DNA of 64,000 nucleotides, taken from assembly GCA_964570175.1 (NCBI GenBank), contig CAZMXG010000016.1, positions 9,746 to 73,745 on the forward strand, written 5' to 3'. This DNA is from an uncultured Heliomicrobium sp. (GTDB taxonomy: Bacteria; Acidobacteriota; Blastocatellia; RBC074). Shown here piece by piece: positions 1-64,000 of the stretch. The notes beneath the pieces are model-generated. The model was not told where the DNA came from. It did no database searches and was given only the letters and a program-made list of their open reading frames with translations. Position numbers and translations under genes: made by a program. Numbering within the stretch: position 1 is the first letter of the stretch; each line of letters begins with the position of its first letter.

Positions 1-1990
1 GGACGGCAAACACCGCGTCGCCGTGCTTAGCCATCAGCTTTGGCAAGATAAGTTTGCGGCTGACCCTGGCGTTGCGGGCAAGGCGATATTGCTCGGCGGT
101 GAAAATTACACCGTCATTGGCGTCATGCCCGCCAGCTTCCGGTATCCATCGCGCACGACTGAATTGTGGGTTCCGCTGGTGATTCCGCCGCAGCGAAGCG
201 CTGAGCGTGGCAGTCATTGGCTGATGAGCGTGGCGCGGCTGAAATCCGGTGTGACTTTGGAACAAGCGAATGAGCAGATGAACATCATCGCCAAACGCAT
301 AGAGCGGCAACATCCGGACGAACAGCTTGGCCGCGGCGTGTTGCTGATCCGCGCGCAGGAAGAAATGGTGCGCAACATTCGCCCGGCTTTACTGATGCTG
401 CTGGTGGCCGTTGGTTTCGTGCTGCTGATTTCCTGCACAAACGTCGCGAACTTGCTGCTGGCGCGCGCTGCGACATGCAGACGAGAAATCGCGATTCGGC
501 TGGCAATGGGCGCTGGACGCTGGCGTTTGATTCGGCAACTGTTGACGGAAAGCGCGCTGCTGTCTTTGCTGGGCGGCGCGGCCGGGTTGATGATCGCGTA
601 TTGGGGCGTCACGGGTTTGCTGAAACTGGCGACAGGCATTCTGCCGCGTGCAAACGAAGTGACGCTTAATGGCCGCGTGATGGTTTTTACTATCGCGCTT
701 TCGCTGTTGACGGGAATTATTTTTGGCCTTGCCCCGGCGCTGCAAACCTCGCGCGCCGATCTGCAACACGACCTGAAAGAAGGCAGCGCCGCTGCCGGAA
801 ATCAGCGCACTTGGATTCGCAGTTTGCTGGTCGTGGGTGAAATCGCCGCCGCACTGGTTTTGCTGGTCGGAGCCAGTTTGCTGATCAAAAGCTTCGCGCG
901 GTTGCAGCAAACCGAAAGCGGGTTGAGTACCGAAAACGTGCTGACGGCAGGCATCACGCTGCCAGACGCAAAATACGAAACCCGCCCAGCCATCGCGCAG
1001 TTTCACAAACAAATGCTGGAGCGCGTTTCGGCGCTGCCAGGCGTGCAGTCTGCGGGCATTATCAGCAAACTGCCGCTGCAGGATTGGGGCTATAACGGCA
1101 GCATACAAATCGAAGGACAAGCACCGCCGCGCTCTGGCACACGCGATTCATTCGTAGAGTTCCGCGCCGTCAGCCCGGACTATTTCTCTACGCTGGGCAT
1201 CCCGCTGCTGGCCGGAAGACTGCTGGACAATCGCGATCAGGAAAACACAGCGCTTTCCATCGTCGTCAATCAAACCCTGACTCGCCAATACCTTCCCGGA
1301 CAAGACGCAGTTGGCAAGTTCGTCATTCTCGACAATACAAAGTATCAGATCGTAGGGGTTGTCGGAGACGTCAGGCAATCCGGGCTGACGCAGGGAGCAA
1401 GAGCGGAGCTTTACTGGCCCTACACGCAATGCCCTGACGCGGGACTAACCAAGACTGTTGGTTTGGCTGTGCGCGCGGCGGGCAATCCGGAGGGCTTAAC
1501 TTCAGCGGTTCGCAATGCGGTGCTTTCCGTTGATCCCGGACAACCGATTCACAACGTCAAGACGATGGAACAAGTTGTCGCTGATTCGGTTTCCGACCGC
1601 CGTTTGAACACGCTATTGCTCAGCGTTTTTGCCGCCATTGCGCTGACGCTGGCGCTGATCGGCGTTTACAGCGTGATGTCGTATCTGGTGGCGCAAAACA
1701 CACGCGAGATTGGGATTCGCGTTGCGTTGGGGGCGCAAATGCGCGATGTGTTGCGGCTGGTCGTCGGCCAAGGGATGGTGCTGGTTGCTATCGGCGTTGT
1801 CATAGGCATTGTCCTGTCTTTTGGGCTGACGCGGTTGATGGAAACGCTGCTGTTTGGCGTGACGTCAACTGATCCGCTGACGTTCGCTGTGTCTCCATTG
1901 ATTATCGGCGTCGTGGCGTTGGTGGCTTGTTTGATCCCTGCGCTCAGGGCGACAAAAGTTGATCCGATGGTTGCGCTTCGTCACGAGTAA
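1..1990 (+). CDS. ABC transporter permease, MacB/FtsX family (5' partial, continues upstream of window)
   Basis: The reading frame is open from nt 2 with no upstream stop (DGKHRVAVLSHQLWQDKFAADPGVAGK...). The periplasmic MacB_PCD-like region is followed by FtsX-type helices, and the C-terminal ATKVDPMVALRHE is typical of MacB-like permeases. Confidence 0.8.
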   Translation, partial: DGKHRVAVLSHQLWQDKFAADPGVAGKAILLGGENYTVIGVMPASFRYPSRTTELWVPLVIPPQRSAERGSHWLMSVARLKSGVTLEQANEQMNIIAKRIERQHPDEQLGRGVLLIRAQEEMVRNIRPALLMLLVAVGFVLLISCTNVANLLLARAATCRREIAIRLAMGAGRWRLIRQLLTESALLSLLGGAAGLMIAYWGVTGLLKLATGILPRANEVTLNGRVMVFTIALSLLTGIIFGLAPALQTSRADLQHDLKEGSAAAGNQRTWIRSLLVVGEIAAALVLLVGASLLIKSFARLQQTESGLSTENVLTAGITLPDAKYETRPAIAQFHKQMLERVSALPGVQSAGIISKLPLQDWGYNGSIQIEGQAPPRSGTRDSFVEFRAVSPDYFSTLGIPLLAGRLLDNRDQENTALSIVVNQTLTRQYLPGQDAVGKFVILDNTKYQIVGVVGDVRQSGLTQGARAELYWPYTQCPDAGLTKTVGLAVRAAGNPEGLTSAVRNAVLSVDPGQPIHNVKTMEQVVADSVSDRRLNTLLLSVFAAIALTLALIGVYSVMSYLVAQNTREIGIRVALGAQMRDVLRLVVGQGMVLVAIGVVIGIVLSFGLTRLMETLLFGVTSTDPLTFAVSPLIIGVVALVACLIPALRATKVDPMVALRHE

Positions 1991-2000
1991 GCGGCAAACA

Positions 2001-5000
2001 TCAAAGCCCGCCGCGCAGATACGCAATGATGTCAGCAACCTGTTGTTTGGTCATCGTCTTTTCGTAACCTTCAGGCATCAGCGAAATCGTCGAAGCGCGG
2101 ATTTCGGCAATATTTTTTCTGAGGATCGTCACATCGCGGTCGGCGTTGCGAAGCGTCACGGCTCCGGAAGTTTCGTTGGCCAGAATGCCGTCTTCGATGC
2201 GACCGTCTTTGGTCGTCAGGATGTAATTGACGAAGCGGCCTTCGATGGTTTCGCTGGGATTCATAATCGAATTCAACAACTCTTCTTTGGTTTTGTTGTT
2301 GATGCCCGACAGGTCAGCGCCGACGCGTGGGCGGCCAGCATGCGGGATGTGGCATTTGGCACAGGTGGAACTGAACAAATCGCGACCACGCATCACGTCG
2401 CCCGTCAGTTTCAGCGCATCGGCGTAGCTGGCCACGATGGCTTTGCGTTCGTCGGTTTCCTGTTTGAAAAATGCTTGCGCGCGCGCGACCACGTCTTTGT
2501 CAGGATGATCGAAAAGCTTTGCTTGCATCGCCGGATCAGCCATCGTTCGTTCAATGCGGCCCTCTTCCAGGGCTTTCAGCAAAACTTTCATCCGTTCACG
2601 GTCGCTGAGCAATGCCGCCAACACTTTCTGGCGAATATCCGGCGAAAACTTTTGCCACTGCCCAATCAGGTTTGAGGCGATGCCTGCATCATCAAACGCC
2701 GCAAGGGATTCGACAGCAGCGGCTTGCAACTCCGCAGAGTTTTGATCCGCCAACAGTTTTTCCAGGACAGGTGAAACCGCAGCGAACTGTCCACCGCGCA
2801 AAGCGCGAATCGCCGTCACACGAGTTTTTTCCGGCAAGCTGGCGTTTTGTGCATCCGCCAGCGCCTTTTGCACCAGACCTTTTAATTCAAAAAACCGCGC
2901 CGTTTCCCAGGTCGCTTTCTGCAGCGCTTCATTGTCGCTACTGAGCAGTTTCATCAACACCGGCTCAGCTCCAGCGACGCGAAGGTTTTTCACGTCGGCC
3001 AGTTTCAAGCCTTTGCTCAATCCGCTGAGCGTCGGTTCGGGATCGTTAAGCGTTGCCGCCAGTTTCAACAATCCGGCTAATTCGTTCGCATCGTGCTTGC
3101 CGCCAACCAGCGCCGCCAATTGCGCGAAAAGCTGTTTGTTATCGAAGTCAGGACTTTTCTTTCGCAGCAACGCGAAAAACTGCGCCGCCGAGTCGTTGAC
3201 GGAACTCAACACCGCCAGCCGGAACCATTGGTCGTCGCTGTGCTTGATAGCCAGATCCGCCAAGGCATACAAAGCACGCGAGTCTTTTAACTGGCCGAGT
3301 GTGAATGCACGCTGAAATTGAACGCGAGCGTCTTGGTCGTCCACCATTCCAAGAACGGCGTTCGTCACTTCTACAAATTCCGGCGAGATTCTAAGCTCGG
3401 CCTCTAAGCACTTTTGGTTTAACTGCTTTAACATCAGGTCAAGATTCTGTGGATTTTGCACTTTTGAAGCCTCTTGTTGAAAACGTCTGATTACGCGCTC
3501 GCAACCAAGGCTTAGTAATTCCTCTGCAAGTCTCAATCCATGCTCCCTCACGCGGGGGTGTGCATCGCCCAAGGCTTTCATAACCAACGACGCATCAAGA
3601 GCCGACAATCCTTCCAGCGTCCACAACGCGTGAATCTTGCCGAGCGGCGATTGCGTTTGTTCGAACAATTGCCTGAGAAAAGGAATTGCCGCTTTGTCTT
3701 GGCGTTCGACGATCAACCGCTGCGCCGTCGTTCGATGCCAACCATTTTCATGCTCCAGAGTTTTGACTAACTCTTCGGTGCTGGCCGTGCCAAGCCGAGG
3801 TTTCAGATCGCGCTTCGTTCGCGGATTCTTCGCTGTCAGTTTGTAAATGCGTCCCAGGCTGTCGCCTTCATAAAAGTTCATTCCCTTTTTGATCTCTTCG
3901 GGAATGGATTCCGGCGTTTCGATGAACAGGCGGTAAATGTCCGTGAAGTACAAATTTCCGTCGGGCGCGTTGGCGAAATTGCACGGACGAAACCATTGAT
4001 CCTCCGAAGCCAGAAATTCCACGCCTTCTTTGGCGCGGGCGGCTTTGAACGTCACGCCGTCGGGCGTCAGCGTGTCGCGGTGGATGAGGTTGGCGCTGAC
4101 TTCGCCTGTGAAAATGCTGCCGCGATAGTCGGCTGGCCAAGCGTCGCCGGTGTACACGGTTCCGCCGCTGGCTCCGCTGAAATATCCGCTCAAGTACTCC
4201 GTGCGGTTCAAACCTTGTTCGTCATAGCGTTGCTGGCGGAGCGCCGTTCGTTGTTTGCGCCATTCTTGCGGGCCTGTCAGCGGGAAGATTTGCGCTGGAA
4301 CTTTGCCGTTTTCGTAAATGTTCAGCGCGACGGCGGGAACTTCCAGCAGCGGAGCACGGCTCAAGTATTTGTACGGCAGGACGACTTGCCGCAAATGCGT
4401 GGTGTTTTCCGTGATGAACTCGTTGCCCCATTCGTCGAAGGTCAAACCGAATTGCGCGATGCCGGAGCTGTTTTCGGCCAAATCTTTTGTCGGGTTGTAG
4501 CGAAAATCCGTCCCGCGAACCAGCAAGCCTTCACGTTCAGGATGCGCCGGAGAAGTGATGCGACCTTCGCGTCCGTGATTGGCAAAATACACCCAGTTAT
4601 CAATTCCGTACCGAGGATTGGTGATGCGCGCTTCAGGGTTCACTTTCGGAAAGCCTGTGAACAAAACCTGTTTGATGTCGGCCTTGCCGTCGCCGTCGGA
4701 ATCTTTCATCCAGAAAATATCCGGCGCGCTGGTGACGATTACACCGCCTTTCCACGGCAACAAACCACTGGCTTGCAACACCTGATCAGCAAAGACGACG
4801 ACGCGTTCATACTTTCCGTCGCCGTCGTTGTCTTCCAGCATCCTGATCCGCGAACGCACAGGCTTGCCCGGCGGAGGATCATCCGGGTAATCCAGCATCT
4901 CCGCGACGTAAATGCGCCCGTTTTCGTCAAAGACCATTTCGGTCGGTGACATCACTTGCGGCTCGTTCAGGAAGACTTCGACATTGAACTCTTCGCTAAG

Positions 5001-5117
5001 GTGCATCAAGGCCAGCGATTCCTGAGCGGTGTATGCACGCTGTTCAGCTTCTTTCTTCGCTGAGCAAGCAGACACAGCAAGCAGCAAAACGAGCAAAGCA
5101 ATTCTAGTTTTCTTCAT
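2001..5117 (-). CDS. PVC-type lipoprotein with glucose/sorbosone-dehydrogenase-like beta-propeller, HEAT repeats and C-terminal c-type cytochrome (CxxCH) domain
   Basis: Lipoprotein signal MKKTRIALLVLLLAVSAC. The N-terminal propeller-like region (PQVMSPTEMVFDENGRIYVAEMLDYPDD) is followed by a long alpha-helical HEAT-like middle. The C-terminal CAKCHIPH heme-binding motif is present. This architecture is typical of Solibacter/Planctomycete membrane-bound dehydrogenase domain proteins. Confidence 0.75.
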   Translation of the reverse strand: MKKTRIALLVLLLAVSACSAKKEAEQRAYTAQESLALMHLSEEFNVEVFLNEPQVMSPTEMVFDENGRIYVAEMLDYPDDPPPGKPVRSRIRMLEDNDGDGKYERVVVFADQVLQASGLLPWKGGVIVTSAPDIFWMKDSDGDGKADIKQVLFTGFPKVNPEARITNPRYGIDNWVYFANHGREGRITSPAHPEREGLLVRGTDFRYNPTKDLAENSSGIAQFGLTFDEWGNEFITENTTHLRQVVLPYKYLSRAPLLEVPAVALNIYENGKVPAQIFPLTGPQEWRKQRTALRQQRYDEQGLNRTEYLSGYFSGASGGTVYTGDAWPADYRGSIFTGEVSANLIHRDTLTPDGVTFKAARAKEGVEFLASEDQWFRPCNFANAPDGNLYFTDIYRLFIETPESIPEEIKKGMNFYEGDSLGRIYKLTAKNPRTKRDLKPRLGTASTEELVKTLEHENGWHRTTAQRLIVERQDKAAIPFLRQLFEQTQSPLGKIHALWTLEGLSALDASLVMKALGDAHPRVREHGLRLAEELLSLGCERVIRRFQQEASKVQNPQNLDLMLKQLNQKCLEAELRISPEFVEVTNAVLGMVDDQDARVQFQRAFTLGQLKDSRALYALADLAIKHSDDQWFRLAVLSSVNDSAAQFFALLRKKSPDFDNKQLFAQLAALVGGKHDANELAGLLKLAATLNDPEPTLSGLSKGLKLADVKNLRVAGAEPVLMKLLSSDNEALQKATWETARFFELKGLVQKALADAQNASLPEKTRVTAIRALRGGQFAAVSPVLEKLLADQNSAELQAAAVESLAAFDDAGIASNLIGQWQKFSPDIRQKVLAALLSDRERMKVLLKALEEGRIERTMADPAMQAKLFDHPDKDVVARAQAFFKQETDERKAIVASYADALKLTGDVMRGRDLFSSTCAKCHIPHAGRPRVGADLSGINNKTKEELLNSIMNPSETIEGRFVNYILTTKDGRIEDGILANETSGAVTLRNADRDVTILRKNIAEIRASTISLMPEGYEKTMTKQQVADIIAYLRGGL

Positions 5118-5132
5118 AGTGCGGGGTAGGGT

Positions 5133-5519
5133 TTAAATTGGAAGGTTAAACGACTGACGAATCAAACTACGAATGAATCGACAGCGTTTGATTGCATCTT
5201 TTGCGTCTGCTTTAGACGCGGACTTTCCAGGATAACGAATATCCACCGAATAAGAATTTAAGACCGCCAGGTCGGCCACCATAACATTCCAGCTTGGTTC
5301 GACCGGCGACACCAAATTATGCAGTTGAATCAGGTTATGGGTTTTGCTAAATGGGATGTTGGCTTCCTGCAAGCGGGCTTTCAGGTATTTTTCGACGCAT
5401 TGCTGAACGTGAAAGCAAGTGGCGTTATAGCCGGGATGCTTACGCGCTCGATAAAGTGTTTGAGCGTCATTCCAATCCTCTTCGGCTTTCTCAATCCACT
5501 CCATTGTGATCTGCGTCAT
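5133..5519 (-). CDS. HEPN domain protein (HepT-like toxin of a HEPN/MNT module)
   Basis: The HEPN signature CFHVQQCVEKYLKARL...KTHNLIQL...IRYPG is present. The gene overlaps the upstream MNT gene by 29 nt. Confidence 0.7.
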   Translation of the reverse strand: MTQITMEWIEKAEEDWNDAQTLYRARKHPGYNATCFHVQQCVEKYLKARLQEANIPFSKTHNLIQLHNLVSPVEPSWNVMVADLAVLNSYSVDIRYPGKSASKADAKDAIKRCRFIRSLIRQSFNLPI

Positions 5520-5820
5520 ACATCACCTTCCCATGCTCGGTAATCTCTCTGATAAAGAAATCTCCGAGTTCCAGTCGTTCGTTGATTTCCTTCGGCGTAC
5601 GCAAGAGCAAATCCAACGGCAAATAAGTTCCGACTTTTGTCACCATCTTGATCAGTTGTTGCCGATACTCCCCTTCGTAAGGCATCACAACCAGCAAATC
5701 CACATCCGAATCAGGCGTCGGCTTACCGTAAGCGTGCGATCCGAACAAGATGATTCTTTCCGGATGAAATTCCCGGACAATCTGATCGCACAATTCCTTA
5801 ATTTGCTTTTTGGTAATCAT
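5491..5820 (-). CDS. Minimal nucleotidyltransferase (MntA-like antitoxin)
   Basis: The motif LFGSHAYGKPTPDSDVDLLVV (GS...D.D nucleotidyltransferase fold) is present. The gene lies upstream of and overlaps the HEPN gene. Confidence 0.75.
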   Translation of the reverse strand: MITKKQIKELCDQIVREFHPERIILFGSHAYGKPTPDSDVDLLVVMPYEGEYRQQLIKMVTKVGTYLPLDLLLRTPKEINERLELGDFFIREITEHGKVMYDADHNGVD

Positions 5821-5867
5821 ACGCGCGTAGCTTATGACGCATTTGTCGCTGCGGTCAAAATAAGACC

Positions 5868-5893
5868 CGCTTCCTACCGGTCGCGGTACTGAC
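5868..5893 (-). repeat. Solo copy of the dispersed 26-nt palindromic repeat (cgctTcctaccggtcgcggtactgac)
   Basis: It matches the copies at 13969-14036, 16889-16970 and 34318-34343 with one mismatch. It overlaps the 3' end of the 5874..7022 ORF and contains that ORF's TAG stop. Confidence 0.7.
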
Positions 5894-7022
5894 TTTTCCG
5901 GCCAAGCCCGAACTGATCGCCTGTGCGAACAGGCTTTCCGTCTTTAAAGTCAATTTCCAGCATCTTTTCGCTGTGAACCTGGCCGCCTTTTTCGTCCACC
6001 AATGTCGTGATTAACTTTTTGGTTTTCACGTCGAAGACTTCCCCTGTAGAAGGATAGGCATATTTGCCATCCAAGCTGAACGTTACCCAACCGGGCTGTT
6101 CGCGCACCGGCAAACTGGCAATTTGCTTCGGCGGCATAACGGTGTTGTCGAAGACATGAATTCGTTGGTTGAAGGCATCGGCAATCCAGACTTCTTTTTC
6201 GTCCGGCGTCAGGCCTACGCCGTGACTTGGGCAGCCGTGACGTTTGGTCGGGCCTTTTTGAAAACCGGAAACTTCAACACGAGCCAGCATTTTGCCCGTG
6301 CGAATGTCGCCGATTTCAAATCCCAGCAAATCGTTGACGTTCACATACGCCAACGTCTGCGCTCCATTGATCGTAAATGGGCGAATGACGTTGCTGAAGG
6401 GGCCCACGGTTTTGGTAATTTCGTGTTTGCTGGTGTCGGAGATGTTCAGGATCGGCGATTTAAGACCGGCCAGATAAGCCCATTTGCCGTCCAAACCGAC
6501 AATCGTATTGTGCGCGCCGGATTTAGGAATCAGCTTTTTGATGATGTCGCCGTTTGCAGCATCCAACACATGCCAGTGATCTTTTTCCAGCGAAGGCATG
6601 TAGATAAATTTGCCGTTCGGATCTATTGCCATCCGGTCGGTTCCGCCTTCATACGGCTTTTCCCACAGAATTTTTTCGCTCAGCAGATCAATGCACTGCA
6701 AGGTTTCCGTTGTGCTGATATACACGCGGTTGGTTTTGGCGTTGGCGACGATGCCTTTGACATTGAGCGGTTTGCCTTCCTTGTCGAAACCGGAAGTCTT
6801 GATGCGCTTGAGCAGCTTGTGGCCGTCATCAATGTCGAATACCAACAATCCGTGCCCGCCAAACTCCAGGTAATTGCGAATGCCGGGCGTAGCCACGTAA
6901 AGCAAATGACGTTCGCCAGATTTTCCCTCGCTGACTGCGACAGGCCAAGCAAATGCGAATGTCAACAAAATGGTCAGAGACACAAAACAGAGTTTTTGAA
7001 GCTTCGTCGAGGCGAAAGGCAT
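5874..7022 (-). CDS. Secreted beta-propeller repeat protein (YncE/lactonase-like)
   Basis: There is a signal peptide and repeated roughly 40-residue blades (LYVATPG..., NRVYISTTE..., KFIYMPS..., KWAYLAG...). The C-terminal KSQYRDR and its stop codon are encoded by the repeat element. Confidence 0.45.
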   Translation of the reverse strand: MPFASTKLQKLCFVSLTILLTFAFAWPVAVSEGKSGERHLLYVATPGIRNYLEFGGHGLLVFDIDDGHKLLKRIKTSGFDKEGKPLNVKGIVANAKTNRVYISTTETLQCIDLLSEKILWEKPYEGGTDRMAIDPNGKFIYMPSLEKDHWHVLDAANGDIIKKLIPKSGAHNTIVGLDGKWAYLAGLKSPILNISDTSKHEITKTVGPFSNVIRPFTINGAQTLAYVNVNDLLGFEIGDIRTGKMLARVEVSGFQKGPTKRHGCPSHGVGLTPDEKEVWIADAFNQRIHVFDNTVMPPKQIASLPVREQPGWVTFSLDGKYAYPSTGEVFDVKTKKLITTLVDEKGGQVHSEKMLEIDFKDGKPVRTGDQFGLGRKSQYRDR

Positions 7023-7037
7023 GTTGACCTCCTTAAG

Positions 7038-7670
7038 TCATTCTTCTTTCAGCAAACCAATTTGAGGATGCGAGTCGGATTCAAATTCTTCTTCCGGTAG
7101 AAACTGCACGCGTTCGTAAATTTCAGCCAGCGGCAACACACAATCAATGGATGGCAAAGGAACACTTTCAGACAATCCTTTGTGCGCGGTGTAAAGCCAC
7201 TGCCCACCAGATTGCCGTTCAAAATGTTCAACCAACGGTTTGTCCTGAGAAATCAGCAGGAAGTCCGTCAGTGATTCGATTTGCTGATAAGCCAGAAACT
7301 TGACGCTACGGTCGTATTTTTCAGTCGAAGGCGAAAGGACTTCTATGATGACTTTGGGATTGGTCAGCACATCTTGCTTATCGTCATGAAATAAAGGTTT
7401 GCCACAAACCACTGACAAATCCGGGTAACAGAACTTGCCAGCCCCGCGAATGCCAACTTTCATATTGGGTGAAAAAGCTTCACAGGACTTTCCTTTTAAT
7501 TGATTGCTGACAATCGCGGACAGGCTGATGCAGGCGCGACTGTGGCTAAGACTTTCGCCCGCCATCAGATAAATTCGCCCGTTGTCGTATTCGTGCCGCT
7601 CTTCGGCTTCGCGCTCGCGGCGCAGATACTCCTCCACCGAAACAAACAATTTAGACTGCGGCGTTGCCAT
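7038..7670 (-). CDS. Uma2 family (DUF820) PD-(D/E)xK endonuclease
   Basis: The Uma2 pattern VEEYLRREREAEERHEYDNGRIYLMAGESLSHSR...YPDLSVVCG is present. I chose the start at ATG 7670 because a GGAGGTGG Shine-Dalgarno lies just upstream; the longer ORF from 7874 has no such support. The gene is lower in GC than its neighbours. Confidence 0.7.
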   Translation of the reverse strand: MATPQSKLFVSVEEYLRREREAEERHEYDNGRIYLMAGESLSHSRACISLSAIVSNQLKGKSCEAFSPNMKVGIRGAGKFCYPDLSVVCGKPLFHDDKQDVLTNPKVIIEVLSPSTEKYDRSVKFLAYQQIESLTDFLLISQDKPLVEHFERQSGGQWLYTAHKGLSESVPLPSIDCVLPLAEIYERVQFLPEEEFESDSHPQIGLLKEE

Positions 7671-7806
7671 TCTTCCACCTCCGAAAATGGTTTTGTGCTG
7701 GAGCAAAGCCATTGTAATCAGGCTGTCAGTTTTTGTCAGTCCGCAGAAAACAAATGGGCTGGCGCAATAAAACGCCAGCCCATTGAAGTTGGAAATGGAA
7801 ACAACT

Positions 7807-10800
7807 TTAGAAGTTGATTCTTGCCATAATCTGGCCGCTGCGCTCTCCAGTGCGTGGGCCAGTCGGGATGCCAAAGTTGTTTACGGGAGTAAACACGCCT
7901 TGCGCATTCAACGTGCCGGTGGCCGGACGGAATGGAGTTCCGCCAAATCCGAAGTTCGTGCGATTGAAGACGTTGAAGAATTCCGCACGGATTTCAAAGT
8001 TTACGGTTTCAGAAATTCGGGTCCGTTTGATAAAGCCCATGCTATCGCTATACAGGTTCGGATTACGAAGCTCGTTCAAGTATGTCGGCGAATTGCCAAG
8101 TTCGAACGCCCCCGGAATCGTGTAGAAATCGTTGTTCAACCAGTTGGTCGAAACTGAACGATCAAACACACCACCGGCCAAACCTTTGCGCGGGTCAAGG
8201 TCCTGGCGGTCAATACCGCTTTGAATCGCTTTTCCAGGAATGATGCTGACCCGTTTGCGGCCATAGGCAAATCCCCATTGCGGGTAAGTGAATGTCTGCG
8301 CGTTGAGCAGAATCAATGCGCCCGATGAATAAGCGCCGACAAACGAAACCGTCCATCCGCCAATGACGCGGTCCATATATTTGTTGCTATTCAGGAATTT
8401 CTTCCCTTTTCCAAATGGCAGATCATAGGTGGCCACGACATTCATAATCCACGGATAATCCGTGTACTGATAGCTCTTTTCCAATTCCAGAATGCGATCT
8501 TTGGAATTCAGAGAGAGCGATTTGTCGGTCTTCGGGTTGCGGTTGTTGGAATCGCCACCGGTTTGTGAGCCGGAAGCGTTGGTCAGGGATTTCGACCGGG
8601 TGTAGTTCACTTCGGTGAAGAAATCGCCAAAACGACGATCCAGTTTCAACTGCAAAGAGTCGTACCAGGAACTGCCGACCGGATTGTATTCGTCACCAAT
8701 CGGGCCATTGATATGCGGATACGGACGCAGCGCGCGAGCCAGCGTTGCGCCGGAAGTTGTGCTGGATTTGCCCCAATCGGCGATGAAGTTTGCGTAAGGA
8801 GCTTTGTAACCCGCTGCGACAACTGCCGGATCATCAATGTATTTGAACAGTAGATCGCCCAGCGAGTAATACTTCGCGTCCAGCAGGTTCAGCGAGAAGT
8901 GATTCGCCGAAAGCCGTGTGCCGCGATTGCCAATATAGGCAGCTTCGGCCACGAACTTCCAGGGCAATTCGCGCTGGAATCCGATGCTCCAGTTTTGGAA
9001 ACGCGGCGCGGTGCCGGATTTCGGATTGATGTAGTAAATGTCATCAGCCGCATTGCCTGCTGAAGGATTGACCACTCCGGGCGGAATGAAGTTGGGTGTC
9101 GGCTGAAAACCATTGTCCCATTGCAAACCACCAACGCCATCCGCAACGGTGGCAAAACCTGTCGCACAACGCAGACAGAATCCTCCCATCAAACCGTTAC
9201 CAGCGGCGTAATACATTCCGTATCCAACGCGCATGACGGTTTTCTGATCAATTGACCATGCAAAACCTGCACGCGGGCCGTACGAAGAGTAATCAATCTT
9301 TCCGAAACGATCCTGGCCGTTGCATCCCTGGCAATCGCCCAGAAATGCCAACGCGCCTTTCAAGCCGGAACGTGGATCGGTAATGTTCGGATCGAAGGAC
9401 GTAAATGAACCGATTGGATCGGTTTGACGCGGCGTCGGGATTTCATAACGGAATCCCAGGTTGATTGTCAGATTCGGGCGAATGCGCCAATCGGTTTGGG
9501 CGTAAGCCGCGTTGTAACCGAACTTGGCCGAAATGCCCTGGCCATTGAATGTGCGCGAAGAAGTGTTGACCAACCCAAGAAGGAAGCTGGCAAAGGGGTC
9601 GCCGCCGCCGCCGTTTAACGCCGTCTGGTTGGCAGCAAAGTTGAATACGCCCTGAACGCCTGCATCATCGAATGCGCCGGAAGGCAGTTTCTCGCCGGTT
9701 GTGCGCATCCAGCGTTTATCAACACCGAATTTCCAATTGAACTTGCCTTTGACCCAGCTCACATCAGCAGCGAAGTGGTCTGTGTTATTGAATTGCGAAC
9801 CATTGGTCTTGGTTCCGTTGGTATCAGCCAGCGCTTGATAAACCCCGGCGAAATTCACGACCGGAAAGGCGTCCGTGCCGGATTCTTGCACACCTTTCAA
9901 TCCCAACCGTTGCGGCCAGCCCTGGCCGACGCTCTGGTTTTCAAAATACGCACGCAACTTGGTGATTCCATACGACACGTGCAAGTTCATTGTTGGCGTG
10001 ATGATGTAGTCATAATTAAAGCGCGCAAAAATCGGCTTATTCGGGCTGAAGGCGTTACCGCCAGCCCCCAGCAACGGCGAAGGCAACGGGCCATTCACGA
10101 CACTGCCGATGTACTGCTTGCTGAAATAACCGCTGACCAGATGGCGCTGCGTGATGTTGTGGTTGATCTTCAGACTCCACGAATCCTGTTTGTTTACGCT
10201 GCTGGTTGTTTGCAGATAGTTCTGGACAATACCGCTGTTGGTTGGCAACGGAATCAACGGCAGGATGTTTTTGGAAACGGAACTGAAACGATTGGCCGGA
10301 ATGATATTCCCGGCAAAGGGCTGTCTGGTGACAGGATCGTAAATGATTCTGCTGGGCAGATATTCTGAAAAATCGCCTTGGCGCATTTTCACCGTCGGCA
10401 GCGTAATAAAGCTGGACGTTGCACTGGCGCGTCGAAAGTTATCAGTGGTGAAATGAAAGAAGGAACGAGTCTTGTCTTCGTTATAACCGCCGATTGGGCC
10501 GAAAATCTTTTTCGGCAGATAGATCGGGCCGCCGATGCTGCCACCGTAGTTGTTGCCGTGGAACGGCGTCTTGCGAAACACAGGGTTGGCCGCTGTCGAA
10601 CTGGCTTTGCCCGCCCACGAAGCAGCATTCAGCGCGCTGCTGGTGTGAAAATCGAAACCGCTTCCGTGAAATTGGCTGCCGCCGGATTTGGTAACAAAAG
10701 ATTCAATACCCCCACCGGTTCGTCCGTATTCAGCCGCAAAAGTATTGGTGATCAAACGAAATTCGCCGATCGAATCGAAAGCGGGCAATCCGTTGAAAGC

Positions 10801-11403
10801 CACGCCGCCGGATTCGGGGTTGGTCATGCCTGCGCCATCCACCAGAATTTCTTTGGAACGGCGTGCGCCGCCGGAAATTCCGCCTTCTGCGCCAGCGCCA
10901 TTCGTTACGCCAGGTTGCAAACCAATAAAGGCTTCGATGTTGCGAAGTCCGCCAGCGGAAACCGGCGCATCATTGAAAAGTTTTGGTGAAAAACTGACGC
11001 CGATTTCTGTTGTGGTTGATTGCAGTTGCGGGCCATCGGCAGTCACCGTCACTGAATCGGAAATGTTTCCTGTTTCCAGCTTCGCATCGGCGACGGAACG
11101 GACTCCGACCGAAATGACAATGCCGCTAACGGTCAGCTTTTTGAAGCCCTGGGCTTCAACCATAATTTTGTATTCGCCGACTTCCAAAAGCGGCAACACA
11201 TACAAACCTTCACTGGTGGCCGTCGTTTCGATAGCGCGACCTGATCTTACGTGTGTAGCAGTTACTTTGGCTTTGGCCACAGCACCGCCGTTGGAATCGC
11301 TGATCGTGCCGGTCAACGATCCGCCTGTCACCTGGGCAATGGCCAAGCCGCCTGCCAAAATCAGCAGGCTAAAAAGACATATTGTCTGGCGAATGGTTTT
11401 CAT
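7807..11403 (-). CDS. TonB-dependent outer-membrane receptor with N-terminal carboxypeptidase-regulatory-like domain
   Basis: A signal peptide is followed by a CarboxypepD_reg-like beta-sandwich (GTISDSNGGAVAKAKVTATHV), plug and barrel regions, and a C-terminal aromatic residue (..ARINF). A GAGGTG Shine-Dalgarno precedes the ATG. Confidence 0.85.
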   Translation of the reverse strand: MKTIRQTICLFSLLILAGGLAIAQVTGGSLTGTISDSNGGAVAKAKVTATHVRSGRAIETTATSEGLYVLPLLEVGEYKIMVEAQGFKKLTVSGIVISVGVRSVADAKLETGNISDSVTVTADGPQLQSTTTEIGVSFSPKLFNDAPVSAGGLRNIEAFIGLQPGVTNGAGAEGGISGGARRSKEILVDGAGMTNPESGGVAFNGLPAFDSIGEFRLITNTFAAEYGRTGGGIESFVTKSGGSQFHGSGFDFHTSSALNAASWAGKASSTAANPVFRKTPFHGNNYGGSIGGPIYLPKKIFGPIGGYNEDKTRSFFHFTTDNFRRASATSSFITLPTVKMRQGDFSEYLPSRIIYDPVTRQPFAGNIIPANRFSSVSKNILPLIPLPTNSGIVQNYLQTTSSVNKQDSWSLKINHNITQRHLVSGYFSKQYIGSVVNGPLPSPLLGAGGNAFSPNKPIFARFNYDYIITPTMNLHVSYGITKLRAYFENQSVGQGWPQRLGLKGVQESGTDAFPVVNFAGVYQALADTNGTKTNGSQFNNTDHFAADVSWVKGKFNWKFGVDKRWMRTTGEKLPSGAFDDAGVQGVFNFAANQTALNGGGGDPFASFLLGLVNTSSRTFNGQGISAKFGYNAAYAQTDWRIRPNLTINLGFRYEIPTPRQTDPIGSFTSFDPNITDPRSGLKGALAFLGDCQGCNGQDRFGKIDYSSYGPRAGFAWSIDQKTVMRVGYGMYYAAGNGLMGGFCLRCATGFATVADGVGGLQWDNGFQPTPNFIPPGVVNPSAGNAADDIYYINPKSGTAPRFQNWSIGFQRELPWKFVAEAAYIGNRGTRLSANHFSLNLLDAKYYSLGDLLFKYIDDPAVVAAGYKAPYANFIADWGKSSTTSGATLARALRPYPHINGPIGDEYNPVGSSWYDSLQLKLDRRFGDFFTEVNYTRSKSLTNASGSQTGGDSNNRNPKTDKSLSLNSKDRILELEKSYQYTDYPWIMNVVATYDLPFGKGKKFLNSNKYMDRVIGGWTVSFVGAYSSGALILLNAQTFTYPQWGFAYGRKRVSIIPGKAIQSGIDRQDLDPRKGLAGGVFDRSVSTNWLNNDFYTIPGAFELGNSPTYLNELRNPNLYSDSMGFIKRTRISETVNFEIRAEFFNVFNRTNFGFGGTPFRPATGTLNAQGVFTPVNNFGIPTGPRTGERSGQIMARINF

Positions 11404-11637
11404 TACATCACCTCGTCCTGTTAGATGTTGGGATTGGACTCACGGCAATCGGAAGGATCGCCGCTGTTTATAAAGTGCTTCTTCAGCCCAGCTAGCCAGT
11501 GTAAGCCCCAGCTTTTTCTTGTTTTAATTGCAGAAAGTGTTGTTATTGTGGCGCAGAGAGTAGTCTTCGACTGAAACTGTGTCAAGCCACCATTGTCTGA
11601 CCAAAAGAGAACCTAATCACCAGAAAAACTATGATTG

Positions 11638-13944
11638 TTATCTGATTCGCGCAGAATCTTCCCAGAACCGCCATTTCGCCAATCCGGTTCGTGCCGGAGC
11701 GCCGTCCAGTTGCAACCCAAATGAGTTCGGTTTGGCTTCGAGCAAAGTTTGGTTGCGGAACATAATTTTGGTCATGGTCGCGGCTGAGTACGAGACTTCG
11801 TTCGCTTTGACTCGGGCAAACAGGTACGAAGCATCTGTTTCAAACTCGCCGTACTTCACCTTGCCAAGCGAGTATTGATAGCGCGGTCCAACCTGTTCCC
11901 GCGCCAAATCCATTTCCAGATCAAGCTTGATGCAGATGACGGATTTCTCAGCCCCATCAGTGAACTCCAAGCCGATGGCTTTTCCGGCTTTGTCTACGTC
12001 CAGTAAACGAAACTGCTTTGTCTGAGCGCGAACGTCCTCACCAGCGTCATGAGGGATCAGGACCGTTACGAAGTATTCGTAATCTCCAGCTTTATAAAGG
12101 CTTGAGACAGTCTGATAAATCGAGGTTTCGTCCTGGTAATGGCGCGAAATTGGAAACGTCCCGATCTGTTTGCCGAATGTGTTTTCGGGAAAATGCACCA
12201 ATAGGCGTTTGTTTATGGGCAAAGGGTCTACGTAAATCTTATCTACACCCGTATCGAACGTTTGCTTGTCCTGACTGTGAATCTGTCGCGTATGCCACAG
12301 GTTCGTGAAGGTGAAGTAATCGTTTCTGAGCGCCTTGATGCCATCAACAACGACAAAAAAGTTTTTCTCTTTGACCCAGGTGATGACGCGATCCCATTCG
12401 TAGCCGAGCGCGTCGTCAATGACGCGCGTGCGGCTGACATCCACATCGCGAAACTTCAGGAAATCAATTTTCTGCGTACGCACAGGACGATAGTTGCCAG
12501 AGCCCCGAATAAATTCGTACACGTCCTGCGTTTTGTCGCGTTTGTCTTTGCGAACCACGACGCGGTTGTGGAAGTAATCGGCTCGCCAGGCGCCGTATGG
12601 TCCGCTGGGCAAATCCGGGCGATAGCCTCCGTCGTGAAGCAATACGGAACCGCCACTCATCAATAAAGCAATTGAATTTTCGTCGGCGTGGCCGTGGTGC
12701 ATCTTCTCTTCTTCAACCGAAAGCGTCTGCCGTAGAAAATCACGCCCAAGCCTGCCGCCATCGCCTTCGTCGCGGTAATTCAACAGCATCATTGTGCTGT
12801 CCGGCTGCCAACCGTTGCGGAAAACGACTTTCTTGCCGATCAAATCATCCAGCGCGTCGCCGCTCAAATTTGTCGGAGCCTGCGGCTTGACCGAGTCATC
12901 CGCCCACCGATGTGCATCGGTGAACGCCGAACCTACGCCAGCGCCAATATTCACTTTGGCGAGGTCTGTGATGTTTGAAGCTTTAGCCGAACGCTCTAGC
13001 GCGCGTTTGGTCAATTGCTCCGCCAGAAATTTGTATTGCGGATTGCGGTACACTGCGGCAGCTTTTTCATACACCGGCACGAAGCGTTCCCAGCCGCCGT
13101 TCCAGTGCGCGTCACCAAAATCGGCGATGTTTCCGTGCGGCGTCAGCAACTGGACATAATAATCCAGGTAATACTTGACCATCGGCGATTGCAGCACATC
13201 GTCGCGTTTGGAAACATCGGCATACGAAAACACTGAATACAGCCAAATGCCGTGATAGCCGGTGGCGTCTTCGATTTCCCATTGCTTCATGCTGTCACTG
13301 GCCAGCGTTTCGCCAAGCTGTTTCCACCGCGCGGCATGTGGATGATTGGCCAGCGCTGTTGCGCCGTAAGCCAGACTTTCCGCGCGCAACATCGCCCGGT
13401 TGTGAGCGCCCCATTCCGGAAAGCGGAAAATGAAATCCAGGCTGAAAGCCAGCGCGTCTTCGATTTTGGCTTTGGATTTGGCGTCCAGCACACCGCTTTC
13501 GCGGATACGCATGTACGACCGTGCATACGGGGGCATGATGAAAAAGTTGGAAATAGCCGGAACGCCTTCGGAGTATTCGACACGCTTGGCCTGCATTTCC
13601 TTCGGGTAGATTTCGCGCAAATCGCCGTAGCCCGCCAGAATGTCGCGGGCCTTTTCCGCATACGAACGATCTTTGGTTTCCTGATAAAGGTAGCCAAGCA
13701 AATCCGCCAGATAGATCGGCCCGCCAGGCGAATCGTAGCCCCACAGTTCGTGATGGTTGGGAGCCTTTTTCCAGCGTTCGATGCTCGGTTGATAATCTGC
13801 CCAGCCCGCATCGGCAGCGATTTTGATCCAGTTTAGGTAATCCTTTTTGAGCGTCTGCCCTTTCGAAGAAACAGCAAGCAACAGCAAGCAGGTTGATGAC
13901 AGAAGTAATTTGCGAGAGAAAACGATCAGAGTTTGAAAGTACAT
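11638..13944 (-). CDS. Heparinase II/III-like polysaccharide lyase (secreted)
   Basis: A signal peptide is present. The C-terminal motif HHGHADENSIALLMSGGSVLLHDGGYR matches the Hepar_II_III H.H.D..SF...G..L..D.G..Y pattern. Confidence 0.55.
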   Translation of the reverse strand: MYFQTLIVFSRKLLLSSTCLLLLAVSSKGQTLKKDYLNWIKIAADAGWADYQPSIERWKKAPNHHELWGYDSPGGPIYLADLLGYLYQETKDRSYAEKARDILAGYGDLREIYPKEMQAKRVEYSEGVPAISNFFIMPPYARSYMRIRESGVLDAKSKAKIEDALAFSLDFIFRFPEWGAHNRAMLRAESLAYGATALANHPHAARWKQLGETLASDSMKQWEIEDATGYHGIWLYSVFSYADVSKRDDVLQSPMVKYYLDYYVQLLTPHGNIADFGDAHWNGGWERFVPVYEKAAAVYRNPQYKFLAEQLTKRALERSAKASNITDLAKVNIGAGVGSAFTDAHRWADDSVKPQAPTNLSGDALDDLIGKKVVFRNGWQPDSTMMLLNYRDEGDGGRLGRDFLRQTLSVEEEKMHHGHADENSIALLMSGGSVLLHDGGYRPDLPSGPYGAWRADYFHNRVVVRKDKRDKTQDVYEFIRGSGNYRPVRTQKIDFLKFRDVDVSRTRVIDDALGYEWDRVITWVKEKNFFVVVDGIKALRNDYFTFTNLWHTRQIHSQDKQTFDTGVDKIYVDPLPINKRLLVHFPENTFGKQIGTFPISRHYQDETSIYQTVSSLYKAGDYEYFVTVLIPHDAGEDVRAQTKQFRLLDVDKAGKAIGLEFTDGAEKSVICIKLDLEMDLAREQVGPRYQYSLGKVKYGEFETDASYLFARVKANEVSYSAATMTKIMFRNQTLLEAKPNSFGLQLDGAPARTGLAKWRFWEDSARIR

Positions 13945-13968
13945 GTTGAGACTCAGAGATAAATTTGA

Positions 13969-14036
13969 GTCAGTACCGCGACCGGTAGGGAGCGCCCATC
14001 CTTAATCATTCGCTCCCTACCGGTCGCGGTACTGAC
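13969..14036. repeat. Inverted pair of the 26-nt repeat (gtcagtaccgcgaccggtagggagcg / 16-nt spacer / cgctccctaccggtcgcggtactgac), REP-like hairpin
   Basis: The two arms are perfect 26-nt matches. The element sits between two minus-strand genes and abuts the stop codon at 14037. Confidence 0.75.
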
Positions 14037-15533
14037 TTATCGGGCTAACAACGCTGGTTTCAGCGTCCAGGCTTGCAACTTGGCAAGCTCCATCAGTTTC
14101 GGCGCGTGAAAGCCTTCCGGAAAAATTACCCAGCCCCATAGCGGGGTCGAATCCTCGGCGACATATTGATCAGCAACGAAAAGGCCTTGCCGCAAAGCAA
14201 CGGTCAAATTTCCGTCGTAGCTTCTCCAGCTTTCAATGACAGCGCCAAGCGTCGCCAGGTAATCCTGCGGCGAAAAGCTCTGCGCGCCAATCCAGACTTC
14301 GTCGGGGATTCGCCCGTGCGTCTGAATGAATCGCGCAACATCGCGCACCGTTTCGGAAAACTCGACCAGGCGAACCGTCGTTGGCTTATTGCCGCCAACT
14401 GATGTCGAAAACGTTCTTGCGGGACCATAAAGCAATTTCAGCTTCAGCGGCTGTTTTTTGCCGTCCAGCAACGAAAGATAGGCTTCCGTCAGCAAAGCGA
14501 AACTATCCGCTGCCGATAACGCAAGACCGTTCATCTGCTGAAAGCTGATTTCTTTCTGCACGGATTGCGCGATGGCAACAATCTCTTTTTGCGTGAAGTT
14601 GAAGCCTAGCGCGCGATCTTGGTAAAACTTCATCAGTTCAGCGCAATGAACAAATTGAACGCCCGGCTGTTTTTGCATGAACTGGACGTATTGTTCGAAG
14701 TCGCGGTAATTGCGTTCGATTTCTTCGGCGGTTTGCATTGGCGGCAGCTTCCATTCGCTGCGTGGAGGGTTTGCTCCTCGCCGAAAATTGACGCCATCCC
14801 AGAATTCCCGATGAACGAATTCGCACGGGTGATAAACAATGCTGATCGTTCCGCCGCCGCGTTGCCACAGTTTTTCGGCAGCTTGCTGAAACTTCGTTTG
14901 CGCCGTTGACAGATTGTCCTGCTTGCCCAAATCCATGCGCGTCAAGTTCGAACCCATTTTGAAAACATTCAGCATGCCACCGTAATAAAACGGTTGCTCA
15001 GCGATGCCGACGTGGCTGGAATCGTCCAAATACATCGAAACGCCCATCTTTTTCAGCGCTGGATGACTCTGCGGTCCCCAGGAACTTCCAGGCTGACCGT
15101 AGCAAATTGGTGTCACGCCAAAGATACGTTCGATGTCGCGTACGCCTTGCACTTCGCGGCGATAAAACTCGGCAATGCCATCTTCCCAACCGGCATTTTG
15201 CAGATACACGGCTGGCGTGGGCTGACCGCTATGCAAGTTGGCGTGATAGCCGATCTCGTGTTTTTTCAGCGCAGCGATGACGTCTTTGCGGCCACGCTGT
15301 TCCAACACACGAGCCTTTTCGCCGACGATCTTGAAGGTAGCTTTGACGCCCATCCGCGTCAGCATCTCAGCAATACGCTTCGCGGCGTCATCGCTTTGCG
15401 GCAGGATGTAATCTTCCGTATCGAACCACAGCGTGACGTAAATTGGCGCGGCAGATTGGGAAGCGGCCTGCTTCCCTGCTGACAGAATCCCAACCAGCAG
15501 CACAACCAACAGCAGGAGAGTTCGTCTGTGCAT
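14037..15533 (-). CDS. Secreted polysaccharide deacetylase-like / carbohydrate-active hydrolase (tentative)
   Basis: A signal peptide is present, and [10 protein letters not shown] ... HEIGYH resembles the NodB-type deacetylase motifs TFDDG and HEIGNH. Confidence 0.35.
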
Positions 15534-15656
15534 TTAGCCCTCACTTTTTGGAGTGCTACGCCTTTGGCGTAGCTTTAGAAGTCTTTATCGCCAGAAAAGC
15601 TTTTCTCCCGAAGGACTACCAAAGCTGCGCCAAAGGCGGCAGCACTCCATAGACAG

Positions 15657-16670
15657 TCATCGCCCTAAAAACAGATCGCGGCCCGCCACCAGCGCAGCGA
15701 TCTTGCGGTCGGCGATGGAGCGTTTGTTCATCCAGAAACCACAATCCGGATTGACCCATTTGATTCTCCCTTCACCGACAATTTTTGCGGCGGTTTCAAT
15801 CCTGTTGGCAATTTCTTCCGGCGATTCGACCGTGTTGACCTTGATGTCAATCACGCCAAGGCCAATGCCGATGCGCGGGTCGAGTTCGTCTTTGAAATAT
15901 TGCAATTCGTCGTAGCCGCGAAACGCCATTTCCAGCAGCACGTGGTCGCAATGCAGCCGATTGATAAAGCCAATCAGTTTTTGCCAGGTTCCGCGCTGAA
16001 TGGATTGGCCGCCGTAATTGCCGAAACACATATGAACGCCTTTTTCTTTGGCTTGCGTGGCGGCATCAAGCACAACGTTAATTGCGGCGGCTGCCCATTC
16101 GGCTTCGTCTGCGTGTCCAGTGATATTGGCTTCGTCCACTTGAATCACTTCGCTGTCAATTTCGGCGACTTGCCGCGCTAGTGCCTGTCCAATCGCCAGC
16201 GCCAGATCGGGTAAATTACCGTAATGATGATCCATCAGGGTTTTGCAAAGCATGTGCGGGCCAGTCAGCGTGAATTTCATCGGATGCTTGGTGCAGGCGC
16301 GGGCGCGGCGGTAATCTTCGCCCAGGCTCAGCGTGCCTTCACCGATGACGCCTTCGACCACACCAGCGGGCGCGGCGCGGAAGCCCATGCCTTCCAATTT
16401 GCGAAACTCTTCCACGTCGCTGCGCGTCACACGCGAACGAATGCCGTCCATCGGGCGAATAAAATACTCAATCATTCCATTGGTATCGGGATGATTGACA
16501 TCCCAACGATACAGTTCGCCATCAGCGATGACATCAATGCCTGCCAGTTCCTGAATCTTGAAAACCACCTTGGTTGCGTCAATTAAAGCCTGCTGGCTGG
16601 GCAGCGCAATCAGCCATTCAGGCACCGGGTAAGAACCGACAACAGTAGTGCGTATTGCAGGTGCGGTCAC
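15657..16670 (-). CDS. Cobalamin-independent methionine synthase (MetE C-terminal domain)-like methyltransferase
   Basis: IRTTVVGSYPVPEWL and ...KWVNPDCGF are MetE/UroD-like motifs. I placed the start at GTG 16670 because an AAGGAG Shine-Dalgarno lies 7 nt upstream. The longer ORF from 16886 would run into the repeat. Confidence 0.7.
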   Translation of the reverse strand: MTAPAIRTTVVGSYPVPEWLIALPSQQALIDATKVVFKIQELAGIDVIADGELYRWDVNHPDTNGMIEYFIRPMDGIRSRVTRSDVEEFRKLEGMGFRAAPAGVVEGVIGEGTLSLGEDYRRARACTKHPMKFTLTGPHMLCKTLMDHHYGNLPDLALAIGQALARQVAEIDSEVIQVDEANITGHADEAEWAAAAINVVLDAATQAKEKGVHMCFGNYGGQSIQRGTWQKLIGFINRLHCDHVLLEMAFRGYDELQYFKDELDPRIGIGLGVIDIKVNTVESPEEIANRIETAAKIVGEGRIKWVNPDCGFWMNKRSIADRKIAALVAGRDLFLGR

Positions 16671-16888
16671 GAATTTCTCCTTTTTCCCACCAAGCCACAT
16701 GAAGGAACACGAAGATGGACGCGAAGTCAGCTCTGTTATTCGTGCTGTTTCGTGTGACTTTGTGGACGAATGTATGTCTTGAAAGTGGCGCGAGTATAGC
16801 AACGAGTCCGAGTCATGCAAGCCGCTGGGCAGTCGGGCGAATTTCCCGTAAGATGCGCGCCACATTTCGTACGTATCTTCATTCAAAA

Positions 16889-16970
16889 TCAGTACCGTGA
16901 CCGGTAGGGAGCAAGTACCCGAAAATGCTCAATCCTGACAACCGCGCTCCCTACCGGTCGCGGTACTGAC
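16889..16970. repeat. Inverted pair of the 26-nt repeat family (one arm has a single variant base, ccgTga) with a 32-nt spacer
   Basis: The arms are tcagtaccgtgaccggtagggagc and cgctccctaccggtcgcggtactgac. The pair lies in the divergent intergenic region between the MetE-like gene and the transporter gene. Confidence 0.7.
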
Positions 16971-16989
16971 TCAGATCAAAGGAAACCGA

Positions 16990-18039
16990 ATGGCTGAATC
17001 TTTATCGCCTCTTGGCTTGCTGATGGCGGGATCAACTTCGATCAGCAACGTCGTCAAAGACATCTCTGCAAAAAAGGTCGTTGACCACCACGAACTGTTT
17101 GCCTCTACGTTTTGGATTCGGCTGTTTGCCGGGTTGACGTTTTTGCTGGCGTTGGGCTGGCGCGTGATGAGCGGAAACGCTCCGCACTTTCGCAACGACG
17201 GCGGGGAATACTTTGGAATTGATGGATTACTGCTAGGCCCCTGGGCAACCTACCTGACGTATCTAACGATTGAAGTTTTGCTGGTTGCTGGTTCGACGCT
17301 GCTGTATTTCCGAGCCATGCAGGTGACTCCAATTTCGCTTTGCATGCCGTATATTTCCTTCACGCCAGTCTTTTTGATTGTCACCGGCTGGTATGTGAAC
17401 GGCGAAGGCATTTCGGTTGAAAAAGGCGTTGGCGTGGTGTTGATTTTCGTTGGTTCGATTGCCATGCACCGCTTGCTGTTTTCAAACGGCTGGCTGGAAC
17501 CGATCAAAGCCATCTGGCGCGAACGCGGTTGTTTTTACATGCTGGTGGTTGCCCTGGTAAACGCCATCACCAATCCAATTGATGCCCGGTTGGTGCGTAT
17601 GACTGACGCTTTTGTCCAGGCAGCGGCGTTTGGATTGGGGATGGTCGTCTTTTTCACCGTGTTGCTGCTTGCTAGCAAAGCCGACGCCGGAAAAGTCATT
17701 CGCTCGGTTCCGTTTTGGGTCGTGCTGGCCGGCGTGCTGGAAGCGGTCGCGTTGATCTTCCAGCTGTCTTCGCACAATTACATCGCGGTCGTGTACACCA
17801 TCAGCATCAAACGCGCCGGAATCATTTTGGTGATTTTGCTGGGCTGGCTGGTCTTCAAGGAAAAGAACATCGGCGATAAGCTGATTGCGGCTTCAGTCAT
17901 GCTGGTTGGCGTCCTGATTATCTACTTGCCGATTTCGCTTATGCAGGCGTTGATGATTGCGGCGGTAGCACTTGCTGGAATGATGCTGGCGTTTTATCTG
18001 ACCAGAGAGAAGAAGGAGAAAGCGGTTGAGCTGCCCTGA
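16990..18039 (+). CDS. Polytopic membrane transporter, DMT/EamA-like (tentative)
   Basis: About 10 predicted transmembrane helices. An AAAGGAAA Shine-Dalgarno precedes the ATG. The family assignment rests on topology only. Confidence 0.4.
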   Translation: MAESLSPLGLLMAGSTSISNVVKDISAKKVVDHHELFASTFWIRLFAGLTFLLALGWRVMSGNAPHFRNDGGEYFGIDGLLLGPWATYLTYLTIEVLLVAGSTLLYFRAMQVTPISLCMPYISFTPVFLIVTGWYVNGEGISVEKGVGVVLIFVGSIAMHRLLFSNGWLEPIKAIWRERGCFYMLVVALVNAITNPIDARLVRMTDAFVQAAAFGLGMVVFFTVLLLASKADAGKVIRSVPFWVVLAGVLEAVALIFQLSSHNYIAVVYTISIKRAGIILVILLGWLVFKEKNIGDKLIAASVMLVGVLIIYLPISLMQALMIAAVALAGMMLAFYLTREKKEKAVELP

Positions 18040-18065
18040 AGTAAATGAGCCAGGAGCTTTTTTCT

Positions 18066-18150
18066 TCACCGCAGAGGCGCAGAGAACGCAAAGGCTTCGC
18101 AGAGGTTTTTTCTCCGCGTTGCCTCTGCGGACGTTGCGCCTCTGCGGTGA
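18066..18150. repeat. Imperfect palindromic repeat element built from GCAGAGG/CCTCTGC units
   Basis: The outer arms are tcaccgcagaggcgc ... gcgcctctgcggtga with inner imperfect arms. Both strands give matching pseudo-ORFs through it (FTAEAQR..RLCGE), as expected for a palindrome. Confidence 0.6.
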
Positions 18151-18157
18151 AATTGGT

Positions 18158-19525
<1,368 letters not shown>

Positions 19526-19604
19526 CCTTTCTTTTTTGCCAGCCACGGGAAAATTGATTAAGCTGCCAGCGGCTTTCAAATTCCAAGTTACAACAGGCCT
19601 TACG

Positions 19605-21137
19605 ATGAATTCACCGGTCACTCCAGTCATTCCCAAAGACGCGGCGGCGATGATTTTGCTGCGCGACCCTGACGACCCAAAAGTGTTTTGGGTCAAACGC
19701 GCGCGAACGCTGAAGTTTATGGGGCATTTCCACGCCTTCCCTGGTGGCCAACGAGACTCCGGCGACGCAGAAGTGCCGATTGAAAACGTTCCCAGTTCTG
19801 ATGATGAAATGACCGGCGTCATGCGCGTTGCTGCCATTCGGGAAATTTTTGAAGAAACCGGCGTGCTGATCGCGTGCGGAGTGGAAAAGCTTTCGGCGGA
19901 GCGTCGCGCCCAGTTGCGCGCGGAATTAGCCGCTGACCAAGTCAGTTTCAAGGATTTGCTGGCAAACGAGGGGTTGACGCTGGACGCCAGCCTGCTCCAG
20001 GAAGTTCCGCGCTGGGTGACGCCCGTTCCTTCCCCGCGCCGGTTCGATGCCCGGTTTTTCTCTGCCTGGCTGCCCGAAGGCCAGGAAACGGAAATCATTC
20101 CCGGCGAATTGGAAGAAGGCGAATGGCTGCGTCCGGTTGAAGCGCTGCAAAAATGGATTGACGGTGACTGTTTGATCGTTACTCCGATCACCTCGGCAAT
20201 GCATGCCTTGGCTGAAGGCATTGATGGATTCGCCGAACGAATGCTGAACGTGCCCCAATCCGAACGCGACCACTGGGAAAGCCGAGTTGAATTCCGAAAA
20301 GGATTTTTCCTGTGTTCGTTGCGAACGCCAACGATTCCGCCCGCCACGCATACGAATTGTTACATTGTCGGTGGCGATGAGCTGGTGGTGATTGATCCAG
20401 GTTCGCCTTATCCGGAAGAACAGGCCAAGCTGGACGCCGTCATCGAACGCTTTCTGGCGCACGGCCGCCGAGTCCGCGAAATCATCATCACGCATCTTCA
20501 CCCGGACCACATCGGCGGAGTCGAGCATCTGGTGAAAAAGTTCAATCTGCCGGTGGCGACGCACCGCCTGACTGCCGAGGCAATTCAGGGCGAAGTTCAT
20601 GTGGATCGTTTGATCGAAGACGACGAAGTCATTGAACTGGGCGAACAAGCTTCGGGGTTAACCTGGCGATTGCGCGCAATGTGGACGCCCGGTCACGCGC
20701 GTGGCCATTTGAGCTTTTATGAAGAACGCACCGGCACGTTGATCACCGGGGATTGTGTTGTAGGGTTTGGCACTGTCGTCATCGCTCCGCCCGAAGGAAA
20801 TATGAAAGACTATCTGGATTCGCTGCAGCGGTATCTGGCATTGCCGAAACTGACGGCGTTGATGCCCGGTCACGGACCTGTACTGGCCGACACGCGCGGC
20901 AAAATCGAAGAGTACATTGCTCACCGGCTGGCGCGCGAAGAAATGATCGTCAACGCAATGGCCGCCGGCGCGCGAACTTCGGCGCAAATTGTCCAGTCTG
21001 TTTACACGGACACGCCTGCGGCGATGCATCAATTGGCCGAACTTTCCGTCCGCGCGCATCTGGAAAAATTGGTTGCCGATGGACGTGTCGTCGAAAGCGA
21101 TAACGAATTTGCGCTACATCAAAACGGAATAAAGTAG
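19605..21137 (+). CDS. NUDIX hydrolase / MBL-fold metallo-hydrolase fusion protein
   Basis: The N-terminal carries a NUDIX box (GGQRDSGD...REIFEETGV). The C-terminal carries MBL motifs THLHPDHIGG and ..TPGHARGH. Confidence 0.75.
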   Translation: MNSPVTPVIPKDAAAMILLRDPDDPKVFWVKRARTLKFMGHFHAFPGGQRDSGDAEVPIENVPSSDDEMTGVMRVAAIREIFEETGVLIACGVEKLSAERRAQLRAELAADQVSFKDLLANEGLTLDASLLQEVPRWVTPVPSPRRFDARFFSAWLPEGQETEIIPGELEEGEWLRPVEALQKWIDGDCLIVTPITSAMHALAEGIDGFAERMLNVPQSERDHWESRVEFRKGFFLCSLRTPTIPPATHTNCYIVGGDELVVIDPGSPYPEEQAKLDAVIERFLAHGRRVREIIITHLHPDHIGGVEHLVKKFNLPVATHRLTAEAIQGEVHVDRLIEDDEVIELGEQASGLTWRLRAMWTPGHARGHLSFYEERTGTLITGDCVVGFGTVVIAPPEGNMKDYLDSLQRYLALPKLTALMPGHGPVLADTRGKIEEYIAHRLAREEMIVNAMAAGARTSAQIVQSVYTDTPAAMHQLAELSVRAHLEKLVADGRVVESDNEFALHQNGIK

Positions 21138-21147
21138 ACAGAATTTA

Positions 21148-21217
21148 CAGGATTCAGCAGGATTGCCGATCATCATCTTCGATTGCCTCTTCATCCTGAA
21201 AAATCCTGCCCATCCTG
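21148..21217. promoter_or_regulatory. Helically phased AATCCTG/CAGGATT heptad array upstream of the ClpB-like gene (candidate operator)
   Basis: CAGGATT occurs at 21148 and 21158. ATCCTG occurs at 21193, 21203 and 21212. The spacing is about 10 bp and the whole array forms an imperfect palindrome. Confidence 0.3.
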
Positions 21218-21225
21218 TCTAAATT

Positions 21226-24200
21226 TTGCTTTCTCGATTTAGCAGTTTGAATGTTTACAACTTCAGCCCGAACCAAATGATTACTTTTTTGATTTCACTT
21301 GTGACGCTGCTGGCAGGCATTGCACTTGGGTTTGTCGTTCGCCAGCGCTGGGAAAACCGAAAGGCCGATGGATCCAATTTGCCCGAACAGGCTGGCGAAT
21401 TAGGCCCGCTGTATAAACTCGCCGAATCGCTGCAAACCTATTTTGACCAAAGCGCCCATCCGAAAGATTTGCTGACGCATTCGGAATTCGAACGCGGCGT
21501 AAAAATGTTGCTGGCGGATAAATATTCAACCGGCGATTTATTGAATTACGTTGCCGGAACCAATGGCGTCATTAGCTGCATCGCTCTGGAAGCGTTGAAT
21601 CGTCGCGACAAAGTCGAACTGGACATCTACGATCCCATCATCAACCTGCTGTCCAATTTCGGGTACTGGCAGTTGTATTTTGCATTTCGCGCACTTGCCA
21701 AACATTCAGACCGTCCCCTTGCGGCCCCAGTGATGGCGAGGGTCAATTTGGGCTGGCGACCTCCGAACGGAACGCAGATTCTGCGCGAATTCATCGAATC
21801 GCGCGTTGCTGCCGGTGAAAAACCTGAATTTGGAACCGATCTGAATCTGCTGACAGAAGAAAGCCAATTGGAAAATCTGGAATCGGCACTGCGGGAAATG
21901 GGCGAACCGCTCACGGGCAGGCTGCTGGAACAGGCGCAGCAATCCAGACTATCACAGTTTCTAAAGGGCATCGGCAGTATTTGGAACCGTGAGGAAGAGC
22001 AAAACCGCGAATTGCTGGTTGAGCACGATTACCTGGTCGAGCTGGTCGGCGCGGTGGAAAACTCACTGAAAAAACAAATTCCACGATCAGTATTGCTGGT
22101 CGGCGAATCCGGCGTCGGCAAAACGGCTGTGGTTCGCGCGCTCGCCCGAAAATTGCAAACTGAAGGATGGGTCATTTTCGAAGCCAGCGCCAACGAATTG
22201 ATGGCCGGGCAAAGTTACATTGGCGAACTGGAAGGCCGCATTCAAACCATGCTGCGGCAATTGAGCAACCAGCGGAAAACCATCTGGTTTGTCCCGGCGT
22301 TTCAGGATTTGCTGTGGGCAGGCCAACATAAATATCAACAGGCAGGCATCCTGGACCAAATTTTTTCGCGCGTCGAAAGCGGCGAAATTATGTTGATCGG
22401 CGAAATCCAGCCTGCAGCATACGAACGTTTGCTGCAGGCCAAACCACGCGTCCGAACTGCACTGGAAACCATTCGAGTCAATGCGCTGAACGACGAAAAG
22501 ACGATGGCGTTGGCGCGGCAATGGGTTGAACATTACAGTCCAAACGATGCGGGCACGCTGATTTCGAAACAAACGCTGGCGGAAGCCTTCCAATTATCGA
22601 AACAGTTTCTGGGCGAAAAGGCTTCACCTGGAAATTTGCTGCAATTCCTGGTGTTGACCCGCCAACGTCTGGCGGCGCTTTCGCCTGAAGGCGATTTCAA
22701 AATCACGCTCGACGAATTGCTGGTGACCCTGTCTCAGTTGACCGGGTTACCGCTGAGCATCCTGGACGACCGGCACGGATTGGACTTGGACGCGTTGCGC
22801 GAATACTTCCAGTCGCGCGTGCTTGGCCAGCCCGAAGCGATTGACTGCCTGGTGGAACGCGTAGCGATGATCAAAGCGGGCGTCACCGACCCGAAACGTC
22901 CGCAAGGCGTTTTCCTGTTCGCCGGCCCGACCGGAACCGGTAAAACCGAAATCGCCAAAACGTTGGCGCAATTTCTGTTCGGTTCAGAAGAGCGAATGAT
23001 CCGCATTGACATGAGCGAACTGCAAACCGGCAGCGGACATGGTCGCATTATCGGCGAAATCGAAGAGATCGCTGGGCAAACCGCGCTGGTCAACCAGATT
23101 CGCCGCCAGCCGTTTTCGGTCATCTTGCTGGATGAGTTTGAAAAAGCCGACGCCAGCGTTTGGGACTTGTTTTTGCAGGTTTTCGACGACGGCCGCCTGA
23201 CCGATCGCCGGGGCTATACAGCGGATTTTCGCCATTCGATCATCATTCTGACTTCCAACCTGGGGGCAGCAATTCCGCACGGGATGAGCGTCGGATTCAA
23301 TTCGGATTCGGCGGGTTTCAGCCTGGCGATGGTCGAACGAACGATTGGGAAAACCTTCCGCCGCGAATTCGTCAACCGTCTGGATCGCGTGGTTGTGTTC
23401 CGTCCACTGAATCGCGGGGTGATGCGCGATTTGCTGAAGAAAGAATTGCGCGACGTCGTTCACCGCCGCGGCTTGAGAAACCGCGACTGGGCCGTCGAAT
23501 GGGACGAATCGGCAATTGAGTTTTTGTTGGACAAAGGCTTCACGCCCGACCTGGGTGCGCGACCGTTGAAGCGTGCCATTGAACGGTATCTGCTGTCTCC
23601 ATTGGCGATGAGCATCGTCAATCACCAGCTTCCCGACGGGGATCAGTTTCTGTTCGTTCGCAGCGACGGCAAAGAAATCCAGGTTGAGTTCATTGATCCG
23701 AATCCGCCAGAACAAACTTTGCCTGAAATTGCCGCTGGAACGGAAACTGAGTGCAATCTGGAAGAATTGGCGTTGGACGCCACCGGAACTCCAATCGAAG
23801 TCGAATTTCTAAAAGACGCTTTCGAACGACTGGTTGACGAAGTTGAATCCGAAGACTGGCAGGCAAAAAAGAATGCCGCGCTGATGCAAACGTCTGCCAA
23901 AGGATTCTGGAATTCGCCCTCGCGTTTTGGCGTGCTGGGATTGGTCGAATACATGGATCGCATCGAAGTCGGTTTGCGGTCCGGCGATTCCCTGCTGCGG
24001 CGCATTCTGGGTTCCGAACCGGAAAAACGAAAATTCTTTTCGGCGGATTTGATCAAACGATTAGCGCAGCAAATTTATCTCCTGGAAATTGCCTGCGACG
24101 ATCTGGCTGACAACCGCCCGCGCGATGCTTTCTTGCAAATTGAAAGTGGACGCGACCCGGGGCTTGAACCAACGGAAAACGACGAGTTTGCCCGTCGGCT

Positions 24201-24621
24201 GGTCAGTATGTACGAGCAATGGGCGGCCAAACGAAAAATGAAGCTGGAAGTTATTGAGCAAACACCAGGCAACGACCGCCAGCCGATGCGCTGGCTGGCT
24301 ACTGTGTCAGGCTATGGCGCATTTTCATTGCTGCTGCCCGAAGCCGGTTTCCACATCCTGGAAACGCCGCGCAAGGAAGGAAATTTTCACCGCTTCAAAG
24401 CCCGCGTCCGCGTCACCGCCACACCAGACGAGCCAACCGAAGCGCCGGACAAATTGGCAAAACTGGCGCGGGAATCGTTTGAGCGAATCGGCGACACCAA
24501 ACTGGTCATCGTTCGACGTTACCGGGAACAACCTTCGCCGTTGGTGCGCGATAGCATCCGCAACTGGCGAACCGGCAAGCTTGAGCGAGTGTTTGGCGGT
24601 GATTTTGATCTGATTCGGTAG
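21226..24621 (+). CDS. Membrane-anchored ClpA/ClpB-family double-AAA+ ATPase with C-terminal release-factor (PCRF)-like domain
   Basis: There is an N-terminal transmembrane helix ([20 protein letters not shown]). The D1 P-loop is [14 protein letters not shown] with a degenerate Walker B ([10 protein letters not shown]). D2 is ClpB-like ([23 protein letters not shown]...MIRIDMSE...[11 protein letters not shown]...GRLTD...IIILTSNLG). The C-terminal segment AFLQIESG...[20 protein letters not shown]...[22 protein letters not shown] aligns with the RF1 PCRF domain (AFLEVRAG...[20 protein letters not shown]...[23 protein letters not shown]). No GGQ motif is present. The start is either TTG 21226 or ATG 21277. 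Confidence 0.7.
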   Translation: [1131 protein letters not shown]

Positions 24622-24633
24622 CCCAAAAAGAAA

Positions 24634-24670
24634 TTGGCAGACAAGCGATTGAACTTCGCCTGTCTGCCAA
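24634..24670. terminator. Hairpin between convergent genes (candidate bidirectional terminator)
   Basis: The stem is ttggcagacaagcg / cgcctgtctgccaa (13 of 14 bp) with a 9-nt loop. Confidence 0.45.
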
Positions 24671-24691
24671 TTCGCTAACTTTTGCCGAAAA

Positions 24692-25210
24692 CTATTTTAC
24701 CTTCACATCAACCGAAGCTGATGTGTTTTCCCATTCCATCTTTAGCACTCCGCCCGTCAGCGAGATCGTGAATTGTTCGACGGTCGAAGCTGTTTTTCCG
24801 ACTTTCATATCCGTTCGCCCAAGATCATCCGCTTCTTTGTAGCTGAAAGCGCCCCATTGTTTATCGGTCTTGTTGACGATCAGCTTCCAACCGGCTTCCG
24901 TCGGCAAGGTGAACAGCGAATAGCTGCCTTTCGGAACTGACAAACTGCCAATCATCAAATCGGCTTCCGTGGTCAGAATCGTCGCTTCATCCGCGCCAGT
25001 GCGCCAAACCTGGCCGTAAGGAACCAAGCTGCCTCCGACGGCTTTGCGCCCTTTTAGATAAGGCCGACCGTAAGTGATGGTAATCTTTTTGCCGCCGATG
25101 GTTGCTTCCACGGTTTCGTGCGGGCTGACTCGTTGGCGCTGCCAAGCCACGGCTGCCACGATCAAGACACACAAAATTGCCAGAACTGCGAATGCACGTT
25201 TCAGGTTCAT
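24692..25210 (-). CDS. DUF2911 domain protein (secreted)
   Basis: A signal peptide is present, and the DUF2911-like core is GRPYLKGRKAVGGSLVPYGQVWRTGADEAT. Confidence 0.65.
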   Translation of the reverse strand: MNLKRAFAVLAILCVLIVAAVAWQRQRVSPHETVEATIGGKKITITYGRPYLKGRKAVGGSLVPYGQVWRTGADEATILTTEADLMIGSLSVPKGSYSLFTLPTEAGWKLIVNKTDKQWGAFSYKEADDLGRTDMKVGKTASTVEQFTISLTGGVLKMEWENTSASVDVKVK

Positions 25211-25249
25211 TTCAAATTCTCCTTCTGAGTTGTAGTTGAAAGTTTGTTG

Positions 25250-25831
25250 CTACGAAATTTGTATCACATCTGCAAGCGATTTTCGCCTGGCCACAATTTC
25301 CGCCATCGCTCGCCGATTGGCGGCGGGCTTGCCTTCAAAATCATGCAGCAACTCCCAACCGTAAAACTGCGCTCGCAGCTCTCCGGGCTGAAGCAGAAAC
25401 GCCGGATTCATCGGCTTCACTGCCGGATCATCATCCACCATTGCAATTACTGCTAACGCACAGCCGCCGAGTTTTACACCGGCGCTGATTGCCGGAAACA
25501 GGTTGCGCTGCAGGTAACAGCAATTGACGATCAAATCGTAATTATTGGGTTCGATGACGAATTCGCCGGTTTCCAGATCAGCGACGCGAGCATCAACCTG
25601 AATGCCAAGTTCTTTCGCCCGTTCAAGCAGGGTTTTGATGGCGACGTTGGAAGAATCAACGGCGGTGACTTGCCATCCGCGCTCAGCCAAATAAAGCGCA
25701 TGCCGACCAACACCACAGGCCACATCGAGCGCTCGGCCAGGCTTGAGCTTCGCGGCGAATTCCACGACCAGCGGATGCGGTTTGTCGTTCAGATGTTCAC
25801 CTTGTTTGTAGCGCTCGTCCCATTTCGTCAT
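25250..25831 (-). CDS. Class I SAM-dependent methyltransferase (TehB/TPMT-like)
   Basis: Motif I is ALDVACGVGRHALYLAERGWQVTAVD. The start is probably ATG 25831 with a GGGAGA Shine-Dalgarno. The ORF is open from 25867. Confidence 0.65.
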   Translation of the reverse strand: MTKWDERYKQGEHLNDKPHPLVVEFAAKLKPGRALDVACGVGRHALYLAERGWQVTAVDSSNVAIKTLLERAKELGIQVDARVADLETGEFVIEPNNYDLIVNCCYLQRNLFPAISAGVKLGGCALAVIAMVDDDPAVKPMNPAFLLQPGELRAQFYGWELLHDFEGKPAANRRAMAEIVARRKSLADVIQIS

Positions 25832-25975
25832 TCGCTTATTCTCCCAATCCCACACAACCGCAGCCATTTACAGCAATAGCGCCAGCGGCATCTTTTTCAA
25901 GCAGCAACTGGCGCTATTGAATTTTGATTGCGGATTATCATCGTGCGACCGGCGAGTTTCCGCAACTACAGACGT

Positions 25976-27322
25976 TTATGCTTCAGGTTCCGAACCTACA
26001 GGACAGCAGCGATATTCCTGCGATTTATCCAGCAACTCGATCTTCCGTTTCAGCAGTTCGTTCTCCAGACGTTTTCGTTCCAGATCAAGTTCGATCTCTT
26101 TCTGCAACGAAGGCTCGCAGATGTCGCAGTCGTCAAAACAGCCTTTGACGATGACGCCTGCCGTCGGCAAAGAGCTTTTTTGTTCGAAGGAGAAACTGGT
26201 TTTGGTCTCGTCGGTGACTTTGCCACCCACGCGATCAATCAGTTTGGCGGCGACCAGTCGCTCGTCAACCTGCTGCAAGGCTTTTTGCCGGACGGCTGCG
26301 GTCAAGGGCTCAGGAACAAAACCCGCCGCCGCAAGACCGGGCTGGAACGCCAGATTGGCCTGCAAATTCGTGTTTGCCGTCAACACTGTGTCGGCACGCT
26401 GATTCGCCAGGACACTGTTGCGTCCGATGGCTTCGACTTCCAGACGATCTTTGGCGGTCGCCAACACAGCGGTTGGAATCGCGCTGATGCCACCGCGCGA
26501 AGCAAACGAATTGTTGGTGACTTTGGTATCGGCTGCCGGATCAATCACTCTGCGTTCAATGGATTCGATGGTGAATTTCACCGTTTGCAGTTTGTTGATC
26601 TGATAGAAGAAAAACGTCACTGCGTGACAGCGATTCGGATTGGCGAATTCGCGCGAAGCGGATTCGAAATGATCCTGCGATTCGGTTTCGGTGTGCGTGC
26701 GGCTTTGGACTTCGCCGACCGAAACTGAGTTCGAAGCGCGAACCGCGATTTCCGAACGCCGATGTGATGATTGCGCATGCGAAGAAAGCTCGCGCAAAAA
26801 ATCGCTGCTGGATTCGGCGCTGTACGATCCGCTGACGTCAACCGACGGCCCCGCGAAAAAGCTTTCGATTGCGCCGCTGGTTTCGGCGTGTCCCTGTGCG
26901 GAGCCTTTTGATTTGTTGGAAGCCCGCACCGAATCGCGTGAAGAAACATCGGACATAAAATCGCTCATGCTGGCCATGTACGAGCGTTCTTCCGAAGTCT
27001 GTTCGTTGCGATAACTGACCTTCGACGCGCTATCAAACGAAAAGCGCGTGCGTCTGTCTGTGGTGAACAGCTTGACCTTTTCGCCCGGCAACAGGGTGGT
27101 CGTGTAAACCACATCACCGAGCATCAACGGCCCAGGACATCGTTCCAGGCGAGCGTGAATAATCACTTCGACCTGAACATTCTGCCTGCGGTCGCCCGCT
27201 GGGACGGTTGTGTTGTGAATCTGGCGATAATGAAAATCCAGAACATCGCATACCCGATCCGGTTCGAGCGGTGGGCAGCAAGGGATCATTTGTTGACTGT
27301 CATGTTTATCATTGTCATGCAT
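25976..27322 (-). CDS. Hypothetical protein, Ser-rich low-complexity centre and C-terminal coiled coil with CC..C cluster
   Basis: A 448-aa ORF with an AAAGGAG Shine-Dalgarno 9 nt upstream of the ATG. I recognise no family. The opposite-strand ORF is Arg/Phe-rich, which is typical of antisense junk. Confidence 0.5.
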   Translation of the reverse strand: MHDNDKHDSQQMIPCCPPLEPDRVCDVLDFHYRQIHNTTVPAGDRRQNVQVEVIIHARLERCPGPLMLGDVVYTTTLLPGEKVKLFTTDRRTRFSFDSASKVSYRNEQTSEERSYMASMSDFMSDVSSRDSVRASNKSKGSAQGHAETSGAIESFFAGPSVDVSGSYSAESSSDFLRELSSHAQSSHRRSEIAVRASNSVSVGEVQSRTHTETESQDHFESASREFANPNRCHAVTFFFYQINKLQTVKFTIESIERRVIDPAADTKVTNNSFASRGGISAIPTAVLATAKDRLEVEAIGRNSVLANQRADTVLTANTNLQANLAFQPGLAAAGFVPEPLTAAVRQKALQQVDERLVAAKLIDRVGGKVTDETKTSFSFEQKSSLPTAGVIVKGCFDDCDICEPSLQKEIELDLERKRLENELLKRKIELLDKSQEYRCCPVGSEPEA

Positions 27323-27441
27323 AGCTGAGTACTCCTTTCAATTCTGTGAATTGTTATGTTGACGTTTACGAATGAATAAATTGCCAGACGTGCGCAGGCA
27401 GGCGGTCCCCGCTGCGCACGTTCATGTTGTTAGGGAGACGA

Positions 27442-29589
27442 TCAGGACTGAGGCGCAAGCACGAATGCCCGAACGGCCGAATCGTCATACCCGCTCAATC
27501 GCTCCCAGCCGTTGGTGGCCATGGCCGCGACGTACAGGTTTTCTGAAAAACCCGCCACCGGACAATCCGGGCTGCGCAGATTGTTGACTGAATCAATGAT
27601 GGAAAACGGCGCGCCGGTGTTTGCATTGCCACTAGCGCTGGCAACGACAGGGCTAACGCCGCGCACGACTGCGAAGCTGTAGGTTGCAAATCCATTTGGA
27701 TGCGAAGCTGTGTACGACATTGTCACCGTGTCGCTGTCCAGGTAATTCAACACACCGCAATCGTCGGCGGCCACACTACCATTCAGCAGCGGCGCGGCGA
27801 TGCTAGCGTCGCAAACGTTGTTATCAATGTGCAGCGTCATGATGAAGCTGTTCAGCCCATCGCCGTCATCGTCCTGTACCAAACCCAGCGCGGCAGCATC
27901 TTCGGTAAAGATGGTTCCGGACAAATCGGTCGAAGTCGGCACCCGATATTTGATGCCTTTGGCCACGACGTTAACCAGCGCGCCAGCGCTGTCGAACAGA
28001 TCAACTTTGAGTTGATACTTGCCAGCTTCGTCTGGCGGCGCAAAGGTGTTGGTTGGGAATTTGGCGTTGGTCAGGTCTTCACGCAGGTCTGGGAAACTAT
28101 ATTGGCCAACCGGAGCCAGCGCCGGAGGAATCTCAAACAGATTAGCCGTAGCACCAGCGACCTGTGGCCCCAGTGGCAAGACTTCCAGAATCAGATCGCC
28201 ACCGACTTCGTGCGTGTAATGACGATGGCATTCATCCGTCAGCGGAGCGAAAGCTCCCGATGTGCCTTTTCGCCACGAAACCCGGTAAAACTTCACGTCC
28301 AGGTCGTCGCGCAGGCTGTTGTCGAATTCGATTCTGAGGCGCAGCAATCCACCGAACGGCGCTTCCCCATCGGTCAAACCGATATTTGTAGCGTTGGTCG
28401 TTCCCTGCAAAGTTTGGCCCGTGCCGCGAATCCGGCTGAGCGGGTGATTGCCGATGGCCATTACCAGCACCCAATTGTTCGGAGCAATAATCGGCGGACA
28501 TGGCGGACAGGTTCTGGCCAGCGCATGCCTGGTAATCAGCGTGACCTCCGTTCCGCAGACGTAATTCCAGTGCGTGTAACAAGCAACCGGTTTGGGTTCG
28601 TAAATTGTGACGTCGAAAAATCCGAACAACCGCTGCTTGGCTTTGAAGTACAAATCCGGCGTGTCGTGATTCAGACAACCTCGGAAAAAGAATGTCTGGA
28701 AATGTCCGCATTCATCTGTTGTCGCTGTTGCTACCAACTGCTTCGTGACCAGAGCCGGAAACAGCCGGCACAAAATGGGTCGAACCAATTCTGCGTGATT
28801 GATCAGCATATTGCGCAAAACCGGCGTGCTGGCGGTTCGCGCCTGAAACTGCAAATCTGTCGCCCCGGAAAGCGTAATCATTTGCGCAGAGGCCGCCGGT
28901 TCGGCTGTTGCTGCATGGGCTGTCAAACTGGCAGCGCGCGCGCTCGGCGACAATCTGAAATCAGGAGCGGGATCAGGTCCTGGAACTGGAATCGGGCCGT
29001 CAAATGGTGGGAATGGCCCCGGCAGTTCAATTGGCGGATCCGGCAGCGGCGGCGGGTTGAGGATAAAGTCGCGTATGCGTTCAATTTCCAGATCGGGAAG
29101 TTTGGGAATCAGAATGAACAGCGGATCAACTTCGTAAACTTCGACGGTGGCGTTGCAAACTGGCAGATCAAGTGGGATTCCGCCGCTGGTGACTCGTTTG
29201 AGCAACGTGCCGCGCACAAAGCACAAGCCCAGCAGCCAGCATTTCCAAACACCGGGAATGATCTGAAAATCCAACGATGGCGACAGGTTTTGCGCGTCAA
29301 TCCGTACGGATTTTTCCGCTGCGCCACGCCGCAACAAATCGTCCACGGTAAGCTCTTTCTCTTCGACATCGGGGCCGACCAGTATGCGCACGCGGCCTCC
29401 ACCGTCAGCGACGCGAAGGCTCAAAGTCGCCGCTCCTTTTTCATCCAGCGATTTCCGCGCCAGCAATCGCCCGCCTGCGGCAAAGGCATATGCTGTTCCG
29501 CGAGGAACTTTTTCGGCTCCTTTTGATTCAAGCAAATTGGCAAAGACATTCAATCGAACGTCGCGTCCTTTGGATTCCTTCTGTGGCAT
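27442..29589 (-). CDS. Hypothetical protein with Pro-rich linker (PPPLPDPPIELPGPFPPFDGPIPVPGPDP) and Cys-rich C-terminal region
   Basis: A 715-aa ORF with an AAGGAG Shine-Dalgarno 6 nt upstream. I recognise no family. There is no N-terminal signal peptide. Confidence 0.5.
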   Translation of the reverse strand: MPQKESKGRDVRLNVFANLLESKGAEKVPRGTAYAFAAGGRLLARKSLDEKGAATLSLRVADGGGRVRILVGPDVEEKELTVDDLLRRGAAEKSVRIDAQNLSPSLDFQIIPGVWKCWLLGLCFVRGTLLKRVTSGGIPLDLPVCNATVEVYEVDPLFILIPKLPDLEIERIRDFILNPPPLPDPPIELPGPFPPFDGPIPVPGPDPAPDFRLSPSARAASLTAHAATAEPAASAQMITLSGATDLQFQARTASTPVLRNMLINHAELVRPILCRLFPALVTKQLVATATTDECGHFQTFFFRGCLNHDTPDLYFKAKQRLFGFFDVTIYEPKPVACYTHWNYVCGTEVTLITRHALARTCPPCPPIIAPNNWVLVMAIGNHPLSRIRGTGQTLQGTTNATNIGLTDGEAPFGGLLRLRIEFDNSLRDDLDVKFYRVSWRKGTSGAFAPLTDECHRHYTHEVGGDLILEVLPLGPQVAGATANLFEIPPALAPVGQYSFPDLREDLTNAKFPTNTFAPPDEAGKYQLKVDLFDSAGALVNVVAKGIKYRVPTSTDLSGTIFTEDAAALGLVQDDDGDGLNSFIMTLHIDNNVCDASIAAPLLNGSVAADDCGVLNYLDSDTVTMSYTASHPNGFATYSFAVVRGVSPVVASASGNANTGAPFSIIDSVNNLRSPDCPVAGFSENLYVAAMATNGWERLSGYDDSAVRAFVLAPQS

Positions 29590-30027
29590 GTTTTCTCCTT
29601 CTGAAATTCAAGGTTGGCTCAATACTCGAGCGTTGAGTTACGGGATGCTGAGACTCAGCGGACCGCGGCAGACGGTCGTATACGGGTGGAATTAGGGGGA
29701 CGCTAAACGAACTTTAGCGAAGAGCATGCTCAGGGAGACGTGAGCCGGGTAAACGTAAATGCGCCCATTTGATCAGGCCAATTCGCAAACTGCTGCTATG
29801 GCAGATGGCCTGTGGCGCATTTGGATTTCAAGTTGAATCAAAGAGTTGTTGCCGTTGGCCGTCGGCAATCTTTTCTAACTTCTGTTCCCACGAAGGTTCT
29901 TGTTTGGCAATTAGCTGAGTTGTTTTCCTTGGAAAACGCGGCGGAGTATAGCCCACAAAAAATCCATTGCAAGACATTTTTGTGTTACCTGTCTCACAGC
30001 ACTCTAAACCCAAGATTGGCCGCCGCT

Positions 30028-32682
30028 TCAGGAGCGGCGGACGTCACAACTGGTGCCGCCTGCGGCGGGAATGTAAGAGTTCAGCACGTAATCCATGACC
30101 ATTCGGTCTGCGCTGAACCGCCAGCCGAGTGTCCGAATGGCGCGTTTCATGCGGGCAATCCAGTTTCTGGGCAAACCGTCGCGGTCGCGATTGTAATAGA
30201 GCGGAATGACTTCGTCGCGAAGCGTTTTGGCCAGTGCTTCGCCATCACGGGAATCGTGAATGTGGATTGAGGTATGTGTTTCGCCCATGCCGATCGCGAA
30301 ACCATTCAGACCGTCGTAGGCTTCTGCCCACCAACCGTCCAGGATCGAAAGATTCAATCCACCATTGAGCACGACTTTCTGGCCGCTGGTTCCCGAAGCT
30401 TCAAGCGGCCTACGCGGATTGTTCAGCCACACGTCCACGCCTTGCACCAGATGGCGACCAAGGTTGATGTCGTAATCTTCGATAAACATGATCTTGCCCG
30501 CAAACCGCGGATCGCGCATCAATTGGGCGATTTGCTGCAGCACTTGTTTGCCGGGCTGGTCGTGCGGATGGGCTTTGCCAGCGAAGACGAATTGAATCGG
30601 CCTTTGCGCATCATTGACCAGGCTGGCAAGCGCTTCGATGTCCTGCAAAATCAGGTTGGCGCGTTTGTAGGTCGCAAAGCGGCGCGCAAAGCCAATGGTC
30701 AAAGCATCCAGGCTCAGAGACTTTTGCAGTTGTTTGACGAACTCCGGCGATTCACCGCGCTGCTTGGCGTAATGCGCGGCCCGCCGCCGAGCGGTTTCGA
30801 TCAACTGGACTTTCAATGTCTGATGGGTTTCCCACAACTCGCCGTCGTCCACGTTTTCAATGGCTTCCCAAAATCCTGGTTTGCCACAACGAACGCGCCA
30901 GTCCGGGCCAAAATGACGGTCGTAGACTTGATGCATTTGCGGCGCCAGCCACGTCGGCACGTGAACGCCATTGGTAATGTGACCAATCGGCACGTCTTGT
31001 TCGGCTCTGCCTGGAAACAGTGGCGTCCACATTGCGCGCGATACCTGCCCGTGCAAAGAAGATACTGCGTTGGCACGGCGCGAAAGTTTCAGCGCCAGCA
31101 CCGTCATGCAAAACTCGTCGTTGTGATTTTCTCGCCCAAGCGTCATCAATTGATCGTGACTCATCCCCAAGGCTTCAGCGAGCGGTCCCAGATGCTCTTC
31201 GATCAATTGCGAAGAAAATCGGTCGTGCCCAGCCGGAACCGGTGTATGCGTGGTAAACACAATTTGCGAAGCCACTCGGCGCATGGCTTCTTCCGCGCTA
31301 ATGCCCTCCGTAATCATCCGTTGGCGAACCAGTTCCAGGCTGGCAAACGCACTGTGACCTTCGTTCAAATGCGCGACGCCGGGGGAAATGCCCAAGGCTT
31401 TCAGAGCGCGAACGCCGCCGACTCCCAGCAACAATTCCTGGCGAATACGTATGCGATTGTCGCCGCCATACAAACGTGCAGTCAGTTCGCGGTCTTCCGG
31501 CTGATTTCCGTCCACGTCGGAATCAAGTAGCAGGAGCGTGATTCTTCCAACAGCGATTTTCCATACGCGGGCAGCAATGGTGCCGGTGCGCGTTTCAATC
31601 GTCACGGTAACGGGTTCGCCGCTGGCAGTCAGAGCAGGTTGAATCGGCAGCAAGCGGCCGTCCACTTCGATGTAATCTTCCTGCTGCCAGCCTTCCAGAT
31701 CCAGCCGCTGTTTGAAATAGCCTTGATCGTAAAACAGCCCGATGCCAACCAGAGGAATTCCCAAATCGGAAGCGCTTTTCAAATGATCGCCCGCCAAGAT
31801 GCCAAGCCCGCCTGAATAGATTGGAATGGATTCGTGCAATCCAAATTCGGCGGAAAAATACGCCACCGGGCGCGCCCACAGCACACCAGCGTGCCGCGCT
31901 CCCCAGGTGTGTTTGGAATTCAGGTATTCCAGCATCCGCCGATAGGCGTAATTGATTCGGCTGTGCAGCGCCAACTGCGAAGCGCGCTCTTCCAGCTTAT
32001 CAATCGGCATTTGCTCCAACAGCGCAATTGGGTTGTAGCCCAATTCGCGCCACAAAACCGGATCAAGTTCCCGGAACAGACTGGTCGTGTCGTCATCCCA
32101 ACTCCACCACAAGTTTTTCGCCAGCATCTGCAAGCGTTGGTGAGCGGGCGCAACAAACTGGCCCAGAGCTCGAGCCTCGCTGACCACGGATGCCACCTGC
32201 GTTCCAGCCGTCGTCAACATTCTGACTTCATCCTGACCGAAAAGGCGTGGATCAGAAGTTTGCACAACCAGCACGCCTTGCAATAATCCCCGATCAATCA
32301 GTGGCACGCCCAGGAACGAGTGATAGGCGTCTTCCCCGGCTTCGGGAAAGTATTTGAAACGTGCATGTGTCGTGGCATCTTCAAAGACTTGCGGACGTAA
32401 TTGCTCTGCTACCAGGCCGACCAGCCCCTCATTGAGCCGCATCCGCACACGGCCAATGCCTTCCTGCCTAAGCCCAACGGTTGCCGCCAGCACCAGTGTA
32501 GAGCGGTCAGGTTCCAACAAGTAAACCGAACACACATCCGTCGTGAATCGCTGTTGAATCAGCTTCACAATATTCGCCAGCGTTTCCGCCGGATTGCCGC
32601 TGTTTGAAACCAAGTGGCTGATTTCTTCCAGCGTCCACAGCAAAGAGCCTTCATAAGTTATTGCCGATTCTTCCATGTTCAT
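30028..32682 (-). CDS. glgP: Alpha-glucan phosphorylase (GT35, GlgP family) with N-terminal GAF domain
   Basis: The N-terminal GAF region is (DVCSVYLLEPDRSTLVLAATVGL...SFLGVPLIDRGLLQGVLVVQT). It is followed by a DUF3417-like segment (LWWSWDD) and the GT35 core (FSAEFGLHESIPIYSGGLGILAGDHLKSASDLGIPLVGIGLFY). Confidence 0.85.
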   Translation of the reverse strand: MNMEESAITYEGSLLWTLEEISHLVSNSGNPAETLANIVKLIQQRFTTDVCSVYLLEPDRSTLVLAATVGLRQEGIGRVRMRLNEGLVGLVAEQLRPQVFEDATTHARFKYFPEAGEDAYHSFLGVPLIDRGLLQGVLVVQTSDPRLFGQDEVRMLTTAGTQVASVVSEARALGQFVAPAHQRLQMLAKNLWWSWDDDTTSLFRELDPVLWRELGYNPIALLEQMPIDKLEERASQLALHSRINYAYRRMLEYLNSKHTWGARHAGVLWARPVAYFSAEFGLHESIPIYSGGLGILAGDHLKSASDLGIPLVGIGLFYDQGYFKQRLDLEGWQQEDYIEVDGRLLPIQPALTASGEPVTVTIETRTGTIAARVWKIAVGRITLLLLDSDVDGNQPEDRELTARLYGGDNRIRIRQELLLGVGGVRALKALGISPGVAHLNEGHSAFASLELVRQRMITEGISAEEAMRRVASQIVFTTHTPVPAGHDRFSSQLIEEHLGPLAEALGMSHDQLMTLGRENHNDEFCMTVLALKLSRRANAVSSLHGQVSRAMWTPLFPGRAEQDVPIGHITNGVHVPTWLAPQMHQVYDRHFGPDWRVRCGKPGFWEAIENVDDGELWETHQTLKVQLIETARRRAAHYAKQRGESPEFVKQLQKSLSLDALTIGFARRFATYKRANLILQDIEALASLVNDAQRPIQFVFAGKAHPHDQPGKQVLQQIAQLMRDPRFAGKIMFIEDYDINLGRHLVQGVDVWLNNPRRPLEASGTSGQKVVLNGGLNLSILDGWWAEAYDGLNGFAIGMGETHTSIHIHDSRDGEALAKTLRDEVIPLYYNRDRDGLPRNWIARMKRAIRTLGWRFSADRMVMDYVLNSYIPAAGGTSCDVRRS

Positions 32683-32919
32683 TTTTTGCCTCTGAAGAGG
32701 TTCCTTTTATCGAATTAGTTGGATTGATAATTTTCGTGGTTGGGTTTTGAGAGCAAGTTTAACGCCAAATTTCAATCATGACCTAAATTGCTAGCAAAGC
32801 TTATAGATTAAAGCATTTTCCAGCATATCAAGGGCACAGTTTATCCTGCCAATTACCACAATTCTGTCAGGCATCTTTCAAAATTGTCAGCCACACCGAC
32901 CCCGAAGTTTTCAAAGGAT

Positions 32920-33294
32920 TCAATCTGGGTTTTCAACCGCAATCATCAGTTTCAGGCTTACAATCAAGGGCGGCAAATCATTGACCAGAATTTGCCAGAG
33001 AATGTCGAAATCCACAGAGTCATAACCGTGAATAAGCCGTTTGCGAAGGCTGACGATTTGCGGCCAGGGAATTTCGGGGTGGTTTTCACATTGCTCTTTG
33101 GGAACTCAGCCCGCTGCTTCTCCAACGACCTCAAGTAGACGTGTCAAAGCAAGATTCAGCATTCGGTCAGTGTCGAGCTCAGAGCGCGTTCGCCCTTGTG
33201 CCAGCGAAACTGCTTCTTCAGCGTGGCTCAGCATATGCCGCAAAGCAATAATCGGGTCACGCTTGCTCATACTGAGCCTCCGCTTCCAATTCAA
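32920..33294 (-). pseudogene. HepT/DUF86 (HEPN) toxin gene interrupted by an in-frame TGA (opal) codon at 33106-33108
   Basis: The N-terminal half (..LALTRLLEVVGEAAG) and the downstream same-frame half (VPKEQCENHPEIPWPQIVSLRKRLIHGYDSVDFDILW...) together form a full DUF86 protein, including the R-x4-H-x-Y motif. The only defect is the single in-frame stop. Confidence 0.55.
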
Positions 33295-33559
33295 CCAGAT
33301 GCCGAATTTCCGGGCTAAGGAATTGAGGAGTGTTTAGATCAACCTTGCGTCCCAATAAGCCCGAAAGCTCGGCTTCCAAAGTAAAGAACGCCAAGCCGGG
33401 AACGTGCCCCGGTTCAAATTCGACGAGAACATCCACATCGCTGTCAGGGCGAAAATCTTCGCGTAAGACGGAACCAAAAAACGCCAATCGGCGAATGTTG
33501 CTTCGGCGACAGAAGTCACTCAATTTGGATTTATCGAAGTTGATGCGAACCATGGTCAT
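33257..33559 (-). CDS. Nucleotidyltransferase (MntA-like antitoxin partner of the disrupted HepT)
   Basis: The motif RLAFFGSVLREDFRPDSDVDVLVEF is present. The gene overlaps the HepT start by 38 nt. Confidence 0.75.
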   Translation of the reverse strand: MTMVRINFDKSKLSDFCRRSNIRRLAFFGSVLREDFRPDSDVDVLVEFEPGHVPGLAFFTLEAELSGLLGRKVDLNTPQFLSPEIRHLVELEAEAQYEQA

Positions 33560-33575
33560 CCCTTTTCAGACTATT

Positions 33576-35585
33576 TTAGACAGTAAAATACCGCCCCAAA
33601 GCCGTCAACGGAAACTGATTTCGATACTGGTGGTAGTTGATATAAAAATGCCCCGGAAAACCCGTGCCTGTAAATTCAGCTTCCGGCCAACTGCCGTCGG
33701 AGTTTTGCTTGCTGAGCAAGTATTCAATTCCCCTTTTGACTGAATCGCTTTCAAAATCCCCCGCAGCCATCAGCCCCATCAACGCCCAAGCGGTTTGCGA
33801 AGGCGTGCTGGGACCTTTGCCGCGAAGCTCCGGCTTCTTGTACGAATCGCAAGTTTCGCCCCAGCCTCCGTCGGCATTTTGAACGCCGCGTAGCCAGGCG
33901 GCGGCTTGCGCGATGCGATCACAGTTCATGTCAAAACCGATATGCGGAGCGATGGAGCGCAAGCCAACCAACGCCAGATAGGTGCCATAAATATAGTTGA
34001 CTCCCCAGCGTCCCCACCACGAACCGTCTTTCTCTTGAAGACTGAGCAAAAAGTTGATGGCGCGCTGTACGTCAGAATCGCGGTACAGCTTTTCGCCGTG
34101 CCTTGATTGCCAGTGCCCAAGCAATTCCAACACGCGTCCGGTCAGATCGGCGGTCGGCGGATCAATCATCGCTTTCAGATCGCCGTATGGCATCTGGTTC
34201 CAAAGATCGTTGGTGTTATCTATGTCGAATGCTGCCCAGCCGCCGACCTTGCATTGCATAGACATCACCCATTCGGTGGCGGCGCGGCAGGCTTCCAGCT
34301 TGTAGCCTTCATTTACCCGCTCCCTACCGGTCGCGGTACTGACTCCAAGCAAAGCCATGATCACTGCCGCTGTGTCGTCCACGTCGGGATAATAATCGTT
34401 GTAAAACTCGAAAGCCCATCCTGCGGGTTTGCCTTTGCGATTGTAGACAGCCCAGTCGCCATAGCGAAAAATCTGTTTGGTCAACAGCCATTCGCCAGCG
34501 GCTTTGATGCGCGAATCGGTCGGCGAAACTCCGGAATCCAGCAGCGCCGTTAATCCAAGCGCCGTGTCCCAGGTCGGCGAAATGCAAGGTTGCAAGCGCA
34601 AATACTGCGGCAATTCGGAGTCGCTCATTGCACCTTCTTCGATGCAAAACCGGTCGAGCGCATCCAGACCGCGTTTAATGTACGGATGTTCTGCCGAATA
34701 CCCAAGCGCGTGAAACATCAGAATCGAATTCAACATTGCCGGAACGATCCCAGCCCAATCGCCGGAGGTGTCTTGCCGTTCAATCACCCAGCGCTCGGCG
34801 GCTTCGATTCCCGCCTGGCGAAAAGGAACGATGCCAAGCTGATCCAGCAGCTTCAACGTTTGGTCTGCCGCCAGAAAAAGACTTCCAATCGTAGTGCCAT
34901 CATTGTTTTTCAATCCGGTGTCAGCAGTTGCCTGGCCGCCCTCGGTGAACAACTCTTCGGCATAAATTCCCAGGTCGTAAACGGGCTTCTTATCAATCAC
35001 GACCAGCAGCGGAACGGTCGAAGAGCGCGCCCAGCTTGCCATTGAATACACATTGAACGGAAACCACGTGGGCAAAAACATAAACCACGGCGGCAAGGTG
35101 GGAATTCCGCTCCACGGATAAGCCCCAAACAAAGCCAGATGCAGCTTGGTAAAGACGCGAGCCTTTGTCAGCCCGCCGCGCTCAAGAACAAACTTGCGCG
35201 CTTGCTGCATCGGCAATTCATCTTCACCGTGCCCAGCCAGTTTCAGCGCGAAGTACGCTTCAATGGTCGTGCTGATTTCCCCGCCGTCGCCATAAAACAG
35301 CTCCCAGCCTCCATGCGAACATTGCTGGCGCAGCAGGTAGCGCGCCATTTGCTGAATCTGCGCCTCGCGGTCGCGTCCATTGCTGAAAGAATTTTTGGAG
35401 TTGGCATGAATCAAAATGCGATGAAGCATGATGTATTCCGCCGTCAGCGTGACATTGGCTTCCAGTTCCGCCCACCAAAATCCTTCCAGGTTTTGTTGTG
35501 CAAACAAATAACCTTGGGCGCGATTGATGGCATCAGCCAGACGCGGTTGTACGGTTTGTTGAATTGCTGTTTGCGGAATACTCAT
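33576..35585 (-). CDS. shc: Squalene-hopene cyclase
   Basis: The DVDDTA motif (YYPDVDDTAAV) and multiple QW repeats are present (GGW.., QNADGGWGE). The protein is 669 aa. Confidence 0.9.
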   Translation of the reverse strand: MSIPQTAIQQTVQPRLADAINRAQGYLFAQQNLEGFWWAELEANVTLTAEYIMLHRILIHANSKNSFSNGRDREAQIQQMARYLLRQQCSHGGWELFYGDGGEISTTIEAYFALKLAGHGEDELPMQQARKFVLERGGLTKARVFTKLHLALFGAYPWSGIPTLPPWFMFLPTWFPFNVYSMASWARSSTVPLLVVIDKKPVYDLGIYAEELFTEGGQATADTGLKNNDGTTIGSLFLAADQTLKLLDQLGIVPFRQAGIEAAERWVIERQDTSGDWAGIVPAMLNSILMFHALGYSAEHPYIKRGLDALDRFCIEEGAMSDSELPQYLRLQPCISPTWDTALGLTALLDSGVSPTDSRIKAAGEWLLTKQIFRYGDWAVYNRKGKPAGWAFEFYNDYYPDVDDTAAVIMALLGVSTATGRERVNEGYKLEACRAATEWVMSMQCKVGGWAAFDIDNTNDLWNQMPYGDLKAMIDPPTADLTGRVLELLGHWQSRHGEKLYRDSDVQRAINFLLSLQEKDGSWWGRWGVNYIYGTYLALVGLRSIAPHIGFDMNCDRIAQAAAWLRGVQNADGGWGETCDSYKKPELRGKGPSTPSQTAWALMGLMAAGDFESDSVKRGIEYLLSKQNSDGSWPEAEFTGTGFPGHFYINYHQYRNQFPLTALGRYFTV
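34318..34343 (-). repeat. Copy of the 26-nt repeat embedded in-frame inside the shc coding sequence
   Basis: cgctccctaccggtcgcggtactgac is an exact match to the intergenic copies. In shc it encodes VSTATGRER, located just after the DVDDTA motif. Confidence 0.7.
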
Positions 35586-36919
35586 CGTGAAGACGGGGCA
35601 GGATACGGTGTCGGCGCAGACCTGGGGATTTCAGATCCGCTGGGAGGCGTGGCAGCTCTTGGAATTCCCGACCCACCTGCTGCTGGCGGGATTGAGCCGC
35701 TTGCTGGTGGTATTGCGGTTGGAACTACATCAGAAGTCCTAAGCATGTAATTAACCATCAACGGAGTATCTTCGCTGAAATTTTTCAATCCACCTCGGAT
35801 GCGATTCGCGCGGAGATAAATATTGGTAATGCTGTCCGCAATCGGAGCAAAAGTTGAGCTTTTGGACCTTACACCGAATGATTCGCGCGCCCTGACATCC
35901 ACGGCTGGGCCGGCGGCAATCTGCGCTTTCAATGCTTCCGTATCCTGCACATCACTTTTGGCCAGAAAATCCAACACCTTCAACCCGTGTAAATAGCCGG
36001 AATACCGAACATAAGGTTCGGTGGATTTGATGCAAACCACAAACGCAATGAAGTTGGCTTCATCTTCGCGGGCAAATCCGCGCTGGTGGGCTTTGGCGTG
36101 GGCAATGGCAAACGGCAGATCGCAATCCAGCAGTTTTTCGTTGTAAGTGGCTTCTCCGGTGAAAGGAATGTAAACGGCCCGTATGTCCAGCCAGGTTGCC
36201 ACAGTGGAAAAGATTAGCGGTTTCGGATTGCTGAAGCCGCCCTGACTGGCCGTGCCAAGAGAAGTTTCGAGCTGGAACGAATTCTCAATCGCCTGAAATA
36301 AACCTTGCTGGCCAATTGTCATCATGCTGGTTCCAGTGGCAGTGGCGACTTCGCGCGTGGAATAGTTTCGATTGATGCCTTCAACAATTCGCCTGCCAAC
36401 TTCGATTGCTTCCTGCCGGCCTTCGGCGCGAAGATCCAGATTCATGCGATCTTCGATGGGCTGGCGCTGGTAATTCAGCCCCCACATCAGCAGAAATGCC
36501 GCAAAGGAAAACGTAAACAACCAGGCCAATTGCAGAACCAGCACTTTCAACACATCCAGCAAACTGGTTTCCCGCCGAAACGAACGTCCCAGATACCATA
36601 ACGTAAAACCGATGTACCAAAGAATGATGCAAACCAGCAGGATTTCGCCAATTGGTTTCGGAGAGTATTTGTTCGCCGCCGACAACCATCGCACCAGATA
36701 GTAATAGGCAGTCTGGCTGTAAAGCGATTCGACGGTTTCAGGCGCCAGACTGGCGACCGTCTGCACGGCAAACGCCATAATCAGCCAGAACAGCGCGCGC
36801 CAGAAAATATATCTGGCTTGTACGTCTTCTACGCTGTCGCCTTCTTCAGCATCGTAATCGTCATCCACTGCCGAAACTTTCGGCGTGACGTTGGGCTTTA
36901 GGGGAACAAAAAACCTCAT
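35582..36919 (-). CDS. DUF3810-like polytopic membrane protein with Pro-rich C-terminal tail (tentative metalloprotease-like)
   Basis: There are transmembrane helices and an AIAHAKAHQRGFAREDEANF motif. The tail is PPAAGGSGIPRAATPPSGSEIPRSAPTPYP. The stop overlaps the shc start (ATGA). Confidence 0.35.
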   Translation of the reverse strand: MRFFVPLKPNVTPKVSAVDDDYDAEEGDSVEDVQARYIFWRALFWLIMAFAVQTVASLAPETVESLYSQTAYYYLVRWLSAANKYSPKPIGEILLVCIILWYIGFTLWYLGRSFRRETSLLDVLKVLVLQLAWLFTFSFAAFLLMWGLNYQRQPIEDRMNLDLRAEGRQEAIEVGRRIVEGINRNYSTREVATATGTSMMTIGQQGLFQAIENSFQLETSLGTASQGGFSNPKPLIFSTVATWLDIRAVYIPFTGEATYNEKLLDCDLPFAIAHAKAHQRGFAREDEANFIAFVVCIKSTEPYVRYSGYLHGLKVLDFLAKSDVQDTEALKAQIAAGPAVDVRARESFGVRSKSSTFAPIADSITNIYLRANRIRGGLKNFSEDTPLMVNYMLRTSDVVPTAIPPASGSIPPAAGGSGIPRAATPPSGSEIPRSAPTPYPAPSSR

Positions 36920-36932
36920 AGTTAAATCCTGG

Positions 36933-37328
36933 CTATGATCCTAAGATTACGGCGTCCACTTCGATTTCAATCAGCATCCGGTCATCAATTAGCCGCCGCA
37001 CTTCCACCATCGTTGCGCAAGGTTTGATTTCGCGGAAAAATTCTCCGTGCGCGCGTCCGAACTCTTCCCAGCGGGCAATGTCCGTGACAAACATCCGGGT
37101 CCGCACGACGTCTTTCAATTCACCGCCGAGCGCCTTCAGCGCGCGTTCGATATTTTGAATCACCTGCACGGTTTGGGCGTAAGCATCGCCAACGCCGGCA
37201 ATTTCCCCTTGCTCGTTTGTTGCCGTAGTTCCGGTGACAAAGATTTGATTCCCGATTCGGATTGCGCGCGAATAGCCGACAATCGGCTCCCATTTCGTTC
37301 CTGAAAAGTAATGCTGTTTTTGATCCAT
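36933..37328 (-). CDS. RidA/YjgF family reactive-intermediate deaminase
   Basis: The sequence GDAYAQTVQVIQNIERALKALGGELKDVVRTRMFVTDI..EFF is typical of the RidA fold. The protein is 131 aa. Confidence 0.8.
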   Translation of the reverse strand: MDQKQHYFSGTKWEPIVGYSRAIRIGNQIFVTGTTATNEQGEIAGVGDAYAQTVQVIQNIERALKALGGELKDVVRTRMFVTDIARWEEFGRAHGEFFREIKPCATMVEVRRLIDDRMLIEIEVDAVILGS

Positions 37329-37331
37329 TGT

Positions 37332-38105
37332 TCAGTTGTTGGTGGTTTGAGTTTTGATCGGTCGCCGCCTGGCCGCAATCCGGTCAAACAGGCTGACAGG
37401 CAAAATCCGCATCAGTTTCATAAATGCCGATGCCGCCAGCGGGAAACGAATGACGCGGTCGCCCTGTTCCAGGCGGCGCAAAATCAAGCGGGCGGCTTCG
37501 TCGGCTTGCATCATAAACGGCATTTTGCCGAAACTTTCCGTCATCGGCGTCAAGACGTATCCCGGTTCGATGGTCACCAGTTGCACGCCTTGCGCTTTCA
37601 GTTCAACGCGCAAGCCATCGAACAAAGTTGAAAGTGCGGCTTTGGTTGCGCAATACCCCGCTGATCCGGGAAAGCCACGATCTCCGGCCAAGCTGGAAAT
37701 TGCGGCAATGGTTCCGCTTCCCTGCCGCCGCATGACTGGCAGCAATTCTTCCAGGCAATAGGCCACGCCAAGCAAATTCGTTCGCAACAGGCGTTCAAGG
37801 CTTTCCGCTTTGAAGTTGGAAACATTCGTTGGCCCGCCAATGCCTGCGGAAAGAATTGCCAGATCAATTCGACCGAAACGAGTAATGGTTTCGGCAATCG
37901 CGTGTTTGACTTGCGCCTGGTCGCCGACATCACAGGACAGCGCGATGGCATCGCCGCCTTTTTGCCGCACCTCGCCGCATAAAGTTTCGAGCAATTCAGT
38001 TCGGCGCGCGGCCAAAGCCAGCACATAGTCTTTCGGCGCAAGCTCCTGCGCCAAAGCGTAACCAATTCCGCTGGAGGCTCCGGTGATAAAAACGACTTGT
38101 TTCAT
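37332..38105 (-). CDS. Short-chain dehydrogenase/reductase (SDR)
   Basis: VVFITGASSGIGYALA is a TGxxxGxG motif. The catalytic YCATK is present. The start is ATG 38105; the ORF is open from 38243. Confidence 0.8.
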   Translation of the reverse strand: MKQVVFITGASSGIGYALAQELAPKDYVLALAARRTELLETLCGEVRQKGGDAIALSCDVGDQAQVKHAIAETITRFGRIDLAILSAGIGGPTNVSNFKAESLERLLRTNLLGVAYCLEELLPVMRRQGSGTIAAISSLAGDRGFPGSAGYCATKAALSTLFDGLRVELKAQGVQLVTIEPGYVLTPMTESFGKMPFMMQADEAARLILRRLEQGDRVIRFPLAASAFMKLMRILPVSLFDRIAARRRPIKTQTTNN

Positions 38106-38218
38106 TTTGAAGTTAGTTGTGAGCGCGCGCAGATGATAGCGGACTGAGCCGCTTGTTCCAAGTTCCAGGCTGAGTGAAAATCCCAATCCCTTACGTTCAT
38201 CTTTCCAGGAGTCTCTCA

Positions 38219-41200
38219 ATGAAATTGCAGATTGTTTTTTCAAGCATTGTTAGGCGTTTTTTTGCCGACTGGCGCACCCTGACTATTTCCGTATGTTTTC
38301 TCGCCCTTCTTTCCTCCGCGACCTTGGCGACGGTCTTTTTATGGAAAAACCGAAGCCACAGCATTCCGGTTCAATCTTCAACAAGCAGGCTTGGCCTGGA
38401 CGGCAAACAAAAAGATTCAGAACGCTCAAACACGGCCTCCTCTGCAACTAGCTCGACAAAACCTGTTTCGGTAAACCAGCGAGCGAAAACCAAAGAGGGG
38501 GATCCTGCGCTGAGAACCGTTACACCAACGGAGCTTGTGGATGAAGAGGAAGAGGAAGGGGTGGGACAGAGTCGCGTTGACTGGTTTTATTCCCAACGCG
38601 CTTATCCGGCTCATACGATTCCTGCCGAAGCAGGTTTGCGAATGCGCGAGCAGCTTCAGGATGAAGAAACACGACTGAGCCAATTGCGATCGTTGCGTGG
38701 CGAAACTGTCGCGCCTGAACAGCAAGCCGTCTGGGCTGCGCTGGGGCCAGCGCCAATCGCGGAGGGACAGACTTTTGATAACAATGGCTCTCCGGTTTCA
38801 GGACGCGTGACGGCGATTGCGCTGGATCCAGGCTACAACGGCACGTCCAATCAGACTGTTTATGTCGGATCAGCAAACGGAGGCTTGTGGCGTTCGATTG
38901 ATAATGGATCGAACTGGACTCCGCTGATGGATAACCAGCCTTCGCTGGCTGTCGGCGCAATGGCGATTGATCCTGGGAATCCAAACGTGATTTACGTCGG
39001 CACGGGCGAAGGCAATCGAGCCGGTGACACGTATTACGGGCAAGGCTTGCTGAAAACAACAGACGGTGGCAGCACCTGGACACAAATTCTGGGGCCAATT
39101 TCGACCACAGCGCCAAACCTGCCGTCGTTTGTCAACTGTTCCTTCCTGGCCATCGAAATTGACCCCAGCAACACGCAAACATTGTACGCAGCGACAAACA
39201 TTGGCGTGATGTCTTCCGCATCAGGCGGAGCCGGAATCGTGGCCATCGGCAATCGAGGAATCTGGAAATCAACTGATGGCGGCACAAATTGGCGCAATGT
39301 GAATCCGGGCAACTTTGACATAGATCGTTCCGCAACCGACGTGTTGGTTGATCCGCGCAAACCGCAGCGCGTTTATGCGGCAATTTTGAATTTGGGAATT
39401 TACCGCTCCGATCAAGGCGGTGAACTGAACACCTGGACAAAGCTGGAAGGCGGATTACCGGCAGCCAATGCGACAAATCCAACCTTTACCAGAGTCGAGA
39501 TGGCCGTTGGCCCGCCGATTCAGCCTTCGACTGAATCAACTCTTTATGTCGCGTTTGCCGACCCGAACGACAACTTGCTGGGAATCTGGCGCTCTACAGA
39601 CGGCGGCGGCAACTGGACTAAAGTCACCACACCGCAAACTGCCGGGCAGGTTGGCTACAATCTGGCGGTTGCGGTAGACCCGGTGGACGCAAACGTCGTG
39701 TATTACGGAACTTCCGCCAACAGCGCAAACAACGGGGGAACGGTTTTTCGCAGTTTGAACGGTGGCCAAAACTGGACCGATCTGAGCCAGGGCGATGGAA
39801 ATGTCGGATTGCACGCAGATACACATGCAATCGTTGTCAGCCCCGCGAACCGCAACACATTGTTCACGGGAAACGATGGCGGCATCTGGCGAACCAATAA
39901 CGCCACAGCGAACACCGTTGTCTGGAAGAGCCTGAACCCAAATCTGAACATCACTCAGTTTCAATCTCTTTCGCTGCATCCGACCAACCCAAACTTTGTC
40001 ATCGGCGGAACGCAGGACAACGGCACGAACATTTTCACGGGCAGCCTGAGTTGGCGGCTGACGCGCGGCGGCGACGGCGGCTTTGCGCTGGTGGACCAAT
40101 CCAATCCTCAAGTGCTGTATCACACTTTTTTCAATCAAAGTAATTCCGGCGGCCAACGCGCGCAGATCGGCCCGGAGATTTCCACCAACGGAGGCAACAC
40201 CTGGTCGCGGCGGGGCTGTTTCGGGTGTTCGTCATTTCAAGGCGGCTTCAACCCTGCTGACCGTGTTTCGTTTTATGCGCCGATGGCCTTGCACACCGGT
40301 TTCACAGGACAAAACGGCAATGTCGTTTATCTGGGAACGCACAGGCTGTATCGCTCAACAGACCAAGGCATCACCTGGAACGGTGTCGGCCCCAGTAGCG
40401 ATGGATTCGGTACCGATTTGACCAAAGGCACTGGAAGATTGACAGCAGTTGCCGCTCATCCCAGCCGAGCCAACAACGAGGAAATCGTCTGGACTGGCGC
40501 CAGCGATGGCGCGGTACAGATCACAACGAATGCCGGTTCAGGGGCAAGCGCGGTTTTCACCAATCTGACCAACACTCCGCTGCCGAACCGCTTCGTGACG
40601 GATATTGGACTTGATCCGGCGAATTCTCAACGCGCGGTGGTTACGTTTTCCGGGTTCAACCTCAACACGCCAACCACGCCCGGCCACGTCTTTCTGACCA
40701 TCAATCGCGGAAACACATGGACCGATATCAGCGGCAATTTGCCTGACACGCCGGCCAATTCCGTAGCGATACATCCAACAAGCCCAAACACGATTTACAT
40801 CGGAACCGATTTAGGCGTTTTCCAAAGCACCAATGGCGGAGCGACCTGGGAACGATTGGGCAATGGCATGCCGCGCGTTTCTGTTTTGATGCTTCGTTAT
40901 CAAGCGGCGACCAATTCTCTGTTTGCGGCAACGCACGGGCGCGGCGTATTTCGCCTAACAACCTCTCGCACGCTGGCGACGGTTTCGGCTGCCAGTTTCA
41001 GCGCGACGGCTATCGCCGCTGAAACAATCGTCGCCGCGTTCGGCAGCGGCCTGTCTACCAGAACTGAAATCGGAGGAACAGTTCCGCTGCCGACGGTGCT
41101 GGCCGGAACCCGCGTTGTCGTTCGTGATGCACTAGGAGTTGAAAGGCTTGCGCCGCTATTTTTTGTCGCCCCGACACAAACCAATTTCCTGATTCCTGCC

Positions 41201-41689
41201 GGAACAGCGTCGGGAAACGCAACCATCAACATCACCGCTGACGACGGCACGGTTTCTTCCGGCACCGTGGAAGTTTCGCCTGTTGCGCCAAGCCTGTTCT
41301 CTGCCAATTCAACTGGCAAAGATGTTGCGGCGGGATTCGCTTTGCGAATTACAGCCGGCGGGGCGCAAATTAGCGAGCCGATCAATCGTTTTGACTCTGC
41401 GCAAAGCAGGTTTGTCCCAGTGCCCATTGATCTGGGCGTAACGACGGATCAAGTTTTCGGTGTGCTGTATGGCACTGGGTTTCGTGCAAACGGCGGGCTT
41501 TCAAATGTTTCAGTAACGGTGGGGGGTACTCCGGTGACGGTTCAGTATGCCGGGCCGCAAGGTGTGTTTGTTGGCTTGGATCAACTAAACATTCTGTTGC
41601 CCAAGAGCTTGGCAACACGCGGGGAAGTTGATGTTGTGCTAACCGTTGGCGGCAAAATCGCGAACACCTTGAAACTCACCATCAAATGA
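38219..41689 (+). CDS. Secreted BNR/Asp-box repeat beta-propeller protein (sortilin/GH74-like) with Solibacter-type C-terminal domain
   Basis: There are at least nine S-x-D-x-G-x-[TN]-W repeats ([45 protein letters not shown], ...). The C-terminal roughly 230 aa (..[16 protein letters not shown]...[22 protein letters not shown]...) resembles the TIGR03437 Soli_cterm domain. An AGGAG Shine-Dalgarno precedes ATG 38219. Confidence 0.7.
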
Positions 41690-41700
41690 TTTTGCGGGAA

Positions 41701-41733
41701 AAAGCTGCGCGAGCGAATTGCTCGCGCAGCTTT
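41701..41733. terminator. Perfect 14-bp stem hairpin after the BNR gene (terminator-like, weak U-tract)
   Basis: The stem is aaagctgcgcgagc / gctcgcgcagcttt with loop gaatt. Confidence 0.4.
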
Positions 41734-42410
41734 AAACATTAGAAGAAAAGGTAATTGACAGAATTAGAGGCCGATGTTTTAATGCAGCCCGCCAGTTCAT
41801 TAACGCCCTCGACTGACCCTCCCCGTAGTCAATCGGAAACACATCTTCACCAAGCATCCTAAAAGCTTGTGTTTCGATTCGAGCTGGTTATCTCCCAGAT
41901 ACAATCCAAAGTTATCGTTATTTTTAGAATTTGAACCGTGCTTGGCGTGTAGCCTGCAAACGTCGAATCGTGTTGCGTGGCATCAGGCCAAAGTGTGCGC
42001 TTCTGTCAGCTTATCTCAAGGAGAAAACATTATGGTGCCGTTTTGCTCGTCAGCTTAAAGCCTGTCTTTCCTGCATTTTTCCAAGCAGTTTACCGATAAA
42101 CTTCATTCGCAGATCAAATCGCATTCTTACAATAATTATCAAGGTTACGCTGCTCCTACACACACTTCAGCGCCCAATCAATGCGCAGACGCCAGCCCCT
42201 GGCGTTCAGATGATCGCCCCGCCTTCATCGCCCCCGTGGCAGCACAGGCTTTCATAACGCCTGATTGAAAAGATTTCTCTGCCCCCGATTTGCAGCTACG
42301 AACTCAAGTTTGAAAAACCCTTTTGTCATTTGTGTTGAAAGACGCTGCGGATTCCGAACGTAGAGCTTCGTGCATCCCTGTATCGTCAGTGTTTTTGTGT
42401 AGGAGAAAAT

Positions 42411-45407
42411 ATGTGTTTCAGGAAAGCCACTCTCAGGTCTTCTCTTTCTCTTTTCTGTATTTTGAGTGCATTCAGTGTTGTTTCAGCTACCAGCGTTGTC
42501 ATCCCCAGCGATGATGAAATGATTATCGGCGCACGCGCTATCGTGCGAGGCCAGGTTGTTTCCGTCGCCAGTGGTTTGGACGGACAACACGATGTTGTTT
42601 TCACATACATCACGCTCCGGGTTCAAGAAGTCTTCAAAGGCAAAATCACTGTTGGAGATATCATTATCAAAGAACCTGGAGGAGTTTCGGGCAACCGCGG
42701 CAGCATCATCTTCGGCACGCCGGAATTCAAAGCCGGTGAAGATGTTGTGCTGTTTTTAGACACGTGGGCTGACGGCAGCTTGCGCGTTCACAACTGGTTT
42801 TTGGGAAAATATTCCGTCGCCAATAGTGAAAGAACCGGGAAGTTGACCGTTACGCGAGACGCAACCAATGCCAATGTCAGCGTTGTCGGTCGTTCGCAAA
42901 GCGGTCCGATTACGGATCGAGCTGATTACACGGAATTCGCGGCAATGCTTCGTTCACGCATTTCAGCCACGAAAGCAGCGGCAGCGCAGCACGAAACCAG
43001 ATTTTATGGAATCCAGGCGGTTCGTGAACGTCCGCAGGAAATAGCCGGTGGTGGTTTAGGGCCTGCGCCGAACTTCACCTTCATCAATCCCAATCAGCCG
43101 CCGCGGTGGTTTGAACCGGATTCCGGCCAGCCTGTCATTTTCAAAATCAATCCTTCCGGCGCGCCGACTTCGACGATTGTCAATGACGTCAGTGCGGCAT
43201 TGAATGCCTGGTCAAGTGTGAGCAGTTCTGGCCTGCGCGCCAGCAACGGCGGCACAACGGGCAACTGCGGTCTGCTGGTGGTTGACGGCGAAAACACAAT
43301 CTCGTTCAACAACTGCGACAACTACTCGCCGTTTTCTCCTTCTGGTGGCGGCTGTTCCGGCATTCTGGCGGCAGCGGGCATCGTCCAATACAGCCCATTT
43401 CAGTATCGAGTGGTTAATGGCATCACTTTTTTCAAAGCGATTGAAGCCAACATGTCCTTCAATCCGTACGCAAGCTGCCATTTCTCCAGCAGTTGCAACG
43501 TGCAGGAAATTGCCACCCACGAACTTGGCCACGCGCTTGGCATAGGCCATTCGCTTGATTCTTCAGCGACCATGTATGCCTATGCGCATTTCGATGGACG
43601 TTGCGCGGGGTTGCGGCAGGATGACATGAGCGCAATCCAGTTCATTTATCCCGGCAGTAGCAGTGGCGTCACGCCGCTGAGCATCGTGACGTCCACGTTG
43701 CCAAACGCTCAACTCGCAAGTTACTACTCTCAGGCGTTGTCGGCTTCCGGCGGTGTTCCTGGATATACCTGGAGCATCTACAGCGGATCACTTCCTCCAG
43801 GTTTGTCGCTAACGACAACAGGTTTTCTTTCCGGCACGCCAAGTCAGGCTGGAACCTTTTCGTTTACTGTCATGGCCAGAGATTCGGCCAATACAACTGC
43901 GACGCGAACCTTTTCCCTGGCAGTAGCCACTGCAGCTTGCAGCTACACCGTCAGCCCGACCAGTTTCACCATTGCAGCGAACGGAGGCAGCGGAAGTGTC
44001 AATGTCAGCGCGACGGCAGGCTGTGGATGGTCCTCAACCAACGCGACCTCATGGGTGACCGTAACTGGAAGCTCAGGCAGTGGCAGCGGCACTGTGACAT
44101 TCACAGCCGCCTCCAACAATTCCACCGCGCAGCGCACCGGAACCATCACCGTCGCCAACCAAACTGTAACCATTACTCAAAACGGTCAGTCCGGATTTGC
44201 CGCGCAAGGCTTGCAGTATTACCCGCTTCCCTATCCCGTCCGCTTGCTTGAAACCAGGTCAGGCTATCCTGGTTGCAGTTCGACTGCCGGGCCAATTCAA
44301 GCTCTTTCTGCTTACACACAAAGCGCGCGTATGACTTGCAGCGGCGTCACCATTCCCGCCACAGCCCAGGCCATCACCGGAAATTTTACGGTCAACAACT
44401 CTTCCAGCGTTTCCGGATACGGAACTGTTTATCCGGCTGGTAACGCTACGCCGCTGGCGTCAAACGTAAATTACCCCGCGTATTCGACTGTGGGGAATTC
44501 CTTCATCACGGGACTGAATTCCAGCGGGCAATTCACCATATACACTTCGTCAACGGTTGACGTGGAAGTTGACGTTACGGGTTACTTTGCGCCTCCAGGT
44601 ACAGGCGGGCTGTACTACCATCCATTGCCCAGACCGGTACGCTTGATGGATACACGGCCAGGACAATCGGCTTGCAATACGCCGGGAACGCCTCTACAAG
44701 GTCAGACCTCTTATGCCAAAAATGCCTGGGGAACTTGCAGCGGCGTGACCATTCCCACGGCTGCACGGGCGATTGCCGGCAACTTCACGGTGGTCAATCA
44801 ACTGGGCAATTACGGATTCGGAACGGTGTACCCGTCCGGGGTGTCAGTTCCGCAAACATACAGCGTAAATTACAATCCGAACCGCGTAACCAATGGCTCC
44901 TTTATCAGCGGGCTGAGTTCCAACGGTCAATTCGATCTGTATGCATTTTCAACCGTGCATGCAGTGCTGGACGTGACCGGATATTTCAGCACGGAAGCAG
45001 TGGATGTGAACGGCGCGGGATTGCTGTACCAACCATTGGCATCTCCAATGCGATTGCTCGACACGCGCGCAGGCTATAGCGCGTGTGACACGCCAGGCCA
45101 ACCGCTCCAAGCACAGTTTCCACGCACCGAAAACGCCAGGCTGACTTGCAATGGGCTGACCATTCCAAGCACATCCAGAGCCATCACAGGCAATTTCACC
45201 GTAATCAACCACCTGTCTAACTACGGTTTTGGCACGCTGTATCCGACGGGCAACAGCGTTCCGCTGGTTTCGAACATCAACTTTGTGCCTGCGGAAGTCC
45301 GGGGCAACGGCTTCATTGCCGGATTGAATACCGCCGGACAGTTCAATGTGTACACTTTTTCGACCGTCCACGCGGTCATTGATGTAACGGGTTACTTCGC
45401 TCCGTAA
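42411..45407 (+). CDS. Secreted metzincin (matrixin-like) zinc metalloprotease with Ig-like and BACON-like domains and a triplicated C-terminal module
   Basis: A signal peptide is present. The zinc site is HELGHALGIGHS (HExxHxxGxxH). The Ig-like region is SLPPGLSLTTTGFLSGTPSQAGTFSFTV. The BACON-like region is CSYTVSPTSF...GCGWSS...TITV. The final third is three homologous modules of about 133 aa. Confidence 0.7.
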   Translation: MCFRKATLRSSLSLFCILSAFSVVSATSVVIPSDDEMIIGARAIVRGQVVSVASGLDGQHDVVFTYITLRVQEVFKGKITVGDIIIKEPGGVSGNRGSIIFGTPEFKAGEDVVLFLDTWADGSLRVHNWFLGKYSVANSERTGKLTVTRDATNANVSVVGRSQSGPITDRADYTEFAAMLRSRISATKAAAAQHETRFYGIQAVRERPQEIAGGGLGPAPNFTFINPNQPPRWFEPDSGQPVIFKINPSGAPTSTIVNDVSAALNAWSSVSSSGLRASNGGTTGNCGLLVVDGENTISFNNCDNYSPFSPSGGGCSGILAAAGIVQYSPFQYRVVNGITFFKAIEANMSFNPYASCHFSSSCNVQEIATHELGHALGIGHSLDSSATMYAYAHFDGRCAGLRQDDMSAIQFIYPGSSSGVTPLSIVTSTLPNAQLASYYSQALSASGGVPGYTWSIYSGSLPPGLSLTTTGFLSGTPSQAGTFSFTVMARDSANTTATRTFSLAVATAACSYTVSPTSFTIAANGGSGSVNVSATAGCGWSSTNATSWVTVTGSSGSGSGTVTFTAASNNSTAQRTGTITVANQTVTITQNGQSGFAAQGLQYYPLPYPVRLLETRSGYPGCSSTAGPIQALSAYTQSARMTCSGVTIPATAQAITGNFTVNNSSSVSGYGTVYPAGNATPLASNVNYPAYSTVGNSFITGLNSSGQFTIYTSSTVDVEVDVTGYFAPPGTGGLYYHPLPRPVRLMDTRPGQSACNTPGTPLQGQTSYAKNAWGTCSGVTIPTAARAIAGNFTVVNQLGNYGFGTVYPSGVSVPQTYSVNYNPNRVTNGSFISGLSSNGQFDLYAFSTVHAVLDVTGYFSTEAVDVNGAGLLYQPLASPMRLLDTRAGYSACDTPGQPLQAQFPRTENARLTCNGLTIPSTSRAITGNFTVINHLSNYGFGTLYPTGNSVPLVSNINFVPAEVRGNGFIAGLNTAGQFNVYTFSTVHAVIDVTGYFAP

Positions 45408-45426
45408 ACTGTTTCCGAAACAACTT

Positions 45427-45467
45427 GAGGCGTGCGGAATTTGGTTTTCCGCACGCCTCATTTTTCG
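45427..45467 (+). terminator. Rho-independent terminator
   Basis: The stem is gaggcgtgcgga / ccgcacgcctc with a 10-nt loop, followed by atttttcgtt, immediately after the stop at 45407. Confidence 0.75.
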
Positions 45468-45481
45468 TTCAACTACTGTGA

Positions 45482-46327
45482 TTATTTCTGGCCGATGATC
45501 AGACTGGTTTTGGCCGAAACTTCAAATGCAACATCCTGACGTTCGCGGTCAATGATTTTGCCAAGCTGCTGTTGCACCTGCTGGCGAGTTTCCCGATCCG
45601 GCAAAAACGCAAACCAATCATCCAGAAACAGGGTTTCAATCATTGGCGAAGCAAAAAACTCGCTGGCGTCCTGGAAATGAAATCGTTCATTGTGGGTCAC
45701 GCTGCGAACCTTGCTCAGCCCGGCATCCAGCGCCAGAGTTTCAGCATCGCCCGCTGTTAACCGTTCAGCAATCAACCGTTCGACTTCCGGTGAATGCGCG
45801 ACCAGATCCAGATCAAACAGAGCTTCCCAATACACTGAAAAGAATTCGCCGAAACTTCCCTGCGTCGCCAATTTGGCCACAATCGTCGCGCCTTTCTTGG
45901 CCACGCGAATCAATTCATCCAGCGCATCTTCAGTTTCCGCGACCGGCAGCATTGAAAGATCGCCAATCACCAAATCGAATTCGCCTCTGGGAAAATCCAG
46001 CTTCTTCAGCGAACCTTGGTGAAAGCTCGCTCGATTCGGCTTCTTCACATCGGCTTTGCCCCGCGCCAACATCAGTCGCTCTTCGCTGGGATCAACGCCG
46101 ACGACTACCACTTTGGAACCCGCGCGCAGCGAAAAATCCACCGCGTAACCGCCGGTGCCGCATAGCGCGTCCAGAACCTTTCCTTCTTTCGGAAGCTCGA
46201 TTTCTTCATCAACCAGGCGGTCAAAAACTTCCCGCCAGCCTGGAGCAATGTATAAGTCGTAAATGTATGCCAATTCTTTGGCGTCATGTTTTGCGATTTG
46301 TGAACGACCAACCATTCCCTCTTTCAT
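45482..46327 (-). CDS. Class I SAM-dependent methyltransferase
   Basis: Motif I is [16 protein letters not shown]. The start overlaps the S46 stop (ATGA), and the Shine-Dalgarno lies inside the S46 3' end. Confidence 0.6.
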
Positions 46328-48405
46328 CTCCTTTTGATTTCTTTGACCAGTTCGCCCGCGCCGTACAGCTTTTGCAACGCTTCGACAATTGCCAAAGCGT
46401 GAACGCCCACCGCGCGCGAGCCTTCTGATTCGTCAATGTACAGATACCGATTCGGCAGCTTTTGAAGGTTGCTGTCGAAATTGATGCCGACAATTTCTCC
46501 GTTGCGCGTAATCACAGGGCTGCCGGAACAACCGCCAATGGTGTCCGCCGTGTAAACAAAATTGAGCGGCGTTGAAAGTTCCAGTTTGGATTTCGCGTCG
46601 CGCCAACGCTGCGGCAAATCGAAAGGCGGCTTTTCGCCAAAACTGGTTGCGCGGTCGAACAATCCGTAAAACGTTGTTTTAAAAGGTACGAGCGTTGTGC
46701 CTTCTTCATACCCGGCGACCGTGCCATAAGCGATTCGCAGATTGAAATTCGCGTCCGGCGAAATCGTTTTGCCGTAGACAGCAAAGCGCGCTTTGGCAAT
46801 CTTTTCACCGGCGGCGGATTCGACGCTCAAAATCTTCTCTTCATTCCAGGCGCGCAGTTCGCGAATGATTGGTTCGACGCGACGAGCCAATTCAATCAGA
46901 GGATCGTTGGATTTGTTGATCGCGTCTGCGCCGCCTTCAAACAATGCTTTACGAAATGCCAAATCGTTCAACTTCGACCCGGCAACCAGCTTTCTCGCGA
47001 CATCCGGAGGCACTTGTTTACCCAGCACCGTGCTAATGAACGGGTCATTGTAACCAAGCGCCTTCATTCCTTCGTGCAGCCAAGCAGTCAAGATAAGCGT
47101 TTCCATTTCCGGATAAATCGGCGCGGGCGACAACAGGTTCAGCTTCAATGCTTCGAGCCGATTGTCGCGGAACTCTTCGTAACGCTGATCGTTCGGCTTG
47201 CGAATCTCTTCGGCATAACGAACAAAATTCGAGGCCAGCGCTCCCAGCCGGGAAGGCGTTAGGCTTGAAAACGCGATCCGTTTGGCCATCGGCGATAACG
47301 CAGAGTAAGCCGCTTCAATCTGCGTCCAGCCTTCGCCATACGATCGCTGCCATTCGGCGTTGGCGGCAACGGCTTTTCGCAATGCTGCTTCGTCATCTTC
47401 TTTCTTTTTGAAGATGCGCGGATTTTCCAGGCCCGCTTGTTGGCCAATCAACCGTTTGATGGAATTTTCCAGGCTGCGAATTGCTGACGACGCTTGGCGG
47501 CTCTGTTCCGCGCCAAGCTTTGAATATGTTTTTAGCGCCGCGCTGCGGGAAGTCCAGATTTGCATCTGCAACGGATTGCCCGTGTCGCGGTGGTATCGAA
47601 GCTGCGCCGCCGTCAGCAATCGCGCTGTCGAACCGGGAAAGCCAGGCACAATCACCAACTCGTTTTCGGAAACTTCTTTTTCCGCCCACTTCAAAAAATG
47701 TTCGACTTTGGCTGGTTGGCCGTTTTCATAAGCGCGCAAAAACGTGATGTCCAGGTCGTAACGCGGATACGTGAAGTTGTCGTAATCGCCTCCGAAATAC
47801 GCAATTTGTTCTTCCGGCGCAAACACCAGTCGCACGTCAGTGTAGCGTTTGAATCGGTACAACCAGTATTCGCCGCCGTTGTACAGCGTGATGACTTCGC
47901 ACTTCAGACCGGTTTTGGCCGTCTCTTCTTTTTCAATCGCGGCCATGACGGCTTTGCGCTGGGCGGCGGCGTCTTTTTCCGAAGCCGATTTCGCCGCGCC
48001 TTGAACCCGCGCCGTCACGTTCTCATAAGAAGCCAGCACATTGACTTCCATATCCGGGCACTTCAATTCTTCGGCGCGCGTCGGAGCGTAAAACCCCTCT
48101 TTGGTCAGATTGCGTCCCGCGCTGGACAGTTTGGCAACTTGATCCGCGCCAACGTGTTGGTTGGTGAAGATCAGTCCATCTGCCGAAACAAACGAACCTG
48201 TTGCGCCTCCGCCGCCGCCTTCGGTCAACCGCACCGTCGAAAGCCGCACGTGATCCAGCCACGCTTGCGAAGGCTCAAACCCGTAACGCTCTTTCCATTG
48301 TTTCAACGGTGGATTGTCGAACGTCCACATTCCTTCGTCAGCATACCGAACCGGAACGAAGATCAGACTTAACAAGATGATTGCGATGATCGAAATTTTC
48401 TTCAT
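46324..48405 (-). CDS. S46 family dipeptidyl-peptidase (DPP7/DPP11-like serine peptidase)
   Basis: A signal peptide is followed by the S46 hallmark [12 protein letters not shown]. The catalytic Ser motif GGCSGSPV is present. The protein is about 690 aa. A GGAG Shine-Dalgarno precedes ATG 48405. Confidence 0.85.
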
Positions 48406-48424
48406 AGGCTTAACTCCAATCAAA

Positions 48425-48784
48425 TCACTTCCACTTTCCCATAAATTCAATTTGACCTGATATTTCTTCCGCTGATCGCGCGGCAATGAGCTTGAGCAGC
48501 CGCCTCAGCTGCTCGCCAATCGAAAGCTCTTGCTGAGGCGCGAGTATCAGCCCGGCATGTGTTTTCCCTTGTGATAAGAATTCAGTATGCAATTGAAAAA
48601 AATCTCTTGAGTTAAAGCTGTAAACTGCGCGTCCGCAACTTGATGCAAACTCCAACTGTTCACCATCACTGCGTCCGTTCATTCCGGCTTCTGCTGAAGT
48701 CAGCACATCAACGTCACGCAGCCTTAACGCTCGGACAAGGTCGCTGTCCTGAGAATCTTCATCAAGGTAAAGGGTGATTTTCAT
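48425..48784 (-). CDS. DUF5615 (PIN-like) protein, putative toxin
   Basis: [34 protein letters not shown] matches the DUF5615 N-terminus. The gene overlaps the DUF433 stop by 4 nt. Confidence 0.55.
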
Positions 48785-49083
48785 TGAGCAGAAATGCTAT
48801 TGGAGTGTTCGCGCATCAGCCGCTCGTATTCGGTATCTTCCACCGCAATATCCGCTTCGATGGCAGCGCGGTTCAAATGATAGTAGGCAATCGCACAGTG
48901 AATTTGCGCCAGCGATAGATGCTCGATTTTGCGAGCAATTTCTTCCGGGCTGAAGCCGTTGTTGTACAAAACCGCAATGCGCTGAACCGTTACTCCCGTG
49001 CCCGAAATGATTGGTCGGCCACTGTGAATTCCCGGATGGCTTGTGATCATTGCGTCAATTCCAAGGGTTGCCGTTGCTGCCAT
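48781..49083 (-). CDS. DUF433 protein, putative antitoxin
   Basis: SHPGIHSGRPIISGTGVTVQRIAVLYNNGFSPEEIARKIEHLSLAQIHCAIAYY is typical of DUF433. The start is ATG 49083, or alternatively TTG 49104. Confidence 0.65.
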   Translation of the reverse strand: MAATATLGIDAMITSHPGIHSGRPIISGTGVTVQRIAVLYNNGFSPEEIARKIEHLSLAQIHCAIAYYHLNRAAIEADIAVEDTEYERLMREHSNSISAQ

Positions 49084-49100
49084 AACTATTTCTCCCGAGT

Positions 49101-50219
49101 TCAATTGCGTTCAACTTGTTCGGCCAATAACTGGCGAATAATGGGAACCAGCTTATCACAACCATCAAGCAATACGTCTGTTGTCGGAGTTACATAACGT
49201 CGTTCGTAATCTGCGATTGTCGAACGAACTTCGGCTTCGGTCATGGATTCGTGATTGATGGTCAAGGCGATAACTGGCTTTTGCGCCAGCAGTTCCAGAA
49301 TCTGAATCTCGCGTTCCAGCATGCTCATCGGGTACTCATCAAAACCGTCATAAACTTTTCGCGCCGGAGCGTGCTGCAAAATCACGCCATCCACCCGTCC
49401 GGCGGCGATCAACTCAAAGCCTCCGGGATACGCCGGATGCGCGATGCTGCCTTGCCCTTCCAGCAAAATGACCTGCGGATGTTCGTTGATCCAGGCTTCG
49501 TAAACTGCGTGTTCGATTTCACCCGTGACGAAATCGTTGACCAGAGAATCCAGCAGCAAGCCATACTTCACGCCCTGCAACCACGAAGTCTGCCCTGTGC
49601 CGATCAACTCGCTTTTGATGCCTGCGGCATTCAGCGCCTGGTTCAGTTTGACCGCAGTTGTGCGTTTGCCAATCGCCGAATCGGTGCCGAGCACTGCCAG
49701 CTTCAGCGCCTTCACTTCTTCGATTTTGCCGGTAAAAAAATGAAGCTGCGAACGCGGTGGCGTCCGGCGAACGTCGCGGATGTTGACTTGATGCTGTTTA
49801 GCCAGCGCGGCGAACTCTGCGTCTTCGGAAAGAAACTCATGCAAGCCGCTGTCCACGTTCAAACCAGCCGCAAGTGCCTGCTTGACGGCCAGCCGAGCCG
49901 TTTCCGGCAATTTGCCGCCGTCCGGAGCCAAACCAATGACAAAGAACTTCGGGCGCTCGACGGCTTTTTCAAACGCTTCGTTGAAGCTGGCAAAAATCGG
50001 AATGCCCGCCGGTTTGCCGTCCAACACTTCGCCTGCATCGCGCCCAGCTTTGGTGGAATCAATGACACCGACGACCTTGTAACGCGCGGTAAACCGCACC
50101 AAACCATTGGCTGTTTTGCCAACGGGAGTGGCGAAAGCTTCTTCGCAATAAACGATTGCTGAACCGTCCATATTTTCTTTGATGATTACCTGTTCTGGGA
50201 TTTGGAATTGATAGGGCAT
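49101..50219 (-). CDS. DUF1611 (DgcN-like) domain protein
   Basis: The N-terminal AIVYCEEAFATPVGKTANGLVRFTARYKVVGVIDS resembles the DUF1611_N Rossmann-like region. A GGTGGA Shine-Dalgarno precedes ATG 50219. Confidence 0.55.
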   Translation of the reverse strand: MPYQFQIPEQVIIKENMDGSAIVYCEEAFATPVGKTANGLVRFTARYKVVGVIDSTKAGRDAGEVLDGKPAGIPIFASFNEAFEKAVERPKFFVIGLAPDGGKLPETARLAVKQALAAGLNVDSGLHEFLSEDAEFAALAKQHQVNIRDVRRTPPRSQLHFFTGKIEEVKALKLAVLGTDSAIGKRTTAVKLNQALNAAGIKSELIGTGQTSWLQGVKYGLLLDSLVNDFVTGEIEHAVYEAWINEHPQVILLEGQGSIAHPAYPGGFELIAAGRVDGVILQHAPARKVYDGFDEYPMSMLEREIQILELLAQKPVIALTINHESMTEAEVRSTIADYERRYVTPTTDVLLDGCDKLVPIIRQLLAEQVERN

Positions 50220-50331
50220 CTTCCACCTTTGGCCGAAAGCTGGCAAGCGAGTGAACTCTTGCGGACGGCAAGCTACGGTTGTATGTTCGCCGCGCTTTCA
50301 ATCATTCCATCACCTGAAGGAGTTCATCCAA

Positions 50332-52110
50332 ATGTCCAACCGCTTCCATTTGCTGCGGATGACAGCGCTTGCTGTCATTGTCGCCACGCTCGCTTCGTTT
50401 TCATTTTCGCAAGCTCCGGCCAAAGCGCCAGCCCGTTACGAAGTTTCCATTCGCGCAGGAGTTCCCGTCAAAATGCGCGACGGCGTGACGCTGATTGCCG
50501 ATGTCTACAGCCCCAAAGCCGAAGGAAAATTCCCTGTGCTGTTGACGCGAACGCCGTACAACCGGCGCGATCCGATGACCGGAACGTTTCTGGCTTCGCA
50601 CGGATACGTCGTTGTGCTGCAGGACACGCGCGGGCGCTTTGATTCCGGCGGCGAGTTTTATCCCTTCAAATACGAAAGCCAGGACGGATACGACACCGTC
50701 GAATGGGCTGCGGCGCTGGAAAACTCCAACGGAATGATTGGCACCTTCGGTGGTTCGTACGTTGGCGCAACACAAATGCTGGCGGCAATTGCGAAGCCTC
50801 CGCATCTGAAAGCGATTTTCCCCTACGTCACGGCTTCGGAATATTACGACGGCTGGACCTATCAAAGCGGCGCGTGGATGCAGGCGTTTTCCAGCACCTG
50901 GACGACCGGACTGGCGCAGGACACATTGCGCCGCAAAGCCTCCGCGATGGCGAACATGACCGAATGGATGAAGCAATTGCCAGTCGAAGATTACAAGTTG
51001 ATCGGCCAGCCGACCGCAGCCGATTATGCGCCGTATTTTCGCGATTGGATCGAACACGAGCGCAACGACGAGTACTGGAAGAAATGGAAGATTTCGGACC
51101 ATTACGCGGAACTCGACATCAAGGCGCTGCACAGCGGCGGCTGGCACGACATCTTTCTAAAAGGTTCCATCGGCAATTACGTCGGGATGCAAAAAAGTGC
51201 TGCTACGCCTGAAGCGCGCGCCAATCAACGCTTATTGGTTGGCCCCTGGGCGCATGCGGCGACTTCGGCCGAAGGCAAAATCGGCGATGTGACGTTCGGC
51301 AAACAAGCCGTGCTGGACATGAACGGCACGATTGTGAAGTGGATGGATTACGCGCTGAAAGGCGTGAAAAACGAATTCGCCACCGATTCGCCGGTCAAGC
51401 TGTTTGTCATGGGCGAAAACGTCTGGCGCGACGAAAAAGAGTTTCCACTGGCGCGCACGCAATACACCAAATACTTTTTCCATTCGGCCAAAGGTGCAAA
51501 TACGGCCAGCGGCGATGGCTCGCTTTCGACCAAAGCACCCGCCAGCGAAAAAGCTGACACCTTCGAATACGACCCAGCGAATCCGGTCCCGACGGTCGGT
51601 GGCCGACTTTGTTGCGGCGGAACCATGCCCGGACCGTTTAGCCAGCAACCCAACGAATCGCGCCAAGACGTTTTGGTCTTTTCGACTCCCGCGCTGGAAC
51701 GCGACGTTGAAACAACGGGTTACATCACGGTGGAGTTGTATGCGACAAGCTCAGCCGTGGACACTGATTTCACAGCCTTGATCGCAGATGTGGATTCAAC
51801 TGGCTACGCGCGGTTTCTGACGGATGGCATCGTTCGGGCCCGATACCGCAATTCGACCGAACGCGCTGAGCTGATTGAACCGGGCAAGGTTTACAAATAC
51901 ACGATTGATCTGTGGGCGACCAGCAACGTGTTCAAAGCCGGTCATAAGATTCGCGTGTACCTGTCCAGCAGCAATTTTCCGCGCTTCAATCGCAACCTGA
52001 ACACCGGCGAAGCGACGATGCACGGCACGAAGATGGTCAAAGCTCGGCAAACGATTTATCACGACGCCGAACATCCGTCGGCCATCGTGCTTCCTGTCAT
52101 TCCGCGCTAG
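50332..52110 (+). CDS. CocE/NonD family hydrolase (S15 X-Pro dipeptidyl-peptidase-like)
   Basis: A signal peptide is followed by LTRTPYNRR. The nucleophile elbow is GGSYVGA and a C-terminal beta-sandwich follows. A GAAGGAG Shine-Dalgarno precedes ATG 50332. Confidence 0.8.
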   Translation: MSNRFHLLRMTALAVIVATLASFSFSQAPAKAPARYEVSIRAGVPVKMRDGVTLIADVYSPKAEGKFPVLLTRTPYNRRDPMTGTFLASHGYVVVLQDTRGRFDSGGEFYPFKYESQDGYDTVEWAAALENSNGMIGTFGGSYVGATQMLAAIAKPPHLKAIFPYVTASEYYDGWTYQSGAWMQAFSSTWTTGLAQDTLRRKASAMANMTEWMKQLPVEDYKLIGQPTAADYAPYFRDWIEHERNDEYWKKWKISDHYAELDIKALHSGGWHDIFLKGSIGNYVGMQKSAATPEARANQRLLVGPWAHAATSAEGKIGDVTFGKQAVLDMNGTIVKWMDYALKGVKNEFATDSPVKLFVMGENVWRDEKEFPLARTQYTKYFFHSAKGANTASGDGSLSTKAPASEKADTFEYDPANPVPTVGGRLCCGGTMPGPFSQQPNESRQDVLVFSTPALERDVETTGYITVELYATSSAVDTDFTALIADVDSTGYARFLTDGIVRARYRNSTERAELIEPGKVYKYTIDLWATSNVFKAGHKIRVYLSSSNFPRFNRNLNTGEATMHGTKMVKARQTIYHDAEHPSAIVLPVIPR

Positions 52111-52177
52111 GAAGGCTTGGAGTGCGGCTGCCTTAGCGTCGCACTCCAGGTTCGCAACATTCTTTTGGAGAGCGACT

Positions 52178-53347
52178 TTGAAAAACATTTTTCGCGGCTT
52201 TTTTGTTTTTGCAATTGTTCTTGTGTCATTTGCTGGCAAAGCCACCAACGCGCAACCGCCTTCTCAACCACGCGGCTATTCGATCCCCACGATTGATCTT
52301 TCTGCTGAAACGCAACGACAAGTCGTCGTTGACCGCGAATCAGGCCAATACCTGGGACATCCGACGACGGTTTTGCTGGAAGACAAAAAGACGATCATTA
52401 CCGTTTACCCCAAAGGCCACGGGCGCGGAGCCATTCAGATGAAGCGTTCTGCTGACGGTGGTTTGACCTGGTCTGAAAGACTGGCGACTCCCAAAAGTTG
52501 GGAAACTTCGTTGGAAACGCCGACCATTCATCGCGTTATTGACCGCAAAGGCAAAAAGCGATTGATTGTGTTTTCTGGCTTGTATCCGATTCGGATGGCG
52601 GTTTCAGAAGATGACGGCAAATCGTGGAGCGAATTGAATCCGATCGGTGATTTTGGGGGAATCGTGGCCATGGGCAGCGTCGAACGGTTGAAGAATGGCG
52701 ATTACGTGGCGCTGTTTCACGACGACGGGCGCTTCTTTCGCAAAGACGGCAAACGGTCGGAATTCATGACGTTGTACCAAACGATCTCGAAAGACGGCGG
52801 GCTGACCTGGGGCGAACCACAGGAACTGTTCAAATCCGACAAGATTCACTTGTGCGAACCCGGCGTGATCCGTTCGCCCAACGGCAAACAACTGGCCATG
52901 CTGTTGCGCGAAAATCGCCGGGCGCGCAATTCGTACGTGATGTTTTCCAATGACGAAGCCAGAACCTGGAGCCAACCTGTGGAATTACCCGGCGCACTAA
53001 CTGGCGACCGGCACACTGGCAAATATGGGCCGGATGGCCGGTTGTTTATTTCCTTCCGCGACACGACGCTGGAATCTACAACCAAAGGCGACTGGGTCGC
53101 CTGGGTTGGCCGGTACGAAGACATCGTCAATCTGCGCGAAGGCCAATACCGCGTTCGGCTGATGGACAACCACAAAAACAAATCCGGCTGGGATGCGGAT
53201 TGCGCATATCCGGGTGTAGAGATTTTGCCGGATGGGACGTTTGTGACCACCACATACGGCCATTGGATCGCTGGCGAAGCGCCCTACATTGTCAGCATTC
53301 GGTTAACCCTGAAAGAATTGGACGCCAAAGCCGGATTGAAGAAATGA
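52178..53347 (+). CDS. BNR/Asp-box repeat sialidase-like glycoside hydrolase (secreted)
   Basis: A signal peptide is present, with four Asp-boxes (SADGGLTWSE, SEDDGKSWSE, SKDGGLTWGE, SNDEARTWSQ). The start is TTG with a GGAGAG Shine-Dalgarno. Confidence 0.75.
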   Translation: MKNIFRGFFVFAIVLVSFAGKATNAQPPSQPRGYSIPTIDLSAETQRQVVVDRESGQYLGHPTTVLLEDKKTIITVYPKGHGRGAIQMKRSADGGLTWSERLATPKSWETSLETPTIHRVIDRKGKKRLIVFSGLYPIRMAVSEDDGKSWSELNPIGDFGGIVAMGSVERLKNGDYVALFHDDGRFFRKDGKRSEFMTLYQTISKDGGLTWGEPQELFKSDKIHLCEPGVIRSPNGKQLAMLLRENRRARNSYVMFSNDEARTWSQPVELPGALTGDRHTGKYGPDGRLFISFRDTTLESTTKGDWVAWVGRYEDIVNLREGQYRVRLMDNHKNKSGWDADCAYPGVEILPDGTFVTTTYGHWIAGEAPYIVSIRLTLKELDAKAGLKK

Positions 53348-53350
53348 GAT

Positions 53351-55249
53351 TCATTTTTCGCCCAGCCAAGCCTTTCTCAGCGACTTGAGCGAATCAGCGG
53401 CGTCTCTGTTTTCGGAAATCGTGTACCGATCAAACGGTTTTATAGCCGCCGTCAGTTCAAACGTCATCAGTCGTTCACGTCGAAATACGGTCAGAATGAC
53501 TTTCTGCCCAGCGCGTAAGCTGTTGAACAATTCGCTGGCGCTGGCTGCGCTCAGCCGTTTTCCGTCAATCGCCACCAATTCGTCGTTGGTATTCAGGCCG
53601 CTTTCGTAAGCGGGCATATCGGAAGGCAGATTGGAAATGATGACGCGGTCGCCTTGCGCACGAAACGCAATGCCGAGCGTGCCCGGTTTATCCGTTTTGC
53701 TGGCGGCATAGGGCGTGCCGGGCTGATAGCTTTTTTCCAGCTTCAAGCCGGCTTTGTTGAAATAGGCGTTGAAATCAATTTCTTCGTTGCCGCTGACAAA
53801 CCGATTCCAGAAATCCGTCATGCTGGTTCCAGCAACTTTTTCGATGGTGGCTTTCAGTTCGCCGTCTGTGAAGCCTGGTTTGGGCAGGCCGTGATTTTCC
53901 AGCAGCAATCGCATGACATCGTCAAATGATTTTGCGCCACCGGTCAGCGAACGAATTTCCAGATCGAACAACAATCCCAGAATTTCGCCTTTGGTGTAAT
54001 AGCTCATGGCCGTATTCAGCGAGTTTTCGTCCGGACGGTAATGTTTAATCCAGGCGTCAAAGCTGGCCGATTCCGCGCTCTGTTTGAATCGTCCGGGCAA
54101 ACGTTCGTAACCGCTGATCAATCCGGCCAGCCCCGCAAAGTACTCGTCTGAACCGATCAAGCCTGCCCGGCGCAATAGCAAATCGCCGTAATAACTGGTG
54201 ACGCCTTCAGAAACCCACAACCCGCGCGTGTAATTTTCGCGTTGGTAATCAAATGGTCCCAACGCCAGCGGGCGAATTCGTTTGACGTTCCAATGATGAA
54301 AATACTCGTGCGATTCCAGCCCCAGAAAACCCTTGTAGCCGCGATCCGACGCAAACGCCTGCGGAGTCGTCATGCTGACGTTTGAATTCAAATGCTCTGT
54401 TCCGCCGCCGATTCCCGGCTGAACGTGAACAATGAACAGGTAATGTTCATACGGCAACCCGCCGAACATTTGCGCACCAACTTCGACAATTTTGGCCAGA
54501 TCGGCTTTTAGCCGTTCGTCGTTAAATTCATATTGCCCCCAGATTGCAATGCGATGTTTTTTGCCGCGCACGTCGAATTCCAGCTGCTTGTGTTTGCCGA
54601 CTTCCGTCGGGGAATCTACCAGGCGGTCGTAATCTTCGGCGGTGAAATAGCCGTCGGAATCCGCGGCTAATGCCAGCGTCGAAGCCACTTGCCAACCCGC
54701 AGGCGCAACAATTTTCAACCGGTGCGGTTGGTCTTTCGCCGAAGCCACGTACATAAAGATCCCTGCGCCATTGAAATACGCGTGCGTTGCATCCAGATGG
54801 CTGGTTTGCGTGGCCAATTCGTTGGCGTACACGCGATAGAAAACCTGAATTGTTTTTGGTTTGTCGGCAGAGGCACCCGCTTCGACGCGCCAGGTCGCTT
54901 TATCCACTTTCTGCCAGCGAAGCTGCCCTGCCTGTTCCCTGGAATTGAAATCCTGAACATTACGCGCGTACTCCCGAACAAGATACGAACCAGGCGTCCA
55001 AACCGGCAGCGAAACATCCAGTTGAGCCGTTGTCACGTTGCTGATGGTCAGTTCCACTTCGTATAGATGCGTGTGCGGATTTGGAAACGACAGCACGTAG
55101 CTCAAACTTGGCGGTTTGACTATTGTTGTCGTAGCAGTTGCTGACTTTGGCTTGTTTGGTTGCCCGAAAGCATGCGCGCTGAATGCAAAAACAATTGCCA
55201 AACAAACGCACAACATGACGAAGCGAGAGAAGCGATTCATCGTTTTCAA
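53351..55249 (-). CDS. M61 family glycyl aminopeptidase with C-terminal PDZ domain
   Basis: A signal peptide is present. The zinc site is HEYFHHWN (HExxH). The length is about 630 aa and a C-terminal PDZ-like segment is present (DELVAIDGKRLS). Confidence 0.8.
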   Translation of the reverse strand: MKTMNRFSRFVMLCVCLAIVFAFSAHAFGQPNKPKSATATTTIVKPPSLSYVLSFPNPHTHLYEVELTISNVTTAQLDVSLPVWTPGSYLVREYARNVQDFNSREQAGQLRWQKVDKATWRVEAGASADKPKTIQVFYRVYANELATQTSHLDATHAYFNGAGIFMYVASAKDQPHRLKIVAPAGWQVASTLALAADSDGYFTAEDYDRLVDSPTEVGKHKQLEFDVRGKKHRIAIWGQYEFNDERLKADLAKIVEVGAQMFGGLPYEHYLFIVHVQPGIGGGTEHLNSNVSMTTPQAFASDRGYKGFLGLESHEYFHHWNVKRIRPLALGPFDYQRENYTRGLWVSEGVTSYYGDLLLRRAGLIGSDEYFAGLAGLISGYERLPGRFKQSAESASFDAWIKHYRPDENSLNTAMSYYTKGEILGLLFDLEIRSLTGGAKSFDDVMRLLLENHGLPKPGFTDGELKATIEKVAGTSMTDFWNRFVSGNEEIDFNAYFNKAGLKLEKSYQPGTPYAASKTDKPGTLGIAFRAQGDRVIISNLPSDMPAYESGLNTNDELVAIDGKRLSAASASELFNSLRAGQKVILTVFRRERLMTFELTAAIKPFDRYTISENRDAADSLKSLRKAWLGEK

Positions 55250-55387
55250 CTCCTGTTTGAACTTTGTTGGATATGCCGGAAAGGCCGTTGGAAGATAGCA
55301 CGCAGGCTCGCAAAGGTGAACGCAGGCAATTCCCGGAGAAATCTAAGTTGTGGCGCACTTCCACGGCTTCAAGGAGCGTGATAGATT

Positions 55388-56017
55388 TTGCCCATGCGAA
55401 GCAGACGAACAGCCGTGCGGAGAATTGTCACACCGGAACAGGTGTTGACTGCCTATCAGCAAGGGTACTTTCCCATGTCACGCGGCCGGTATGGAGAAAT
55501 TGATTGGTTTATGTCCGAACCAAGAACCATTATCCCGCTGGATGACAGGTTTAGAGTGCGCCGTTCGCTGCGGCAGGCCATGCGGAAAACCGATTACAAA
55601 ATCAGAATCAATTCAAATTTTAACGCCATCATACGAGCTTGCGCCCGGCACGATGAAGTTCATCCCGAAGAAGTTTGGCTGAGCGAAGACATGATCGCAC
55701 TGTATCTGGAATTGCACCGGCGCGGGTTCGCGCATTCAGTGGAAGTTTGGCAAGACGGGCAAATCGCCGCCGGGCTGTATGGCATTTCCATCAAGTCTGC
55801 CTTTTTCGGTGAATCTATGTTCACGCGCATAGACTTTGGTTCGCAGATTGCGCTGGTGGCATTGGCTGAACGCTTGCGGCAAAAAGACTTCAAGTTGCTC
55901 GATGCGCAAATGCGCACACCCCACGTTGGTCATTTTGGGGCAATAGATATGACGCATGAAGAATATCTGACCGTGCTGGCGGCGGCGATGACGGATGAAC
56001 GAAAATTTGTAGATTGA
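55388..56017 (+). CDS. aat: Leucyl/phenylalanyl-tRNA--protein transferase
   Basis: The core is AYQQGYFPM...GEIDWFMSEPRTIIPLD...HSVEVWQDGQIAAGLYGISIKSAFFGESMF. The start is TTG 55388 or ATG 55394. Confidence 0.85.
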   Translation: MPMRSRRTAVRRIVTPEQVLTAYQQGYFPMSRGRYGEIDWFMSEPRTIIPLDDRFRVRRSLRQAMRKTDYKIRINSNFNAIIRACARHDEVHPEEVWLSEDMIALYLELHRRGFAHSVEVWQDGQIAAGLYGISIKSAFFGESMFTRIDFGSQIALVALAERLRQKDFKLLDAQMRTPHVGHFGAIDMTHEEYLTVLAAAMTDERKFVD

Positions 56018-56084
56018 ATTAATTGCTCTTGGTGTCTTCTGGGAAGACGACGCCACAAACATTTCTCCAAGGAGGATAAATACT

Positions 56085-56846
56085 ATGCAAGCAGAAAGAT
56101 ATGTTCGTTCCGGAAACTATGTCGGCGAGCAGCTTAAATCCGACCTGTATTCGATCCGAGGCCTGGTGCTGGCCGTGTTTGCCGGGTTGCTGTTGATGTT
56201 TTTAGGCTTTCGCGCGCTGCCGGTTGAAAGCACGCCGTTGGTGGCCAAAGTCATGTGCCTGCTCAGTTTGTCCATTGCGGCAGGCGGAGTTGGAGCCTAC
56301 CTGGGCCGCAACATCCAAAGCCTGATTGCTGCCATCGGTTTATTCCTTCTGGCAATGGTTGGCATGTTCGTCGTTCGCGCGGCGGGTGGAGGCTTGCTGG
56401 CCGTTGGCTTGTTGATGGGGTGGAGCGGAATTTTCGGAATGATGATTGGGCCGTTTGTGTCTTATGCTGTTAGCGAAGAAGGTCCAGGGATTGTCATTCA
56501 GTCGCTGACGGGCACAACTGCCGTGATGATCATCACGGGCATTGTGGCCATGACTTCCGGCATCAACTTTTCAGCGTTGGGACCGATCCTGATGATTGGA
56601 TTGCTGGGTTTGATTGTGGTCGGCTTGGTCGGAATGTTCGTTAGATTTTCCAGGACAGTCAATCTCGTGTATTCGATCCTGGGCATCCTGATCTTCTCCG
56701 GCCTGTTTCTCTTCAAGTTTTTCAACTTGAGCAAGAGTGAAAACACCTGGGAAGCGGCGGTTGCGAACGCGATGAGCATCTACATTACCTTCGTCAATTT
56801 CTTCACCACACTGCTGCAATTGCTGCTGTCTATGAAGAGACGATAG
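56085..56846 (+). CDS. Seven-TM membrane protein, Bax-inhibitor-1/YccA-like (tentative)
   Basis: About 7 transmembrane helices and a basic C-terminal tail. An AAGGAGG Shine-Dalgarno precedes the start. Confidence 0.35.
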   Translation: MQAERYVRSGNYVGEQLKSDLYSIRGLVLAVFAGLLLMFLGFRALPVESTPLVAKVMCLLSLSIAAGGVGAYLGRNIQSLIAAIGLFLLAMVGMFVVRAAGGGLLAVGLLMGWSGIFGMMIGPFVSYAVSEEGPGIVIQSLTGTTAVMIITGIVAMTSGINFSALGPILMIGLLGLIVVGLVGMFVRFSRTVNLVYSILGILIFSGLFLFKFFNLSKSENTWEAAVANAMSIYITFVNFFTTLLQLLLSMKRR

Positions 56847-56862
56847 GCTGGAAAAACAGAGC

Positions 56863-56894
56863 GGGCGGAAAGCAATATCAATGTCTTTCCGCCC
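56863..56894. terminator. Perfect 10-bp GC-rich hairpin between convergent genes (candidate bidirectional terminator)
   Basis: The stem is gggcggaaag / ctttccgccc with a 12-nt loop, followed by cttatgttt. Confidence 0.55.
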
Positions 56895-56901
56895 CTTATG
56901 T

Positions 56902-58245
56902 TTAAGCCGCCAAAGCCGCCTGCCACAATGCGTGTGCCACTTCCGGATGGGAAATGTCACTGTGCGCGCCCACAACGCCTCCGCCGTTTTTGATCACGTC
57001 GCTGCTTTCCAGGTTATAAATCTTTCCGGGTTTGAAATTGTAAGCCTCGCTGACCGGCTTCATTTTCAATCCTTCGGTGTTTACATCCATTCCCTGAATT
57101 CCGAACGCGCCAAGCGATCCGATTTTCGGAAGTTCCCCGGCAAAGGAAACCTGCCCGGCGATGCCTGCTCCGACCTTGTATAAGAACCCGCAAGCCCGGT
57201 CGAATTCGGATTGCGTTGTTACAATCGGCCCTCTCACGCGCGCATTTTTCATCAGCCGGGTAAAGTATCCGGGTTTGCCCGCATCGTGCGGAATGCTGGG
57301 ACAATACGCCCAGATTGAAAGCGCGCCTTGCACCAGCGTCATCGAATCAACCGGAGCCTGCGGAGTTGTATCACCTGACTTGCCCGCAGCAATCGCTGTG
57401 ACAACAGCGCATCCGAAGCTATGCCCCATCAAATGAATGTGAATTTCGCGCCCAGCGTCAGCCGCCGTTTTCTGAATCGCGCGCAGGAAAGCATTGCCGC
57501 CGCCTTCGCCGAACTGCCTGGCGCGGCTTTTCATTTCCCAGAAACTGAACGTTCGCAACGGCGCCAGCAACGTCCCGAAAAACGAAACCTTGCTGAAGCT
57601 GCCAGTTTGAAGATCTTCGCTCTCTTGTTTCAACGCATCCTGGAACATTTGTTCCGGATCGTAATTGGGGACTTCCGCATCAATCGCGGCATTTTCCGAA
57701 CCACTTTCCAGTTTCAGCGCCTTGGCCAATTCCAGATACGCGGCGCGAACATTTTCCGGCAAAGTGGAATGCTCATCCAATGCCGCCGTGACAATTGTTG
57801 TCAAGGGTTTGCGAATCCCGCGCACTTTACCTAACCGTTCAACGTAATCGTCAACGGTGGCTTTGACGATCTTTTTGACCTCACTTTGGGGGTCGAAGCC
57901 AAATGATCCGTTGTCTTCTTCGTCTCCCCAAGGCAAGCTCGGCCAATGCAATCCGACAAACATCGGCTTGAAACCAGGGCGTTTCTTTTTCATCGCCTCC
58001 AGGTCAGCCTGGCAGGTAAACAGATTCGGAATCCATTTGTCGTATTGTGCAATGGCAGCTGGAACGTCGCCCATCCAACCGTGGCTCATGATAATGACGT
58101 CTGTGTAACCACCGTTTTTCAACTCTTTTAGCAACTCAGAACTTGGCACCCCATTTTCGCCACCGAACCGTTCCTTGCCGTCTTTGTCAAAATTGACCAG
58201 ATAATATTTTTGGTCCGTGTTTCCGGGAATTGGTTTGATTAACAT
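56902..58245 (-). CDS. Alpha/beta-hydrolase fold serine esterase/lipase-like protein (third gene of the CHAT operon)
   Basis: The nucleophile elbow is HLMGHSFGC (GxSxG). An upstream segment DVIIMSHGWMG is present. An AGGAG Shine-Dalgarno lies 5 nt before ATG 58245, 11 nt after the upstream gene's stop. Confidence 0.6.
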   Translation of the reverse strand: MLIKPIPGNTDQKYYLVNFDKDGKERFGGENGVPSSELLKELKNGGYTDVIIMSHGWMGDVPAAIAQYDKWIPNLFTCQADLEAMKKKRPGFKPMFVGLHWPSLPWGDEEDNGSFGFDPQSEVKKIVKATVDDYVERLGKVRGIRKPLTTIVTAALDEHSTLPENVRAAYLELAKALKLESGSENAAIDAEVPNYDPEQMFQDALKQESEDLQTGSFSKVSFFGTLLAPLRTFSFWEMKSRARQFGEGGGNAFLRAIQKTAADAGREIHIHLMGHSFGCAVVTAIAAGKSGDTTPQAPVDSMTLVQGALSIWAYCPSIPHDAGKPGYFTRLMKNARVRGPIVTTQSEFDRACGFLYKVGAGIAGQVSFAGELPKIGSLGAFGIQGMDVNTEGLKMKPVSEAYNFKPGKIYNLESSDVIKNGGGVVGAHSDISHPEVAHALWQAALAA

Positions 58246-58256
58246 GATGTCTCCTT

Positions 58257-61200
58257 TTATCCGTTAGTCCGCCAGATGATTTCTTCGCTGGTGCTGTAAA
58301 AAACTCTTTCCAGGTCAAGTGGCCATTGCTGGCGTTTTTCGCGCAACCGATTGAGCGTCTCTTCGTCGCCCATTTCGGCCAACGCTTGCAGCGCCTTTGT
58401 TCGCAGATATGAAGCCTTGGATTTATCACTGACCTTTTTGGTGATGATGTTTTCTTCATTGAGCGCGACTTTTTCAAACTCGCCTTTCCATTTTTTCCAC
58501 TCCGGCGGTAATAAGTAGCTGACAGCCAGAATTGCCCGCCCTTTTTGCAGGATATTGGCCTTGGGCGAACTTAAAACTTCTTCGACAAAAGCGCGCGCGG
58601 TTTCGTTTGAGTGGCGAAGCTGTCCAATCAGATAAATCAATTGTTCGCGGCGCTCGCTGCGCTTATTTGGATCGCTCAGTGTGCCGCTTTCGATGATGGG
58701 CAAAATCGCTTCGTTCATCACGCGTTCCGGATCCAGCGTCGTCAAGGCGTCAGTGATCGCCCAACGAATAACTTCCGACGTTTTGTCACTTTTGAACGCT
58801 GCAATCAGTTTTCCGTGCGCTTCGTCGTATCGCACATCGCCAAGCGCAAATGCCGCCATCGAAGCCATCGCATCACACATCGTGGAAGTCTCTTCGTCAG
58901 TGGCATGGTTCTCTTCTTTCATCCGATCTTCCAGCCATTGAATCTCTTCTGGGCCGCCGCGAACCCACTTCTGGATCAGTTCCTCCAGCGGTTTGCACAA
59001 CTTGCGTAATTCGGCAGTGTATTCTTCTTTCGGATCGGCATTTTCCTTGGTCGGCAATAAACGGCGCAGCGCACGGCCAGCCGCCTGACGAATGCCTCCG
59101 TACTCAAAATCTTGCCTGCCGTTGGAATTCATGCGAGTTTTGCTCATCGCAATCCGGGTCAGATAAGTGAGCACTTCCAGACGTTTCAGCCGCCCCAAAG
59201 CTTCCACCGCGCGCAGCCGCTGAAATGAGCGCGGCTCATTGGTGGCGTCGCAACGCCAAACCAATGCATCCAGCACCAGCGATTCAACATAACTGGCATC
59301 AGCTGGGGACTTGGCATCTTTGCTATTCAATTGCGCTTCCAGCAAACAACGCGCAGCCAGAAAGACCTGTTCGCCATCTTTCAGCGAAGTCGAATAAGCA
59401 ATTTTTTCCAGCAGATCTTTGGGATTACTGACCAGTCCGGCCATTAACGTCAGTGTGTCGTCCCAGCGACGTAGCTGGTTGACACGGCCCAGCCCGGAAG
59501 TAATTTCTTCCCAACGTTTTGGATTGTTTTGAGCTTTCAGATATTGCGCACAGCAATAAGCCTGGAACGATGGGTAAAGAAACCGGATCGAATCGCCGCC
59601 GGCGCGCGCCAGAATTTCCACATCAGTCAGACAGTCCAGCATTTCTTCCAACTGGTATTCGCGGTTCTCGCGAATGCGCGAAATCATATCCAGCGCGTCT
59701 TTGATCGGCATACTCGTATCGCCACCTACCTGCATTCGGTACGCCAGCAGGTAAAGCGTGTCCAGGGCGCGAGCCTGCTGGCCTCGCCGCTGCGTCACGC
59801 TGCGGACTCTTTCTTCGATCAAGTCGCGCAATACGCTGACGCGGCTATCAGGGAAATTGCCTTCCAGGGATTGCTTGATCAACTGCACGAACATCCACGG
59901 CATTCCGGCCAGATCGAAAAGCTGCGTTTCTTCCAGCCGGGCGCGCAAGGTTCGCAGGTTTTGTTCTTCGCGCGATTCGACAGACTCGCCTCGTTCTCTT
60001 CTCGACTTTTCAACTTTATTGGCGCTGTCGAACAGGAAACGAATGATGCGGCGACGGCTGAGCGGTTGAACGTCCAGCACGTGTGTGGCATTGCTGTCAG
60101 CCCAATCCCACAACCCACGCGTTTGAGTCACAAATAGCGGGTATTGGGGATAATCGTTGACCAGATTGTTAATTTCTTTGGTTAAGGCTTTTCGCTGAGC
60201 TTCGGAAAGGTCGTCTCCATTATCGAGATAGAATCGGAATTTATGATTGCCATCATCAAGCAAACCGAGCATTTCTTTTTCGGTCAGCAAGCCGGACCAG
60301 AATTCGCCCATGCATTGCGTGAGCAATGTCAGATACGAGGGGATCACGCTGCCCGCAGGAATATTTTTTTGCAGGTCAACATAGACCGGCAAAATCTGAT
60401 CGCGTGAATTTCCATCCAGCGATTGCTCGGCCGTACACATCACCATCCAGCGCATTGCGGTTGACCGCGCGGTTCCGCGCTGACCGGTAATGGCAATCAG
60501 CAGAGGTTGTTTGCCTTCCCCTTGTCTCAGCAATGCCATCAACTGTGTGTGCAAATCCACCCGGCCCTGTTGCGGCAAAATCTGATTTTCCCAATTGGAT
60601 TTGATTTGATCACCGGCCATCACTACGGCTTCCAGAGGCAAATAGCCGTATTTGAAGACCGGCCGGAACCGCGGTTCTTCTAAAATCGTCCGCAACATTT
60701 CCCGCTCGCGGTTGGCGGTGAATAACCGTCCGCGCGGCGTTCGCATAAACAGAACGGGAATCGTCCAACTGTCCAGCAAAGCTTCCTGATCAAAGGTGAA
60801 CAGGCGCGAACGATTCAACGCCAGATCAATCACACCTTCACGCAGCAGATTGTCGTAAAAGTTTTCGACCAGTTCGCGCGCCATAGCAATCGGCACCTGA
60901 TCCTGCATCGCCACAACCGCCGGAAAGCCGGCGGCGACCAGCTTTGGCCCGAGTCCCGTAAACGGACTTGGATTGCGTTCGTCGTATTTTGTCGTGTCAC
61001 AAGCCGACAGGAAAACCAATCGCGGCAGCGTTCCGCGGTGAACCAGATAACTGACGATCTGGTCGTCTGGAACTTTGACAAATTTGCCTTGTTCATCTTC
61101 CAGCACCAACAGCGTGGCCCGGCGCGCGCGTTGGCGAGGCGGTGGCGCAGTTTCGCCATTGTCGGTGGCTGGCGGCGGCACGCGCTCGAAAACACCGTGT

Positions 61201-61994
61201 CCCAGAAAATGGAGCACGTGATGATTGAACTGTTTTTGAATCTGGCTGATGGTTGTGTTGCCCGGGATCATACGAAACTTCGGCGGCTTCAGCTTGGCCT
61301 TCAATTCTTCGCTCAGTTCAGTGCGGCCGGACATAATGGATATTTCAATATCACCTATGTCTTTGACGGCTTCATAAAAGTTGTTGATCTCTTGCTCGAC
61401 TTTGATTTCGGCCAGCTTCGGCGCTTCAGGATCGTCGTTCAAATCGGCCAAATTGCTGGGGTTTGAAACTGCCAGCAAGACTTTCAACGGACGTTCGTCC
61501 GCAGCCAAGGGGGGTTCAGCGATTGGCAGGCGCGTAAACCGTGAAAATGGCGTTTGATCGAAATTTGCCAGCGACCGCCATTTGTCATCAAACAGCACAT
61601 AGAGCCGTTCCCACCGAATGCGGTGAAGCTCACTGCATTCTTCCGAAATCCATAACTGGACGCGAAGCTCTTTCTGCTGACAGGTTTGTGTTCTTCCCCA
61701 GGCTTTTTGGAAAACATTATGCAGGCTTTGTTCCGCTGGGCTGCCGTCTGCATTTGCTGGTTTCAGGAATAACAATTGATATAGATATTCGCCGTAACTT
61801 TGCGTGCCCAAATCGCGGCGGCGAAGCAGTTCCTGTTCTTCTTCGTCGCCCAGCCTCATCATCTGTTTGTGCCAACTGCCATCATCCAATTCAGCTTCGA
61901 CACGATACAACCCTTCGGCATCCAGGCCGAAGATGCGAATGCGAATCCAGCATAAATCGGTTCCCGATTGTCCACCGCCAGTTTGCCCGTTCAC
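58257..61994 (-). CDS. Giant CHAT-domain (caspase-like) protein with NACHT-like NTPase region and C-terminal HEAT-type repeats
   Basis: CHAT motifs are present: the His in NHHVLHFLGHG, the Cys in RLVFLSACDT, and the following AVVAMQDQVPIAMARELVENFYDNLL. The NTPase-like region has a degenerate P-loop ITGQRGTARST and a NACHT-type Walker B FYLDNGDD. The C-terminal third is HEAT/PBS-lyase-like helical repeats. The start is GTG 61994. It overlaps the upstream stop (GTGA) and an AAGGAGG Shine-Dalgarno lies 7 nt upstream. Confidence 0.75.
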   Translation of the reverse strand: MNGQTGGGQSGTDLCWIRIRIFGLDAEGLYRVEAELDDGSWHKQMMRLGDEEEQELLRRRDLGTQSYGEYLYQLLFLKPANADGSPAEQSLHNVFQKAWGRTQTCQQKELRVQLWISEECSELHRIRWERLYVLFDDKWRSLANFDQTPFSRFTRLPIAEPPLAADERPLKVLLAVSNPSNLADLNDDPEAPKLAEIKVEQEINNFYEAVKDIGDIEISIMSGRTELSEELKAKLKPPKFRMIPGNTTISQIQKQFNHHVLHFLGHGVFERVPPPATDNGETAPPPRQRARRATLLVLEDEQGKFVKVPDDQIVSYLVHRGTLPRLVFLSACDTTKYDERNPSPFTGLGPKLVAAGFPAVVAMQDQVPIAMARELVENFYDNLLREGVIDLALNRSRLFTFDQEALLDSWTIPVLFMRTPRGRLFTANREREMLRTILEEPRFRPVFKYGYLPLEAVVMAGDQIKSNWENQILPQQGRVDLHTQLMALLRQGEGKQPLLIAITGQRGTARSTAMRWMVMCTAEQSLDGNSRDQILPVYVDLQKNIPAGSVIPSYLTLLTQCMGEFWSGLLTEKEMLGLLDDGNHKFRFYLDNGDDLSEAQRKALTKEINNLVNDYPQYPLFVTQTRGLWDWADSNATHVLDVQPLSRRRIIRFLFDSANKVEKSRRERGESVESREEQNLRTLRARLEETQLFDLAGMPWMFVQLIKQSLEGNFPDSRVSVLRDLIEERVRSVTQRRGQQARALDTLYLLAYRMQVGGDTSMPIKDALDMISRIRENREYQLEEMLDCLTDVEILARAGGDSIRFLYPSFQAYCCAQYLKAQNNPKRWEEITSGLGRVNQLRRWDDTLTLMAGLVSNPKDLLEKIAYSTSLKDGEQVFLAARCLLEAQLNSKDAKSPADASYVESLVLDALVWRCDATNEPRSFQRLRAVEALGRLKRLEVLTYLTRIAMSKTRMNSNGRQDFEYGGIRQAAGRALRRLLPTKENADPKEEYTAELRKLCKPLEELIQKWVRGGPEEIQWLEDRMKEENHATDEETSTMCDAMASMAAFALGDVRYDEAHGKLIAAFKSDKTSEVIRWAITDALTTLDPERVMNEAILPIIESGTLSDPNKRSERREQLIYLIGQLRHSNETARAFVEEVLSSPKANILQKGRAILAVSYLLPPEWKKWKGEFEKVALNEENIITKKVSDKSKASYLRTKALQALAEMGDEETLNRLREKRQQWPLDLERVFYSTSEEIIWRTNG

Positions 61995-63487
61995 TGCAAA
62001 TCCTCCTTGCGCAAACGCACCGCCGGATCGCCAAACAGAATGAAGGTTTCGGCATCGTTGCGCGTCAGCCACAAACCAGCCATTTCCGGGTCAGAGGCTT
62101 TGCCTTGATCCATTTTATCCGTCAGCAAGCGTGACATTTCGTTGGCTCGGCTGACAAAACCTGTCAGCGCATGGCCAAGCGGACGCCCACTCAAGATCGT
62201 ATAAAAAGCGTCCTCAAAGGGCTGCAATTGTTTTCCGACTGCGGCAGTAACAATCGAAGTTTGCCAGGCGCGTTCGACGTGGCCGAATACGCCCAAAGCG
62301 CCACCGTTTTTATGGCTTAACATGGCTTGCGGCAATTTCGAGAAAACGGGTTTGTCAGGCACTGCGGGAACTTCATTCTGAAACTTGAAGCGGTTTTCGT
62401 TCGGCGTTCCTGCGCCATAACAGGCAAACAAAAAACAAACCATGCCGAACAGATTTACATCGGCAGTCAGATCGGCTCCGGCCAGATAATGTTCCGGCTT
62501 CAACGGCCCGGCGCTCAAGCCGAAATAATCCTGGGTAAGCAGGGCTCCTTGCGCCGTTTTTTGAAGCGGGTTGTCGTTTTTCCAGGCGACTCCGTGGCTG
62601 GCCGTAAACAACAGCGAAGGTGCAGGAGCATTCTTCTTTCGCTTGAAGACATTCATCAACGCGTCTTTTTTGGAATCGTCTGGAAGAATCAGCTTTTTGT
62701 TGAACTTGATCTTGTCTTTGCGGAAGAGCCGTTCGTAAACCTTTGCCTGGGTTTCATCCGACAGCGGTTTGACCAGCAATTCGGAACTCAGTTTGGTTGC
62801 GCCATCGTTTTTCTGCCTCGGTCCCCATAAAACAATGTCCTTGCTGGTCGGGGCAGGCTTGCCTTTGGCGGTTTCGTAATCAATCACGCTTTTGACGTAG
62901 GCTTTATAATCGTCAACTTTGTCGAAATAGAGTCGCCCGACTGCATATCCGGCAGAAAGCAGATGGCCGAAGCGGAAAGAGATTTTTTCCGGGCTGCCGA
63001 CCAGCAAAATGTAATACGGCATGCAGGTGGGTTCGACGGTGGCGAAATCAGCTTTGTTTTTGATCAGCCATTCCCGCGCGCCCTGGCCGCTGTAATCTTC
63101 AATCCATTTGACGATTTTGGCGGCGTCCTCGGCTTGAAACTCGTCGCGGATCATTTTCAACCGATGGTCGAACAGCGGGCGCAACGCTTTTTTGACTTCC
63201 GGGTCTTCGTCTTTGTGAAAGACAATCGCCCACCCTGTGTCCCAGAAATCCAGAGGGTCAACGCCCTCCGGCAGACCCAAAACTTCCTGGCCGGATTTTG
63301 CCTGGCGGCGTTTGACGGCTTTTTCTTTGGCGGCCTCGTCTTCGGACGGCTTGTAATCGCGCATCGCTTTGGCAATCTCAGTAACCGAAATCGGTTTTAC
63401 AAGGTAATCACCTGTGTCACCGCTGATGCCATTGATTATCACCTGATCGTCAGGTTGTGTCGGTAAACTATTCTTCTTGGCGGGCAT
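61991..63487 (-). CDS. Putative caspase-fold (clan CD-like) protein, first gene of the CHAT operon
   Basis: In the C-terminal half a hydrophobic strand plus SHG (SLLFTASHG) is followed about 55 aa later by a hydrophobic strand plus AC (NLFGMVCFLFACYGAG). This is the His/Cys arrangement of caspase-like folds. I recognise no family for the N-terminal 250 aa. Confidence 0.4.
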   Translation of the reverse strand: MPAKKNSLPTQPDDQVIINGISGDTGDYLVKPISVTEIAKAMRDYKPSEDEAAKEKAVKRRQAKSGQEVLGLPEGVDPLDFWDTGWAIVFHKDEDPEVKKALRPLFDHRLKMIRDEFQAEDAAKIVKWIEDYSGQGAREWLIKNKADFATVEPTCMPYYILLVGSPEKISFRFGHLLSAGYAVGRLYFDKVDDYKAYVKSVIDYETAKGKPAPTSKDIVLWGPRQKNDGATKLSSELLVKPLSDETQAKVYERLFRKDKIKFNKKLILPDDSKKDALMNVFKRKKNAPAPSLLFTASHGVAWKNDNPLQKTAQGALLTQDYFGLSAGPLKPEHYLAGADLTADVNLFGMVCFLFACYGAGTPNENRFKFQNEVPAVPDKPVFSKLPQAMLSHKNGGALGVFGHVERAWQTSIVTAAVGKQLQPFEDAFYTILSGRPLGHALTGFVSRANEMSRLLTDKMDQGKASDPEMAGLWLTRNDAETFILFGDPAVRLRKEDLQ

Positions 63488-63618
63488 TCTTCCTCCGGTT
63501 GAGAAGTGGTTTGTTGCTTAACAGGTTCAAATGACAGATCAATAGGCTGAGCCATTTGTTCTTTTTGCGATAGGGCTAACGACGACACGGAGTATCGCCC
63601 CCGACATTGAACTCCGTC

Positions 63619-63659
63619 AATTGAAGTAAGACAATTTGGAAAATTGTCTTACTTCAATT
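63619..63659. promoter_or_regulatory. 19-bp perfect inverted repeat (aattgaagtaagacaattt gga aaattgtcttacttcaatt) in the divergent promoter region
   Basis: It lies between the operon start at 63487 and the plus-strand gene at 63677. It ends 6 nt before the AAGGAG Shine-Dalgarno. Confidence 0.4.
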
Positions 63660-63676
63660 ACCAAAAGGAGCACTGA

Positions 63677-64000
63677 ATGAATTGTCCGAAATGTGGAACT
63701 CAACTGCCGAATGACGCTCGATTTTGCAGCGTCTGCGGATCGAATATCGGGGCCGCGCAACCCGGCGCTTCTCCCAGCCCAGGCGGTTATGCGCAAGCCG
63801 CCCAAGCAGCAGGAATCCGAATTGATTCCGATGGACGCGGCAGCGGGCGCGGGTACAGCTTTGACATCCAACATGCCGGAGCCTTTGCATTAGCAGTCAT
63901 ACAACTGCAAGCCGGGCAATCCATCCAGGCCGAAGCCGGCGCCATGGTTTCCATGTCCGGCAACATCGAATTGCAATCGCAAATGAAAGGCGGGTTGATG
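63677..64000 (+). CDS. Zinc-ribbon / AIM24 (TIGR00266) family fusion protein (3' partial, runs off window)
   Basis: An AAGGAG Shine-Dalgarno precedes the start. The N-terminal is CPKCGTQLPNDARFCSVCG, a zinc ribbon. It is followed by GYSFDIQHAGAFALAVIQLQAGQSIQAEAGAMVSMSGNIELQSQMKGG, which is an AIM24-like N-terminus. Confidence 0.65.
   Translation, partial: MNCPKCGTQLPNDARFCSVCGSNIGAAQPGASPSPGGYAQAAQAAGIRIDSDGRGSGRGYSFDIQHAGAFALAVIQLQAGQSIQAEAGAMVSMSGNIELQSQMKGGLM

Follow-up and report, generated by a model that had tools for sequence, protein, structure and literature searches.

An exact copy of a short intergenic repeat lies inside the gene for squalene-hopene cyclase (SHC), close to the catalytic motif of the enzyme, and the open reading frame of the gene is intact. 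How did such a sequence come to be in a coding region, and how is the gene able to accommodate it? The first-pass annotation of the window (the whole 64-kb stretch of DNA analysed here) had noted a 26-nt copy of an intergenic repeat within shc and proposed that repeat-derived sequence was acquired in a surface loop. The indel, the loop and the nucleotide identity described below support this proposal, and we conclude that the segment is very probably a genuine solo unit of a mobile, palindromic, REPIN-/MITE-like repeat family of Blastocatellia, lodged in an SHC loop.

The repeat unit in the shc loop

33576..35585, minus strand: shc, squalene-hopene cyclase CDS, 669 aa (ORF, PDB match, domains, synteny)
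34305..34346, minus strand: loop-coding segment, residues 414-427, GVSTATGRERVNEG (alignments, AlphaFold2)
34318..34345, minus strand: solo repeat unit in shc, GAGTCAGTACCGCGACCGGTAGGGAGCG; the exact 26-mer is 34318-34343

The product of the shc ORF is similar to the A. acidocaldarius SHC chains 1GSZ/2SQC over residues 11-666 (phmmer, E = 8e-150) and has 6635 homologues, in which the SQHop_cyclase_N/C domains (PF13249/PF13243) are found. The DVDDTA motif is encoded at 34368-34385, and the synteny is conserved, with DUF3810 upstream. The host gene thus combines the full-length similarity, the DxDD(TA) acid motif and both domains of a squalene-hopene cyclase. From the intact ORF we presume that the repeat-encoded peptide is translated and that the cyclase is active.

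On the plus strand of the window, the 26-nt segment 34318-34343 reads CGCTCCCTACCGGTCGCGGTACTGAC. Its minus-strand reading, GTC AGT ACC GCG ACC GGT AGG GAG CG(G), gives the peptide VSTATGRER (residues 415-423, encoded by 34317-34343), which follows DVDDTA (residues 401-406) after eight residues, exactly as had been annotated. The segment is identical in 26/26 nt to three intergenic copies in the window, and together with the GA edge of the family it makes up a match of 28/28 nt to the family consensus over 34318-34345, or of 31 nt when the weak GGT is included (34315-34345). No match to the 26-mer was obtained in 100 dinucleotide-preserving shuffles, the expectation being zero. RNA folding around the shc unit is unremarkable (z = -0.77).

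The loop segment is located between the helix after DxDD and the next helix. The AlphaFold2 model, which is of moderate quality (mean pLDDT 74) and was used for secondary structure near the site only, predicts a helix at 402-413, a coil at 414-425 and a helix at 426-442, with pLDDT <50 at residues 419-423. According to this model, the repeat site is a low-confidence coil between two helices, i.e., a tolerant loop, which agrees with the placement proposed initially. In the phmmer alignment with the Alicyclobacillus sequence ...ALNTLRLPD/ERRRRDA..., shc reads ...ALLGVSTATGRERVNEGYKLEA... and a 6-residue gap falls exactly at the repeat; the comparison with Alicyclobacillus in the annotation, with about 6 additional residues in shc, was therefore accurate.

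Comparison with 120 SHC homologues (69-95% identity) showed that the loop LLxxK[LT]DDDEYKLE is present in about 110 of them, including P0002-P0004 (92%), P0008 (88%) and P0011 (85%). Eight residues separate LL from Y in the uninserted orthologues, whose loop is as long as that of Alicyclobacillus, and 14 in the query, so that the indel, suggested earlier as a check, is a clean one. The unit is also present in the shc genes of seven relatives, where its junctions vary (+3 to +15 aa) and the net gains are 9, 30, 33 or 45 nt. In the query lineage, the ancestral loop lost about 15 nt and received about 33 nt (GGA GTC ... CGG GTA), which makes a net change of +18 nt. The first-pass annotation had been concerned that a 26-nt insertion would shift the frame and had considered compensating changes; the exchange of about 33 nt for about 15 nt keeps the frame. 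The most likely sequence of events is that the unit lodged in the DNA for the surface loop after the catalytic DxDD helix and replaced the K-[LT]-D part of the ancestral loop. The gene would have stayed intact because the unit has four stop-free frames, the net change is a multiple of three and the loop is tolerant.

The repeat family, its mobility and its copies in genes

The family consensus is YGA-RTCAGTACCGCGACCGGTAGGGAGCG followed by a weak GGT (n = 179 copies), with a conserved unit of 28-29 nt, or about 32 nt with the weak edges. The self-complementary part of the main variant is limited to TACCG/CGGTA, a 5-bp stem with a 4-nt loop, and variant B contains a perfect 14-nt palindrome, TACCGCGCGCGGTA. 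The GTAG at consensus positions 16-19 is invariant; it shares bases with the stem and precedes the conserved GGAGCG, and hence is not terminal. The units form 68 inverted pairs, with one relative orientation throughout and spacers of 16-18 or 31-33 nt; 73 of 185 are solo units, and a few tandem arrays also occur. Paired elements are 70-90 bp long, with arms of 26-29 nt and hairpins of 24-27 bp, which in the two pairs of the window have energies of -50 to -60 kcal/mol (z about -9 to -10.5). A pattern scan found the family in >104 stretches from at least 23 species-level MAGs, nearly all of them labelled Acidobacteriota/Blastocatellia. A description of such a repeat family in Blastocatellia was not found in the literature searched.

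Five further units are present in the window. Exact copies of the 26-mer are at 13969-13994 (-), 14011-14036 (+) and 16945-16970 (+), and inexact ones at 5868-5893 (1 mismatch) and 16888-16913 (3 mismatches). They belong to the following elements:

13966..14039, no strand assigned: inverted pair, REPIN-like, 16-nt spacer, intergenic
16886..16972, no strand assigned: inverted pair, 31-nt spacer, intergenic
5868..5895, plus strand: solo unit with one mismatch, overlapping the end of ORF 5874-7022 (-)

The first pair is flanked by the stop of ORF 14037-15533 (-) and the start of ORF 11638-13944 (-) and forms a 27-bp hairpin (-59.7 kcal/mol, z = -10.5). The second one (-49.5 kcal/mol, z = -8.9) lies between the divergent genes Meth_synt_2 (15657-16886, -) and EamA (16990-18039, +). 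The GTAG of the solo unit provides the TAG stop (5874-5876) of ORF 5874-7022 (-), which has a weak PQQ_2 match, and a repeat-donated stop was also found in L082, where ORF 4656-5459 ends in QYRDQ*. REP termini are known to supply TAG stops (Di Nocera et al. 2013, PMC3733652). With the shc copy, the window holds four elements (six units), about one per 16 kb, and the density in relatives is zero to two units per 7-22 kb. No Rfam matches were obtained in the window at gathering thresholds.

Two observations show that the family is mobile. In the genome DASUFM, a 128-nt composite form occurs in eight copies whose flanks are unrelated, and in L009 the orthologous Meth_synt_2-EamA spacer is an empty site without the unit. 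Terminal inverted repeats, the absence of coding capacity, multiple copies and unrelated flanks are the features by which MITEs are recognized, and the family has them all. No target-site duplication was evident in the flanks of the elements, and the loci examined showed no parent insertion sequence whose inverted repeats match those of the family. A tblastn search with E. coli RayT gave no match below E = 1 in 913 kb of sequence, and neither a RAYT nor a TIRYT was found beside any unit within the same 913 kb. In L042 and L082, units at a distance of about 800 bp were considered as possible flanks of a RAYT, but the intervening ORFs turned out to be an ABC ATPase and an agmatinase-like gene. 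The mobilising enzyme may be a Y1 (RAYT/TIRYT-type) or other transposase whose gene lies elsewhere in the genome. TIRtron/TIRYT, i.e., Y1 transposases flanked by long inverted repeats that can seed repeat families, are reported from Acidobacteria such as Koribacter versatilis (PMC3733652).

The shc unit is not the only one in a gene. By a dominant-ORF rule, used together with Pfam in place of GC3, 21 of 97 evaluable elements lie within a dominant long ORF, which is an upper-side estimate since at least one ORF that passes the rule (L082 3725-4796) is probably spurious. Roughly a fifth of the elements are thus in frame inside genes. GC3 did not discriminate coding from non-coding ORFs at 53% GC, and the long ORF of L040 looks spurious in translation and has no Pfam match. 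The Pfam-backed hosts are a GH2 enzyme, a TIR-NACHT-FGE-sulfatase protein, a Reg_prop protein, a PTPS-related membrane protein and a PMT_2 protein; the tally of in-frame hosts comprises two SHC, two GH2-like, two PTPS-related, one PMT_2, one Reg_prop and one TIR-NACHT-FGE gene. The element pair in the FGE domain makes a clean 30-residue insert relative to EgtB (4X8B). Four of the six reading frames of the unit are stop-free, and all four are used in genes. Units are accordingly found in frame in unrelated, intact genes at tolerant sites.

Comparison of the orthologous genes L036/L067, and likewise of L072/L021, shows about identical arms and completely different spacers. Units within genes remain close to the family consensus, unlike their junctions and spacers, which turn over.

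Possible origin and upkeep of the shc insertion

The first-pass annotation had regarded the same peptide with the same DNA in repeat-free relatives as a sign of convergence or ancestral sequence. There are indeed several orthologues in which almost the same peptide is encoded by almost the same DNA, and at least two of their genomes carry the repeat family elsewhere: L005, which has a second copy, and L078, the genome from which many of the pattern-scan stretches come. In the remaining carriers, the shc copy is alone within the 13-22 kb examined around each. No relative with this sequence could be identified as repeat-free, and the uninserted orthologues keep the ancestral loop. The carriers are not monophyletic on the SHC tree (0% bootstrap, as against 100% for the clade of the query, P0001 and P0002-4), which means that a single simple insertion does not explain the data.

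The shc insertion is patchy across the gene tree and is present in several species. This patchiness and the family-wide habit of in-frame insertion are two points that the initial annotation did not contain.

The preferred reading, a mobile unit lodged in the SHC loop, may be refined by assuming recurrent insertion with a preference for this site in at least two lineages, one being the query with P0001 and the other the P0005/6/7/9/10 group; we consider this a serious possibility, though short of an even chance. Besides the position of the carriers on the tree, it would account for the 3' flank of the query (N-E-G-Y, then TAC AAG CTG GAA GCC), which is like that of the uninserted P0002-4 (D-D/E-G-Y) and unlike that of the other carriers, and for the occurrence of at least five junction configurations among the eight carriers. 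Orthologous sites in other genes have wholly different spacers or length classes, and in Xanthomonas recB different REPs lie near the same site (Di Nocera et al., PMC3733652). However, in seven of the eight carriers the end of the unit lies exactly four codons ahead of the conserved Tyr, and the frame and orientation are constant, which fits a single origin unless the targeting is very precise. Moreover, a 12-nt deletion between CTNGG direct repeats turns the P0010 junction into that of the query, and no obvious target motif is found in the uninserted loops.

Alternatively, and more tentatively, a single ancient insertion could have decayed through small deletions; it may have been a tandem dimer like that of P0006/P0009, which have two direct units. 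The patchiness would result from homologous recombination, by which alleles with or without the insert passed between lineages, or from precise loss. The constant frame and 3' geometry would then be inherited, and the 5' flanks of P0005/P0007/P0010 do resemble decayed remnants of a first unit. The sites that the query shares with the carriers cluster in the 1200-1350 nt bin (8/23), and the query is 0.78-0.80 identical to P0002 near the site and 0.88-0.90 identical to the carriers just upstream. Almost all the clustered sites, though, are in the loop and unit, and no extended recombination tract is visible; a long tract at the site was rejected since both sliding-window identity and informative sites show a signal within the loop/unit only. 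In addition, 3' of the unit the query resembles P0002 and not the carriers, and the uninserted members of its clade keep the ancestral K-[TL]-D-D loop, so that any precise loss would have had to restore it.

However it arrived, the unit has changed less than the gene as a whole. Among the eight carrier genes it differs at 10.8% of sites, compared with a gene average of 16% and 33% at third positions, which, together with the 26/26 identity to the intergenic copies, answers the earlier question of whether nucleotide identity exceeds what the peptide requires: it does. By codon count, changes from the consensus within the unit fall on third positions about as often as on first and second positions, which suggests that the DNA is conserved rather than the peptide. 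The shc unit may therefore be held near the consensus by a process at the level of the DNA, be it gene conversion from other copies or insertion at this site time and again. A stronger version, in which a sequence-specific process actively keeps the unit at consensus across species and in essential-looking genes, we consider unlikely. Candidates for such upkeep are re-installation by a domesticated Y1-transposase-like enzyme, targeted gene conversion, and biased DNA uptake with recombination. If it were true, Blastocatellia would provide a natural case of a repeat family that rewrites identical protein loops again and again, with rapid replacement of the sequence between units and next to them.

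It is still less probable that selection keeps the unit because it is functional in place, as a protein-binding or uptake signal in DNA, an RNA pairing site or a useful SHC peptide. Conservation in at least 23 species and inside genes, at a rate of change below the host gene average, and the retention of the arms while the spacers are free to change could be understood in this way, and the patchiness could stem from biased uptake or recombination. The low density of about one element per 16 kb, the unrelated host genes and the shc genes of close relatives without the unit argue against it, as do the lack of an Rfam match and the lack of structure in the solo unit; amino-acid-changing substitutions being about as frequent as silent ones speaks against selection on the peptide. 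We infer that the insertion is selfish or near-neutral and not adaptive, and that the solo unit is tolerated partly because it is unable to form the long hairpin of the pairs. Finally, chance or convergent similarity, or derivation of the family from an shc fragment, would explain the bare sharing of sequence and nothing further, and is effectively refuted by an identity for which the shuffles predict no match, by the end of the match at the unit edges, by other copies without shc flanks, by the lack of the segment in most orthologues (all those outside one small clade) and by a family far more widespread than the inserted allele.

Relation to known repeats

The colonisation of genes in frame by palindromic repeats is best known from Rickettsia, whose palindromic elements (RPEs) Ogata et al. 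reportedly found in frame inside protein-coding genes in 2000. The family described here is an acidobacterial analogue of RPEs and of intragenic REPs. Like RPEs, it is a small palindromic mobile repeat that is often in frame in unrelated, apparently functional genes, adds a family-specific peptide at tolerant sites and has copies common to several species. RPEs, whose host is an obligate intracellular alphaproteobacterium, are about 100-150 bp long and have a CGTC tag, whereas the Blastocatellia unit is about 29 nt (70-90 bp when paired), unrelated in sequence and hosted by free-living Acidobacteriota. With its short unit and no terminal CGTC tag, the family is not a member of the RPE sequence family, only its analogue. 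The in-gene insertion of RPEs is summarised in PMC10969869 and PMC3733652, and the intragenic share of about a fifth observed here is to be compared with nearly half for RPEs of the inserting families (PMC10969869).

The intragenic GTAG/CGTC REPs occur as singletons, inverted dimers and clusters, some wholly within ORFs (PMC3733652). Our family resembles them in all these respects, in the TAG stops supplied by GTAG and in that different REPs are found at about the same site of orthologous genes (PMC3733652). In that survey, GTAG REPs were recorded in Proteobacteria, Cyanobacteria, Chloroflexi and the PVC group and not in Acidobacteria (PMC3733652). In contrast to theirs, the Blastocatellia GTAG is internal, overlaps the stem and has six conserved bases after it, and the stem of the main variant is 5 bp. 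The unit is not a textbook REP.

REPINs and RAYT transposases are said to have been treated by Bertels and Rainey in 2011. The inverted hairpin pairs of our family, alongside singletons and clusters, correspond to the REP/REPIN doublet organization, and the likeness extends to the unit of about 25-30 nt, the long hairpins and the persistence across related species. REPINs, however, copy as whole units, and the Blastocatellia spacers are not conserved between loci. Such variation of pair spacers is unexpected if pairs copy as whole units.

Among bacterial MITEs, in-frame fusions are known for ERIC, Nezha, Correia/NEMIS and BOX (PMC10969869). The terminal inverted repeats of about 27 nt, the non-coding nature, the unrelated flanks and the 128-nt composite multiplying in one genome are MITE-like; the lack of a visible target-site duplication, the much shorter basic element and the commonness of solo units are not.

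With this family, free-living soil Acidobacteriota are added to the bacteria whose working genes are colonised in frame by tiny palindromic repeats. The shc gene is a concrete, datable case beside the catalytic motif of a well-studied enzyme, and since some close relatives have the inserted allele and others the uninserted one, it is testable what such inserts cost in structure and function. Conserved arms, fast-changing spacers and patchy insertion raise the tractable question of how the family is maintained. For annotation, there is a warning that a lineage-specific loop insertion in these genomes may have come from a repeat, and that repeats supply some of the stop codons.

DNA uptake sequences occur at roughly one per kb, a density that six units in 64 kb do not approach. 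A CRISPR-like reading of direct copies with 28-nt gaps was rejected: the array in L015 is a plain 54-nt tandem duplication with the "spacer" included.

A palindromic repeat inside the squalene-hopene cyclase gene

The 26-nt sequence CGCTCCCTACCGGTCGCGGTACTGAC at 34318-34343 recurs in the window as exact copies at 13969-13994 (-), 14011-14036 (+) and 16945-16970 (+) and as imperfect ones at 5868-5893 (one mismatch) and 16888-16913 (three mismatches); 100 dinucleotide-preserving shuffles contained no match. It is contained in the following gene:

33576-35585 (-), shc, squalene-hopene cyclase (SHC) ORF, 669 codons

Judged by its sequence, the product is a squalene-hopene cyclase: it aligns over residues 11-666 with the Alicyclobacillus acidocaldarius enzyme (1GSZ/2SQC; E = 8e-150), and both SQHop_cyclase domains are found in thousands of its homologues, the closest of which are labelled Acidobacteriota or Blastocatellia. 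The coding strand of the copy reads GTC AGT ACC GCG ACC GGT AGG GAG CG(G), i.e., VSTATGRER (residues 415-423), which begins after eight residues following DVDDTA (401-406), and the alignment to the solved Alicyclobacillus enzyme has a 6-residue gap exactly at this site. The first-pass annotation, which had noted the repeat copy in shc, its translation eight residues past DVDDTA and an excess of about six residues over the Alicyclobacillus SHC, is thus borne out in every detail.

An alignment of the best 120 homologues (69-95% identity) shows LLxxK[LT]DDDEYKLEAC in about 110, with eight residues from LL to Y, the same length as in Alicyclobacillus; holders of this uninserted loop include P0002-P0004 (92% identical to the query, the window SHC), P0008 (88%) and P0011 (85%). 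The query loop, GVSTATGRERVNEG, has fourteen residues. The query lineage has about 33 nt (GGA GTC ... CGG GTA) where its uninserted sisters have about 15 nt (GCG CTG AAG AYT GAC), and this net gain of 18 nt answers the earlier concern that a 26-nt insertion alone would shift the frame. At the DNA level the unit is present in seven other shc genes, with 0-4 differences from consensus and with varying junctions.

Loop gain in the other shc genes that carry the unit
P0001: +6 aa
L078, the locus of a second SHC: +3 aa
P0007 and P0010: +10 aa
P0005: +11 aa
P0006 and P0009: +15 aa (two direct units, the first with a 3-nt deletion)

An AlphaFold2 model built on a 29-sequence alignment, of moderate quality only (mean pLDDT 74), predicts a helix at 402-413, a coil at 414-425 (pLDDT below 50 at 419-423) and a helix at 426-442, which places the insert inside a predicted loop joining two helices. 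Together with the uninserted orthologues, this coil supports the original reading of the segment as repeat-derived sequence acquired in a loop.

The repeat family and its mobility

A scan for the core CAGTACCGYGACCGGTAGRRAGC, one genome per species, returned at least 104 stretches from at least 23 metagenome-assembled genomes (MAGs), almost all of them, among the matches listed, labelled Blastocatellia or Acidobacteriota. Across 179 copies the conserved unit reads YGA-RTCAGTACCGCGACCGGTAGGGAGCG, after which comes a weak GGT, and both of its edges are sharp; the shc copy fits this consensus across 28 nt (34318-34345), extended to 31 nt if the weak GGT is counted. A perfect 14-nt palindrome is present in a second arm variant, GTCAGTACCGCGCGCGGTAGCAAGCG. 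The shc copy and the copy at 5868 are solo units, and the intergenic copies in the window form two inverted pairs:

13968-14037, 16-nt spacer, RNA fold a 27-bp hairpin (-59.7 kcal/mol, z = -10.5)
16888-16970, 31-nt spacer, RNA fold a 24-bp hairpin (-49.5 kcal/mol, z = -8.9)

RNA folding shows nothing unusual around the shc copy (z = -0.77). The GAGCG ends face inward in all 68 of 68 inverted pairs, and the spacers come in two lengths, 16-18 or 31-33 nt, with sequences that differ from locus to locus. Direct tandem arrays are few; a CRISPR-like reading of the one at 1790-2040 of locus L015 was rejected, the array being a plain tandem duplication of five copies with a 54-nt period and one unit each.

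The DASUFM genome contains eight copies (L057, L066, L103, L106, L059, L012, L027, L093) of a nested palindrome of about 128 nt around a pair, with sharp ends and unrelated flanks. This form, laid out as CTAAATCAGACCA..AGATTGG-[unit]-18 nt-[unit]-..CCAATCTT..TGGTCTGATTTAG, is a composite MITE-like element built around the pair. The Meth_synt_2-EamA spacer, which holds a pair in the window, has no unit in the orthologous position of the relative L009. The unrelated flanks of the DASUFM copies and this empty site indicate that the family is, or recently was, mobile. No Rfam family matches the repeat, and literature searches returned no description of it for Acidobacteria or Blastocatellia.

Just past the EamA gene, at 18065-18151, lies another inverted repeat (GCAGAGGCGCAGAGAACGC-type; 40-nt arms, 80% complementary, 7-nt loop), which may belong to another repeat family. 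One contig (L114) of a MAG labelled Byssovorax (Myxococcota) also has the unit, which suggests mis-binning or transfer. Many family-carrying MAGs (record titles L013-L113) bear the name 'uncultured Heliomicrobium sp.', and NCBI taxonomy places this genus in Bacillota. The labels are probably at fault, since one of these MAGs, the genome of L078, encodes an SHC 90% identical to the acidobacterial SHC of the window.

Units in other genes and conservation of their DNA

In the fetched loci, 21 of the 97 evaluable elements lie within a dominant long open frame; this count is on the high side, as at least one of these frames is probably spurious. Domain matches confirm that several of the hosts are real genes.

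Hosts with Pfam support
L036: glycoside hydrolase family 2 protein (orthologue in another species, L067)
L072: PTPS-related membrane protein (orthologue L021)
L076: PMT_2 glycosyltransferase-like protein
L083: Reg_prop propeller protein
L089: TIR-NACHT-FGE-sulfatase protein
L078: second SHC

The FGE-sulfatase domain of L089 holds a complete pair, and compared with the EgtB structure 4X8B it has 30 extra residues, including ESAPRPVGSG...PLPTGRGTD, between the contiguous EgtB residues 292 and 293. Hosts make use of each of the four stop-free frames of the unit, LPTGRGTD among them, and the other two contain TAG or TGA. Units in the TAG frame terminate genes: two unrelated genes take their stop and last residues from the GTAG of a solo unit, the window ORF 5874-7022 (-), which ends SQYRDR* in the unit 5868-5895, and the agmatinase-like gene of L082 (4656-5459, -), which ends QYRDQ*. 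GTAG REPs likewise donate TAG stops, and some REPs lie wholly within ORFs (Di Nocera et al., PMC3733652). The host proteins of L036, L067 and L076 also hold low-complexity stretches, e.g., SAIRNPQSAI and SQISNLKSQIS, apparently translated from other short DNA repeats.

Divergence of the 28-nt unit among the eight shc carriers is 10.8% of sites, compared with a gene average of 16% and with 33% at third codon positions; the query and L078 units are identical, and third-position divergence between these two genes is 35%. By hand count of codons, departures from consensus occur at third positions with about the frequency seen at first and second positions, with roughly seven replacement changes and four silent ones. 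The nucleotide identity thus exceeds what the encoded peptide requires, and conservation looks to act on the DNA of the unit rather than on the peptide. Orthologous hosts behave similarly. Between L036 (269-3970, -) and L067 (6473-7891, +), one arm and its flank are identical over 39 nt, the 13-nt spacer differs at about ten positions and the surrounding coding sequence is about 85% identical by codon alignment. Between L072 (84-1820, -) and L021 (5925-7124, -), the arms are identical at 32/32 and 26/27 positions, the spacers (31 and 16 nt) are unrelated and the downstream coding sequence is 79% identical. Conserved arms with differing spacers at orthologous sites imply either spacer turnover or re-insertion at the site; gene conversion by other copies could account for this, as could repeated insertion at one site or selection on the arms. 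Spacer turnover could arise from instability at the centres of long palindromes, a mechanism by which, in other systems, hairpins are cleaved and then repaired imprecisely.

History and mechanism of the shc insertion

With the loop masked, neighbour-joining with bootstrapping gives 100% support to the clade of the query and P0001-P0004 and 0% to monophyly of the carriers, so that at least two events are needed. Two histories carry similar weight. The unit may have inserted independently in the query lineage at the same loop, which would then be a hot spot: the query 3' flank (N-E-G-Y, TAC AAG CTG GAA GCC) matches that of the uninserted sisters (D-D/E-G-Y), whereas in other carriers it reads S-D-D-Y or G-S-E-D-Y and the codons further downstream differ. 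Alternatively, it is possible that one old insertion was followed by allele transfer or loss, a history at odds with this flank but in line with the unit frame and orientation, which are the same in seven of the eight carriers, exactly four codons upstream of the conserved Tyr, and would fit independent insertion only with very precise targeting. The 5' flanks of P0005, P0007 and P0010, moreover, resemble the decayed first unit of the P0006/P0009 dimer, and one 12-nt deletion between CTNGG repeats would turn the P0010 junction into that of the query. A search for a recombination tract around the site gave a signal confined to the loop itself.

The evidence best supports a REPIN/MITE-like unit that would have lodged in a tolerant surface loop as a selfish or near-neutral insertion. 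Its survival there would follow from a frame free of stops, a net length change divisible by three and the inability of a solo unit to form a hairpin. In function, the repeat comes closest to the Rickettsia palindromic elements (RPEs; PMC10969869) and to intragenic GTAG/CGTC REPs (PMC3733652). Membership in the RPE sequence families was rejected on size, the missing CGTC tag and unrelated sequence, and the repeat departs in one defining feature from GTAG REPs, its GTAG being internal and overlapping the stem. A tblastn search of 913 kb of loci with E. coli RayT gave no RAYT. Acidobacteria are reported to have Y1 transposases flanked by long inverted repeats (TIRYTs), able to seed repeat families (PMC3733652), and a TIRYT would be the most plausible candidate mobiliser. 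Precedents exist for intragenic palindromic repeats, but this family is undescribed and widely conserved, the dynamics of its arms and spacers are odd, and the shc case stands out in adjoining a catalytic motif and recurring across species with a patchy distribution.

Directly downstream of shc, at 33257-33559 (-), is an MNT-type small nucleotidyltransferase gene that is present in some relatives and absent from others (L003, L007 and L008 versus L001, L005 and L010). Paired with HepT in relatives, it makes up a variable toxin-antitoxin cassette. Another gene of the MNT type occupies 5491-5820.

Follow-up and report, generated by a model that had tools for sequence, protein, structure and literature searches.

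Within the window, by which we mean the whole 64,000-nucleotide stretch of DNA analyzed here, three genes lie in close succession on the minus strand. The first, g1 (61991-63487), encodes a 498-aa cytoplasmic cysteine peptidase of the C25-like type (clan CD, gingipain fold); g2 (58257-61994) encodes a 1245-aa protein that combines CHAT, NACHT-like, and HEAT regions; and g3 (56902-58245) encodes a 447-aa alpha/beta hydrolase resembling lipases and phospholipases. The three genes are translationally coupled. The stop codon of g1 overlaps the GTG start codon of g2 in the sequence GTGA (61994-61991), and the Shine-Dalgarno sequence of g2, AAGGAGG (62002-62008, minus strand), is found 7 nt upstream of that GTG, within the 3′ end of g1. 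The TAA stop codon of g2 (58259-58257) is separated from the ATG of g3 (58245-58243) by an 11-nt spacer, which holds the Shine-Dalgarno sequence AGGAG (58251-58255, minus strand) 5 nt upstream of the ATG. The GTG start of g2 has been called independently, given that an identical database protein is also 1245 aa long. A first-pass annotation, made by reading the sequence, had proposed three coupled minus-strand genes, and its open reading frames, GTGA overlap, two Shine-Dalgarno sites, and 11-nt gap were all confirmed. The motifs that it quoted (HFLGHG, LVFLSAC, GQRGTARST, FYLDNGDD, SHG/FACYGAG, and GHSFG) were also all found and are conserved within their respective families.

In a profile search, g1 matches Pfam Peptidase_C25 with 35 bits against a cutoff of 23, and it has the fold of peptidase family C25. 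Its catalytic dyad consists of His298 (codon at 62594-62596, minus strand) and Cys356 (62420-62422, minus strand), and H298-G299 and C356 are invariant in an alignment of 44 homologues. The suggestion that g1 carries a second caspase-fold domain held up. No N-terminal hydrophobic signal was found in the g1 sequence, and the protein terminates directly after the catalytic fold.

The g2 protein has the tripartite architecture of a STAND protein, with a CHAT domain at residues 91 to 420, an NTPase module at residues 421 to 800, and HEAT repeats at residues 801 to 1245. The CHAT protease domain (60735-61724, minus strand) is significant against Pfam CHAT PF12770 (E = 9.7e-23; 81.5 bits versus a cutoff of 24; residues 91 to 399). 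Its HxxGHG histidine (His266 of HFLGHG, codon at 61197-61199) and its LSAC cysteine (Cys332 of LVFLSAC, codon at 60999-61001) are invariant in about 75 g2 homologues. The NTPase module (59595-60734, minus strand) is recognized at the level of the family. By itself, g2 gave no match to NACHT/AAA, NB-ARC, or nSTAND models of Pfam at an E value of <0.1; among 34 full-length homologues, however, 17 match NACHT (best E = 2.7e-7), 13 match AAA_16, and 6 match nSTAND5, and a profile of the g2 family finds the NACHT domain of NLRP5 (E = 0.005). The Walker A motif, GQRGTARST (60459-60485, minus strand), departs from the consensus GxxxxGK[ST], with Arg510 at the position of the lysine. This arginine is fixed in all Blastocatellia-type members, while relatives from the Chloroflexota and the Bryobacterales keep the lysine in GxxGxGKS. 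The Walker B motif, FYLDNGDD (60210-60233, minus strand), follows the pattern hhhhDxx[DE][DE], which is kept in most of the family and is degenerate only in the most distant members. The description of g2 as a CHAT/NACHT-like/HEAT protein with an arginine in its P-loop therefore holds, with the CHAT domain significant in g2 itself and the NTPase recognizable through its homologues. Given the replacement of the lysine across the clade, the NTPase cycle of g2 may differ from that of canonical STAND proteins.

The remainder of g2 is a C-terminal HEAT-repeat array (58260-59594, minus strand), presumed to be a sensor or binding surface. Its HEAT_2 match exceeds the Pfam gathering cutoff, and the g2 family profile matches alphaRep/PBS-HEAT proteins with an E value of 4e-26. 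The most conserved part of g2, residues 801 to 1020, lies in this region, which is thus not the most variable one. Such conservation fits a conserved ligand better than a sensor engaged in an arms race.

For g3, Abhydrolase matches in Pfam were all below threshold. Nevertheless, the fold is that of an alpha/beta hydrolase, and the closest structures are lipases and phospholipases. The nucleophile elbow, G274-H-S276-F-G278, follows the strand at residues 269 to 275; D349 follows the strand at residues 341 to 345, and H428 follows the strand at residues 409 to 413, giving the canonical order of the triad (Ser276 at 57418-57420, Asp349 at 57199-57201, and His428 at 56962-56964, all minus strand). 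An oxyanion motif, H55-G56, is also present. The fold and the intact Ser-Asp-His triad agree with the initial assignment of g3 as an alpha/beta hydrolase. Across 43 homologues, neither the triad nor the oxyanion motif varies, which argues for an enzymatic rather than a scaffold role. Between strands 4 and 5, a helical insertion extends over about 170 aa (residues 101 to 268). No signal peptide was found in g1, g2, or g3.

Divergent from the trio is a gene for a Zn-ribbon/AIM24 fusion (ZnR-AIM24; 63677-64000, plus strand), cut by the end of the window and 296 aa at full length, in which Pfam recognizes AIM24 and Zn_Ribbon_1, as had been predicted. Among the 13 trio loci in which g3 is flanked by 2 kb or more on each side, 9 have this gene next to g1, in several different flank contexts. 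Between loci that share 41 to 51% identity in their trio proteins, ZnR-AIM24 is 74% identical; the trio evolves much faster than its AIM24 neighbor. ZnR-AIM24 is possibly a fourth, clade-specific partner. The palindrome reported in the shared promoter region is real: two perfect 19-nt arms around a 3-nt loop occupy 63619-63659, between g1 and ZnR-AIM24 and 17 nt upstream of the ATG of the latter. Two relatives (loci L012 and L013) retain the palindrome, with the same compensatory change from A:T to G:C across both arms; more distant loci showed no copy of it, and Rfam gave no match. We regard it as a candidate operator or 5′-UTR hairpin.

The trio does not lie in a defense island. Here, as in closely related genomes, it is vertically inherited within a syntenic housekeeping neighborhood (GFO oxidoreductase, Bax1-I, aat, and M61 peptidase), and the 20 kb around it are rich in peptidases (M10-like, S46, S15, and M61). 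None of the three proteins matched a PADLOC-DB v2.0.0 model at an E value of ≤0.1, and phage records yielded no homologue.

The trio is, however, not confined to this neighborhood. In a collection of 185,579 species genomes, one genome per species, the g3 profile found 450 stretches, spanning Acidobacteriota, Cyanobacteria, Planctomycetota, Verrucomicrobiota, Proteobacteria, Gemmatimonadota, Nitrospira, and Chloroflexota, with enrichment in bacteria that are filamentous or complex, among them Scytonema, Microcoleus, Gemmata, and Parabeggiatoa. Neighborhoods were counted at 53 loci, those where g3 has 2 kb or more on each side. A g1 homologue is present in 46 of these, directly adjacent to g3 (within 300 bp) in 30 and separated from it by g2 in 13. 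Both g1 and a CHAT protein occur in 38 of the 53, and Pfam adds CHAT in 3 more, bringing CHAT to at least 41; 50 loci have g1, a CHAT protein, or both, and one of the other three (L057) has a g3-CHAT fusion, judged by eye only. In the Acidobacteriota version, the CHAT-NACHT-HEAT protein sits between g1 and g3. Elsewhere, the commonest CHAT partners are CHAT-nSTAND1-WD40 proteins (cyanobacteria and planctomycetes) and CHAT-SIR2 with nSTAND1-WD40 (Lysobacter), and CHAT-TPR-S is a further architecture, so that the sensors coupled to the g1-g3 pair comprise NACHT-HEAT, nSTAND1-WD40, and TPR-S. As read from their domains, these partners fit the description of a protease with a STAND module and a repeat sensor. 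The trio is thus co-conserved across Acidobacteriota, as the initial reading required, and at least eight further phyla have its three parts with another STAND/repeat module. The three proteins also co-diverge (Mantel r of 0.70 to 0.79, uncontrolled for the species tree).

Individual loci add to this picture. Proteins in which g3 is fused to CHAT were found, as was an Endonuclease_NS-g3 fusion. More distant g3-like hydrolases adjoin S8 peptidases instead, suggesting that the constant requirement is a protease beside a g3-type hydrolase. The system is also carried on a conjugative plasmid of Sinorhizobium, where WYL, PD-(D/E)XK, and UvrD genes lie next to it. In another locus (L001), the trio adjoins a TIR-CHAT-nSTAND3 gene, and an IS200-type transposase gene (Y1_Tnp) lies between g2 and g3. 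At one related locus (L006/L007), g1 and g3 precede two large proteins that lack annotation and a MoxR-like AAA_5 ATPase.

We favor the reading, with a probability of about 60%, that the trio is a protease-gated, STAND-type module for cell death or immunity. We imagine that g2 would be the sensor-initiator, its C-terminal HEAT array binding a putative trigger and its NACHT-like module driving or stabilizing oligomerization. Because arginine replaces the Walker A lysine, g2 of the Blastocatellia-type clade is predicted to bind nucleotide but probably to hydrolyze it poorly. Oligomerization would then bring the N-terminal CHAT domains together and switch them on. CHAT might next cleave its in-operon partners, most likely activating g1 first, which in other phyla constantly neighbors the hydrolase. 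Either g1 by itself or g1 and CHAT jointly would cut g3, a presumed zymogen, in the 170-aa helical insertion or next to it. Once cut, g3 would act as a toxin, with an esterase- or lipase-type activity that kills or arrests the cell, possibly in response to phage. The points that we weighed against the module reading include the lack of PADLOC matches and of homologues in phage records, the location outside a defense island, the conserved HEAT region, the Walker A arginine, the Endonuclease_NS-g3 fusion, and the possibility that the characterized Lysobacter pair belongs to other families. One can envision a more elaborate version, a two-tier cascade in which CHAT, as initiator on an apoptosome-like STAND, turns on an executioner protease of gingipain fold and this in turn a lipase-type death enzyme, with the Blastocatellia STAND made independent of hydrolysis by its fixed Walker A arginine and the HEAT array guarding host ZnR-AIM24 rather than sensing a phage protein directly; in this full form, we consider it unlikely.

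The trio might instead carry out regulated proteolysis for development, stress response, or social behavior, with a resident CHAT/STAND switch that processes host proteins, perhaps ZnR-AIM24, and a hydrolase that remodels lipids or peptides. Such a switch would resemble HetF, a CHAT protease of cyanobacterial differentiation. The g2 CHAT domain has weak similarity to the NCBIfam HetF family, although at 30 bits versus a cutoff of 1200 this reflects the generic CHAT domain only. A developmental role would also agree with the stable, syntenic chromosomal position in Blastocatellia outside any defense island, with the slow-evolving ZnR-AIM24 gene that remains adjacent despite rearrangements, with the conserved HEAT domain, and with the enrichment in Scytonema, Microcoleus, Gemmata, and Parabeggiatoa; Evans et al. 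raise stress responses for such modules as well (PMC12642450). It accords less well with a patchy distribution (some 450 stretches in 185,579 species genomes, plasmids included), with the fast divergence of the trio relative to its AIM24 neighbor, or with the conflict effectors SIR2, TIR, and Endonuclease_NS on partner proteins, and we think it rather improbable. An ordinary catabolic protease/esterase operon, devoid of any signaling or death function, might be expected in a neighborhood with M10-like, S46, S15, and M61 peptidases within 20 kb. But a scavenging protease should be exported, and g1, g2, and g3 all lack a signal peptide; a STAND-type NTPase with repeats is a signaling architecture, and the three genes move as one unit, separately from the peptidase genes around them. 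This explanation seems to us very far from likely.

That leaves the role of the hydrolase. The Endonuclease_NS-g3 fusion implies that g3 could be a regulatory module rather than a toxin. The g1-g3 pair might then be an upstream or parallel regulator, adaptor, or decoy for the CHAT-STAND protein, with killing by broad CHAT/C25 proteolysis or, in other lineages, by SIR2 or nucleases; this fusion and the CHAT-SIR2 partners place separate effector domains in related systems. The published precedent cuts both ways: a caspase-like protease with no effector can suffice for phage resistance, and the characterized hydrolase, LcHydrolase, still has no known substrate, but fragments of that hydrolase are toxic by themselves (PMC12642450). 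With the catalytic and oxyanion residues of g3 invariant in its 43 homologues and no further effector encoded by the trio of the window, we consider it quite unlikely that the final toxin is something other than g3.

Death effectors gated by proteases are turning out to be one of the main principles of bacterial immunity, and they increasingly look like the evolutionary background to caspase/apoptosome signaling. To these, the family of the trio adds a widespread version, found in at least nine phyla, that joins interchangeable STAND sensors to two distinct caspase-fold proteases and one lipase-like hydrolase. It offers a tractable test of whether bacteria commonly use cascades that run from an initiator through an executioner to an effector, and it may reveal what the alpha/beta-hydrolase effector degrades. 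The fixed Walker A arginine, set beside the lysine-bearing sister lineages, lends itself to a comparison that asks whether hydrolysis is required for STAND activation.

Among known proteins, the gingipains RgpB and Kgp and PorU (MEROPS family C25) share only 12 to 14% identity with g1. Unlike them, g1 is cytoplasmic, lacks a signal peptide, Ig-like or T9SS C-terminal domains, and a long N-terminal prodomain, and is encoded with a STAND system rather than with secretion genes. The tripartite effector-NTPase-repeat architecture of g2 is common to Avs/AVAST, bacterial NLR-like (NACHT), and Apaf-1-like STAND proteins. However, g2 has no PADLOC Avs or NLR match, carries the clade-wide Walker A arginine, has two obligatory enzyme partners, and has a conserved rather than variable sensor.

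Two caspase-fold proteases per system are also seen in the type III-B CRISPR/CBASS hybrid, in which SAVED-CHAT, once oligomerized, switches on a second caspase-like protease, PCaspase, by cleaving it (Steens et al., Science 2024; 10.1101/2023.06.23.546230). The outcome there is abortive infection, the same as that proposed for the trio. In place of the cOA-binding SAVED domain, g2 has a NACHT-like STAND module and HEAT repeats; the second protease is C25-like, the presumed end effector is a hydrolase, and CRISPR or CBASS genes are absent near the trio.

The first-pass annotation did not recognize the arrangement as a described system. In fact, the pairing of a caspase with an alpha/beta hydrolase, and its coupling to STAND or beta-propeller sensors, has been published, with the two enzymes predicted to work together (Kaur, Burroughs, Iyer & Aravind, eLife 2020, PMC7159879), and one pair has been characterized biochemically: LcCaspase of Lysobacter capsici cuts the LcHydrolase zymogen at two R|G sites, making it toxic (Evans et al. 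2025, bioRxiv 2025.11.14.688446, PMC12642450). The logic of protease, NTPase sensor, repeats, and hydrolase effector that the annotation proposed agrees with both studies. The published module and the trio have in common a caspase-fold cysteine protease gene adjoining that of a hydrolase of unknown substrate, STAND or beta-propeller sensors, and hosts among soil and multicellular bacteria. They differ in that g3 has 447 aa with a 170-aa insertion compared to about 300 aa for LcHydrolase, that g1 has a C25 fold of about 500 aa with Cys356 compared to a small caspase with Cys129, and that a second protease, CHAT, is present in most trio-type loci. Judged by the described size and cysteine position, LcHydrolase and LcCaspase may belong to families different from those of g3 and g1. 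The VMAP-vWA-MoxR and iSTAND ternary systems carry the same accessory pair, and the latter set a precedent for catalytically impaired STAND modules (PMC7159879). By comparison, g2 keeps its Walker B motif and an otherwise intact P-loop and so is not clearly inactive in the way of iSTAND; MoxR and vWA genes are absent from the window, where the neighbors are Bax1-I, aat, M61, and ZnR-AIM24, and a MoxR-like gene was seen only at the related locus L006/L007. The general logic of the module that the trio most likely forms has thus been described before.

The three minus-strand ORFs described in the first-pass annotation are present at all three positions, and to judge from sequence they represent a recurrent triad of a C25-like (gingipain-fold) protease, a large alpha/beta hydrolase and a CHAT-STAND sensor. 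The protease gene g1 (61991 to 63487) encodes 498 aa, the sensor gene g2 (58257 to 61994, GTG start) 1245 aa and the hydrolase gene g3 (56902 to 58245) 447 aa. The coupling signatures are also as described: g1 ends and g2 begins within a shared GTGA at 61994 to 61991, with AAGGAGG 7 nt 5′ of the GTG, and a gap of 11 nt lies between the g2 TAA and the g3 ATG, which has AGGAG 5 nt on its 5′ side. g2 has an identical counterpart in the database, likewise 1245 aa long, and thus the GTG start has been independently chosen. An Rfam scan of the locus and intergenic region returned hairpin noise alone, far below threshold, and a promoter and terminator scan gave counts at chance level; its one −35-like hexamer, overlapping a palindrome, carries no evidential weight.

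The caspase-fold reading of g1 held up. The protein passes the Pfam Peptidase_C25 cut-off, its predicted fold is confident (pLDDT 88, pTM 0.91), and 44 homologues all keep His298-Gly and Cys356. Signal peptide and secretion-related gingipain domains are both absent, and we therefore take g1 to be a cytoplasmic C25-like enzyme; a secreted, gingipain-like nutrient protease is ruled out by the missing signal peptide together with the STAND-system context. Some homologues, from Chloroflexota (locus L003, 4656 to 6722) and cyanobacteria (L038, 1413 to 3395), carry a C-terminal extension of about 90 to 200 aa, and further cyanobacterial ones are comparably long (558 to 596 aa). The extension in L003 and L038 ends in a conserved helical segment, ...EGEIDxALWxIHxDxVxQAQAxRxE...LLxALKVL, that has no Pfam match; this tail may be an adaptor (EAD-like) domain.

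For g3, Pfam matches were sub-threshold only; the alpha/beta-hydrolase fold is seen in the predicted model (pLDDT 83). The Ser of the nucleophile elbow GHSFG (Ser276) is invariant in homologues, as are Asp349, His428 and the HGW oxyanion motif. Between strands 4 and 5 the model has a helical insertion of about 170 residues, whose loops are of low confidence.

In g2, CHAT (Pfam E=1e-22) and HEAT-like repeats (HEAT_2, above cut-off) were both recognized as proposed. The NTPase call held through the family: g2 itself matches no Pfam NTPase model, but homologues and the family profile match NACHT. Among 34 representatives of a family of about 75 full-length homologues from Acidobacteriota and Chloroflexota, 17 match NACHT, 13 AAA_16 and 6 nSTAND5, and the family profile reaches the NLRP5 NACHT domain (E=0.005), SAVED-CHAT (3e-4) and designed HEAT proteins (4e-26). 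By these matches the middle module is a genuine NACHT-like STAND NTPase, and the predicted domain order is that of a STAND receptor, with an N-terminal effector, NTPase and C-terminal repeats. An NCBIfam scan of the trio proteins gave generic HetF/CHAT similarity alone, far below cut-off.

The CHAT catalytic His and Cys are invariant across the g2 family, and Walker B is retained by most members, being degenerate in the most distant ones only. The Arg at the canonical Lys position of the P-loop was noted correctly: every Blastocatellia-type member, at 40 to 100% identity, has the Walker A motif G-x-R-G-T-A-R-S-T, whereas the relatives from Chloroflexota and Bryobacterales keep canonical GxxGxGKS, so that the Arg is a fixed, derived state. 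A decaying NTPase module is ruled out, since the variant and the remaining P-loop are strictly conserved across that same range of identity. The substitution suggests nucleotide binding without efficient hydrolysis, and the "inactive STAND" systems offer a precedent for a catalytically impaired STAND module (Kaur et al. 2020, PMC7159879). Across the family, HEAT residues 801 to 1020 are best conserved and the nucleotide-binding domain least; this pattern (58260 to 59594 for HEAT versus 59595 to 60734 for the NTPase) runs contrary to what a fast-diversifying pathogen sensor would be expected to show.

The g1 and g3 families each exceed 2,000 clusters and are far larger than that of full-length g2, which implies that g1 and g3 also travel with other partners. 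Searched with the g3 profile, a collection in which each species contributes a single genome gave 450 stretches, from phyla that include Acidobacteriota, Cyanobacteria, Planctomycetota, Verrucomicrobiota, alpha-, beta- and gamma-Proteobacteria, Gemmatimonadota, Nitrospira and Chloroflexota; no g3 relative was found in phage records. The best 80 loci were annotated with HMMs derived from g1, g3, the subdomains of g2 and AIM24, and the counts come from the 53 in which both flanks of g3 reach 2 kb or more. Co-conservation of the trio was borne out: g1 is present in 46 of the 53, and g1 plus a CHAT protein in 38. Where g1 is present, it directly adjoins g3, in either order, in 30/46 loci and is separated from it by full-length g2 in 13/46; Pfam also found CHAT in three of eight loci that appeared to have g1 only. 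The pairwise distances computed for g1, for g3 and for CHAT correlate with one another (Mantel r 0.70 to 0.79, p=0.001, a statistic that ignores the species tree), which is compatible with co-inheritance.

The CHAT partner varies with lineage. Acidobacteriota have CHAT-NACHT-HEAT between g1 and g3; cyanobacteria, planctomycetes and an Alcaligenaceae-labelled MAG contig (L080) have CHAT-nSTAND1-WD40 proteins of about 1,650 to 1,750 aa; Lysobacter has CHAT-SIR2_2 followed by nSTAND1-WD40; and Nitrospira and Gemmatimonas have CHAT-TPR-S. The Acidobacteriota form is set apart by its NACHT-HEAT protein, the fixed Lys-to-Arg change and an AIM24 neighbor. At four loci, from Variovorax, beta- and alphaproteobacteria-labelled MAGs and Gemmatimonadaceae, a g3-type hydrolase is fused through a low-complexity linker to CHAT in ORFs of about 1070 to 1180 aa; CHAT was confirmed by Pfam in L054 (E=3e-12) and judged by eye, from His/Cys motifs, in L052, L057 and L085. 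In one case, a Pirellulales MAG (L089, 8711 to 11350), Endonuclease_NS is fused N-terminally to g3. More distant g3-like hydrolases of about 440 aa lie directly 3′ of S8 family peptidase genes on Burkholderia, Rhizobium and Rhodococcus plasmids (L090, 3436 to 6606; L094, 2619 to 5615; L095, 2685 to 5783). Only their C-terminal catalytic half aligns, at 26 to 32% identity, and these pairs place the same hydrolase type beside an unrelated protease class.

A Blastocatellia genome (L006/L007, 6463 to 19837) has two standalone CHAT genes, a 184-aa ORF, g1 and g3, followed by 1347-aa and 643-aa proteins without a significant Pfam domain and then a MoxR-like AAA_5 ATPase. This cluster looks like a VMAP-vWA-MoxR ternary system employing the g1-g3 pair.

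Placement in a defense island, which the first-pass annotation had raised as a check, was not found: in the window and close relatives the genes around the trio are syntenic housekeeping ones. Past AIM24 comes a GFO-family oxidoreductase; past g3 come Bax1-I, Leu/Phe-tRNA protein transferase and an M61 peptidase. The AIM24/g1-g2-g3 block is inverted relative to these neighbors in a Blastocatellales relative (L001), and its flanks are unrelated in L008 and L024. L001 also has an IS200/IS605-type Y1 transposase gene (Pfam Y1_Tnp, 12235 to 12720) between g2 and g3 and, directly downstream of g3, a 1337-aa TIR-CHAT-AAA_5/nSTAND3 protein (14442 to 18455); it is a small cluster of conflict-type genes. 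A conjugative Sinorhizobium plasmid bears a complete triad next to WYL, PD-(D/E)XK and UvrD genes.

The Bax1-I/YccA-type membrane protein gene (56085 to 56846, plus strand; Pfam E=5e-26) is convergent to g3. Pfam finds it at the same position in L021, and an ORF that agrees in size, position and strand is present in L023 and L018. Shared descent probably accounts for this synteny, but it is an odd coincidence that a "Bax inhibitor" family should adjoin a putative death module. Downstream of the locus, a 13-kb stretch (42339 to 55249) holds an unusual number of peptidase genes: an M10-like metalloprotease with BACON/He_PIG, an S46 dipeptidyl-peptidase, an S15 X-Pro dipeptidyl-peptidase and an M61 glycyl aminopeptidase with PDZ, together with a BNR-repeat protein and a DUF1611 P-loop protein. 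MAG contigs with near-identical copies of the locus (L010 to L012, L015, L017 and L022) are titled "uncultured Heliomicrobium sp." or "Heliobacteriaceae," which looks like a taxonomic mislabel, the closest relatives being labelled Blastocatellia.

The divergent gene at 63677 is indeed a Zn-ribbon/AIM24 fusion (Pfam Zn_Ribbon_1 and AIM24), present at 9 of the 13 trio loci in which both flanks of g3 reach 2 kb or more. A search with a single-sequence HMM did not find it in Bryobacterales, at two other Acidobacteriota trio loci with 4 kb of upstream sequence, or at any non-Acidobacteriota locus. On these absences AIM24 was rejected as a universal component, although such an HMM could miss distant AIM24 genes. 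Loci whose trio proteins share 41 to 51% identity have AIM24 proteins that are 74% identical; the trio thus evolves fast and its companion AIM24 slowly, and AIM24 could be either a functional partner or merely a preferred neighbor. The literature offered no meaningful AIM24-PspA or AIM24-CHAT link. The reported palindrome is a perfect 19+3+19-nt element (63619 to 63659, 41 nt) upstream of this gene. It is kept in two relatives only (L012, 58 to 98; L013, 4483 to 4523), with the same compensatory A:T-to-G:C change in both arms (AAGAC/GTCTT to AGGAC/GTCCT), and is absent from the closer relative L011 and all distant loci. Kept by two close relatives only, it was treated as a local regulatory feature outside the system definition, perhaps an operator or a 5′-UTR hairpin.

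How might the trio act? Caspase-like proteases and alpha/beta hydrolases encoded side by side were predicted to function as a pair (Kaur et al. 2020, PMC7159879). In Lysobacter capsici, LcCaspase cuts an alpha/beta-hydrolase partner at two R|G sites, and the resulting fragments are lethal to E. coli whereas the uncut hydrolase, which has a lipase-like fold, is not (Evans et al., PMC12642450). SAVED-CHAT, once oligomerized, cleaves and activates a second caspase-like protease (Steens et al., 10.1101/2023.06.23.546230). From these results and the STAND architecture of g2, we propose that the HEAT array would bind a trigger and the NACHT module would then mediate assembly, activating CHAT; CHAT would cleave g1 and/or g3, and the active hydrolase would cause cell death or arrest. 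Beyond domain identity, catalytic-residue conservation and gene linkage, these steps are what we infer. Alternatively, the two proteases, CHAT and g1, might each make one of two required cuts. We place g1 between CHAT and g3 in the cascade because g1 adjoins g3 directly in most lineages, because CHAT is fused or adjacent to g3 where g1 is missing, and because an S8 protease fills that place in the distant branch.

Domain matches, catalytic-residue conservation and recurrence thus support the overall interpretation of the trio as a candidate conflict system. A PADLOC scan matched none of the three proteins, and we found no published description of a C25-like protease together with CHAT. The claim of an undescribed arrangement was nevertheless overstated, given that the general principle is already published. 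In its proposed action the trio works like published protease-effector modules and STAND immune receptors. It differs from VMAP/iSTAND systems, whose MoxR and vWA genes it lacks, and is not demonstrably of the same family as LcCaspase/LcHydrolase, from which, compared by description only, it differs in sizes and protease fold. What is new ground is the widespread two-protease version of a known principle, which could be useful for studying protease cascades, hydrolysis-independent STAND activation and the elusive substrate of the hydrolase effector.
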